Assembly (NCBI GenBank): GCA_015680685.1 | Contig: MNCI01002109.1 | Span: 462,784-526,783 of the forward strand | Source: Gnetum montanum | Taxonomy: Eukaryota > Plantae > Gnetophyta | DNA length: 64,000 bases | Direction of reading: 5' to 3' | Shown: in pieces, positions 1-64,000 of the stretch | How the letters are laid out: each line of letters starts with the position of its first letter | How positions within the stretch are numbered: the stretch's first letter is position 1 | The notes under the pieces: generated by a model | Database searches by the model: none | What the model was told of the DNA's origin: nothing | Seen by the model: only the letters and a program-made list of their open reading frames with translations | Translations under genes and position numbers: made by a program

Positions 1-369
1 GCCACATCCTTTTCCCCATAACTACTACCCTCTAGAATATCATCAAAACCATACTCCACAACCTAAGTCTTCCTCTACTTATCCTTCTTCATATGCATTA
101 CATAACTATGCACTATCTAACACCACTTCCTTGCCTCCTGCACCACCAATGCTAGGAAAAATTCCTTTATAACCATAGCAACACAATGCTATGAGAGCAA
201 TAAACTTGCAATCGAATGATTATCTAGGTGGATTTAAACATAAGCCTCAAAAGAAGGCTTTCTTCAGGCACAAAGTCCATAGAAGCCCTTACAAATGTTT
301 GTGGCTACTAACTATGCAACAACTACTTCTGAAACTATTTTTGAGCCTCCTTCAAACTAAACATCCTCT

Positions 370-3300
370 AATTTCCATAATATTATGTTGACCCATGAGG
401 TTATTGATTGGATAAAGGTAGGTCACCTTCCCAAGAAATGATCTAGTCTTGAAAGCCTCCTTATCTATTTGTAGATTGCAGGAAATAATCCATGTAAGGT
501 TCTATTAGATTTAGGTTTTTTGGTAACTTAATCTTTCAAGAAATTTATAAGACCTAGAACCTACTTTCACTTAAGAACTGTCACATTAGATTGGAGCTTG
601 CAAATTAGTCGACCATGATTCCTTTAGGATTGGTAAAGGACAATGTGATAACTGTCTATTAGTGATCTTATCCAACAAGTTTCTTGGAGATCCATGTGGA
701 TAATTATAAGGGGAACTTTCATATTATTATGAGAAGGGCTTAGCTTAGCACAATTGATGCTAAAATTGGGATTCTAGATCTTTCCTATGAAATTTCCAAG
801 AAAAATGAGTTTGGAAAATTTAAGAAGAAGCAAGTTTCGTGCATCAAATACAGTGACATAGGGTGCCATTATGTGTATAGATTATGGGCCGTAAAAAGTA
901 TATCTATCCAAGCATGTAATCAATATGTCAAAATGTAATGTTGAATGTTCAAAAGTGCTTATATGCAATAGTAAGAATGTACTTGGTGACTAACCACAAA
1001 TAATAGTGCTTAATCCACAATGTACATGGAACCAATGGAACTCCTCACAAGTGCCTACATAGATAATTTGGATGACCTTGAGTAAATTTAACACCAACTT
1101 TCCCATAAAAATGAGGAGATGGATTAGGGAAAGTTGAAATCCTAAATGATTTTAAGCATCATTCACTTGAACTTAAGGCTCTATTGACAACCTTAGAATA
1201 TACATTTCTCAATAATGGAAAACTAGTAATAATAAATGTCAAATTTACCCAAGACTAGAAAAAGAAGCTATTGAAAGTAGTAAACAAATGGCCAATAGCC
1301 TTTGCATGATCATATCATGAGTTGATAGGGATAGATCCAAGGATATGCCAATATAAAATCTAAACATATCCCTTCAATAAGCTAAGAAGGCAATGACGGA
1401 GAAGGTTTAATCCAAAACTTAAGCAAGTTATTAAGGAAGAAATTGGACAACTTCTTAAGGTAGGGTTCATTTATCCCATTACAAATAGTGAGTGGGTTAG
1501 CTCATTCGTAATTGTACCAATGGAAGGAGAAAAATGGAAAGTCTACATAGATTTGAGATTGCTAAATATGATAACCTTTAAAGATCATTTTCTATTATCA
1601 TTTGTGGACTAGGTGTTGGATACTATTATGAGGCATAACTACTAAAAATTTTTGGATGGTTATAGTGGCTATAACTAAATTCAAATAGCACTGGAAGATT
1701 AGGCCAAAAAAACCTTCACAAGTCCATGGGGGACTTTTACATATAAAAAGATGCCCTTTGGCCTTTGCAATGCCCCTACAACTTTTTAATATTTGGCGCT
1801 CAACATTTTTCAGCAGCAGATTGATACTAGTATGAAGTCTTCATGGATGACTTCTCCACCTATTGTACCAGCTTTAAGAAAGCATTGGACTATGTGGAGT
1901 AAGTGCTAAAACATTATGTGAAGATCACCTTAAGGTTTAATTGGCAAAAAAGCTATCTGATGATCCAAGAGGACATAGTCCTAGGGCATAGAATTTTAGA
2001 AAAAGAGATCACGGTGGACCTAGATAAAGTATAATTTATCTAAGGAATTATGAAACAACTTGAAATGGTAAAATATGTGAGGTCATTCCTTGGGCACACT
2101 TGTTACTATCAGTGCTTCATTGAGAACTTCTTGAAAATCACTAAATCATTGGTAGAGCTAATAAAGAAGGATGCATATTTCAATTGGACCAAGGAATGCA
2201 AATAAGCATTTCAGCAACTAAAGTAGAAGTTTGTAGAAACTCCCATTTTGTGTGCTCTAGAGTGGTTCAGATCATTTTATATAATGACAAATCCATCCAA
2301 CTATGCATTAGGGATAGTTCTTACACAATTGGACAATCAAAAATGTTCATATTACATCAATTTTGCAAGTAGAAGCATTGTGACTACACAATTGAATTAT
2401 ACCACCATTGAAAAGGATCTTATGACAGTAGTATACTCTTTGGAAAAATTTAGGCACTATGTCCTTGGATACAAAATCATTGTGCACATGGATCACAATT
2501 CCATCCACTTCCTCATGAACAAGCCAACATTAAGCTCCCATGTCATATGATGGTTGGTGATTTTGTAAGATTTTGATCTTACATTTATGGATAGAAAGAA
2601 AACTAAGAACGTGGTCACTGATCACTTATATTCATTATGATGTGATGGAAAATAGAATTAATAATATTTATTTGATTAATTTCCAGATGAACTTCTCTTT
2701 GTCAAATTCATTGATGTTTAGATACTTAGATGTACCAATTAGTACAATGAATTTCTCATCTACTTTCTCACTTAGGAGACTTTAGTAGAATGGAACAACA
2801 CAAAGAAACAATAGTTTCTTCACCAAGCCAAAAACTACATGAAGATCCAATGTAACATTTATAGGATTTGTGTTGATGGCTTGCTACAATGGTATGTACC
2901 AAATGTTGATCAACTATGGATCCTCTAAGATGCTCATGAAGGTTCTTGTATGGGCCATTATGTAGGCAAGAGGATGACCGTGAAGATCTTTGTGGTAGGA
3001 TACTTCTAGCCAATCATATTCAAAGATGCTCATAATTTTTTCCGTTCATGTGAACGCTACCAAAGAGATGGAGGAATGAATATATGAATGGAAGGATCTC
3101 AACAATGGATCTAACCATTGAAACCCTTTAATCTTTGGGGCCTCTATTTCATGGGATCCATCACTCCCATGTCAAATGGGAAGGCTTACATCATTGTTGC
3201 TATTGACTACTACACGAAATGAGCAGAAGCTATAGCCGTGGTTGATTGTTCATCTTCCACTATAGCATGGTTTGTTCAACAAAATGTGGTAAATAGGTTT

Positions 3301-4080
3301 GGTGTGTAAAGGGAATTTATTTTAGATTATGGAACTCACTTTATAGGATTTACTATTCAAAAATTAATGTAACACTTGAGGGTGCAACATAAACTTATAA
3401 CCCCTTATGATCCTTAAGCTAACAGACAAGCTAAGGTTACTAATAGGGAGATAACTAGGATCCTAACACAAACCATTAGTTGATATAAGAAGGACTAGAG
3501 TATAAAATGAAATGATGTTGTTTGGTCATATCAACCAATTAAAAGCTTCTTATGGAATACTCTCCTTACAAGCTAGTGTGTGGAAAACCATCCACACTTC
3601 CAATTCAAGCTAAGCTTTGTACACTTTCAATCCCCTATGAGCTTGAACTCAACATTGATCTAATACAAAAACAGTGACTCATGATACTTAATGTGGTAGA
3701 TAAAAACTAATAAGTAGCCTTGATGATTGAAGTGCATAAGGTACATTCCAAACAACATCATGATGTATAAATAAGGAGAGTTAAATTTCAACTTGGTGAT
3801 AAGGCCCTTTACTGGAACCCTATGCATGTACCATAATGGACTAAGTTTTAAATACTATAGAAAATATATTACATCATTCATACAACTTTTTCCTTTGATG
3901 CCATGACCATTTATCACCCATTGCATCCATAAAAACATCTATTCATCAACACCCAAAAAATTAAGCCATTCTTGGAACTAGAACTAACTAACAATATTAA
4001 CATCTCAGTATAGGAACAAGCACACTCTATTTTTTAGATCTCCTCCTTTTAACATAGTCGTGGAGGAGATGGCCATTCAA
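370..4080 (+). pseudogene. decayed Gypsy pol (PR-RT-RH-INT)
   Basis: Many TAG/TGA/TAA stops and frameshifts; collinear with pol at ~28300-31970. Confidence 0.9.
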
Positions 4081-6034
4081 ACTTGACACATTGATATGGT
4101 TCACCAATTTTTCACTTTTTTGTTTTACATTGTTCTTTATATGTTTTTCACCTTTTTTGAATATTTTTTATTATATATATATATATCTTTCAGTTTCTTT
4201 TTATTCCTGTTATTGGAAATCTTAGATTTTGATTATTACTACTGCAACTCTGGAAAGTACAAGGAAAAGCTATCAACATTAGGAGTAATTCACCAAATGA
4301 TCATTTTTTTTTTAGATTATGTAACCTACTAACACTTTGTCAATTTTTTGGTGATATTAGGTAGTGAGATCATAACATCTACCCATTTCATTTATTCCTT
4401 GGGAAAATCAATATCCTAGAAGCATAAGATTCTTTCACATTAAAACTTAACAATTAATCTATGATCTTGATACTCAACGAGCTGGAAAAGAACCTAGTGG
4501 GAATGGAACAAGGTGTGATCTCAAGGAGATTTGACATAGTTTCTTTCAAAATTGTTCTTAAGATTCTATGATACTCCAATGGTATACCATCACTCATACT
4601 ATTGATCATAAAAGAAAGCACATCTTTGCATGGTGTGGTTCTTGTGAAAAAAAAAATAACAAGAAGAACAAAAATTCAAAGCACATACCTTAGAATAAAT
4701 AATGGGCTACAAGCACTAGTTATGAGGCTAGAAAGATATGTTACCTATGCTTGAAGGCACCCCTTTAACTAAGACCTTCTCTACTTTCATCTTATTTTTT
4801 CTTATTCTCTCGGAGTGATGGTTTTCCTTTAGAGTTGTGCTAGACTTTTGATTGATGTCTAAAGGGTATACGTTGATGTGAGATCACTAAAAGTGGGAAA
4901 GGCTCGATCTTAACTTGGAATAGATTGGGATTAGATCACCTTAATCATGAATTCCACCATGAATCTTGTGCAACTAGGATGACGATAACCTCTTCCATAA
5001 TCTCTCTCTACCATTTATTCATTCATGGTTTATCATCTCATTGCCTCATATCATAGGATATTATTTAGTTTTTTGCTAGATCATATAAACCTTAAACAAT
5101 TATCTCTAGGTGTGAGATTTAACTTTACCACTAACTATTCATCATACTTGGGACCCATCAACTCTCTATGATAAAGGTATACAAGGGTACATTTGACATC
5201 TACTTGCTTTGGGAAGGATCCACTTGCATTCCTTTAGTTTCCTAAAGTGAAATTTCCTACCATGGATCATTGGTTTGATCCTTCATTTGGATATCATTAA
5301 AACCATCTAGTTTTTCTTTATTTGGCATTCCAGTTTCATTCAAACTCCATTATACTCACTTCCATCAAGTTCAACTAATCCTCTTATATGTTGTTGCCAT
5401 TATTCTCCATCTTTCTAGCTTCATTGGACTCTTGTTTCATCTCTAAACTTATCCAAAATTCCTCCAATTCATAAAAATGAAAAATAGCTAAGTATAGTTG
5501 CATCAATGTAGCCCTGTCAATGCACCATAAAATTCTATATATACACATAACACTTAGCTCATTTTACATCATTTTTACAAAGATAAAGAGGATTTTTTGC
5601 AAGTTTTCAAAGTCCAAGAACCTTCCATGTGCTTTAACTTTCAAACTGCTAATCTATTTTCATCTATTTTTCAATCCTTGTGCTACTGGAGGTAAGCTTT
5701 ACAACATGGGGAACAAAAACCTTTAGTTTCTTGTAGAAAAGTTTTTAAAATTTTCCTAATTCTCTAAGGCCAATCCATTAAAATAATATTTAAAAAATAA
5801 TAATGTTAAGTTTCTTATCAAAAAGGGTTGAACCAAACAAAAAAAAATTTCATAGTAAGTGAATAAAAATAATATTAAAATAATACACCTAGCCAAGATC
5901 ATAAATAAAAATTTCAAATGATAAACTTTTAACACCCAATAACTAAACGTAATATGATCTAACAAGAAAGGTATCAGAATAACTAAAGGGTTATGAAGTA
6001 AAAGGATAATTATGGGTTATGCTTGTGATTACAG

Positions 6035-8900
6035 ATGGCATTGAAATGAGAACCATTGGTGGGAGGGCCCTCACAGCCTAGGGAAAAGCAACCCAGAGAA
6101 GGAGGGGACCAACAATAGAAAAAACTACAATAGCTCTAAGAGCAAGCAACTAAGGTAACTCATGACATAGGACCTCTTTTGGAAGAGCTTAAAGTGGAAT
6201 CTGTTAGCAAGATTTTCACTACAGAGATAGGCCAATCCAAGCAAGTTGAGGCCCCTAGGCCAAGGCCTAGACTAGAAGTCACTCTCATAGAGGCATGTTT
6301 AGAAAAAATTAAGACTAAGAAGGTCCAAAGTTCTATCATTCAAGAGTTGAAGTTTGAATCCTTCTTGGAGTTGACATCAGAGGAGGGCCGCACATAACTA
6401 TAAGGGTGTTCCTTATGGCCTGTTCTCTCCAATAGTGGAGAATGGTGCATAGGGGAGACTTATCTATTCTAGAACAACCAACAAGGATCTCCTACTCAAT
6501 TGAGGCCATTACGGAGGTCCTTAGTTTGCCAGACATAGGGGCTAGGTTGGCTAAGATACCAACATAGGTGGACCTAGAAGCTAAAAAGAAGTGGGTTTAG
6601 TGATGTTATGGGGTGAACTACAAGGAGTATAGTGCTATCACAAAGGTAGAGAGAGCATAATTTAAAATTGCAACCTATCACCTAAATCCAATGATGAGGC
6701 CTAGTAAAGTAACAACCTTCTCTACCTAAGCATGTGCTGCTTTGATTAGGAAATTCCTAGTTAGCCTTCCCCAAATCATTTTCTTAGAGATTGTGAAATG
6801 CTTCAAGGAAAATGAAAAGGAAAGGAAGACACTCCTTTCTAAGTATCATATGCAAGCTATGCAAAAGAAGAGAAATCACTTGTTATGCTAATGATGTGAT
6901 CCACCACATTTTTGCCACATCTTGATAGGAGATGATGAAAGACAAGGTAGCAACTAAGCTATAGGAAGAGAATTAGCAACAACCACAATCACTTGGAACT
7001 ACATTGAATATGTTTGTGGTTGCAGAATGGATAAGGAAGGTTTGAGAGTAGCACCTATAGCAATAATAAGTTTCTACAAGTGGTGGCAAGTAATCCATTT
7101 ATTGTCCAACCAAGAACAATTTAAATGAGTTCACAAGGACCATTAGCTAGTTGGATAGTGAAACATCTCCACTATTCTTTGCACAAAGGAACCAAGCATC
7201 CATAAGATCTAATCCAAGTACCAGGGAGATCATAGTGTTCATTCTTAGAAAAACATTTCGTAAGATTCTAGGAACTACTACAGCCTTCTCCATCATGCTG
7301 GAGGAAGGTGAGGGGGCAATCATCTTGGTTATGTAGCATAAAAGCTAAAAGATAGAGGCTAACATGGTTGTTGAAGCCCTAAATGCTCCTGCGGTGGTTG
7401 TAATTAACATTTCCACCATGGTAGACATCCATGCGGTGGTTGTAACTAACATTTCCACCATGGTAGACATCCATGTGTCTGCAGGAGTAGGAAGTGGTTA
7501 GATGAGTATGAGTATTGTTCAACACGAGGAGGTGTTGGAAAGACTAGTTGGAGTTGAGCAATTTCTTTTAGAGATCTTTGATCTTTTGGATAACATTAAA
7601 GTAAACTAGTCATAGTTGCTCAAGACAAGGGGTAAGTTGCTAATTGGTAAGGCAAAACTTGAGGAGGCCATCATAGCTAATTGGCAGCTAGTCATTAAAG
7701 TTGCTAAGTTGTGAGCTTGTCTCTCTAACCCTATAATTCTTAGCCAAAACTTACTAGGGATGAAGCTTTTTAATAGCCTAAGAATGCAAAGGATATGAAA
7801 ATATTTGATGCATCCTTGTCAAAAGCCATGGTTAACAACACTGATAAGGAGCTATCGTAGGTTTGCAAGAAAACCTTAGTCCTCATGAAGGATAACCATT
7901 GCCTACAAAATGTTGAGTAATAGAAGGACCAATTGATCAAGTTAATATGCTAGCAACAAGAGTAGCTTGCTAAGGTAAACTTGGATCTAAGAAGGTTAGC
8001 AACAAAAAATCATATTCTCTCAATGGAGGAAGTTCATGTTCTTTACCCAAAGACCACAATTAAGATAGTTTCCTAGAAGAATAAGGTTTTGAAGTTTGAG
8101 CAAGTGAAAAATCATTGCTAGAACCAAGTTGGACTACTCAATAAGATTAACGAGAAAGAAATTCAACTTGTAAAGGTGAAGATGACTGAGGCCCTCTAGA
8201 AACTCCAATAATGAGGCAATGTATGACAACCCATATTTGATGAATTGAATGCATATAACAAGGCTAAGATTAGCCTAAAGGAGTTGTAGATTGAGGAGAT
8301 GATGGAGTACATGGAGCTTGCCAACCTTTATTATGCAAACTTGGTGATGCTAATAGTAGGGAGGCTAAGAATAGAGTTGAAGAAGTAGGGTGCCAATTCA
8401 TATCTCCTTTATAAGGCAAAATTCAAGCTCCATAAAGAGATAAAAAAAAGGTTGGGACAACCAACATAGAGCTTGAAGTTCTTAGGAGCAACTAATCAAT
8501 GGTCTATTGCTGAGAACCTAACAAGATGGATGAATGACTATGAGGAGTTGTAGAACCTAGTAAAGACATTTAACATTGAATGTAAATAATTTGTAGCTTG
8601 GTTTATTAATGTGAAGGAAATGTTTCCTTCAATGCCATGCCTATGGAACATCCCTACACTAGCCCACATTGCTGAAGTTGCTTAGATTATTTATGATCCA
8701 TGGAATAAGGAAGGAAAACTAAAAGCACTCCTAGATGCTTTTAAACTTTCGACAATGATAGAAACAGTAGCAATTCAACTGTAGCCTCTAGTAGCATGAG
8801 GACATGATGAAGGACTATCTAAACCATAGGAGCCTCCACCTCTAGGGATAGTTTGAGAATTTATCCCATCTCTAATCATCTAACAGGAACCTGCTACAAT
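6035..8900 (+). pseudogene. decayed Athila-like accessory ORF2 (PMD/Transposase_32-like N-terminal half plus coiled coil)
   Basis: GTGATTACAG|ATGGC start at 6035 is in frame with ORF 6179-6397. Collinear and similar to ORF2 at 15225-18030. 3' end is approximate. Confidence 0.7.
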
Positions 8901-9092
8901 TTATCTAAGTGTTCAGTTTTATTATTAAGGATACTTACTTTTGTGAACAGTGCACAATTCGATACTTAGAGTTAGTTAGAGGTAGTTTGTTGGTCTTTAT
9001 GTCAATAATTCCATCCCTTCCAAAAATTTTATAAGAAACTTGATTCCAATTTTATTCACTTGAGGGTGAGTTTTCAATTAGTTGTGGGGGTA

Positions 9093-9975
9093 TGATTAAC
9101 CATCATAAGATAGGTTGCGTTGAGGCATGCCCATTGACATAGCCCCATTGATGCATGCTAGGATGCATTAACGTAGATAAGTTGATGCTAACATAGTCAT
9201 TGCCTATATAAATGCATGTAACCTTTACATTTATAATACATTTTGGTCTTAGTCTTAGGTGAACTCTTGTAGTTTCTTCCTTCAAGAGTTAGAACATTTT
9301 CCCTTTGAGTGCATAAAGTGTGGATTTATGAGATTGTATGGATTTTTATTTGAGTGCTTATGTACCTAAACACATTGGCATGATCAACAATAAAATCAAG
9401 ATTTTCTACATTCATTGTAGCACTTAGAATAGTTTAATCTTACTGTTTTGCACTTTACAAGCACTTTACATTACTGGTCTTATTTATTTAATTAATGACA
9501 TCATTTATAATCACATGAGTACAACCATTTCAAGCATAACATATTAACACTTGGTAATTTAAGTAGTGGATATTTGGTACACCTAGTAGTATATACTTAA
9601 CAACCCAGTAGCCCTATGACTAGTTCAGGATGTGTATGGTAAATGGTAATAGATACTCCATATTAGGATAGTTAGTTAATGAGATATTTGATTCGTTAAA
9701 TAATTCAATCATTAAACTTTCTTTTAATCACTTAGCAATTAGGATAAATAATAATAAATAATCATAAAAATAAATATCTTATGCCTTAACCACACTTAGC
9801 CATATGCATAGTTAAAACACAAGTGTGAATTAAAAAGACAATGACTTGTAACTACATGATTCATTATTTAAGAATATTGGCAACTTGGGTGGCTAAGTCT
9901 ATGGAATTTGACTAGATCATTAGTGAATGCTTGTGATTTGTATGGTTGGATGTAGAGACTACTTGTCATTCATTA
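9093..9975 (+). repeat. 3' LTR of element 1
   Basis: Starts TGAT just after the PPT, contains a TATA box (CTATATAAAT ~9205), and ends TGTCATTCATTA, resembling the CGCCACTCATCA end of the sister LTRs. Confidence 0.75.
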
Positions 9976-10307
9976 GATGTTATTTAGGTTATGTGAGCCC
10001 CTCAAATAGGCTCAAAATTGATAGAATGTAATAGGCCACCATCAACCTTAGTAGCCCTCTTATACCATGAATTGTTTTTCTAACAAAAGTAAAAGTAGAT
10101 GGGAGCTTGTAAGGTTTGGAACTTTGAATTATGAAAGTTTTTTTTATCGATGATGATGGAAGATTGGATATTTTTCATAGCCATTTTATATATCTTATGT
10201 GCTAGCACAAAATTAGTTGCTTTTTCAACAAAAGAAAAATTATATTGGAGTCTACAAGGTTTGAAACCAATAAGAACTAAATGATTATAGGTTCCAACAA
10301 GACTATG

Positions 10308-11120
10308 TGATGAGTCGTCATTCAGGGTGACCGCGATATCGCGACCATGATATCACGTACACAATATCGTAGCTTGTCTCCTCATCTATAAATAAGAGGT
10401 AGATAGAAGAGTTAGATATCATAGATCATTAGTTTTAGTTTAAGTTTGATTTTAGTTTTCATTTTCTTTCTCTTCCTTTTTCTCTCTGTGTATGCCCGCA
10501 ATGTGGTAATTGTAATTGTATGGCATCCTTTATTCGAGTGTGATGTACTTGGACATGCACATGACCAGAAATAAAGATTGAGATTACTTCATCATTGTAG
10601 CATTCACTTAGCTTAATTATTTAATTAATTATTATTTACTGCTTTCCTAGTTAATCTCTCTCACCCTTAAACTCACGTTAAAACGTGGAATGAGTACGAC
10701 TTGATTACGAGCATTTAAGTGTGACTACTTGGTAACCTAGTAGCATACCTAGGATCTGTGCTTGGTAATCCCAGTGGTAGTCATGCACAAAGTCCAAGGT
10801 GTGTACGAATAATCAAGGAACGGATGCTCATCACACCTAGGCCAGCTAGATTCCTTCTCAACCTTCTCTCTTAGTTTAAATAATATTACTTTCCCTTGCC
10901 TTCAGGAGTAGCATTAGATTAGAAACGACATCATACACCGCACTCTAGACTAAACCATATGTGACAAAGATAATAGTAGTCTAGGTGGGAAGATAGCAAA
11001 CTGTGACCTAAGGATAACTGTCTAGATGCCACAACTAGTATGTCTATGGAGTTCGACTGGATTGCGTGTGTAACGCTCGTATTTGTATGGTTGAGTGTAG
11101 GGGTACCTCGCCACTCATCA
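10308..11120 (+). repeat. 5' LTR
   Basis: TGATGAG start, CTCATCA end, TATAAATA at 10387-10394, direct repeat of 18177-19003. Confidence 0.95.
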
Positions 11121-11121
11121 T

Positions 11122-11140
11122 TGGCACCGTTGCTAGGGAC
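11122..11140 (+). promoter_or_regulatory. primer binding site, tRNA-Asp type
   Basis: TGGCACCGTTGCTAGGGAC versus the Athila-type TGGCGCCGTTGCCGGGGA (complement of the plant tRNA-Asp 3' end); the differences are transitions. Confidence 0.85.
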
Positions 11141-11261
11141 GGTGCTAGTTATCTAGATTAGTTATATCATAAAAGGTCACTGTATAGAAATTAACGATAT
11201 ATCTTTTAGAAAGAAATAATTATAAAAAGTCACACATAAATTCACACACAACTTCACAACT

Positions 11262-13256
11262 ATGGCTCTTCTACAAGATCATAACAGTGCCACAATTAGT
11301 GAGGAAGTTCATTGGAGAACCAATGAACTATATGACGATGAAGATTGGAGTACACAACCCGAGGTGGGGGTTTTTTATAAACATAAACAAAAGCAACATC
11401 ATCACAACGCATGAAGGCATAACCTATTGGATGATGGTGAAACCCCACTGGCCACTATGATCGTAACACAAATACAAGAGGCGTTCGAATCTCATGTAGG
11501 CATCGTAAAGAGAGCTGTCTACCCAGGCTCGATTTGAATAAATTTCCTAAATTTTCAAGAGGCTATGACTTAGATCTGCATCAACATTTACAAACCTTCT
11601 ACGATGCTTGTACATGGAACAACATTGATAATAGATGGCAAAAACTCAAACTCTTTCCTATGACACTCATTGTCCAAGCAAAAGTATGGTATAGATTGTT
11701 AAAACCAAATTCAATACGACGTTGGTCAACAATGGTAGAGCTCTTTAATGCAAAATATTAAACCTACGCAAGAGTGTTAGCCTTGAGGAAACAAATCCAA
11801 GAGTGGAAACAAGCACAACATGAACCCTTGGACATGGCCTTAGAAAGATATTATGCACTATTGAACAACTGTCCAAAGCATGGGTTTTCCAAGGAAAGGC
11901 TAATGTACCATATCACTGATGGGCTACGTAATGAAACAAGAGAAACCTTAGGAATGTATTCCCAAGGTCAACTATACGAACTACAAACCCATCAAGTCCA
12001 AGAGCTTGTTAAGCAAGTAGCAAAAGAAGAAGGAGAATTAGCTCAATGGGATAGTGTTGAAAAATATCAACGGGACCAAAATCTCAACTTAACAGAGGTC
12101 CATAATCATAAAAAGGAGAAATGAACCCATCTCAAGGTGGAAACATCATCTTTGCCAATGCAACAATCACTAGAAGAAGTTGAGGCAAAGATCAATAAGA
12201 TGTTGGAATGGATGTATAAAAAGTGTGGAGAATGTATTAATCTCATTGGAGATAGAGTTTTGACAACCCAAGAAGTAGGACAAAGTATTGGTAGACAATC
12301 GAAACGAAGGGGTAAGGAAGATAAAAGCGCAACTGCCAATCACATGTATGAATGCACCATTTGCCTATATGATCACCCCAAGGGCCGATGCCCAATCTTG
12401 TCACATTTATATGAGCATTAGGGAAACATGTTACATCTAGAGTTTGTACAAAGATACTGTGTTCGATCACAGTGGCCACAATCCTAGTCATGGGGCAAGC
12501 CACCCTTAGACTGGAGACACCCTTCATATCATCCGAATCCAAATGCGTACCTAGTCCAATACCCTGTTTCTCCAACTAGGCCAACATACTCTATCTCATT
12601 GCACTACTATTCTCCTTAATACTATTAGCCCATGCCTTCAACACAACCACCACCTTGTGTACCTTATACTCCTCCTAACTTTCAACATTTTCATCCCTTT
12701 CCTCCTTCCACATCACTACCAACTGTTCCTAAGGTGTTTGCACCATAAAAAAAACCCACGAACGTCACTTGTGCTACTACTGTCAATAGCAGTGAGAGGC
12801 CTCCTCAACACTGAAAGCATCCCTTCTTTAAACATGACTGTAAGAAGGGAAAACACAATTCCGAGGCCATTGCATCATCTAATTCCGCACAAGTCCAACC
12901 TTTTGGTGCATCCTTACCTTCGAACCCAACACCTCATGTTACTTCATTAGGACCACCAACAAACACTCCAACAACCATACGACCCAATGAACTTAGCCAT
13001 GAAAGGCAACATCCCGATCCTTGCATACCATCTAACGATCACACACATCATAGTGGGTCAACTCATTACCTGGGAACCATATCCCATAAAGCGTCCCACT
13101 ATGCTTACTATAATCAAGTGTGTGAACCCCAATGGGGTAAATATGACCCAGTTCGAATATTTTCAACACGCAAGGATTCCCATTTTCCATTTATTAATCC
13201 TTGCCATCCTCAACCATTTAGCTATTGGGGATACCCCCCATTCTAGTAACAAGTAG
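11262..13256 (+). pseudogene. decayed gag (Retrotrans_gag plus zinc knuckle)
   Basis: KLKLFPMTL..AKVWY..W..M...F..KY, WKQ..E...A.ERY, and CTICLYDHPKGRCP in ORFs 11534-12421. Confidence 0.85.
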
Positions 13257-14649
13257 GATTAATAACCATCTTTCATTTTCTTCAATTTTACAACTTTTTG
13301 TTTTCCAGTTTTTCATTTTTTAATTTCTTGTTTTATCTTCTTATCTTTTTGTCTTTTAAAGCTTTTGTAAGTAATCTCATCTACGAATAAAACACTCATG
13401 TGGCTCATTGGTTGAGGTGTGTTCTATGTCATCAAGTCTCGAGTGATCAATTATTTGGATAGTGAGCCCATTACACCCACTCATCCATTCTACAAATAAG
13501 AGTTTCTATTTGAGGGTATAGTGATATTCTTGATGTTCTTAAAACTTAAAATTAATTTTGTGTTCATTGTACCTAGAATTAAGAAGGACGAACCAAGAGG
13601 GAATGATTAGGGTGTGACATCAAGGGGACTTGCGGATTCTCTTTGGTAACATCTATGGGAGTTATCATGCAATGTGGTCATTCTAAGATCCTTGTAGATG
13701 TAACAAAAAATGGGAGTAAGAGTAATCAAGAGGACACTCAGAAATTCAATGGTGTTCTAGGGGGTCCCACTGGAAAGACATGCACCCATGCCTAAAGGTT
13801 GGCAATTTCTTTGGATTCATTCATTCAAAAAAAAAAAAAGAGAAGGAAAAGAAGAAAAAAAAAGAAGAGAAAAAAAAGAGAGAAAAATGCCACAAAACAA
13901 AAATCACTCCTCCCTTGAAAAAAACACCAAGTGATCGTATGCCTTGTTGTTTTGGTACTCTCATAGTTGTTCATCATGGGATGAAACAATGCACTATCAC
14001 TGATAAGAGGAATGGAGTTGGTCCTAATCTTGGAACAATGGGTTAATGACACGTTAATCATGCTTTTCACACAGGATTTGCTGTGCCTTGGGTTAGTTAC
14101 CTCATGTCACAATCTCTATGATCCCTTCTACATTTTTTTCATATCTCACTGTTCATGTAATTGTAGCTTGTGTCATGTGTAACATAGAATTCTTACCTCA
14201 TTCTGGTGATAATTACATGTGTGTGTTTTGTAGAATCAGTGTAGATTACATTTAATCCTTCTAGTGCCCACAGACACTTTAAGTGTGGTTACACAAGGGC
14301 ATTATAGGTTAGAACCTGCTTTGGAGAGGATCCACTTGTGTAATCTTTTGTGATCTTCACTTATGACACAGCTCACACCCACCATTTCTTACCCTCAGCA
14401 TAATTTTCAAACAATTTTCTTTCCCTACTATTATCCCTTTGAATAATAACATTCCTATGTACCATTACATAACCTTTTTCTTACCACCCAAGGTCCTTAT
14501 TGATAAAACCACAGATCATAATTATTCGTGCCTTCAAATCCATCTAATTACCTTAGAACCCCTTACCAAAAGCCCAATGTCCTAAGTTTATAGCGTTGAT
14601 TTTAAGAAAATCTTCAAAAATTTGGTATTTTTTATGTCGTCCAATGTCA

Positions 14650-14750
14650 CTAGGGCCGTGATATTGTGTACATGATATTACGGCCGATGCGATATCGCAT
14701 ACGCGATGTATCATATGTGATATCGCATCCCTCAAACCTATAAATAGGTG
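14650..14750 (+). promoter_or_regulatory. putative internal promoter for ORF2
   Basis: Cluster of (GC)GATATC(GC)-type motifs followed by CCTATAAATAG (TATA at 14739-14746), the same layout as the LTR U3. Confidence 0.55.
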
Positions 14751-15224
14751 AGCCCCCTACAACACTTAGCCTCATTTCTTGTCATTCATGCAGGGGAGTT
14801 TTTCAAATTTTTCTCCAAGACTTGTTATTGTGTGACCCTTGCTTTCACATCCATATCTCGCTTGCTGGTACTCCGATTTTGATTCCGTCTGAACCTACTT
14901 GAACCTGAAGTGTTTAGCTTAGTCGCGGGGGAGGGACACCTACCGAATAGTGCCTAAATTTTTTGGAATTTATGATCACCCAAAGGACATCATTAAGGAT
15001 AATTAGTTGTAATTAAAAGTGAAATGTACCAAAAAATTATTTAACCCTTTAGGTACACCAGGAAATTAAAATTGAAAAACCACCTAAGTGAAAAGGACTC
15101 ATTATTACAATCTTTCGGGTAATATCACACAGAGATTAAATAAATTAATTAATTAAGGCAAGTAGTAAGGTATAACTTAACTTCAAAAATAACCTTACTA
15201 ATGCTTGGCCTTGTGTGATTGTAG

Positions 15225-18030
15225 ATGGCCCCGAAACGTGGACAACAAGAAGGTCCTACCCAAGGTGGAAGCAAACTACCTAGGAGAGGTGGAAGACAAG
15301 ACCTTATTGGACAACATACAGAATAGGAGGAACAATCGTTCAGCATTTATGAAGAGAATCCTCCTACCATACAGTCTGGGCAGGCAGAAGGAGGAACTGC
15401 TGCAGCGCTTGAACAGGGACAACATTTCACGTTGCCCCAAGATTGTATTCAGGCCATCCATGAAAAGTCCACATTCGCTATGGAGATTGTAGAATTGAAC
15501 TTTGAATATTTTGCAGAGTTCGCTCCTAAGGCTATTAGGGACCACCTCAAAGGATCTCCCTTATGGCCTGTCCTCTCTGAAAGCGATGCTTGGTACCTAG
15601 GGGAGATGTACCAATTCTGGCACAATAGGGAACAAGGCACCACCGTCAATATTTGTGGTGTGATAGTCTATTTCTCCACACAAGCCATTTCAGAAGTATT
15701 AAACCTTCAGAATACAAGGCCCAAAGTTGCTCAGTTATCCACCTGTTCTGACCCTGATGTGTGACGGGATTGGTTGGAAAAGGCTTATGGTAGAGATAAA
15801 ACATTTGGTGAGTTGACAACGGAAGAGAGGATCTACTTCAAAATTGGAACATATCATCTCTTTCCCACAAAGGGCTTAAAAAGAATATGCACATATGCAG
15901 CTAGAGGATGTGCAGTGCTGATGGGAAAGGTTAATGCTAACCTACCCCATCTATACTTAATGGCAATTTTGAGGTGTTTCGAGGAACGGAAGACAGGGAA
16001 GATGGCATTGCCTTTTCCTTACCTTATTAGGAAGCATTGCTGATGTGCTGGTATATGGTGGTATACTGATGAGGTCCTTTGAAAAGCCCAAAATGCTTCA
16101 TATGCTGAACTATTAAAGCCACCAGCTACAAGGAAAATCACTAGTGAGACATTCGGTCTGGCAGAAGAAGAAGAATAGATAGCTGGACCAACTACAACTC
16201 AACTTATAGGACTCAACCAACCTCTAAGTACTGGACCCAGTCAACAATAGGAAGAAAGGCCTAACATAGGCTAGGATCAGCCACCGCTGCAAGACTACGG
16301 ACCGTTGATGAGCCACCTCAAGGCCATCATTGAGATGATCAATTGGGGAACTCGTAATGACACAAACCTCTTCCGTGTTATCAATGATGCCATTCAACCC
16401 ACTGTTTCTATGGATCGCATAAGGGAAGAAGTATAGATCCATACAGGATGAGGGAAAAGTGTTTGGTCACAACAGATCTTAGGAAATGTGGCATCCTTCC
16501 AAGTCCAATTAGAAACTGGTGAAGGGGCCATTATGGTGGTCATGCAACACCAGAATGCTGCGGGAGCTGTAGAAGTGGTCGCAGATCACATCAAAGAGTC
16601 CTTTAATGTATCTATTGTACCCCTAACAAATCTCATAGGAGCATGAGATGCTCAAACTTTAGCCGGAACCTCGATGACTCATGCGAAACATGAGGATGTG
16701 CTTGATCGATTGCTACAAACAGGACAAGTAATGAAATCCTTGTTTGACATCCCTCAGGATGTTATGATAATTCAATTAGACCTCATTTCCATGAAGGGGA
16801 AGCTGGTCTTAACCGAAGTGAGGGCTGAGCATGGGGAAGCAGAAGTGTAGAGATTACAAGAGTAGCTCATAACCCTACAAGTAGCGTAGCGGGACCCTTT
16901 GCAATTTGTTCCTACAGACTAGTTAGATAATTTTAGAACTAAGCAACTAACCAAGCTAATCATGGAGAATAAAAAAGTGGCTAAGGAGAAAGAGAAGGCT
17001 GTTTGGGATGCCTTGGCAGCACAAGCACAAACTCATGCACATTTTAAGACACTTAACACCTTACAGGAGGAGAATAAACAGCTTGTTGCCAACAACTTTC
17101 GGTTGACCTCTATGGAGAAGCAAAAGAATGTTCTTAATGAACACTTTCATTAGTTATGAGAACAATTTATCTGGGTCAACCAAGACATAAGTCATTTAGC
17201 CAAGGAGAACAAAACCCTCTCAATGGAGGAGGTACGCGCAATTCGCCAAAAGACAATTATTGAAATAAGCGCATGGCAAAATGAGGCTAAAAAACATGAA
17301 AAGTTGAAGGAGCACTTCTGGGATCAGGTGGGGATGTACAAATAGATCCTTGAAAAAGAGATCCATATGGCCAAGGCCCACATCAATGCTATCAATGCTC
17401 AACACACTGACTGGTGGGCCATATTGGACACATATCCCTTTTCCCACTAAGCAGAAGTTAAGAGCCAGGACTTGTAGATCTAAGATTTGATAGAATACAT
17501 GGAGTTGGCAAACTTGTGATATGCCAACCTTGCCATGTTAACAGTAGGGTGCCCAAGGATAGAGCTCGAGCAGCAGGTAGCCACCACCCACATCAAATAT
17601 GAAACAGAATTTTTGGAATGTAAGAAGTTATTGGAGAAACTGGAGATCACAGATTCTAAACTTGAGGTGGTGAAGGCAAGATACCAAGGATAGAAAGGTG
17701 TCATAGTAGATTTGGCTCGATGGCTTACAGATCTTCAAGAATACAAAGATAAAGCCAGAGCCTACGAAGAGGAACGACAGGTGTTTGCGGCTTAATATGT
17801 TAAAGCCAATCAAATGTTTCCGCAACTACCTTGTCTATGGGAAGTGCTGACTCCATCAAACATCAGAACATTAGCATGGATGGCACAGGACCCTTAGACT
17901 AAAGAGGAGAAGCTCTAGGCCATACTTTAACGCCATCAAGTCTCAAAGCCTACAAAACAAGACAAAGGGAAAGTGCCAATGGAGGAGCCACCGCCACCTA
18001 GAACTACATGAGTTCCACAAATTTTTTAGT
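15225..18030 (+). pseudogene. decayed Athila-like ORF2 (env-like position; PMD/Transposase_32-like domain plus long coiled coil)
   Basis: ATG 15225 is in frame with ORFs 15432-15764 and 15774-16043 (V.FS..AISEVLNL ... NLPHLYL..I ... ALPFPYLI). Heptad-rich ORF at 16962-17153. Confidence 0.75.
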
Positions 18031-18176
18031 TGTAGAACATTCTTTGTGTTGTGTCTTTGTTTTGTTTTCATTCCACACTGCAGCATAGTCCCATTCTCAT
18101 CAGCTAATAATCCCATACCTATCCACTGTGTAATCACTGTAACTCGAGGACAAGTTTTCATTTAGTCGTGGGGGTA

Positions 18177-19003
18177 TGATGAGTCGTCATTTGGGGCAAC
18201 TACAATATCATGTACGCAATATCGCATATACGATACCGCATATGAGATATCACAACTTGTCTTCTCATCTATAAATAAGAGGTAGATAGAAGAGTTAGAT
18301 ATCATAGATCATTAGTTTTAGTTTAAGTTTGATTTAAGTTTTCATTTTCTTTCTCTCCCTTTTCCTCTTCGTGTATGCCCGTAGTGTGGTGATTGTAATT
18401 ATACAACATCCTTTATTTGAGTGTGACGTACTTGGACACACACATGATCGAAAATAAAGATCAAGATTACTCATCATTGCAGCATTCACTTGGCTTAATT
18501 ATTTAATTAATTGTTATTTACTGCTTTCCTAGTTAATCTCTCTCACCCTTAAACTCACGTTAAAACACGGAATGAGTATGACTTGATTACGAGTATTTAA
18601 GTGTGACTACTTGATAACCTAGTAGTGTACCTAGGATTTGTGCTTGGTGATCCTAGTGGTAGTCATGCACAAAGTCCATGGTGTGTACGGATAATTAAGG
18701 AATGAATGCTCATCGCACCTAGCCTAGCTAGATTCGTTCTCAGCCTTCTCTCTTAGTTTAGATAATATTACTTTCCATTTGCCTTAAGGAGTAGCATTAT
18801 ATTAGAAACCACATCATACACCTCACTCTGGACTAAACCATACGTGACAAAGATAATACTAGTCTAGGTGGGAAGACAGTGAACTACGACCTAAGGCTAA
18901 CTGTCTAGATGCCACAACTAGTTCGTCTGCGGAGTTCGACTAGATCGCGCATGTAACACTCGTATTCGTATGGTTGAGTGTAGGGGTACCTCGCCACTCA
19001 TCA
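18177..19003 (+). repeat. 3' LTR
   Basis: Preceded by PPT TTAGTCGTGGGGG and followed by the TSD CTATG. Confidence 0.95.
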
Positions 19004-21783
19004 CTATGTATAGCCAATATATATTAAACCCAAAACTTCTAAAGAATTTAAGTAAAACAAAAGTCAAAATTGAACCTATGACTTATAAATCACAAACCAC
19101 TTACTCTAACCAATAGAATAATGCTTCACCAACCATTGGCAACACTTTGATAAGGCTTGCTATAGTGCTTGAATTAACTTTGTCATATTATATTTTCAAC
19201 TATAACACAATTTTTATTGAGATGTTTATGTACGTCAAGTTTCATGAATTTTATTAAGTTGTGGACAAACGTAACCATCCACCACCTCTTGTCTTTTTAT
19301 ACTAGATATTAAATGTTACTTGGACATTATTGATTGTGCTATTACATATAATGATTATAATTTTTTTGTTTACTAAAAAGATGGGTTTGAGATGATGGTG
19401 AATTAGTGAAAGCGTAGCTCTTTCAAGTGGTTCTACCTAAACTTAAACCCATGTCTTACAACTTGAGAAATAAGCACCTTATTATTACTCTTAAATGAAG
19501 GTCCCCAAATCTATTTAAACTTATCCAAGGTGATTTTATACAGCTTCTATTTATGACCATTGGTGCTTTTCACTTGATTTTTCCCTTGCTATGCCACTGA
19601 GCACTCTTGCGCTTCATGACCCATGGTGACACCACTGTTGGCAGCTCTACCAAATCCCATGACTAGTGGTGAGTAGTTGCAGCTTTGTTTCTCACTTGTA
19701 AATCCCAATAGCGATTTTCTATGACTTTGCTCTAGTTTTTGGTCAGAAGGAATCCTCTTCCTATTATGTTGCTCGGGGTCTTTGTGCTTCTTCCTTGTCT
19801 CGTTGTTGGTGCTGGCCACTTTGCCTCTCTTTGCATTTGGTGATTTGTAGTGATTACTTTCCATGGTTTTCTTTGCTGCAGTTTTTGCCTAGCTATTTTT
19901 CCTTGTAGCTAGGTAGATTTGGTTTGCTATTGTGCTGTGGTGGTGTGGGTCTTCCTTAATTTGCATTGGCTATGTGGCATATCTCTACTACTGAGTGTTT
20001 TCTCAATGGCTAGGGGTTTCCTCTGTGGTTGCTATTGGTGTGGTCGCTACTATGCTTGCCTCGTGGGTTGGTGCAGTGGGTAAAGGTGTTGTTCTACACC
20101 ACTATTGTGTTGTTTGGTGTTGTGGTGGGGCTGTGTTCTAGTGTTGCATATTGTTCTTTGCTATGGGGGTGTAGTGGTGGTGTTCACTTGCTTTATGGCA
20201 ATGGGTGGTTTTGCTGGTGTTGTAGGATTAGTCTCACATATGTTTTGCAATGGAAAATTTATTTGGTTGTACTCCCTATTAAGGAAGTTCCTTCAGCTTG
20301 CCTAAAATTAACTTGCTTCTTCTAGATGATATTTTTGATGTGGTTTCCAAATATTTTGCAACACTTTTTATTTTCTTCCAATAGTGGGATTTCTATAGAG
20401 GTCTCTAAGTATCAACCTGCAAATCCAAAACCTCCTTCAACCCAAGGGCATTCAAGTTTCTCATGCCCATTACTACATCAGAAACTTTATTTTGGTGGAA
20501 CTATTTGAGGCCTCTCAGGTCAAGAAGGCTATCTCTCTAAAAATTTTTCCAACATGGAATGCAACTGTTATTGCGTGCACTTGGAGATTTGACTTTAATG
20601 TTAATGAGTTGGCCTTTCATACAATTTTTTGTTATGTGGAATTGCCAAATCTTCCAATCATTTTTTCATCCGCAGAGAGGGACATTGTGACCGACCTTAG
20701 TCCTATTATTTCTAACCATAGCACTATGATCAATGGAACTCAAATTCACCATTATTATATTGAACTCTATATAGCTCTTAGGAAGACTTCATTAACCCTC
20801 ACAGTTGGTGGAAAACTCTTCACCCAAAAAATTAATTATTTTTATCTTCCAAACTTGTGTAGCTACTATCATAGGACCGAGCATCATATCTCGGTGTGTT
20901 CCTTCTTAGCTAAGAAGAAATAATTTGTAGCATCCCAAAAAACCTATTCCCTAGACACACCATCTTGCCCAACCTCAAAATTCATTAGGTTTAGATCTTC
21001 TTCCCAAATAGCTCCAAAGTTCTACCCTTTGTTTAGCCCCTCCAAGATACAAATGCCACAGTTAGGTATACATACCTCAGCATATGTCATCCCCTCAAAG
21101 TCATTCAAGGACTCCGTCTTGGATGAGGAGTTTGTGATAGTCAGTGGAAGGAAATGAGTTAAAGCTTTCTTCCTTACAACTCCACCCTCCACTTTCTCTC
21201 CATTGAATACTTTTGTGACCCTTGTCTTTACCAACAACTCCTTTGCCCTCCTTTCACAAATAATGGAAGTTGATACTTTGACTTCTGAACCTTCTGTTGA
21301 CCTGTTATCCGACATGCCATCTACTTCCCCATGAACTTGCTATCATGGAATGTCTGAGGCCTTAATGATAAGCTTCAACGAAAACATTTAAAAAACTTTC
21401 TTTCTAGTTTTAATATTGCTTTTTATTTGTTCTCCTTCAAGAAATTAAGATTTCAAATGACCATTTATCTCTCTCATCCCATTGGTTTCTTCCTCATTCA
21501 TCACTTCTTGCAATATCCCACATGAGTGGGAAAGGGGTAGCTACCATTATCTGCTCAACTTATTGGAAAGATAAAATCATTCAAAGTGGTTCCAATTCTG
21601 GTCATAGAGTTTCTTGGGCTACCTTCTCCTCCTTGCATGACCCTTTTGATATCGACTTGATTTATGCCCCTAATGATTCTACAAAACATGCTTACCTTTG
21701 GCAAGAACTAGCTAATTCTCTTTCTTCAATGCCTTGGATATTTGGAGGAGATTTTAATATGATTGAATTCCCTCACAATAAGC

Positions 21784-21785
<2 letters not shown>

Positions 21786-21818
<33 letters not shown>
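21786..21818. repeat. poly-G run (~33 nt)
   Basis: Direct read; lies in the KLGG motif of the LINE endonuclease. Confidence 0.9.
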
Positions 21819-21820
<2 letters not shown>

Positions 21821-22753
21821 GTGTTTTTTCAACTATCAAATTTTGAGCATCAGACCTAGTCCACCTTTATGAAAACTTTCTACCTTTCTAATGGGATGGG
21901 TGCCTCTACTAGGGATCCCCTCCACAAATTTACTTGGAGCAATCTTTGTCTTGGGTAGGCTCACATCTACAATAGGTTAGACAAATTCTATTTTTCCATC
22001 CTTTCCTTCTGGAAAACCTTCTCCACTACTATAGTTTATCAACACGCCACCTTATTAGACCATCTTTACATCTCTATATCTATCCAGATTCAAGGCAGCA
22101 ATCATAGACATAAATTGCATCTTTTTCAGCTACATAAAAACTACTTCTCTTTCCCTTTCACTCAACTTCTTCTCTCTAACCTTTGGAATGCTAAACCTAG
22201 GCCCTTAAATTAGGTGGGTTAAATTCAATGGTGGCATCATGCTTCTTGTAAAGTGCAAAAATTTGCTCGTTTGTATGGTAAGGTATTGGCTTCTTAGGCC
22301 AAACAAGAATACAACAACATTCACCTTACTATTGAACTTCTAACTAATAAATTAGCTCAAGATCCTTTCAACACTTTAGTTCATGAGAAGTTAGCTAGAG
22401 CCTAGTTAGCCTTCCAACAATGGGAAGTGTATATAGCTTAAAGTGCCTTAATTAAAAGTAGACTCACTTGGTTAAATATTCAAGATGAACATTGTAAGGA
22501 ATTTTTCAAGTATCTAAATAGCTCTTCTTCTTTGTGTTCTTTAGACAAAATCTCTAGTGATGGCACCACCATCACTGACCACAATAGTATCCTCTCATTT
22601 CTTAAGAACCATTATGAAACCCTTTTTGCAGCTACCCCTATGGACATCTCATTATTTGAGGCTGCTACCCTCAATTACCCCAGCCTTATCAATTCTACTA
22701 TGTTGCAAAGTCTCGAAGTTGATATCACTAAGGAGGAGCATTAGGTAGCTTGN

Positions 22754-23009
22754 TGGAAACCATCATAACCGAGAGCCTTTCCATGACTCAACTTAGAACA
22801 AGCTACCTAATGCTCCTCCTTAGTGATATCAACTTCGAGACTTTGCAACATAGTAGAATTGATAAGGCTGGGGTAATTGAGGGTAGCAGCCTCAAATAAT
22901 GAGATGTCCATAGGGGTAGCTGCAAAAAGGGTTTCATAATGGTTCTTAAGAAATGAGAGGATACTATTGTGGTCAGTGATGGTGGTGCCATCACTAGAGA
23001 TTTTGTCTA
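22754..23009 (-). other. mis-oriented assembly fragment producing a perfect inverted repeat of 22541-22752
   Basis: Bounded by single Ns at 22753 and 23010. Its reverse complement duplicates the upstream LINE sequence and continues it into KALGYDGF. Confidence 0.85.
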
Positions 23010-24737
23010 NCACAACATAAAGTGAGACTTTATTCTGTAGACCATGACTAAACTTGGTTTTGGCCCTAAGTTCCTACATATGATGAAATGCTTATTCTTA
23101 GATGCTACTGCAAGATGAGCCACTACCTTCAGCATCACCTCTTCCTTTCCTATCCATAGGTTAGTGCATCAAGGATGTCCTCTTGCCCCTTACCTATTCA
23201 TCATCGTAGCTAACATTCTTTGTCATAAAATAAACCATGATATTCAAAATAAAGTTCTCATTGAGGTTTGCCTCTCTTCATCTCAACAACAGCTTCTTAA
23301 CATGCATGTCGTCAATGACTTCTTTTTTCTTGTTCAAAACACTACTACTAATTTACACCAGCTCTTATCTAGGGTAGAGCAATATTGCTCACTCTTAGGC
23401 TCCACTATTAATTGGAACAAATCCTCTGTTCATAGCTTTATGAATAATTATAGTCATGTGACCAACTATAATTGGAAGCTGCTTCAAGATCAAGACATCA
23501 TTAAGGTTTTGGGAATTCCCTTTCATTTTAGAGGTTCAACCTCTATTCTTTGGGAGTAGGCTATTTATTGGATTTAAAAGAAACTTAAAAAATGGAAGAC
23601 TAAACCCCTCACTCTAGGGGGTAAGTACCTTGTATGTAAGTCCATATGTGCATCTATCCATATGTATTACTCTTCGTGTTGGGTCCCCTACCAAGTTGCT
23701 TACCAAAAGCTTGAATGATTATTTTGTGACTTCATGTGGTCCTCTAAAGATTCTTAGAAAGGCTTCCATTGTGTTACTTGGAATATTGTTACTCTCCCTA
23801 AGAATAAAAGCGGCTTAGGTCTTTTAAACTCTTTTAAGCAAATAATTACCTTAGTTGCTAAGTGTTTGGTCTAGCATCTAGATGCCTTGGATATTATTGG
23901 GACTCTCCTCCAATTAAGACTTCATCAATCATTTTCCAAAAATAAGCCCTTTTGGAAAGGTATCCATTTTTTAAACTATATCCTTTTCCCCCACACTATC
24001 ATTATTCCTAGACCTCATGTTTTTAAAAGCATTTGGAGGGCTTGGCAAACTTTACATGATTATATTGATTGGACTAATGTCAAGATCAACCCTACTCTCC
24101 TCTCTAGGTTGTGTCCCTAGTGGTTACCTTTGTCACCTACTCCCCTTGCCATTACAAATGCTAGGGTTGCTACCTCTTAGTATTGGAAGGATGTTATTTC
24201 TTTAGATTATCTTCGATTGATTAGTCAATGGATTTTGGGGGTTGAGATTAATAATTTGTATGGGGATTCCAAAGTAATGCACCATTGCCTAGCTTGAGTT
24301 TACACCTTTTGCATTGCCATATGTAGCTAGATGTTTCAGTGCAAAGCACTTTTCCTAGCCTTCAATGGATTAATGGGTCAAAACTTCTACCTTATAGGTC
24401 ATATGTTCCCTTTCACCTTTTGCATAACTCTTCCAATATCCTTCAATGATGTAACAAGTCTTAGCACAAACAAGAGTCAGAACAATTCTGGATCTCCCCC
24501 TTCCAATGTATTTGGAAACTACTAATCCTTCCTAAAATTAAGCAATTCCTTTGGTGTCTCCTCCACCAAGGTCTACCTATTGGCAAATGTCTCGAACATA
24601 TCAAGATTCATAGTCCTAATTGCCCTCTTTGTGGTGGAAAAGAGGATTTTGTTCATGTGTTTTGACATTGTCCCCTTCGCACAACACCTATGGACATGTG
24701 CTTCCAAAGTAATTCCATCATGCAAGCTATCTCAAGA

Positions 24738-25607
24738 TGATGTTTAATAAATCATGTTTTTCAAACACTCCAATAGCAGGGTGGCTATGATATCAGGTAC
24801 ACGATATCAAGTATGTGATATTGTGGCCCAAGATGCGATATCATACATTTGATATCGCAAGGTTACTCCCAGGTCTATAAATACAATGCCTAGGCACATA
24901 ATTGGGGAGAAGTTTTTTGGTAGTCAAGTAGCGAAACTCTTGTAATTTGTCCATTTGAAAGTTAGAATATTTTCCAAGTGCCCACAGTAGAAGGTCTAAG
25001 TGTGAATGGATCTTTATTCAAGCATTGATGTACCTGAGCACACCATTGTGTTGGCAATAAAGATGAACTCTTTGATTCATTCCTTGCAGCACTTGAGACT
25101 TTCTTTCTTATGCATTTATATTTTATAAAATTTACGTAAATATTATTTATTCAATAATTAATTTTGATTAATCAAGCAACTTATGAAGATACCTAAGCAT
25201 GACCCCTTTGAACATACATGTGACACTTGGTAGCTCAAAAATGATTAGCGTTTTACAACCCGATAGTGTTCACAAAGTTTAGGATGTGTCGAGGAAGTGG
25301 GAATAGTTACTTGGGTTAGGCTAGATTAGACCATAGTTTACTTAGCATTTAATCACCCTTACTTTCATTCTTGTCCTAGGCAAATAATTTGATAAAAATA
25401 CAAAATAATAAAAATCTTACGCCCTAGTCACACTTAACCATACAATTGTACTCCACAAGTAGGACTGGGAAGATAATGAATAGACAACACGCACGCACTA
25501 TTTAGCTCTAGCATACTTAGTAATTATAGTCTACGGAATTTAATCAGATCGCACATGAACACCTGCGATTCATATGGTTGGGTGTAGGAATACCTTGCTG
25601 CTCATCA
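24738..25607 (+). repeat. 5' LTR of element 3
   Basis: GATATC motif cluster, TATAAATA ~24876, 3' end homologous to the other LTRs. The 5' TG position is inferred. Confidence 0.75.
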
Positions 25608-25771
25608 TTGGCACCATTGCCAAGGACTGTAGTTCTTCTATGCTATCTAAACCCAATAAAAACCTAGTAACCTTATTGTTCAAACCCTAAGAGTTAAATC
25701 CTATGAAAACAACAATTATTATCATTAAATTAAACATTAACTGCACATAGTTTACAAGTTTATTAATACAA

Positions 25772-28700
25772 AATGTCTTCTGCTCATAGGAGCCCATCTC
25801 CACCCATGGTAATTCATGTGCCTTAACAGTACCAGGTGGTAGATGCTCATCTCGATGAGTATGTACTAGACTTTACCTTCATCTTACATCAAGATGAATT
25901 AATGCTATGGTGTGATATGGAAGGCAACATTGTGTTGCTACCTGACTGATCTATTCCAGCAATGCTTTAGCTAATGATCATGTAACATAGGCTTCAACAT
26001 CTCCATGAAGAATATGAGATGCAAGATCTCGACCCAAGGGATTATCATCCCACTGAAGTGCAAAGATTAAGGGATCATCAGCTAGAGCACCAACACGAAC
26101 TTGTGAAGGGTAAGGGGTCAAATATTTTTCCACCTCCGCTTGGCCCAATTGATCAAGGTGATCACTTCTTTAGTGATTCTCCTCTCTTTAACTTTGTTCA
26201 AGGAGCCCTCAACCAGAATGTACAATCCACAAAATCCATAATCCAGGTTTTGGTCAAAACGGATCTAAGACAAAAATGGATCTAGAGAAGCAAGTCAGGA
26301 AAGGGGGGATAAAGGAGATCATGATCATGATCATGGTTGCGAGCATCAAAGGAAGGATGATAGGTGTTAGTGTAGAGCAAGTTTCCCTTCTTCTTCCCCT
26401 TCATTTTCGTCGTCTTCTTTTTCATCTGGTTCAGATTGTGGCCATAGAAGAAATAACTATGATGGAGGTGACCAATAGGACTAGAACAACAGAAGAGACT
26501 ATCAAGATAGTCATGATTGAAGACGTGGGTAATCTAGAGAGGTCCATCATCAAGAAAGAAGGGCTAGTAGAGAACATCGTAGGCACCACCATCATGGCCT
26601 TGATGAACCTCTACTTGCTACTCGGGGCATGTTGAATATTGTAGAGGCTATGAGGATGCCAACAAGACATGTTAAGGATAGCAGAATAAAGAGGCTAGAT
26701 ATGAACAACATCCCTTGGTTCAAGGGAGGATATGATGCTAATTTGAAAAATCATCTCCAGACCTTCCAAGATGCATGTGCCTTGCAAAATATTGAAAATG
26801 ACTGGAAAAAGCTGAAATTATTTCCAAGGACACTCATAAAGGAAGTAGAAAATTAGTATCAATCCTTAAAACCAGAATCAATCAAGTGGTGGAGTACAAT
26901 GCTGGAATTATTCAATGACAAATATCAAATGTACTCCCAAGTATCTAATCTAAGAAAACAAATTCAAGGGTGGAAACAAGGAAATCATGAGTGCTTAGAT
27001 TCTGTTATTAGCTGATACTACTCTCTGTTGCATAGGTGTCCTAGCCATGGATACTCTCAAGTTGATCAACTTCATCATATCATAGATGGGTTGTAGTATG
27101 AAACCAGGAAAACCCTTGGCGTCTATGCCCAAGGAAGATTGACCGACTTAAGCGCTTGTCAGATTCAAACATTAATTGAGTAGGTAGCCAAGGAGGAGGA
27201 AGAACTAAGAAAACATGAAAGTGTAGAAGAATACAATAAGGACCCTTCTATTCAGAAAAAGGGGGTTTTATTTTGTGATAGTGAGGATGAATTTTCCAGA
27301 GATGAGGTGGTTAATCAGAAAACCTTGCCGCTCTAGAAATTGCAATTAGAAATCATGACTAGGGTTGATTAATTATGGGACTCCATGAATAATAGGTTTC
27401 AAGCTATTTTAAAAATTGCTGAATAATCTAAGGAGCAAAGTGGTGAGCGTGAGCGCTGGAGGCATAAGGAAGTTGAACGTGCCATATTTAAGGGTAAAGG
27501 TAAAATGGCTGCAGATAGCGATTTAGATGATGATGGTGGGTGTGATGTTTGCCAGTATGAACATGCTAAGGGATGTTGTCCAGTTGTGTCACATTTGCAA
27601 GAATCTGGGGTGTATGTCTTACATCCATGACTTGCACAAAGGGAAATGCCTAAAAGATTGTCTTATCCACAAGGAAGTCCTTGACAGTTCCACCAACTAT
27701 AGCAATATTATCCAAGTGGAGCTCCATCACAACCTTATGAATTATACCAACAGTGGTAGCAATCACAATTGTGGGCATTTTCACCTCCAAGGTAGTAGTA
27801 TCCTTACCAACAACTAGATCCCTATAGTTACTATGTTCAACAACTCTCATCTCCAAGGGACTCCTCTAGTCACATTGCTACTTACCAACCTCACCACTAC
27901 CCTCCTAAAGCATACCAATTTCCCTATCCAAGAAGGGATGCCACCTACTACCCTCATGCATCTCCTACCCCTACACCTACTCCTCCACATCCTACATAGC
28001 TACAACATGCTTTGTCCATGTAGGGTGAATTGCCTACACAACCACAACAAAGGAATGCTACGAGGGTAGCTAATCTGCAATTGGTTAACCCATTAAGTGG
28101 GTTAGAATCATGAATAAAGAAAAGACCCTTCTTCCAACCTCACAGTCCACCAAAGCCCTCGGATACATTGATGGTTGGTAACCATGCTCCTCCAACTTCC
28201 TTTGTTCCCTATTTATTCGAGTCCCCTTCAAACCAAAGTTCTTCTCAAATCCATACTATAATGCTAACACATGTTGTATCTGATTGGATTCAAGTTGGTA
28301 ACCTACCTAGAACGTTAGCTGATCCCAGGAGTCCCCTAGTTTACTTACAAATTACTGGGAATAAGCCTTGTAAAGATCTTCTTGACTCTGGTTTCAATGT
28401 TAATTTGATCTCGCATGAGATGTACATAATGTGGAACCTTTCTCCCTTGAAGAAGAGCAACATCTAGCTAGAACTAGTAGATTAGTCCATCACTATTCCA
28501 TTGGGGCTGGTTGAGGACATCATCACCACCATTTTTGGGTGGTCATATCCTGCTGATTTCCTAGTAATCAAAGTGGAGAATTACAAGGGGGACTTTCCAA
28601 TTATTATGGGAAGGGTATGGTTAAGTACTGTTAATGCCAAAATGAGCATTAGAGATCTTTCCTTGGAGATATCAAAAGAAAATGAATTTGGAAAGATTGA

Positions 28701-31700
28701 GAAGAAGAGAGTTCCATGTATTACATATAGTAATTTAAAGTGCCATTGTGTGCAGAAGTTATGGTTAGGAAAGCAAACATCTATCTCTTCATGTAAGTAG
28801 TATGCATTAGAAGTTGAGATCCAGAGATGTTTGTATGCAGCAGCCACAAAACAAGAAGGCACCTAGTGGTTGATAGCTAATTCTAGCAGTAGTACATTAT
28901 GCATAGAACCTACTGAGGGCCTAATGTATGAACATGTTGCAAGTATGGATGAACTTGAGCAAGTTTATCACCAACTCTTGAAGGAGCAAAAGATGATGTC
29001 AATTGGGGTGAGCTGGAAATTCTTGAAAATTTTAAATAAGAGCCCCTTGAATTGAAGACACTACTAGCTAGAATGGAGTACATATTTTTAAAAAATGGGA
29101 GGCTGGTTATTATTAATGCCAAGCTTGCTATATAATAAAAGAGAAAGTTGATAAAGGTTGTGGAAAAATGGTCAACAACCTTCGCCTAGTCATATTTCGA
29201 ATTCACTGGGATAGATCCAAGAATATGCTAGCACCGAATATACATTGACCCCACCATCAAGTTGAAACGATAGCTGTAGTGATGTTTGAATCCTACGTTA
29301 AAGTAGATTATCAAAGAGGAGATTGAACAACTCCTCAAAATAGGATTCATATACCTTGTCATAGATAGTGAGTGGGTAAGTCCACTTGTGATTGTACCTA
29401 ATAAAGGAGGCAAATGGTGGGTGTGCATTGACTTTTGAATGCTCAACATGACAACTTTCAAGGATCATTTTCCGTTGCCTTTCGTCGACCAAGTGCTGGA
29501 CATCATTTCGAGGAACAACTATTATAACTTTCTAGATGGTTATAGTGGTTATAATCAAATTTAGATTGCACCAAAGAACCAAGCAAAGGTTAACTTTCAC
29601 AAGTCCTTGGGGGAATTTTATTTACTGTCAGATGCCATTTGGTCTATGTAATGCCCTAGCCACATTTCAATGATTAGTTCTTAACATTTTCTAGCAACAG
29701 ATTAGTAGTATGGTAAAAGTATTCATGGATGATTTTTCTACCTATGAAGCTATGTTTGAGCAAGCCCTAGACTATTTTGAGCAGGTGTTGAAAAGATGTG
29801 TTGAAACAAACCTCCAGCTCAATTGGCAAAAGAGCCATATTATGGTCCATGAAGGCATAGTCTTAGGGCATCGCATTTCAAAAGCAAGAATAAGGTAGAC
29901 CCTAAAATTATAAGGGTCATCCAAGGAATAACTCACCAACCTGAAACAGTCAAAGAAGTGTGATCATTCCTTGGTCATACTAGCTACTATTGACACTTTA
30001 TCAAGAATTTTTCCAAAATTGCCAAGTTGTTGGTAGAATTGACAAAGAAGGATGCATCATTCGTTTAGATCCCTGCATGTGAAGTAGCATTTCAACAATT
30101 GAAGCAAAAGCTTATTGAAACCCCCATTCTTCAAGCACTAGATTGGTCTAGACTATATCATGTGATGACCGATGCATCAAATTATGCTTTGGGAGTAATG
30201 CTTATGCAAATGGATGATCAAAAACATCCATATTATATTCATTACGCAAGCTAAAGCATTGCAGGTGCACAACTGAACTACACTACCACAAAAAAAGAGT
30301 TGATGCCAGTGGTGTTCGCCTTAGAGAAGTTCAAGCACTATGTGCTTGGCTACAAAGTGTTTATGCACATAGATCATAGTGCCATTCAATTTCTAATGAA
30401 TAAACCAACTATGAGCCCCGTGTCATACGGTGGCTCATGATTTTGCAGGAATTCAATCTCATGATGGTAGATCATAAAGGTGTGGAGAATGTGGTTGTGG
30501 ATCACTTATCATGACTAAGATGGGATGACAAGGAGAAAGAGAGCCATTTATCTGACTAATTCTTTGATGAATCTCTCCTTTTAGGGGCTATTAATACACA
30601 AATGCCCAATGAACCAAAATGGTATGAAACCATCCTCAATTGTTTGCTCAAGTAAGAACTGCTGCAAGGGTTGGACACTAGAAAGAAACAACAGTTTCTT
30701 CACTAGGTCAAGCATTTTATGGAGATTAATGAAAACCTTAACAAAGTCTATTCCAATGGCTTGGTACATTGGTGTGTTCCTAATATGGATCAACTGTGTG
30801 TTCTTCATGATGCTCACAAAGGTCCTTGTGGGGGCCATTATGCTGGGAGATGCATGGCCATAAAAATCCTCATGGTAGGGTATTTTTGGCCAATAATCTT
30901 TAGGGATGCACATTAATTCATTCATGCTTGTGATTGTTGCTAGAGGGATAGTGGAATGATAGCTCGAATGGATGGACAACAACAATGGATACAACCTCTC
31001 AAGCCATTTGATATTTGGGGCATTAACTTTATGGGTCCCATCACACCTTTATCACATGGAAAGGCATATATAATAGTTGTAGTTAACTATTGTACCAAGT
31101 GGGTAGAAGTAGCAATCATCACTGATTGTACATCCACCACTGTTGCTCGGTTTGTACAACAAAACATAGTGTAAACAGGTTTGGTGTACCTAATGCGTTA
31201 ATTTCTAATAATGGAACTCATTTTACAGGTGCCACTTTTCAGAAATTGATGCAACGCTTGGGGGTTGAACATAAACTCACAATACCATATCACCCCTAAG
31301 CCAATGGTCAAATTGAGGTCACTAATTGAAAGATTACAAAAATATTAATGCATACCATTAGCAAATACTAAAGGAACTAGAGTAGTAAATTAAATGATGC
31401 CCTTTGGGCCTATCGCTCCACATGGAAGCTTCCCATAGGTTATTCTTCCTATGAGCTTGTGTTAGGAAAACTACCAACATTGCCCATCCAATCCAAGCTC
31501 CGTACACTCTCTACAGCGTGTGACCTTGACCTAAATCTCAATCTAGCATAGAAAGAACAATTGATAAACCGTAACTTGCTAGAATAAAATTGGTTAATGG
31601 CTCTGTCATCCAACAAAATGCATAAGGCATTCAACAAGAAATTCCATGACCTCAAAATAAGAAAAGTCAAGTTTCAACCAGGAGACAAGGTTCTCTATTG

Positions 31701-31971
31701 GAATCTTGCACATGTACCCCAATGAAACAAATTTTAAACATTGTGGGAAGAACCTTACATCATTGATGAAACTTTTCCTTCTGGGGCCATGATCATCTAC
31801 AAACCTGACAACCCAAATAAGCAACAAGTAGTCAACATTCAACAAATAAAACCTTTCCATGAGCCCAAGCCAAACAACTCAAGAAACACCTTGCTTGATG
31901 GAAAACCATGCTCAATCTTTCAAATCTCTCCCTTCAAACTTAGTCGTGGGGGAGATGGCCACCCATACTAA
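25772..31971 (+). pseudogene. decayed gag-pol
   Basis: ORF fragments at 26629, 28168, 28501, 29710, 30719, 30956 and 31741 carry gag, PR, RT and INT motifs. Confidence 0.9.
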
Positions 31972-34479
31972 CAACTCTTATGGCTCCATAGTCTTTTGAT
32001 TTTTTATTTTACACATTTTTGATTTTACAACTTTTTGTTTTCATCTTCTTTTTTTTTACATCTTTGTTTTACATATTTTTATTTTTAAGGTTATTGACCT
32101 TCTCTTAATTTTTTTACACCATTGTTAATATATTCAATATCTATTATCTACTCTTTTACCCTTTTTTATGGTTATGTTCGCTTGTGTTTAATGTGTCTCT
32201 CTACGTTTTTTGCTAACAAGATGGCAGGTATAATGGTAATGCGCTACTCAATGGTGGTATGCTTCATTTGTAATTTGATTATTGATGTTTAGTTTCTAAC
32301 TTTGAATGTCATTGCTAATGACTGGGACATGGTTTCTTTTCATGTAATAGGCATGAGTCCACATCATCCACCCATCCACATACTTTATGGTTTTCCTAGT
32401 TTTGGAAGCATGCAATCTTTTCTTCATTAATGTAACTTTAATAAATTGGTGACTTGTGTAGTTTCTATAATTGGAAAGGAATTAAAGGTTTGAACAGAGT
32501 ATGGCTTCAAAGGGATGTGGTATTCTTTATATTTTTCTATTTTCCTATGTAGGAGTGTTCTTGTAAGCCTATGACTATTTTGCATCATTTCACAATAGGA
32601 AGTCAAATAAGTCCTTGCATGATGTGGTCCTCATCACAAAAAAAAAAGAAAAAAGATGAGGATTCAAAGCACATCCCTTGGACAAAATAAATGTTAAAAT
32701 GCATGGGTCTTTGCATGGTGTGGTTCCCATTTAGAAAAAAAACATGGGGATTCAAAGTACACCCCTTAGACCAAATAAAAAGGCTACAAGCACTAGTTGT
32801 GAGACTTGTCTTGTCTCCTCTAACTAAGGTCCTTTCTTACTTCCTACCTTCGCTTCAATTTGGAACGGTGGTTATTTTGTGGGAGCATTCTTATGTCTTA
32901 AGGGATGAACTAGCCTTAGAATGTTGATGCGAAGTCACTAAAAGTGGTTGGTTTTGGTTTAGACTAAGGATGGATCCTACCAAGTCATTTAATCACAAAT
33001 TTCACAAGAGACTACATGTGACCATAATTAGGAACTCCATTCCACTTTCTCTATCATCCATCTATGCTTTGGCTTCATGTTTTGATTCAATATTCTGGTT
33101 TGATGTGTTGGGTTTCTTAGTCAATTACTTTGAAGTTATGCAAGGGCATAAAAGGCCTGTGCTTGCTTTGGGGAGGACCCACTTGCATATCTTTTGGTTT
33201 GGTTAAGTTAAGTTCTTTACCCTTAAACATTGTTATAATTAAATTCTTTTTATTTATCCTATCCATGACATCTAATTATATGTACCTTCACAACTATTTG
33301 TAATGAACTCCTTTTTATTGTTGTGAATACCCTCTTTCTAGTATTCCGTGTGTTAAGCTTTTTTTGAATTTTATGGATCGCTTCTCTTACTTAATCCATT
33401 TGTCAGTCTTTCCACTAATAATATCAAGCAACCAATCTATCACAATCACAACTTGGCTAGATAAAATCATTGATGAGACAAGGTATTCAGTTGTTATCTA
33501 TACACTATATATACTAATCCTTGGTTCTATTGTGATTGCAGTGGGAAGCGTGGATTGGAAGCAAGACTATCTTCACTAAGGAGGATGCGACCATATCACT
33601 CGTGAGAGATTGTTCATTATTGCTAGATCTCTTCTACCTCTCCCTCATTCTTCTATGTGAAGAGGGGTTGGATGTCCTTTGGATCCATGGGTGTTCTTTT
33701 CTGCTATCATGAACACCCAATTTTGTACATTCTCAAAGTTCAAAATGGATATTCATTAGTTGATTCTCCTACAACCTTAGAAAAGACCTATGCATTCAAG
33801 CAACACTCTTCAATAGGAATCTTTGCATTGAAACTTCCCTTCTTAAATTTGTGTGGAGTCACCATATGGGAGTCTCTCTATCTTTTAGTGAGCGCTCTCT
33901 CGTCCCAATTTCGACCACTCTCTCTTGTAACAAGTTGGTTAGTTTTGGTGGATGATAGTTCCCCAGATTGCAAATGGTTATTTATGAAGATGTTTCCTAG
34001 AGTCTCATTCCATGACTTATTGTGGTTTATGTACTTGATACCTTTTTACTATTAATAAAACTTCTTTTCGGGGTCCAACACCACCACCACCCACCCACCC
34101 ACCACCGCCTCCCCCCCCAAAATGAAGGTCCCTAGTATTTTTTAGTTCTAACTTTGCTTATTTTTACTATTGTGCAATACATCCAAAAGGTCCATAGAAC
34201 TTAATAAAATGTAAGTTTCAATTAAAAAAAATGCATATAATTATTATAAAATTTTAAGGTATTGTAATAAAATGTTTTTTCTTGTTTCACGGATAAAATA
34301 ATGAAAATTAAACTAAGAGTCAAAGCATTTTTCATGGTTTATGTAATTGATATCTTTTTTCTATTAATAAAACTTCTTTTTGGGGTCCAATACGACCCCT
34401 TCTAAAATGAAGGTCCCTAATATCCATACATTGGAATGAAAGGAAGTTGCCCATGCAATGCCTCTTCAACAATTTTTTT

Positions 34480-35400
34480 GAAATACTTTACATCATGATT
34501 CAGAGCGCACATAACGAAATTGCACACATAACGAAATATCAAATTCTTGAACTAAGACTCGGAATCTATTATTTCATTTTTCCGAAATACTTTACATCAT
34601 GATTCGTTTGAGCACACATTAATAAAACTTCTTTTCAGGGTCCAATACCACCCCTTTTAAATGAAGGTCCCTAATATCCATACATTGGAATGAAAGGAAA
34701 TTGCCCATGCAATGCCTCTTCAACAAAAAGTTGTTCCCGTTCCCTAAGACTCTTGGGAATCCCTTATTTCATTTTTCCAAAATACTCTACATCATGATTC
34801 AGAGCACACATAACGAAATACCAAATTCTTGAACTAAGACTCTCGGGAATCCCTTATTTCATTTTTCCAAAATACTCTACATCATGATTCAGAGCACACA
34901 TAACGAAATGAAATACCAAATTCTTGAACTAAGACTCTCGGGAATCCCTTATTTTATTTTTCCAAAATACTCTACATCATGATTCAAAGCACACATAACG
35001 AAATACCAAATTCTTGAACTGAGCTCAGAATCTGTTATTTCATTTTTCCAAAATACTCTACATCATGATTCATATGAGCACACATAACGGCCGAATACAT
35101 CATGATTAGTCTGAGCGCAAATAACGAAATACCAAATTCCTGCTCTTATCGTCAAGATTAAACAACGAGAAGCGTTACCCGTTATTTCATTTTTTCGAAA
35201 TGCTCTCATGATATCCATGATTCGTCAGAGCGCACATAACGAAATACCGAATTCTTAAACTGTCTTTCTTATTTTATAGTCAAAATTAAACAACAAAAAC
35301 CGTTACCCGTCATTTCATTTTTCCGAAACACTATACATTCAGAGCGCACATAACGAAATACCGAATTCTTGAACTGTATTTTTTTATTTTATCGTCAAAA
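34480..35400. repeat. ~85-90 bp tandem repeat array (about 9-10 degenerate units) upstream of the PME gene
   Basis: Unit core AAATACTCTACATCATGATTCAGAGCACACATAACGAAATACCAAATTCTTGAACT...TTATTTCATTTTTCC recurs, interleaved with a second duplicated block (AATAAAACTTCTTTT..GGGTCCAA..AAATGAAGGTCCCTA at ~34054, 34365, 34621). Confidence 0.9.
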
Positions 35401-35756
35401 TTAAACATCTAGAAGCCTTACATAGAAGAGGAATCCAGCTACCTTAAAAATAACTTAAACAAGAAAAATCCAACTCACACTGCATAAATTCAGAATAACA
35501 TCAACGGGATTACCCATCACAATCGATAATTTAGGCATTTTCATACCGAAAAGAGCGGCTGCCGCCTACGATTAACAAACATAATTGAAAACAAGACGGA
35601 CGCAGGCGAACCCGTTATTCTATATTTGAACACCGTTACCATTAACTGCAGAACGTGAGAATGTACGTATAGAGCCAGAAATTTGGAAATTTGCAAGTCC
35701 AGCCTTGCTCAGCAGAATAAAGAATTGGAATCCATCCGCATGGTAGCACGGTAAAG

Positions 35757-37515
35757 ATGGATCGTGTTTTTTACAAATCCGTGGTGGTTATTGCAGTGGT
35801 ACTTCATGCAACACTATTTTTCGTCCCGGCTTTGGCAGGCGCAACCATCGTCGTGGCTAAGGATGGCTCTGCAAAATTCAACTCCATTCAGGCTGCTGTC
35901 AACTCTGTTGCCAACCAGCGGAGCCGTGTGGTTATTAACATCAGGCCCGGAGTTTACAAGTAAGCTCAGTGCAATTAGCAATGCCTAATATCTGTAATAT
36001 CATCCACGAACGTTGAAATTTTGCCATATATGTCATCGCAGAATGTTGTTGCTTAGCAACTAAATTTAGCCATATCTTATAGGTTTTTCTGGGACGTAAT
36101 AAGAAAAGAGTTTCAGTTGCATGCAGGTTATCAACTTCAACTTGTTTGCCGTTTGGCCACTTGTACTTTTGTAGTTAGCCTTATGATGCACCTTACAAGG
36201 AATTCAGTAACTTATCCCTGTAGCCTGTGCTGAAATCAAAATTGAGTATTAACTTTCTTTTATGACACAGACCTGTGCCTTCTTTTGTATACATATTTTT
36301 ACAATTTGTCCATCATCTTAGTCAAATTACATTTAGACACATAGATGGTACGTTATAGTTGTTAACGCAGCTTCTTCGAATTTCTAATTTGTTAAAAGCG
36401 AAACAAGAAATGCAAAATTGCGCAGTTTATTCCTGGTTCCATGCCGCTTCTCTGACGATGGTTACCTACCAATTGGGTGGCTGATTTGTTTTAAATCCTA
36501 CGGAGCGAGCACTTCGATTACAAGGAAAACGTTATACCAACATCCTTACTAACATTTCCACAATTCATCTCATCATCAAACGCAACAAGATTTCCATCTC
36601 AATTTCAAGCTCAGGTAACCAAGGCACGAACCAATTCTGTGTGGTTGCAGAGAGAAGGTAAAAATCCCAGCATATCAAGGACCCATAACATTGGCGGGCG
36701 CGGGAGCACAGAACACAAGAATCGTGTGGGGCGACACGTTTTCAGACAAGGGCGATCTGACGGTCGTGGCGACGATGCTGGTGGAGTCGGCCGGATTCGT
36801 GGCCAAAGATCTGACCATTGAGGTGAGAAAGATAAGTTAGATAAGATGGGTGGATTTGAGCAAAGGAAAGAGAAAACGAACTAACGACTGGATTTGTGTA
36901 AAGAACTCATCACCGGATCCAGGGCAAGGCGGAAGGGGTGATCAGGCGGTGTCTGTAGCGTTGCTGGGCGACATGGCAGCCCTGTACAGGGTCCAGATGC
37001 TGGGTTTCCAGGACACGCTGTACGACGCCGCGGGTCGCCACTACTTCAAGAACTGCTACATCGCGGGCAGCATCGACTTCATCTGCGGCAACGCGCGATC
37101 AATGTACGACTCTTGCACGCTCGCGACGCGGTCCGATGGCTACGGCGTGGGCGGGTCTATCGTGGCTCAGAAGCGCGACAGCGCCACGGAGGGCACCGGC
37201 TTCCTGTTCAAGAACTGCCGCATCGTGAGCTTCGGGCCACAGTACAAGGGCAAGGTCATGCTCGCCCGCGCCTGGGGGGCCCACTCCTACGTCGTCTTCG
37301 ATCAGACCCTCATGGATGACGTCATCTACAGCCCTGCTTACGCCGCCTGGGACAAGTCCCCCCAGCAGCTCACTTTCATTGAAACCGCCTCCAGTGGCCC
37401 CGGCGCAGCGCGAGGCGTGCTTCGTCCCAACTTTGTGAAGGTTTCCAGTCAGCCTTCCACTACCTATTCCGCCAACTTTATCGATGCCCAGCAATGGCTC
37501 CCCTCCGTTGTTTAA
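35757..37515 (+). CDS. PME: pectin methylesterase (pectinesterase, CE8), group 1/type II without PMEI pro-region; exons 35757-35959, 36651-36822, 36904-37515; 328 aa
   Basis: Signal peptide; IVVAKDGSAKFNSIQAAV; GVYKEKV across intron 1; QAVSV, FQDTLY, GSIDFICG, LARAW. GT-AG introns join in frame (203+172+612 = 987 nt). Confidence 0.95.
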
Positions 37516-38949
37516 CCACCGCCTTACATCCATCCATCCATCCATCCTCTCCTCAGTTTAGACATTGGTACCTATGAGAACCACGATTATGTTAAGCATG
37601 GGATAGTTGCTGTCCATGTCTCTTTCATTTAACCATGAAATAATGTTGGTAACTAATGTGCTTCATGTTCATGCTGCACATATTTCATAAAATGTTTAAC
37701 CATGACGGCATGCATTTGAAACAAAACAATTCATAGCTCTCAGAAATTGTATATATATATTTGCTCACTTCTCTTTTTGCTCACTTATATAACCTCTCTT
37801 TTTGTGGAATTGAACCTTTGATTGTCCCCTCTTTTTTCTGGCCTAGAGGCCAACAACATTGAAATTCTACAAGGACAATAATATTTCCCATATTTTCATG
37901 TGATGTAATACATCAACTTTTAAGACTCTCTTCCTTTGGCCAAATAATATATATTCATTGTTAATATATAGCTAAATTACTTTAATACCAATTTCATATA
38001 TTTGAAGTGCAAATTTGTTCTCTTTTACATCAATTATGTTTTTTTCATGAACCTCTTCATGGTAAACTAGAATCTATGTCATCCAACTCATGGACCAAAC
38101 TTGGACCAAACTAGAACAAGCATTTAAATGACAATCAAATGGAACTTCCACGTCATGCCATGCACATATTTATTGTTAAGATTATGTTATAAAGCTTTTC
38201 ATATCTTTTCACATCTTCATAGATATGAATTTCAATGTAGCCTCTACAATGCAACCTTACAATGCCTTGGCTATAGTAGCAATTTTTTAAACATATGGCA
38301 ATAAAAAATTTCCATTTTGTTGGAATTCCAAAAAAAGGAGACAGGGCTCCAGTGCGGGAATAGAATTTGGATAAATGAAGATTTGACATGTAAAGAAATA
38401 GAAAAAGGTTAAAGCTACACATGAAAAAGGTCTCATGGCTTACCTAAATGCTAATAATGTGGCAGTGATTACAAATAAAAAATATTCAAGAAATTTCTCA
38501 AAAAATTTATAGGCTTCTAGAAGAAATAACATTTTCTTGGGCTTCCCTATCAATCAAAACATGAATCCATTCCTCCTAAGAAAACATCTAGCCCTAATTT
38601 GAAATAAAAATTTTCTAGTAGGATGATCTCTTCTCTTTACATTCCCCATGAATGCATAAGAATTTGATTCAAAAACTTCCTCAATGTTGGGAGCATTAGG
38701 ATTATCTCATTCAAGAGCTTGGCTTGATGTCTCCTCCACTTCCATAGTTTGCATATCTTTACCCTTACTACCTTGTGAATTGGACATTTCCATTACTTAT
38801 GTTCCCATTCTCTACATTTGAAGCATTGAATCTTGATGAGTTGCTACCTTGAATCTTACCTCCCTTTCCTTGGTTCTTATTGGCTTATCCCAAGTTTCAT
38901 TAAATTCTTTGCAATAAATCTTAGACAAGGTTGAAGAGGTAGACCCTTG

Positions 38950-39240
38950 GGAGGTATTGTGTGTTTAGTTAGAAATTCTTTGGAGCATCTTATGCAACTA
39001 GAAAAGCTAGATGAATATATACAATATATCTGGTTAAAAGTTTACCATCAACAAGGATGTGTTTTTCTTTCCATTTTCTATTTTTCTCCTAGATAAGATA
39101 CTTTATATGACATGGTAGATTTATCTTGAGATTATCCTTCCCAAAATTTTAAAATAGATATTGTGGAGTTTAGAACTAAAGGAGCTATTTTTATCTATGG
39201 AGATTTTAATGCTCAAGTGGGATCACTCCAAATAGAATAA
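38950..39240 (+). mobile_element. LINE endonuclease remnant
   Basis: GGIVCLVRNSL...YIWLK and GAIFIYGDFNAQVG, typical apurinic-endonuclease motifs. Confidence 0.6.
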
Positions 39241-39242
39241 AC

Positions 39243-42200
39243 TACAATAGTTATGTTGTAATACACTACAATCTTAAGTATTTAATTGTAGATATTTGAA
39301 ACATAATCAATGTAAAACTATTGTTCATCTCTATCATTTTACTACTGTTAATATTCAGTTTACATCTGACATCCCAAGCTATAAACATGGTTATAAGGAA
39401 GCCTTCAAGGTAGTGTGTTTGGCTTTCATTCCAATGCTTTCTTCTTTCCCATTCTTTGATGTTCATTGTGTCTCAAAAATTCTCTTTGAGCCACTAACAT
39501 AAAAATCTAGGAGCCTGTTTCTTACTAGGGTTTCTCTTATTTTTCCCAAAGATATATTCTTGTGTTTTTCTATTGATTTATTTATTATTATTATCATGAA
39601 CAATCTAAAAATCACAATTGGTATCACAACTATGTTCTTTTGTGGTGGTTTTTGTTGGGTGTTGGTTGATTTCAAGTTATGGTAAACTTTGAAAAAATCA
39701 AAAATGAAAAATTCTGTAGCAATGATTACAAAGTTTGGAAAATGTACATGAAAGATCTTCTTGTCAATGAAGATCTCTGGCAAGTAATTGTTGATTCAAA
39801 GCCTCCCAATGTCATAGATTCAAACTAGGAGGCCTTGGATAGAAAGGCGCTAAGCAGAATTCATTTGTCTTTGGTGCTACTCAATGTTTCTAGAGTTCTA
39901 ATTGCCAAAGATTTGTGGGAAAAATTAAAAGATTTGTACCAAAAAAATCAATTGCTAACATATTGTTTCATAGGAAGAATTTACACACACCCAAGATGCC
40001 TAAAAGTATGTTAATTATTGATCATTTAAGTATCTTCAATGATATCATGATGCAACTTGAAGTAGTTGAAGATGAAATGAAAAAGGAAGATCGTTGTATG
40101 TATCTTTTAAAGTCTCTTCCTGAGTCTTGGAATACTTTTGTAACATCAACAAGTAATTCTGTGTCAACTCTTAATTTCGATACTATTGTAGCCCAACTCC
40201 TTAGTGAAGAAAGGAGAATTAAAAACTCTAGCTTAAAGTTGAAAAAAGCCCACATTTTAAACCTCCTAGATCTTAGAAAAATTTCATAAAACTAAGATGT
40301 TGGAATTGTGGAAAGATTTGACATCTTAAAAATGATTGTAAAGCAACAAAGAAAGGAAAAGTATCTGCAAATAATAATAATAAAAATGAAATTCCTCCTC
40401 CTTATCAAGAGGGAGATTTGTATGTGGTGTCATTAGGTGATGACACTGAGTTTCTTAGTATATTGATTTTGGTGCTTCCTATCACTATGCCCCACACCTT
40501 GAATGGTTTTGTGAATACTTTGTTTGTAACCTCGGTGTGGTCAAACTAGGTGATGATGGTCTTTGTGATGTTGTTGGGTATGGTAAAGTTAAAATCCAAT
40601 TTAAGGATGTAACCATTAAAACTACATCTCATGTTCATCATGTATTTGAACTCATAATGAATCTCTTGTTTATGAGTGAGTTAGATTCTACAATTCTAAC
40701 TATCATATTTGGTGAAGGAAAATGTAAAATCTTGTAAGGGTCTTTACCTTTAGCCATTGGTGTAAAGGTGGGAAGACTTTACTAGTTGGAAGCAAGAATG
40801 TTGTAGCACAACTTCAACATGGTAGCAATTACTGACTTGCATTCAAGCATTGATCTTTGGCATAGAAGATTCGTATACTTAAGTGAAAAAGGTTTAAAGG
40901 AACTACATAAAAACATTTAAGTGAAAAAGGTTTAAAGAAACTACATTAAAAAGGGAAAATTAACCTTATAGAAGAATCTCTAAATTTTTGTCATCATTGC
41001 CTACTTGGTAAACAAACATGTTCAAGATTGCCAAGAAGTAATGCTAAAGTTAATGAAGTGTTAGAGTTAATACATAGTGATGTATGTGAACTAGTTAAAG
41101 ACTTACAAACATTCTCACTTGGAGGTGCTACATATTATGTTTCATTCATTGATGAATTTTCAAGGAAAGCTTGGATCTATTTGACAAAACATAAGTTTGA
41201 AGTATTGGAAAAACTTAAAGAGTTCAAAGCTCTTGTTGAAAATTATTTAGGAAAGAAAATCAAGGTTTTCAGAATAGATAATGGTGGTGAATTTTGCTCC
41301 CATGCTTTTAACAATTTTTGTAAAGAACATGACATATATAGGCAAAAGACTATTCCAAGAACTCCTAAACAAAATGGAGTAGCTAAACGTTTTAATAGAA
41401 TGTTGCTGGAAAGAATTAGATGCATACTAAGTGAAGTTGGTCTTAGTAAACATTTTTGGGCTAAAGCTACAATGACTACTTATTATCTCATCAATTGGTC
41501 TCCATCCTTTGCAATTGATGGAAAGATTGTAGATGAAATATGAAGTGGAAAGTTTATTAATTTGAATTATCTTCAAGTTCTTGGATGTGAAGCTTATGTT
41601 TACATTCTGAAAATTGATAGATCAAAATTAGACTATAAGTCTGTAAGATGTATTTTTCTTGGTTATGGTCATGGTGTTAAAGTTTATAAGTTGTACAACC
41701 CAGAAACTAAGAGGGTTATCTATAGTCATGATGTTGTATTTAGAGAGTCTTGCAAACATATTAAGTGCAATCTCTCTAATGATGTAACACCTGATCATGT
41801 ATCTTTTCAAGTTAATAAAGGAAATTCAGAGGGTCATCCTTCCTCGGTAGGAGATATTGCTCCTAAGCAATAAGATGATGTGCATAATATACAAGATATA
41901 AGTATAGGGGAAGATGAAAGTGAAGATGAGGAAATCAAGTATCAACCTCACAACCCTTAAGACAGTTTGGTTGCACCAGAAAGTTATCCACTCGATTTAA
42001 AGATCAAATTCTAATTGCTGAAGCTGAACCACTTACTTATGATGAAGCGTGCACATCTCTTTATCATAAAGAATGGAAATTAACGATTGATGATGAAATG
42101 TTTGCTATTCATAGGAATAAGACATGGAAATTCATTGAACTTCCATCTGATAGAAAACCAATTGGATGTAAGTGGGTGTTCAAAATTAAATTTGGTAACT

Positions 42201-43916
42201 AGTTTAAAGCATGTCTTGTTACTAATGGTTATTCACAAAAGAAGGGAATTAATTATGATGAAATCTTCTCCCCTATGGTAAAATTAACATCCATTAGATC
42301 ATCGCTACCAATAGCAGGAACTTATGATCTAGAACTTGAACAAATGGATGTAAAAACTACTTTCCTCAATGATGATCTTAAGGAGGATATATATATGCTT
42401 CAACCTAAAAGGTATAAAGTGAAAGAAAAAGAGCATATGGTGTGTCAATTGCTAAGATCATTGTTGGGCTCAAACAAGCACCAAGGGTGTGGAATACAAA
42501 ATTTAATGAAAACATGTTAAATCTTGGCTTCATTAGAAGTCAGGAAGATTCTTGCTTATATGCCAAAAATAAAAATGGAAAACTCTTAATTTTATTGCTA
42601 TATGTTGATGGCATGTTCATAGCAAGAAGTGACATGGATGAAGTTAAAGAGTTGAAATAACTTCTTTCTTCTCAGTTTGAGATGAAAGATCTTGGTGCTA
42701 TTAAAAGGATTTTGGACATGGAAATTAAAAGAAATAGAGGTAATGACAAACTTTGGATTACAAAATCTACATATGTGCAAAGTATCTTTAAAAGATATAA
42801 TATGCAAGATTGTAAGCCTATGGAAACACCTTGTGAAATTGGGATAAAACTCTTAGTTGAATAATGCCCCAAGATAGATGATGAAAAAAAGCTTATGATA
42901 AAAATTCCATATGCTAGTGCTATCGGTAGTTTGATGTATGTAATGGTTACTACTAGACCTGATATTGCATACATTGTTGGAAAACTTAGTAGGTATATGT
43001 CTAATTTAGGAAAACAACACTGGATTGTTGTAAAACAAGTTCTTTGATATCTTCGTGATACTATGAACTTTGGTATTTGTTATCAAAGTAATTCATTCAT
43101 TCTACATGGTTATGTGGATGCTGATTGGGGTGGAGATTTAGAAAAAAAATCAACTAGTGAATATGTGTTCAATATCTTAGGTGGTGCTATCTCTTGGAAA
43201 ATTCAATTGCAGTATTGTGTAGCTCAATCTGCTACTAAAGTAGAATATGTTGCTACAAACCTAGCTAGTCAAGAGGGAACATGGCTTCAAAGATTACTGG
43301 TTGAACTATGAATTCATAAAAAAGTTGTGAAAATTAATTGTGATAATAAAAGTAAAATTTATATATCCAAGAATCTCACTTTTCACAATAGGACAAAGCA
43401 TATAGAAATACAATACTACTATATTCGAGAGCAAATAAATGAACAAAGAATTATTCTTGAAAAAATTAAGATAGAGGCAAATGCTATTGATATGATGACA
43501 AAATCTTTATGTGTTGAAAAGTTTTTATAGTGTCGAATAGCTGTTGATGTCATGGAAGGTGATATCATCTAAGGTCTAGATTAGGTTGCATGGAAACTTT
43601 TTCTTCAAGGGGGACAATTATGAGTAAAGTGAAGGTAACTATCGTTCACATAAGCTCAAATATTATCATCTCTTTGAATGCAAGCACTATCTTTTTGTAA
43701 TTGTATGGTACAATAGTTATGTTGTAATAAATTACAGTGTTAAGTATTTAACTGTAGATATTTGAAATATAGTCAATGCAAAAGTATTGTTCATCTCCAT
43801 CATTTTACTACTATTAATATCTAGTTTATATCCAACATCCCATCCTAGGATATATAATTATGTTTTTCTATTAATTTATTATTTTTACTATTATCACGAA
43901 TAATCTAAAAATCATG
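39243..43916 (+). mobile_element. decayed Ty1/Copia LTR retrotransposon
   Basis: LTR similarity between 39243-39616 and 43619-43916. PBS TGGTATCACAAC (tRNA-iMet type) at 39619-39630. gag LLKSLPESW and CWNCGK..H..NDC, PR IDFGAS, INT IHSDV/IDEFSRK/RIDNGGEF, RT QMDVKTTF and LLYVD, RH GYVDADWGG/CDNKS/RTKHIE. PPT AAGGGGGAC at 43607-43615. Confidence 0.92.
39700..43572 (+). pseudogene. decayed Copia polyprotein (gag-PR-INT-RT-RH)
   Basis: ORF fragments 39915-43530 in Copia domain order. Confidence 0.9.
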
Positions 43917-46411
43917 ATGACAAGAAAGCTATCTCCCATCTTATTCTCCAATTTGATTACCATGAAGTTTGTAGGGTATGATCATCCTACCATGATTATC
44001 ATCACATCATTAACTTATCCTATAGGGTATGTGTAGGATTGGTCTACTAGCTCCAACCTAATGTTAGTACTTTTGAGAGTGAGGAGCTCCTAATTAATAT
44101 ACTATTGCAATGACATGATATTGATTCCTAAATTGGAGTCACAAAGAGATAGGCAATGACCTTTCTTACCAATTTGAATCTCTAGCATGGGACTTTCAGG
44201 ATCAATCTTATTTTCGAGAAAATGACCTTCTTTTACTACCTACATTACTATCTTAAACATTATAATTGTTATGACACTACAACAATCAAATGCCAACATA
44301 TCTGAATAGCCAAATATAGTTGAAGAACTCTTTCCTAAAGTGTATTTTTTGCTCTAACAATGTTCAAGGAATGTTACAGGGACCTCTCGAATTCAACCTC
44401 GTCTTCTACTAGAAGAATTTTCCTCTCCACATCAGGAAGAAGATGGAGTAGACCTAGCCTCATGGCACTCATGTGTGCACTTATGAAAAAATTTCCTACC
44501 ATGGGATATCAAATTTTCCTCTATAACCATATTAATAGAAGCTTGGTAATATTACCCAACAACATAAGTGGAAGTTAGATTAGCACAGTAAGCAATATCA
44601 TAAGATGTAGATTGCCTTGACTATGGTTAAGTAGCAATTCCACTTTTCATGGAATTAGGCAATAGAAGTTGATGATGATAGGGAGCTTGCAAGGTAGGAT
44701 TGATGGACATAGGCTAGTATTGGTGAGATATAACTTATGGAGATGAATAAGTACTTGTCTAAATATGTGGGAATTAGGGATTTGGAGAATTCCATGAAGT
44801 AGAATCCTGTTGGCACATTTTGGCCATTTTATGGAGTAGGAATATGAAATCAATAGATATGATAAGTTCCTTTTAAAATATAAGGATATGCACTTGAATA
44901 TTATGACTAACCTTGCCTATTTAAGTTTTAGACAAATAATCTATTTAGTATTACTCTTTATAATGTGAGTTTTATTTACTCACATGGAATTTTAATTGGA
45001 AGAATGGGATGGATTACTTTTCCAGTTTTCAGTATCTTTGAATTTTTGAGTTCTAATAGATACAACAGGCAATCAACCTTCTCTTTGCTTGAGGTTAAAT
45101 CTATCATTCAAGACAAGCCTAATACAAAGCTAATATGTTTAAGTTCTAGTAGAAACATTTAGTTTGAAAATGTGCATTTTAGATAAGAACACATGGCTAG
45201 GATATCAAGGACTTAATAGTTTAAAGTTTAAGAAGTGCATTTGAATGGTGCCACAAGATATTCTCTATAATGAACTATTGGATTGCTACTCTAAAAAGTG
45301 GAAAAATAATTAAAAAAGGATATAACAAGGGTTTGCTATTGTTTAAGGAATCATATTCTAAGTTACTGGGGTAGCAATTAAAATTGAAAGTTAATAGACA
45401 GTCATCAAATCAAAATTCTTGTCCCAAACAAGAAAATAAACAATTAACATAGCCTCATATGTTTTCATAATCAAGTACACCAGGCTCATCATTCTTGTTT
45501 CCTCCATTGCACTATTGGGAAAATTTCCTTGTTACCTAAGATAAATTCCATGGGAAATGAGTTCCTACATGTGTATGAAGACAGAATATATCTAGGTCAT
45601 ATTCTATGAGGTGTGGTAGTTATGAAGGTAAACAAGGCATCCAATGGTAACAAGGGAAAAGAATTAACATTAATACATGTGATCATAGTTGAAGAATTTT
45701 TGTATGTGGTCTGCTCCACTTAAACCTTTTGTTGTCTGTAGCATCTACTCAAACAATAATAACAAATTGCAAATTTTCACCAGTTACAGAACATTGTAGC
45801 TCTTCCTTGTATGTTTCTTTTTAACACTCATGACTATCAAATTTCTCACTTACCTATGCGTAGAGTATTCAACAATGACAACTATAATTTCCAACTGGGA
45901 ATAGATAACCCTAACATGTGATAGTGTTAGCAAAAAGGTTGGGGAAGGCTAGAATGCAAAATAGCAAAATCACAACTCAATAGTGGTTTAATATAGTCTA
46001 AAGAGGGCCAACTACAAACCAAATAAAATGATTTAGAGAGATCAAGCAGGAAAAATTAATAGTCCTAGTCTCGATACCAACAACAATGATAGAGGTGATG
46101 CCGGCACTAGAGATCATGACGGCTAAAAACACGGTTATGAGACTCCAATAGTGAAAAATCTAGAAGCATCAATAGTTGCTAGAGAGGAAAGAGGCAAGAA
46201 ATGGAGCTTGAAAAATTTCTTAGTAGCCCTAAAATCAACAAAAAATGCATTAATGTGTTGTGGATTTCAAATAAGTCTATGCTTGAAAACACGTCTGTTC
46301 ATCACATTGACACCATTTTTTGCAATGGTTACATGTTGATGGAGATAAAGACAGAGAAGAATCATGCACATAAAAAAAACCTTGATTCTTGTATTGATAA
46401 TGATTTTATGT

Positions 46412-48591
46412 TGATGAATGATGAGGTACCTTTACGCTCAACGATATGAATACAAGCACATATGCGTGATTTGGTCGAATTCTGCGGATGGACTAGTTGT
46501 GACACCTAAATAGTTATACATTGACTGCAGTTTGCTATCTTTCCACTTGGACTAGTAGTAGCTTTGTCACATATGGTTTAGTCTAGAGTGAGGCATATGA
46601 TGTTGTCCCAATTCTACATTACTCCTAATAACAGAAAAGATAAATTGATTAAACTAATAATGGAAGAAAAACCTAAATTAGCCTATGGTGATGGTATTCA
46701 TCCTTAACACCATACATGTCTTGGACTTCATGGGATTATTGCTAGGCATGCCAAGTATTCATGCTTAAACACTCATGATTAAGGTATACACATTCCATTT
46801 AATGACAGGAAAAGTAAATAACAATAAATCAAATTGTTAACTAAAGAAAGCATTAAATAATTAAAAAAATAAAGATTAATCTAAGTAAATGCTACAATGA
46901 TGAAAGTAATCTTGATCTTTATTGCCAATCATGCATGTGTCCAAGTATGTCACACTTGAACAAAGGTGCTATGCAATTACAAATGTTACAGTACAAGCAT
47001 GCACTAGGAATAACTAGCTTGAAAGAAAGAAATTGAAAATTGATAACTAAATTGCCAAAAAAACTAAAAAGAAAAGAACTTCCCTAAAAAATTTCAACTA
47101 TGCACCTAAGTGCTATATTTATAAACTAACACAGGAATTACAATATCACATATACAATATTATATCCAGGCCATGATATTGCATACTCAATATCGAGGCT
47201 TGACAAACTACGATTCATAATACCCCCACAACTGAATAAAAACTCAACCTTGAGTTAATACAATGAGAAATAAGCCCATTATAAAACATTATGAAGGTAT
47301 GGGATTATTGACTACTATTGACTAACCATGCCACAGTATGGGAAACACAAAACTTGGAAAAAAAATGAAAATAAAAAATGTTGAAACTCATGTGGTTTTC
47401 GGAGGTGGTGGCTCCTTCATTGGTGCTTTTCCTTTGTTTGGTATTGTAGGCTTCTAAGATTGCTAACGTGTGAGAAGCACCTATGGTTTCTCTTCTTTCA
47501 TCTAGGGATCATGCACATTCTATGCTAATGTCCTAATGTTTGATGGAGCTAGCACCTCCCATGGACACAACAACTGTGGAAACATCTAGTTCGCTTTGAC
47601 ATACCATAAAGAAAACTACCATTGTTCCTCCTCATAGGCTCTGGATTTATCTTGTAATTCATGGTAATCTATCAGCCATCAAGCCAAATTTGTTGCTACA
47701 TCTCTTTGATCGTGGTAGCTTACTTTGACCACTTCTAATTTTGAGTTTGCAACTTCTAATTTTTGCAACATTTTCTTATGTTTAGCAAACTATGTCTCAT
47801 ACTTAGCATAAGTGGTGGGTACCTATTTCTCAAGCTCATTTCTCAAGTTTCCTACTATTAACATGGCTAAGTTGACATATCGTAGATTTTCCAACTCCAT
47901 GTACTCCATTAAGTCTTAAATTTGTAGGTCTCAACTTTTTAGTTTTACTTGTTGGGCAAAGGCATATGTGTCCAATATGGCTTGCCAGTTAGTGTGTTAA
48001 GCACTAAAAGAGTTAATGTGAGTCTTAGCCATATGGATCTCCTTTTTGATTATTTTTTTATACATCCCCACTTGATCATGAAAGTGCTCTTTCAACTTCT
48101 TATGCTTCTTGGCCTCATTCTACCATGCATTGATCTTTATTGCCATCTTTTGATAGATGGCATAGACCTCCTCCATAGAAAGGGTTCTATTTTCCCTAGC
48201 CAAGTGATTCATATCTTGGTTGACCCATACTAATTATTCTTGCATCTATTGAAAACTTTCTTCAAGAACATTCTTCTGTTTCTCAATTTTTGTCAACCAA
48301 AGATTTCTAGTAACAAGTTGTTTATTCTCCTCCTATAGGTTGATAGCCTTAACATGTGTGTACATTTAAGCTTATGCCTTGGAAGCATCCCAATCAACTT
48401 GTTCTTTCTCCCTTGTCATTTTTTATTTTCTTTCAATAATTTATTTATTTTCTCATTTCTAAAAACATATAATTGGTCAATTACGATGAATTGTAGGATG
48501 TCAAGCTTTTCTAGTAGTCTTTATAGCTTTGCTTCTGCATGCTCAGCCCTAACTTCAACCATGATCAATTTTCCTTTACTTGAAATGAGGT
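46412..48591 (-). mobile_element. Athila-like element fragment on minus strand (3' LTR 46412-47220, PPT, C-terminal ORF2)
   Basis: TGATGAATGATGAGGTACC at 46412 is the reverse complement of the family LTR end. CCCCCACAACT PPT at ~47223. 47400-48591 is the reverse-complement homolog of ~16780-18020. Confidence 0.85.
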
Positions 48592-50272
48592 TGAAACACC
48601 CCAAAATATGTGAGGTCATTCTCACTTCACCAAGCATTACAATTCACGCAGCACTATGGTAGTTCTCCAGGAGGAGAACACTCTCAATTCAGGCTGGTTA
48701 GTTCAGCAAATTTTCTACTTTGGGCATGAATAGGCTCTATGGATTATCCTGCTTGTTCACCTAAGTAGTCTGCCTAGCCGACAGCCTGCTTAGAAATGAT
48801 GTGCAGAGTTGGCAGCAGCATTCTGGATGTGCGAAACAATTCAGCAAGTTTTCTAAGTCACGAAGTCTGCTACGCTATGCTACACCCCGCTATGTAGTGT
48901 AGCAAGCTTAAGAAAACATTTGCAGAGTATAGTGCCACGCTACACCCCGCTATGTAGTGTAGCAAGCTTCAAAAAACATTTGCAGAGTACAGTGCCACGC
49001 TACGCTACGTTATGTAGCGTAGCGTAGCATAGAAATAACTATACAGCCAGTTTCATTGCCCAACTTCAAGTCCTTCAACAATGTCCCTTTCGGTTAGGAA
49101 GCGATGGAGCATGTCTGTTGCTATGCTACGCTAAGCTACATGGCGCAGTGAGGCGTAGCAATCCTATAGAAGAAACAGAAGGCAACTCAAAGGGCAAGAC
49201 CAGCAGGTTTGCAAGTTTCATAGTGCAGGAAGCAAAGTTCATAGATTGGAAAAATTATTTGCGACTAAGGCCAGTCGCTATGCTATGCTACGCTACATAG
49301 CATAGCATACCATAGCAAGTATGTAGCCTACATGTGGCAAAACACACGAAAACAGGCTACGTTATGCTGAGCATGCTATGCTAAAAAACACAGTGAAGCA
49401 TGCGGGTGGTTATGCGACATCAATGCACTTCACCTAATTGGACCGTTGGCACACATCTCCAGATGCTGACAATGCAATTACGGCATGGCAAGCTCATAGT
49501 TGCGGCATGATAGACTCATAGTCACAATGGTCATGCATGTCCAATGGTCATACTAGCACATGCAGCACAAGCAAGTCAACGAAGGCCTAGGGCACGTGGC
49601 GTCCAAATTGCCCCTTTCACATACCCTTGGTCCTATAAATACCCCAACGAGCAGCATTTAAAGGGTTCAAAATTTTTCCAAGTTCTCGACTTTTCTTCTC
49701 TTTGGCAACACGAATTCTCTTCTCAGCACATTGTAACATCAAGCATTATAAGCTTTCTGTTTGACATTGCAAACAGTTAGCATTCCCAGCTGACATTTTG
49801 TTCTGTCCCTCTTCTACCACCTTGGTAGAATCCCCACATTGTTAGTGCCTAAGTTTGCACCCAAGCACATAACCTGCTTTGCTCTACACATCCTGGTTAC
49901 TCTCAGGATCTCTACACTCTGTCGTGTTGTGCAACCGATTGTATCCATCTTGACAAAGCAAACTTGTAGCTTCAGAGCGATGCATTTTTCTAACTGCATT
50001 TTACTTTGTTTCCTGCTTATTGTCATGTGTTGCATTGTTTTCTGATTTATTTACTTTCAAGCATTACTTTGCATTTTCGCCCCTGTTTTCAAATGATATG
50101 TTGTAAAAGGCTATATAGACATTGATTAAGTCCTTGTTTAATCGACCAGACCGTTCAGGGCACCCTGTATCCGCACACACCCAGCATGGCCATCCCGTGG
50201 GTATAGGGTCGAAACGGTCACGCCCACCAACCCCTCGGTGTTTTCCAGCCATCGACGTTTTTGGTTGCTACA
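48592..50272 (+). repeat. 5' LTR of the Tat element (~1.7 kb)
   Basis: Homology to the host Athila ORF2 stops at 48591 and TG follows. TATAAATA at 49634-49641. Ends ACA just before the PBS. Confidence 0.75.
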
Positions 50273-50278
50273 GTTTTT

Positions 50279-50295
50279 TGGCGCTAGAAGGAGGG
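50279..50295 (+). promoter_or_regulatory. primer binding site, tRNA-Asn type
   Basis: TGGCGCTAGAAGGAGGG is the complement of the plant tRNA-Asn(GUU) 3' end CCCTCCTTCTAGCG-CCA, the primer type used by Tat1-like elements. Confidence 0.85.
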
Positions 50296-50399
50296 ATTTT
50301 TGATGCCTTTTTCATGTGGCATGGTAGTTCTCTAAGCGTTATGTACCTTGATACACATAAGCGTAAATGTGACACCCTCTAGTGGTTGTTTACGCTTTG

Positions 50400-50890
50400 T
50401 GCAGTGCAGATAGGTCGCCTCGACAGTTCCTCGGGAGCCCTATAGAACACAAGGCCTCCAATTGCCAATTAACTAGCCTGTTTGATGGTATTCTTGCTTG
50501 AGCTCTATACCTCATTGCGCATTAGCGTATCATGTGGTATAAGTCGGTCGCTTCGACGATTCCCCTGGAGCCCTGCGAGACATAAAGCCTTTTTGTTCAC
50601 TAGTTAACTTGCTCATCCTACGGTAGTCTTGCGTGCACTCTGTACCTCATTGTGCATTAGCGTATCGTGTAGTACAGGTCAGTCGCTTCAATGGTTCCCC
50701 CGGAGCCCTACGAGATGTAAAGCCTACTTCATTAATTTATTTGCCTATCTTATGGTAGTCTTGCACATGCTCTGTACCTCATCGCCCACTAGCGTAAACG
50801 TGACATCCTTTTGCAGTTGTTTATGCTTTGTGTGGTGCAGATTGGTTGCCTCGATGGTTCCTCAGGAACTCGGCAAGATGTAAAGCCTTC
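50400..50890 (+). repeat. ~135-160 bp degenerate tandem repeats in the Tat 5' UTR (4 units)
   Basis: GGTCGCYTCGA..GTTCC..GGAGCCC...AAAGCCT core at ~50412, 50546, 50682, 50843. Confidence 0.8.
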
Positions 50891-50963
50891 ATTTAGTTGC
50901 TTTTCAGTCTCTTTATTCTTTTTGCACTTTTTTACGCTCTTTTGCAAAACTACTTAGCTTGCA

Positions 50964-53900
50964 ATGGCTTTTTCAACTGCTACTGCCAATGCCTTTAATG
51001 TGGAAGTTCCCTTCAATGTTGAAGCTCCCATCATGGTTTAAGGCACTACTGGTGCCGAACAACCATTGAATCTGATGCTAGAAACACACTGATCTCTCAA
51101 AATCCAAAATCGGGGACCTGAGGGATTGGCCTAGCAACATGAGCGTTACAGTTTCCTTTGTGCAAAGGTGTAGGCCAATCTGCCCTTGGATGTACACGAA
51201 CTCGAGGACAAATGTAGCTTCGAGTTCGCTTACTGCAACGGGAAGGAATTTGTTCCTACTCCTGGCATTTCTTTACCTTTAACACAAGTGTACCAAAGGC
51301 TTCTAGACCAACTAATCCAGTTGGCTAGGCTTAGGGAGCAACAAGACACAATTTCCAACCAAAATGATGCTTTCCAGGACGAACAGGAGGAACTTGATTC
51401 CCAATCAAATGAGGGAGGTCTAATCGACCCTGCTCCTGTCCCTCATACCCAGTCCTTTTGGGCCAAGCTGTTTTCTGTTACCGCTCCCTTTATAATCATG
51501 CCTACGCTTCTACAACCTGCGATTACAGCTACTATGGGTAACCACACCAATCTTGTAGTGTTTCAATGCCTGCTCTCGCCTGTTTCTCTTGTCTCGTTTG
51601 CAGCTATTGTCCCTTTGCAGGTTGTTCATAAGTCTATTCCTGTGGCACATATCATGCCAACCATGGCTACCCTGCCACATGCTCATATCGTATCTACTTC
51701 ACAGTCATACGCGACTTTTGTCTTTATTCCTACGTTCATGTCTATTCCACCCACTATGGCGGGCCCTAACCCATCCACACGGTGGGCCCCATTTGCTTCT
51801 TTGCCTACCCCGTAGTCGTTGTAGATGTCTCACTACGTTCGCTCTCAAATCCACCAAGCCTCGCAGACGGTACAACCCAACATAGGGCTATGGTCTACGT
51901 TGCCAGTGATCCAAGTGGTCCATCCGACAGCCCAACCAATGGTTGCTGCTCTAACAACACCACCCATAGGGTGGTGGACAACATAGGTAGCATCGCTCAT
52001 GGGGGTTGTTCCAATGGTACCATCAATGGGTCACACTGCCACCCCCACCATACCATAGGTGGGAGTGGCCTTCGTAGCCCCCCAACCGTCTACAACAACG
52101 TCGGGTCTAGACCAAGTGTTTCAGCTCATCCAGACCCTCACCAAGGAAATAAAATGCCTCAAAGCTACTAGGTCTGACACGGTACAAGTCATGGACTTCT
52201 ACTAGGATGACCCCATCAGCCCTACAATCCTTGCTTTGACACTACCCCCAGGGATGTCTCTTCTGCATTTCATGAAGTACGATTGGGAGGGAGATCCCAA
52301 TGCACATCTTATCACCTTCAGGTTTGAGTCTATGCTATTGCAACAATGGTCGCACATGATCATTCGCCTCTTCACTATGTACCTAGCTGGGAAAGCCCTT
52401 GATTGGTACCGTGCATTGCCATGCTCATCCATTTCAACTTTGGAAGAGCTACTGATCCAGTTCGTGACGCGCTTCAAATACAACTTGAAGCCAGAAACCA
52501 CGCTGGACCAGTTGATGAGTGTGAAGCAAGAGCCCCTAGAGCCAGTCCAAAAGTTCATCCAGCATTAGAGTGCAACCCTTAGCGAGATCTGCGAGCCCAT
52601 CATGGAGGCCCACCTGTTGGCTATCTTTAAGGGCGTAGGGAACGACTTCATCAAGTCCAAACTGTCCTATCTTGCTCCTTGCTTTCTTAGTCAGGCTTTC
52701 ACTCAGACTAAGAGCATACAAGAAGCAGCTGAGGCAAGCAAAGACCCGACCTATATTTCTTACAAGAACACATTCACAAAGAAGGAAAAGGATAAAGCCC
52801 CAACAACCATAGTTGCCATTATGATAGCTGAGGCCAAGCCCAAACCTAGCAACAAGGGTAGTAAGAACAACAAGGAACCAGCCACACCTGCGGCTAACCT
52901 TGCGCCCAAATCGAGCCACATGCTGCAACCTGTTGTACCTACACCTGAGGAATCTGCACAATCCAAGCCCAACTTTGAGCGCAAAGACCGCTCAAAGTAC
53001 ACCTCGTTGCCTCTTAAGCCTTCAAAACTTCTGAAACAACTACTGGTAGTGGGATACATCTGACACAAATAGATGTCAAAAGAAGTAATCGCAAAACATC
53101 AACTCTACTGCGAGCTCGTTAGGAACCCCTCTTTGGCTCTGCCCAATGAGACTCTCGTTCCTAGGGGTTCAGGCTAGACATGTTTTGTGACTACCACCAA
53201 TAGTGTGGTCACAACACGGATTACTGTATGGCGTTATAGAATGACATCCAGAGATTAATAGACCAGGGGAAACTGGTGTTAGACGAAAGCAACCCAATAC
53301 TCCCCGAAAACCAATCTATGTATGTCTACATGAACCCTTTCAATGCTAATAATGTCGATTACGTAATCAACAACATCGGCATCGACAGTGAGCCTAGGCC
53401 ACCCCAACAGCCATTCATAGTCCGTGTTGCTCAACGTAGTGCACTAGTACCACAAGCAACTAATCAAAGCTCGCAACAGCCTTTCGTCCTGAGAGTCCCA
53501 CCACGGGCATCCACTTTCATGCCACCTATTGGTGGGATCATGCGGTCCCACCTGCTAACACCTCTAGCTCCATTCATCATCAAAGGGTTGATGTCCTTGA
53601 AGGTCCCTGTCTCACGCGAAACAATTGAGCAGCCTTCTTACCCCGCAAGGTGAGAAGTCCACTTTGTAGGCGAGATGTCTAAGGGAAGTACCATCCCAGG
53701 TACCCCTAAGCCTACGTCCTCGCTCCTTGCATTTGTGCCAAAGACAAAGGTTGACACGACCATGCAGCCTACATCACTCTACCAACAAGGATCTGAGCCC
53801 AGATCCGAAGTTTCTTTTCCTCGAGAAATTTGTCTTCTGGGACGGATAAAGGAGGAGGAAGGCATCAAACTAGGAGGTGGACAAGACCTCTTAGACGCCC

Positions 53901-54774
53901 TCACACAAGTCAAACAAGCTCTAAAATAAAGGAATGCTACACTGAGCTTGTATGACTTGATCATGACATCTACTGCACACCGAGATGCTCTGATCTGCAT
54001 GTTGACAGTGACTCTGGTCAAAGAAGATATGCCAGTGGAAGAAGAAGCAATCTACTCGGTCATGCTTTCCTCTGCACCCGCAGGGTCAAAATGGCCTCAA
54101 CTAACCTTTTGCAACGACGCCATTAGGAAGACCTTGAGAAGGGTCAAGTGATCACATCATCCCTATTCATTATAATTTGGGTTGGTCAACATCAGATCTG
54201 AAGGGTACAGGTTGATGACAGGGCTGCCACAAATGTCATTCCCTTCCCCATTGTAGACAAGCTGGGCTTGGTCAACTAGATCAAGCCCACAACAACGACA
54301 TGCCTAAGGTTGTTCAATGGGGTACGAGTCATGGTAAAGGGCACAGTTCACATAAACTTCGTAGCAGGGGACTAGTTCCCCACAGACGCAACGCTTATTA
54401 TGGTCAAGGAAATGCCTGGGTTTAACCTGATCTTGGAGAGATCATGGTTAGCACAACTTAGGGATGTCTCCTCACCCATACACCAGGAGATTCGCCTACC
54501 TTACGTAGGCAGAGAAGTGGTGATCCACGGTGACGAAATAGCAACGCAAGCGATCCACAACGTAGGCATGGAAGAAGGCTCAGAGGTTATAACTTCTGAG
54601 AATGAAGCACCTGTTGCAACTTACAATGACTACCAGGTGGAGAGCTTGGTTTACCGAGTTGATCCCCAAAACGAAAATGCATGGACTGAGTTGCCCTTCC
54701 AATTAGGAGGCAATGACACAGATGAAGGCCTTGATGGAGCACCTTGGCCTTATGTCTCACTCAACTTGCATTAG
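50964..54774 (+). pseudogene. decayed Tat gag-protease
   Basis: ORFs at 51186, 52236, 52602, 53276, 53675, 53948 and 54400; capsid, zinc knuckle and aspartic protease motifs. Confidence 0.85.
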
Positions 54775-54848
54775 GTCAAGAAGTAGATTTGCCTAGCGTA
54801 CCAGCCCCACTACTTCCTGCTCACATATTACTCATATGCTTCAATGTT

Positions 54849-55050
54849 ATGGCCCGAAATGGCTGAAAACTAGCAATATGCAATGGCCCAAAATGGCCTA
54901 AAACTAGCAATGCTACGTTATGGCCTAAAATAGCCTAAAACTAGTGATACGCAATGGCCTGAAATGGCCTAAAACTAGCAATGCTACACTATGGCCCGAA
55001 ATGGCCTAAAACTAGCGATACGCAATGGCCCGAAATGGCCTAAAACTAGC
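54849..55050 (+). repeat. 6 tandem copies of ATGGCCCGAAATGGCCTAAAACTAGC (period ~34-37)
   Basis: Direct read; two spacer types alternate between units. Confidence 0.9.
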
Positions 55051-55417
55051 ACATGAAAGCATGAACATTCTATACAAAATGCATGTATGCAATACACAAG
55101 TTAGTGCAAAATCCTCTTGCCTCATTCAAAACTGTTGCCTTTCAATGTTTGCAAAATTTGTTACACAAAATTTCAAAAATCCAAAATTTCAGATTTTCAA
55201 ACAAAAAATCCCATGCAGTCATGGTTTTTCTCTATTTGCATCTTTTTCACCATCCGATCCTTCATCATTGCCCTGTGCATTGCCTTCTCTCGCGTTGCCC
55301 GCAGTCAGCTCTTCATCCCTTCACTCTACGGGTACTGTGCCACCACCTGGGGCCTGCATCATGGAGGTGAAGTGGTTAGTTAGGGCAACAAACGCAAACT
55401 ACAATTGAGCATAAACA

Positions 55418-58400
55418 TTAACACAGTAGAAAGCGATTAACTTGAGAAGGTCCCACATCTGTCTCGAAGGGTATCTAGCCTAAGTCAAGCCTGAGGCGAC
55501 GCTAGACCTCCTCCGCCGTGATATCTATCCAACGTCTTCTGTCTAGTGTAGAATCTGCTGCGGCAGCTCTCTCCCTTTCGGCGGGTGTCCACCTTGGCAG
55601 TCCCGGAGAATAGGAGACGACCGTAGCCTCTCCTATGGGAAGGGTCACTTTCAGGTTAGGATATTTTGTGACCTTGACCTGCTCTTTGAACTTGGTGTAA
55701 GTCTCATAAGCATCAATGACATTTACGAATGCTTCGTATGTAAATGCCTCCACAATAGCATCTTTGTATAACTTACAATGGGCGGCAATTTCCTGTTTAT
55801 ACATATGCTTATGGTTTCTTTAGGTCTGCCCCCATTCGAAAATTTTGGTGCTAAGGTCTTTTAGATCTTGACACTTCTGGTCTAGCAGGTCCATCTGCAT
55901 CCGTTGCTCTATCAGTTTGCGGGTAGTCTCAACATTCTGGTGTGCAACTGTCCAAAACCTGGCGTGGTCTACCACCGTGGTGCGCCAGTCCTCATTGTTA
56001 GTTTTGTAGGCCATGAGGAACTCATTCCTTGACTTGAGGTCCTCCACCTCAGCCCTCAAGTTAGCTTCTCTCTACTCTAACTTCTGGGCTCGTTTCCACA
56101 ATTCTTCATTGGTATGCTTACACTCCCATAGGGAGTGCATTGAGTGCAAAGCGCATTTGCAGACCTCATCATATGCACGACGAGACATCTCAATCAGTTT
56201 TGGCGGGAATGTGGACACGACACCGACCCTCAAAGGTTGTGTCGAGTCCCACTTGAATCGAGAGGCTACCATAATACAAAAAATACACTAGTTGCATTAG
56301 CATAGCACAAGTGGCAAATGCAAGAAACCTTAGCATAGCAACATGAGAGTAGATAACACTACTACTTACCTACTTCAAGGTCCACCTGCTAAAGGCACTT
56401 AATCATGTCATCAACAATCCCCTGCATAAACACGAATTTGTTGAGGATTTTAACCCAAGGCTCGGTGTGAACTGGAGTGGGTCCTGTGGCATCAACAGTA
56501 GCATTTGTCGCATAACCAAATACATTAGCAATGACCAAAATGGACTATGATAAGACAGACATATTGCCGAACTCACCAATGTCTGGTTGTGGTCTCTTGT
56601 TCGGTTGATGCAAAACGATGGTGGAGGCCTGGCCGAAACTTCCTCCCAAGTCCTTGTAGACCTCCTCTTCATGCCCTGGTGTTTTTCCTTTGAGGAGACC
56701 AGCATCTTGTTTATCAAGGGAGACTCCTCAGTAGGAGGATTCTCCCTAATGATGAGAGCCCTTTCCCTAGTCGCAGGAGCCTCCTTCTTCTTAACTGAAG
56801 CCCCTCTCTCTGAGATTGGGGCCCTTGTGCCTTTATAAGTCGCCCCCATCTTAGGGGCCGACACCTCTTCGTTGCTTGTTTCTTCTTCTTCTCTTTCTTC
56901 TAATAGTTAGACATGTTGGCATTAGTTCAAAGCAAGTAGCCTAAGGCAGATGCTACGCTACGCTACACCATCTAGCATAGTATATCATAGCAGACAATAG
57001 AAAAACAAACACTGAATAAAAGTGCTTACCAATAGGAAGTCGTGTCCTCTGCCCCTTATCCTCCTCCACGCAAAGGACTGGGGGAGGCCTCTTCTGCCAC
57101 AATGTGCTGGTAACTATTTTGGCTATGAAACGCTCACCCCGTGATACGCTACCATCTATAGCGGGGGGCGTCTCTCCTATGTTGTCCTGGCCATGAACGT
57201 TGCGGGCCACCCAATCCTTAGTTGTTACAGAAAATGACTCCCCAAGTATTTTTGGGGGATCTTGGGCTTGAATGGTTTTGGAAGACCTGGCGAATCCATG
57301 GTCTAAAAATCTGGTCGTGATTCCGCAAGATCCAGTTTCCTCACTCTTGAACCACCAGGAACTCCACAAAGCGCTTAAGGTAGCCTATATAAAAGGCATA
57401 GTGGATGTTGGAACGAGACTCTATTTTTGTACGGTGCTCCAAGATCTCAGTCTGCAAGCCTTTATACAGAGACTCGGCCCAGTTGTAATGAGTCCCCTCC
57501 TCCATAATCTCATGCATTATTCAAGCTTGCTCAAGCCCCAGGACCTTTCCCTGGGTGAGCAGCTAGGGAAATGCATGAGCACGGAAGATGGGGTAGAACT
57601 CCTTGGCGGGTCCTTCCTTAAGTTTCTCCATAGGGAGTTCCTTATGCTCCTTGGTGAGCCCTATCCACTCCTAGAGGTCCTTCTTCTGAAGGGTCAATTC
57701 CATCTTGGATTTTGATCCTATTGAAATGCCTTTAGCAGGGATGCCAAACAGATCCACGAACAGCTAGTCATTGATGTCAATGACCACTTGCATGCCATGC
57801 ACGCATAGGCAAAAGTGGCCCACCTTGTCGAAAAAGGATTCAACCAAGGTGAGCATCTCATCTGCAGTAACGTTCGGATTTGGGGCCAGGAATAGATCCA
57901 TAAGCTCCACCTTTTCGATGTTCTAGAGCAGAGCGTCTGAGGCCCCACTGTTCAGCCAGCGTTGGCTCTTCTCTACTTCCCCATACTTGAAGTAGGCATT
58001 TCCCCCCTATGCCTCGGTGGTTACCACCGTCACCTCCTTAGGCTTCTTCGCCCCTACAATAGGTTCACAAAAAATTTAGCACAAAGACAAAGGAAATTCA
58101 AAATTTGCAAAGATATTTAAACATGTGGCACTTACCGCTCGACTTACCAAGTTGATATGGCAGTGGGAACTATGGGAGTTCAATCAGAACTTGTTCAACT
58201 GTGACTAGTTTGAAGGGTTTCACCCACTCCCCATCCAACTAGCCCTACCTCTTGCATTGATCATAGAGGGGAGAATACACATCTAGGTAGGTGTAATATT
58301 CACCCCTGCATTGACAAATTACACTGGCCTACAGGTTCTCAGTCGAAGAGAACTCCTACAGGGCTAGTTGTGCTATAGCCAATAGACCCAGAAGGTCATG

Positions 58401-58955
58401 AACACCATCCTCATCAAGGAAGAATTTGGTAGCAAATGCATACTGTGAGCATTAGGCAACTACAGCCAATGTCGCACAAACATAGTAGAACAAGGCTGCG
58501 AAACTCACCTGCCAGCAACGTAGACAGTTCCTTGAGGGTTCTGAAAGCACACCGTCATAAAACTTGCAAGGAACAATGTGTTGAAAGGGTGGTAGCAGCT
58601 ATACTCAGTCATCTCCCAAATCCAGGCCAAGCGCCTTAACCCTATTGGGCACTGATTGGATCCTTCTCCCCACCCGCTCACGATGGCTCCGTCGGTGAGG
58701 AACCTCAAAATGCCTCGGCTTGCCCTAAGAAAAATGGTTTCTGTGATGCCAGCCACCTCCTCCTCTAGGAAGGACCAAACGATCACGCTGAAGTGGTCAA
58801 GGAGGAATTGCAAGAAGTCCTATGCCCCTGGTCTGAACCAGACCCCTCACTCTCCCATATGTATATGGGGAGGAGGAGCATTAGCCACAAGTCTACTCAC
58901 GTGACACAGGACCCCTCTAACTTTCAAAACAATCAGCCTGGGCCTCAGCCTCGCC
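55418..58955 (-). pseudogene. antisense spliced accessory gene: FCP1/SCP-like (NIF/HAD) pseudophosphatase + PMD/Transposase_32-like domain + coiled coil; exons approx 58955-58509, ~58442-58136, 58053-57030, 56899-56577, 56483-56370, 56265-55418
   Basis: Manual translation gives RPRLIVLKVRGVLCH..VWFRPGA*DFLQFLLDHFSVIVWSF..LRRLAWIWE..NTLFL..QNP, then ID IND*LFVDLFGIPAKG..YNWAESLYKGL, then ORFs 56272/56059/55804 in one frame. Minus-strand donors GTGAG/GTAAG and YAG acceptors; three junctions join in phase. Stops are mostly TAG/TGA, consistent with deaminated CAG/CGA. Confidence 0.75.
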
Positions 58956-59897
58956 CTACACAACACAATTTGCAAAATGATAGCATCATATCTAAGGACA
59001 ATACAACAATGCCTAGCAGTTCATACGTATAGCGTAGCATAACCCTTTGCCTGCACATAGCGTAGTAAGGGCGTAAAAGCCTAGCGTAGCAAGAACATGC
59101 AAGTAGCCTAGCATAGCAATAGAACAATTGACGACATATCGCATCACATATGGCCTAGCCCTTCTAAGGGTTCTACGTTACGCCATTTGAAGAACAAGCA
59201 ACCTAAACTGCCCAAGCCCCCGCGGTTATGACAACCGTAACGGTGGCAATTTAAGTAGCCTTGCATGCAATAATGATGCAACATTTATGCATCTACCATG
59301 ACTGAAACGACGGTAGCGATGCAAGAGCCACAATGACACGACAACAGAAAACACAACCAACCAAGAATGGATGCAAAGTGAATAGGACGCAAAACAAAAG
59401 TAGAGAATAACAGAAAACACAAAATAAAAAAAAGCAGATGGAGCGTAACCTACTAGGTCAATGGTGTGCTCTTATGCATCGCAACATGCAATTGCATCGC
59501 ACACCCTAGGATCTTCTTCATGTCCTCGACCTTTGCAAGTGCCAAATGAGTCTTAGGAGCCATTGTCCTGATTGCAGATGTACACTCTTTGCTGTAAAAA
59601 CTTACCTCGCTAGCCGCTATCACAATTGCTCCGTGCTCCAAAATCGACATGTGCTCCAATGCAGGCTCTGCTCTCTTAAGGTGAGAAAGGCAAAATTGCT
59701 GGGGTTTAACTTTTATTTATGGTCATAATGACAAGATAGAGAAACTTTCCACTCTCTCTCACTGATTAATGCAGAGCACGCCATATAGCATAGCATGCTC
59801 GCCACGACATCGTAGCACTGTTAGCATTAAAGCCTTGACACGCTTCGTGTCAGCTGTGTGCTTTCCTAAATAAAAAATATATATTTTTGTTTTTGTT

Positions 59898-60385
59898 ATG
59901 GATCCGAAAAGACCTTAAACTAGTAATCCTAGCAATCACAACACGACGGGTCCAAAAAGACCTTAAACTAGCAATCTTAGCATAGTTGCATCTCTAATGG
60001 TCCGAAAAGACCCTAAACTAGTAGTGTCAACCAGTTATGTTCACAGTCCGCAATGACGTTAAACTAAAAATACCACATTCTTACATGGGAGGTTTTCATG
60101 TCTTCTTCCACATTGGCGGTGTCGCAATCTCTAACAATTTCATGTTTTTTATGTCAAGAGTTCATTGATTTCGCATTAACGGTTTTACCTTTCTTATACC
60201 TACAATTCCCCATTTTGCATACTATCATTCTGCATACTAAGATTTTGCATGTTATGATTTGGCAGTCCGAAATGACACTAAACTAGTAGTTTGGCATTTA
60301 CAGTTTAACATTTGCATATTGACATCTCTAGCGATCTTGCACTATTATGTCTTGGCAGTCCACCATGACTTTAAACTGGCAAACT
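59898..60385 (+). repeat. 6 copies of (G)GTCCGAAAAGACCTTAAACTAG-like motif
   Basis: Copies at ~59900, 59949, 59999, 60045, 60264, 60357. Confidence 0.8.
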
Positions 60386-60505
60386 TTCAATCTTTACATC
60401 GTCACACTTCGCAAGTTGCATTCCCTCACTACTTTGCAAACTTTCATTATACACAATCTCTGCCAACGGACGCCTCTTAACTAGGCTTTTATCTCATGCT
60501 AGCAG

Positions 60506-62319
60506 GTCGAGCAAGAGATGAAAATCCATCGCAACCTCTCCATGCGCTTAACGTTAACAGGTCCACGAGGTAGGCTCGCAAGACAGTTGAACCCTAACAT
60601 GATTGACTGGGGTTTGACCACAGCCGATACTATAGTAGCCTTAGAAGCATCCCCAGACTGGCCTGAGCATCTAGTCCAAGCCCTAGACTTAGAGGTCGGG
60701 GATGTAACCGAGGAACCTCTTTTCGAAATGCCTGTGACCATCTCAAAAGGGGAGATGAAAATGTTAAAACTCAACTCCCTCTTAGATACGTAGATGCACA
60801 ACAACATAGCCAAGATTTTGCAAGACAATATCAATGTCTTCACATGGTCGTACAACGACATCCCATATTTGGATCCGTGGTTGATTCAACACAACATCGT
60901 CCTAGACCCGCGTATGAAGGCAGTCAAGTAGAAGGCTTGCAAAGTTAAGTAGGAAATCGCACTAGCCATGAGGGATGAAATCACCAAGCTATACTAAGCT
61001 GGTTTCATCCGCGTGGTAGACTACTTAGAGTGGGTGTCCAACATCGTTGTCGTTTTGAAGAAAATAGGAGGAATACACATCTATATAGACTTCCGAAACT
61101 TGAACAAGGGAACAATCAACGACAACTTCCCACTTCCAAGCATCGATCAACTCATTGACACCACGGTTAGTCACGCTTTACTGTCCTTGATGGATGGTTT
61201 CTCCGAATATAATCAAATTTGCATTAACCTGGAGCACCAGCTATCAACAACCTTTATGACTCCATAGGGTACCTTCTGCTACATCATGATGCCTTTCAGG
61301 CTCAAAAATGCTAGAGAAATATACCAGCGAGCCATGACCTACATTTTTAGTGACCATATCCTAGAAACACTAAATGACTACGTGGATGATATAGCTGTCA
61401 AGTCTAAAGAGGAAGCTGATCACCCACACGATCTAGGAGTAGTCCTCAAGTGCTGTCAAATGCATGACTTGCACCTCAATCCTAAGAAGTGCATCTTCGG
61501 GGTGAAAACTGGACGCATGTTAAGGTTCATAGTATTGGAGGTCGGAATACGGGTGGACCTTGACAAAGTCAAGGCCATCGTCAACCTGGCACCTCCCAAA
61601 AACCTTAAGGAGCTACGTGGTTTGTAGGGTAGAGTATAGTTCATTCAAAGGTTCATATCAAGGTTGACTGACAAGTTACACCCCATGCAACATCCTCTAA
61701 AGAAGGGGGTTAAGTTCGAGTGGACAACCCAGTGTCAACAAGCCTTCCACGACTTGAGGAAGGAGCTTTCACACCTCCCAACCGTGCATCTGCCACAAAG
61801 GGACAAACCCTTCTTCATCTACCTCGCCACCTCTAACACATCTGTTGTGGCACTGCTATGTCAGAAACAAAACAAAAGTTCTGAGATACCTATGTATTAT
61901 CTGAGTCATGCACTAATAGCGCATGAGGTGAAATACAATGAAGTGGAGAGGAATTACCTTGCCTTAGTGTTCGCACTAAAAAAGTGGAGGCATTACCTAT
62001 TTCGCAGTACAACCAACATCATTTGCAAAAGCAATATACTTTGGGCTATCACTAACAACCTATATGAAAGTAGCAGGATAGTCCGATGCAAGGTAATAAC
62101 CACAGAGTTCGATTTATACTATGTAAGTCAATCATCGATAAAGGGTCAAGCCATAGCAACCCAACTCACCGCCTCGCCCATCGACGACCAGGCCACCATA
62201 GACCCCGAATTCCTGGACGAGCACGTTAGCAATGTCGACATTGTCCCATCGCATCTTGAAGCCACTTTACACTTTGTGATGGTGTATCAACCACACGAGG
62301 AGGTAGCGCAGTTGCTATC
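60506..62319 (+). pseudogene. decayed Tat RT-RNase H and start of archaeal-type RNase H
   Basis: ORFs at 60518, 61013, 61286 and 61664; VFTWSYNDIP.LDP, DNFPLPSIDQLID, YVDDI, LNPKKCIFGV. Confidence 0.9.
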
Positions 62320-64000
62320 TGTTGGCACATTTGGCCATTCCATGGAACAGTTGGAATATTTTTTAAAAAATTGGAAGAATATATGGTTGTAAATTTAGAA
62401 GTAAATTACAGCTTTAGGGTTGTGGGTTGATGGGTGTTTTTGGAGGATTAATCCACTGGTAAATAATTTGATGTTGAAGCCTTCTAGATACAAAATGAAA
62501 GTGCTGGATTATTCCTTTATTAAAGATTGGAAGATAGTACTATAGCAAGGAAGAAATTATATTATTTACGTGAAAAGCACTAAGTTGAAGATCCCGGCTA
62601 TTAAACTCGGTTATATCCTTTGGCCTTAATACAACGTTTGAAACTCCTTGCAAATCAGAAAATAAAACAAAAATCACCAGTGCCTCCATCGTCATGAAGA
62701 TTATACAGCGATGAGAGTGGAGGAAAAGGAGACTATAGTTGGACCAACGTCCTAACACCGTATACCTGCTGATCGCAGCAATGGCAGGGAAGCAAACACC
62801 ATAGAAAAAGGATAATATCAGTGGAGGTGTAGTTTTTGGCGAAGGTGAAGAAAAATCACGGTGTTCCTGGAAAATCATGCCGCAGTAATGTTCAAAACCG
62901 CCCACCACACAACATTCATCCTGGCATAGACGAGCACCGCGAAAATTGCCATCAAGATGGGCATAACCAAGTCCTTGGGGCATGAAACATCTTTACCATA
63001 AACACAGGATATGTTAAAAAAAAATTAGAACCCTCTCCACACAATATACGGAGAAAGGATTCATGTTTTGTTAGGGCCCCAATTTTATTTTAAGTTTTGT
63101 AGGCCGTAGCAGTTTTAGTTGTGCAGGCTGCAACGGTTCTGAAGGTTCTTGCGGTTTCGCCAGATGCAGATCCACAATACATTCGCCCCTGGTTCTACGA
63201 TCAATGACAATGGTGGTGACGATTCAAGAAAAAATTTTAAAAATGCAGGAAGCCCTAAGCCAATTTAGGGTAAAACAAAAATCCCACATGCAGCGGCAGA
63301 GCCTTCTCCCGCGGGGGCAGTTGGTTACGATTTTGCAGGGCCTTATTGTGCGGTGGTAGTTCAAACATACAGTTTTGGTTGATACAGCACTTTGGATCTT
63401 GGTTAGAACATGTGTCGGTTCTTACAGGTTTTATGCAGAGAAAAGAGAAAACGAACCAGCCGATTACGTCTGCTATTTTGGAACTGTTGCTGATTATCTA
63501 CGCGATTTACCAGGGAAGATGAAGCAGAATTATTTTAAGCCATTAACTCTACCGCTTTCACCAAGATATATGTAAAATTATTTTATTACTACCACTTGTT
63601 TATAACTTTATGAAAGCATCAGGTGATTAAAATATCTAACAAATTAATCAACATATATACATATATTTTAATATAATAACCACTAATGAAGTACCTATAG
63701 TGTGAAGCCCTGGTTTAGAAAACTTGCCTTTAATTATCCCAAGTTATAAAATATTATTTTAAAACATTATTATATATAAGTTACCACTCATAAAAATATT
63801 TGCAATATTGATATTTAAAATATTTATTTGTAATATCACATTACATTTAATATAAATATTAATGTTAGCATAAATTTCTCCTAATTCTATGTATAACTTC
63901 CTAACTCCCTAACTACATAACTTCCTCCTAACTTGTTGGGCAAGTAATCTTCTAATTGGTTGGCCAAGTTACTTGGGAGAGAAGTTAGGTGAGATATTTT

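Follow-up and report, generated by a model that had tools for sequence, protein, structure and literature searches.

We hold with middling confidence that a plant retrotransposon encodes, in a predicted antisense accessory protein that would target its own element, a pseudo-NIF module whose catalytic aspartates have been replaced in most related copies. The window, meaning the whole stretch of 64,000 nucleotides that was analyzed, carries one decayed copy of this element. Judged from its sequence, the FCP1/NIF-like domain at 58955-58509 of the minus strand is real. With these aspartates gone from most of the related copies, the domain is likely a pseudophosphatase, that is, a non-enzymatic binding module, possibly one that helps the element to escape silencing.

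The carrier element and its antisense gene

The element belongs to a large family of plant retrotransposons with a backward-facing extra gene, predicted to have seven exons. In the window, the element is a decayed, Tat-like member of Ty3/gypsy, and the gene is predicted between its protease-like region and its reverse transcriptase (RT). The parts of the element lie on the plus strand, beginning with an inferred 5' LTR at 48592..50272, whose start is approximate. A primer-binding site was read from the sequence at 50279..50295, which we take to be of the tRNA-Arg type. A decayed gag lies at 50962..53060 (Retrotrans_gag, E 4.6e-5), and the region at 54180..54775, which has no Pfam match, was picked out by eye as presumably protease-like from its retropepsin motifs. 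RT (E 1.3e-12) and RNase H (E 7.9e-24), both decayed, were matched by Pfam at 60700..62250. Neither an integrase nor a 3' LTR was seen in the window, and the element is cut near 62250. A scan with the RT yielded a single relative (54%), carried by a contig of 1.9 kb. Between the protease-like region and RT, no Pfam match on the two strands pointed to an extra archaeal-type RNase H, which argues against membership in TatI/II; the sites where Ogre, Retand, and TatIII have theirs are lost in the window copy. A repeat scan located a tandem array of 34/71 bp units at 54846..55051, at the 3' end of the antisense gene, and a related plus-strand array lies upstream of the gene at 59898..60290. A CC(T/A)AAACTAG core is common to both.

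All seven exons of the antisense gene are predicted on the minus strand. Candidate exon 1 (59454..59563) would start with the ATG at 59563, and its donor is uncertain. Exon 2 (58509..58955) holds the putative NIF/FCP1-homology pseudophosphatase domain of the HAD fold, assigned by homology, a fold model, an AG acceptor, and a GT donor; it has two stops in the window copy. Exon 3 (58136..58442) has a coding-like stop pattern with TAG stops only, and its phase is mismatched with that of exon 2 in the window copy. Exon 4 (57030..58053) is roughly 340 codons long and shifts frame near 57300, and a Pfam scan of it gave no match. Reading of the sequence further suggested exon 5 (56577..56899), a low-complexity linker that is first acidic and then basic, and exon 6 (56370..56544). 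Exon 7 (55476..56265) contains a likely coiled coil, with weak JAKMIP_CC3 and DivIC matches in the Pfam scan and no homologue by word-indexed protein search. No DNA-binding domain was identified. Beside exon 2, the six further exons have one coding-like frame apiece, and the coding frames of the gene share the TAG/TGA-biased stop pattern of gag and pol. Two poly(A) RNA runs gave 0 reads on a 114-base stretch, a count that is no gauge of expression or splicing.

A short motif, TAGCRTAG, occurs 29 times against 2.7 expected, a contrast to be read with the fact that the motif was chosen after being noticed in the sequence. The LTR region has 13 of the occurrences, at 48870-49383, three predicted introns have nine, and two lie upstream of the gene. 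The 3,181 bases of predicted exons hold none.

Homology and active site of the NIF domain

Exon 2 matched Pfam NIF (PF03031) with E 0.0018 and 18.4 bits, below the cut-off of 21.8. In a phmmer search with exon 2, all 37 matches were NIF proteins of the D-x-N-G subfamily (best 3e-9), aligned over motifs I-IV, and those spanning most of exon 2 were 25-33% identical to it. A profile of the matched domains scored exon 2 at 75.8 bits (positions 5-156), a partly circular value because the profile was built from matches found with exon 2 as query; the next-best site in the window scored 7.7. The homology asserted by the initial annotation is therefore above chance, and the peptide it quoted indeed lies in a single minus-strand frame, at 58954-58511, with two stops. 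Its further reading of the downstream exon (F.DE..D.LG...EFSSTENL..YSPLYD) as the C-terminal helices of the host protein was not supported, with -2.1 bits at best and 284 of 591 random window pieces matching or beating it. No element-encoded relative was found among the 37 profile matches. One Logan protein, P0013, combines NIF with a weak Ulp1 match. Word-indexed protein searches with the NIF exon at near and longer lengths returned nothing, scans of metagenome contigs and viral contigs found no loci, and a direct PDB sequence search with exon 2 gave a single, unrelated match (E 0.35).

The D-x-N-G subfamily (PF03031) occurs in land plants, algae, and protists, for example as Sphagnum KAH8970694.1, Selaginella XP_024520960.1, and Ficus GMN54308.1. 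Its members align with exon 2 in full length over motifs I-IV and share a V-W-S-S motif II with the element, but they are cellular genes, and in some of them the second domain is already eroded. We found no functional study of the subfamily in the literature searched on mechanism and host genes. It is plausible that the domain was captured from a host gene. The phylogeny proposed for finding the donor was computed from 44 rows by a quick method, with a careful search unfinished, and it placed the element outside all groups, on a branch of 4.55 changes per column.

SCP1 takes up the phosphoryl group on its first Asp and binds Mg2+ through an acid of the DD pair (PMC3215212). Active FCP/SCP enzymes of the HAD type have DxDx(T/V) at motif I, Ser/Thr at motif II, Lys at motif III, and an acidic pair at motif IV; exon 2 retains only the motif II residue. 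At motif I (minus strand, as for the other motifs, 58916..58924), the window copy reads K-V-R (K-V-R-G), most related contigs read Glu-(Ile/Val)-Arg, and hosts read D-x-N, with D in 39 and the +2 N in 36 of 43 host NIF domains. At motif II (58772..58774), Ser is kept, and in 65-90% of depth a Ser-type codon follows it, which gives the V-W-S-S found in hosts. Motif III (58634..58636) is Arg in place of the Lys found in 43/43 host domains. Motif IV (58562..58567) is Ala-Ser, whereas hosts have Asp-Asp (42 and 37 of 43). The element family mostly reads E-x-R, R, and A-(likely R) at these sites.

The family state was derived from contigs in six DNA runs (four plus two), read position by position as share of depth; the survey sees contigs at least 80% alike. 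The first base of motif I was Glu-type in 91, 91, 90, and 95% of depth in the four runs and in 90 and 83% in the two. An Asp codon stayed below 5% in both runs where all 22 rows at 5% or above were listed. Lys-type codons were a minority of about 5-17%, and the third base varied only between the two Glu/Lys options (10-12%, two runs). The +2 codon is Arg, with no variant row at 5% or above in the two fully listed runs, a fixation that seeding may inflate. For motif III and the first motif IV codon, no change appeared among the best 40 of 229 rows (four runs), which bounds alternatives only at about 53% each, a cut-off estimated from the smallest shares among those rows. In 52-75% of depth, the second motif IV codon has C as its first base and is likely Arg, with Asp at this last position bounded at 25-48% or less; a minority Lys at motif III and a minority Asp at motif IV are possible.

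Taken together, the catalytic loss is very probably family-wide and not a decay of the window copy. The initial annotation had argued for death of the domain by replacement, with K, R, and A-S possibly fixed among copies. The window residues are as it described, and the replacement itself extends to the family, with Glu-x-Arg, no Asp codon at 5% or above in two runs, and no majority change of the motif III Arg or motif IV Ala among the best 40 of 229 rows. K/R/AS as a fixed family state was rejected, with K and S being minority states among the related contigs. Its argument that the changes need transversions fails at three of the four sites: the Lys of the window copy is one transition from the Glu of most copies, K-to-R is likewise one transition, and D-to-S (GAT to AGT) is two. 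Only D-to-A requires transversions.

Possible functions of the accessory protein

It is quite possible that the accessory protein acts as a self-targeting regulator. The antisense gene would have its own promoter, and because its introns are oriented against the genomic RNA, reverse transcription would leave them in place. The predicted product, made up of the pseudo-NIF, a middle domain, a charged linker, and a coiled coil, might be recruited, as VANC anti-silencing proteins are, to the arrays of TAGCRTAG found in LTR and intron sequence. Up to three predicted arginines would stand where the Mg2+ ligands stood, and the emptied site could accommodate, with no need of metal, a phosphorylated partner or the backbone of a nucleic acid. 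A fuller version, which we regard as doubtful, is a sequence-specific anti-silencing protein made from a repurposed phosphatase, binding the TAGCRTAG arrays while its dead, arginine-lined NIF pocket grips a phosphorylated host chromatin or transcription factor.

An unlikely alternative is that the domain is passive cargo, a captured NIF fragment that soon became nonfunctional and that the element multiplied along with itself, its protein unselected. The very long branch fits this, as does the change of all five acidic or basic active-site positions. Variable sites in the NIF frame lean synonymous when both tables are combined (28/59 against 18.5 expected, p 0.0068, the best of six frames), which argues against an unselected protein, although neither table is significant by itself (14/22, p 0.062; 15/40, p 0.19). 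Also hard to square with cargo are the hydrophobic core and motif II, retained over the full-length alignment, the presence of exon 2 in contigs of four organism labels, and the single coding-like frames of the six further exons. Were it cargo, the element architecture would still be unusual, and the interest modest.

The initial annotation had favored a decoy or tether for the Pol II CTD, in which the dead domain would still attach to the phosphorylated CTD, shielding polymerase at the element or recruiting it there. We consider this improbable. The fold model of exon 2 (pLDDT 82.8), which is not independent evidence because it was built on the alignment of NIF matches, had SCP1, UBLCP1, CTDNEP1, Tim50, and Fcp1 as top VIA/Foldseek matches, and SCP1 was nearest (Z 14.0, rmsd 1.9, 129 aligned; Z 11.9 for UBLCP1, 11.4 for CTDNEP1, and 10.9 for Tim50). 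The inactive SCP1 D96N mutant binds a phospho-CTD peptide (PMC3215212), and arginines could stand in for Mg2+ in phosphate binding. However, identity to SCP1 is 14%, and Tim50 and CTDNEP1 share the fold; the solved FCP1-homology domains compared are 13-18% identical to exon 2, which lacks a DxDx(T/V) motif. By sequence, the nearest solved relative of the subfamily is UBLCP1 (E 5e-12) and not SCP1 (6e-4), and the source subfamily is D-x-N, not D-x-D. SCP1 binds phospho-Ser5 through Mg2+ (PMC3215212), whose ligands are gone here. Among Arabidopsis SSP proteins, the account in PMC8774115 has CTD activity shown for three (SSP4, SSP4B, and SSP5) and 13 others merely annotated. The proposal is thus left unsupported.

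Even less probable is that the antisense unit acts mainly as RNA or as a spacer between gag-protease and pol, with the protein incidental. A regulatory role by way of dsRNA is possible for antisense transcripts of LTR elements (PMC7264820), and in Ogre a spliced intron lies between gag-protease and pol (PMC4408406); the synonymous lean and the frame-specific stop depletion point instead to selection on a protein. Slimmest of all is the chance of remaining catalysis, by copies with D...DD intact or by altered Glu chemistry, for which the acid kept at motif I, the motif II Ser, and the contigs below 80% likeness and 189 lower-share rows outside view leave room, but which the rarity of the motif I Asp codon, the lack of a majority Asp at motif IV, and the substitutions at the general acid position and at the two acids that bind metal oppose.

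If the anti-silencing version were true, it would place a VANC-like system inside an LTR element and account for the recurrence of NIF domains as cargo in non-flowering-plant transposons. The family also points to the conserved D-x-N-G subfamily as a repeated source of transposon cargo. Large LTR families fill giant plant genomes, and an element-encoded shield against silencing would help to explain their spread.

Comparison with known systems

A functional precedent for the pseudo-NIF module is Tim50, a non-catalytic binding module of the FCP1-homology fold. The carrier resembles the Tat clade (Ogre, Retand, and gymnosperm TatII/TatIII) in its Ty3/gypsy gag, RT, and RNase H, in the protease-like region, which stays beside gag and is separated from RT like that of Ogre (PMC4408406), and in an antisense extra ORF that ends in a likely coiled coil (PMC4408406, PMC6317226, PMC11963269). 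Published Tat extra ORFs, however, either precede gag or follow pol, and the domains in them are PMD, Transposase_28, ATHILA ORF-1, or SMC-like (PMC6317226 supplement 4), whereas the gene in the window lies between the protease-like region and RT, with predicted introns and a NIF domain. In the open-access literature searched and the readable supplements of PMC6317226, no LTR retrotransposon with a NIF/FCP1 domain came up. What the extra ORFs of Tat-type retrotransposons do is described as an open question (PMC4408406, PMC7264820), and a host-type domain, a family-wide switch to non-catalytic residues, and a candidate target motif together make it testable.

Fixation of a host enzyme domain in a gypsy family has a parallel in the AlkB m6A demethylase of orchid Ty3/gypsy elements, which differs in being an active enzyme while the NIF module is without catalytic residues (PMC9289625). 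NIF is not named among the 15 domains found in 121 angiosperm genomes in the text of that paper, its supplementary chart aside. In motif layout, the gene resembles the VANC genes of VANDAL/MuDR elements, multi-exon accessory genes whose target motif is massed, often in tandem, in introns and terminal DNA; within its own element, VANC21 binds such a short motif in introns and in non-coding terminal sequence (PMC5735166). TAGCRTAG has this same distribution. VANC belongs to DNA transposons and the present gene to a retrotransposon; the likeness lies in the multi-exon gene and the motif layout, and binding of TAGCRTAG here is putative.

The predicted antisense gene and its NIF domain

The sequence has a plant-like character. 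The decayed Ty3/gypsy element begins with an inferred 5' LTR at about 48592-50272 and a primer-binding site at 50279, and is cut near 62250; neither an integrase nor a second LTR was seen within the 64-kb window. Past the primer-binding site, the 5' leader (50399-50888) holds about four repeat units of 133-135 bp each. Pfam recognized gag (E 4.6e-5), and a protease-like region (about 54180-54775) was identified by eye, without a Pfam match. A gap of 5.9 kb (54775-60700) separates this region from RT (E 1.3e-12) and RNase H (E 7.9e-24); candidate routes for pol expression across it are splicing or an own start near 60450-60700. The gap contains a predicted seven-exon gene on the minus strand, with GT/AG-type boundaries. 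Stops are depleted in one frame for each of the six exons tested, and those that remain are, with few exceptions, TAG or TGA, matching the pattern in gag and pol. Splicing of this gene is predicted, and the phases of exons 2 and 3 are mismatched in this copy.

On sequence comparison, the domain predicted in exon 2 (58955-58509, minus strand) is a genuine NIF domain, which bears out the FCP1-like assignment of the initial annotation. The match to Pfam NIF (PF03031) itself is weak (E 0.0018; 18.4 bits, under the cut-off of 21.8). An unindexed phmmer search with exon 2 against 1.84 billion representatives gave 37 matches at E <= 0.001, the best at 3e-9, and NIF is present in all 37. A profile of 43 domains from these matches aligned with exon 2 over positions 5-156 at 75.8 bits, against at most 7.7 bits anywhere else in the window, and an alignment-driven structure model (pLDDT 82.8) matched SCP1 (Z 14.0, rmsd 1.9, 129 aligned), UBLCP1 (Z 11.9), CTDNEP1 (Z 11.4) and Tim50 (Z 10.9), Foldseek pointing to the same group; profile score and structure match are partly circular, as the profile comes from the phmmer matches and the model follows the alignment. 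The claim that exon 3 matches the downstream (C-terminal) region of the host proteins is not supported, with a score of -2.1 bits that 284 of 591 random pieces equalled or bettered.

Elsewhere in the window, a 211 bp inverted repeat without mismatches, its arms 46 bp apart (22530-23022), may be a genuine foldback or have arisen in assembly, and a complex array (34023-35421) is built of units of 90-95 bp and 255 bp. Other old repeats are a pair of 3.8 kb (335-4129 and 28209-32013; 66%), an inverted pair (16917-19003 and 46412-48478; 2.1 kb, 67%), and a direct pair 7.9 kb apart (10364-11120 and 18247-19003; 758 bp, 90%) that may represent the LTRs of another element.

Catalytic residues across related copies

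Nine DNA runs from three studies contain the exon 2 stretch wholly or partly. Contigs from four runs (organism labels A, B, C and D) were placed on 58480-58980 at 80% likeness, copies less alike falling outside this placement. The 3803, 3649, 3635 and 3166 contigs placed, most less than 95% alike, show a large, diverged family. Shares of depth below are not copy counts, and two runs, X1 and X2, possibly represent the source sample. At the first position of the codon for this copy's motif I Lys, the base is of Glu/Asp type in 91, 91, 90 and 95% of depth in the four runs. A second placement on 58872-58985 (397 contigs from X2 and 372 from another run, X6), covering all 22 rows of at least 5%, gave 90 and 83%. 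At the third base, the only change at 5% or more in X2 or X6 was one synonymous for Glu or Lys (10 and 12%); a base of Asp type did not reach this share. Therefore the family residue is Glu, and this copy's Lys is one transition from it. In SCP1, a change of Asp to Glu is inactivating.

The Arg codon at I+2 showed no variant of at least 5% in X2 or X6. For motifs III and IV-1, no variant row occurs among the best 40 of 229 in the four-run table, apparently those of highest share (the lowest about 53%), so that Arg and Ala respectively are the commonest residues or close to it; the data set only loose limits on minority subfamilies with active residues at motifs III and IV. The IV-2 codon is C-initial in 70, 75, 52 and 62% of depth, which excludes Asp and Ser for the copies concerned; the residue is likely Arg. 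Directly after the Ser of motif II, 65-90% of depth has a further Ser-type codon, like the hosts. For SCP1, the first Asp is described as the phosphoryl acceptor, and Asp206 as positioning Mg2+ (PMC3215212).

Exon 2 had been read as dead by replacement, not just by decay, with K, R and AS at motifs I, III and IV. At the family level this holds, with Glu at I, Arg at I+2, and Arg at III and Ala at IV-1 as the commonest residues or nearly so; K and S do not represent the family. Transversions, said to underlie all the changes, are needed for Ala only, not for Lys (from Glu), Arg or Ser. The original observation is confirmed in part, and its interpretation is supported in part: exon 2 is predicted to encode a pseudophosphatase throughout the family, within a Tat-like retrotransposon and at a position not previously described for an accessory gene.

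When variable sites were compared one at a time with the codons of this copy, 28 of 59 were synonymous in the NIF frame (18.5 expected, p 0.0068); no other of the six frames did better, the runner-up having p 0.072. Taken separately, one table gave 14 of 22 (p 0.062) and the other 15 of 40 (p 0.19). This synonymous lean lends modest support to selection on the dead domain.

Host relatives and the donor

The subfamily of phmmer matches carries D-x-N-G at motif I instead of D-x-D. Among the 43 domains, D stands at I in 39, N at I+2 in 36, K at III in all 43, and D at IV-1 and IV-2 in 42 and 37. Of the 37 matches, 20 were looked up, and the named members among them belong to Sphagnum, Selaginella, Calypogeia, Ficus, Asteraceae, Mantoniella and Creolimax. 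Among solved proteins, UBLCP1 is nearest in sequence (E 5e-12), with SCP1 at E 6e-4. Five matches (P0005, P0007, P0009, P0010 and P0022) are host proteins with a tandem NIF pair, the second domain having eroded motifs (e.g. E-x-D with E-N), and these second domains are a cellular precedent for pseudo-NIF modules.

Phylogeny, suggested earlier as a route to the donor clade, left the element outside every group on a branch 4.55 long, and the tree therefore names no donor. Another match, P0013, is a 912-residue Logan protein in which an intact NIF domain precedes a weak Ulp1 protease match, possibly as DNA-transposon cargo. Transfer from another transposon and direct capture from a host are candidate origins of equal standing.

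Proposed role and comparison with known systems

TAGCRTAG occurs 29 times in the window against 2.71 expected, with none of 100 shuffles above 8, an optimistic enrichment since the motif was picked after inspection of a repeat family. Thirteen copies lie in the LTR region, nine in predicted introns 1, 4 and 6, two upstream of the gene, one in gag and four outside the element. The predicted exons contain none in 3,181 bases, and this placement supports the intron model. Pentamer-type repeats of the motif, often inverted pairs, lie at 48870-49383, 56298-56338, 56953-56980, 59030-59116 and 59786-59985, all of them within the LTR region, the predicted introns or the DNA upstream of the antisense gene. 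Two related arrays in the same orientation (54846-55051 and 59898-60290), sharing a CC(T/A)AAACTAG core, bracket the gene.

From the motif placement, the likeness to VANC and the antisense Tat extra ORFs with their own promoter, we infer that the product would be a self-targeting regulator of its own element, putatively composed of a pseudo-NIF binding module, a middle domain that matched no Pfam family, a charged linker and a coiled coil. With Arg at I+2, III and likely IV-2, the module may have an anion pocket that needs no metal. That the gene encodes an anti-silencing protein seems rather unlikely. A decoy for the Pol II CTD, as initially proposed, would be one special case of such a binding module and is without specific support: the D-x-N-G subfamily falls outside the SCP1 clade by sequence, and the account of Arabidopsis SSPs in PMC8774115 gives CTD activity only for SSP4, SSP4B and SSP5.

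VANC21 is described as binding a motif of nine bases that clusters in the introns and the terminal non-coding DNA of the element encoding it (PMC5735166), and VANC has been proposed as a derivative of a repurposed host protein (PMC13547354). TAGCRTAG in the LTR and predicted introns resembles this arrangement, binding here being a proposal. The antisense extra ORF of maize Grande has its own promoter and a nuclear product, the function of Tat antisense extra ORFs being given as unknown (PMC7264820). Among the openly accessible papers searched, none describes an LTR element with a NIF domain; the word phosphatase is absent from the accessible text of PMC11963269, and NIF goes unmentioned in the section consulted of a screen covering 121 angiosperm genomes (PMC9289625). 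Tat extra ORFs in the published accounts lie before gag or after pol (PMC4408406, PMC6317226, PMC11963269), with PMD, Transposase_28, ATHILA ORF-1 and SMC-like domains (PMC4408406, PMC6317226 including supplement 4, PMC11963269), whereas the one here lies between the protease-like region and RT and carries a NIF domain.
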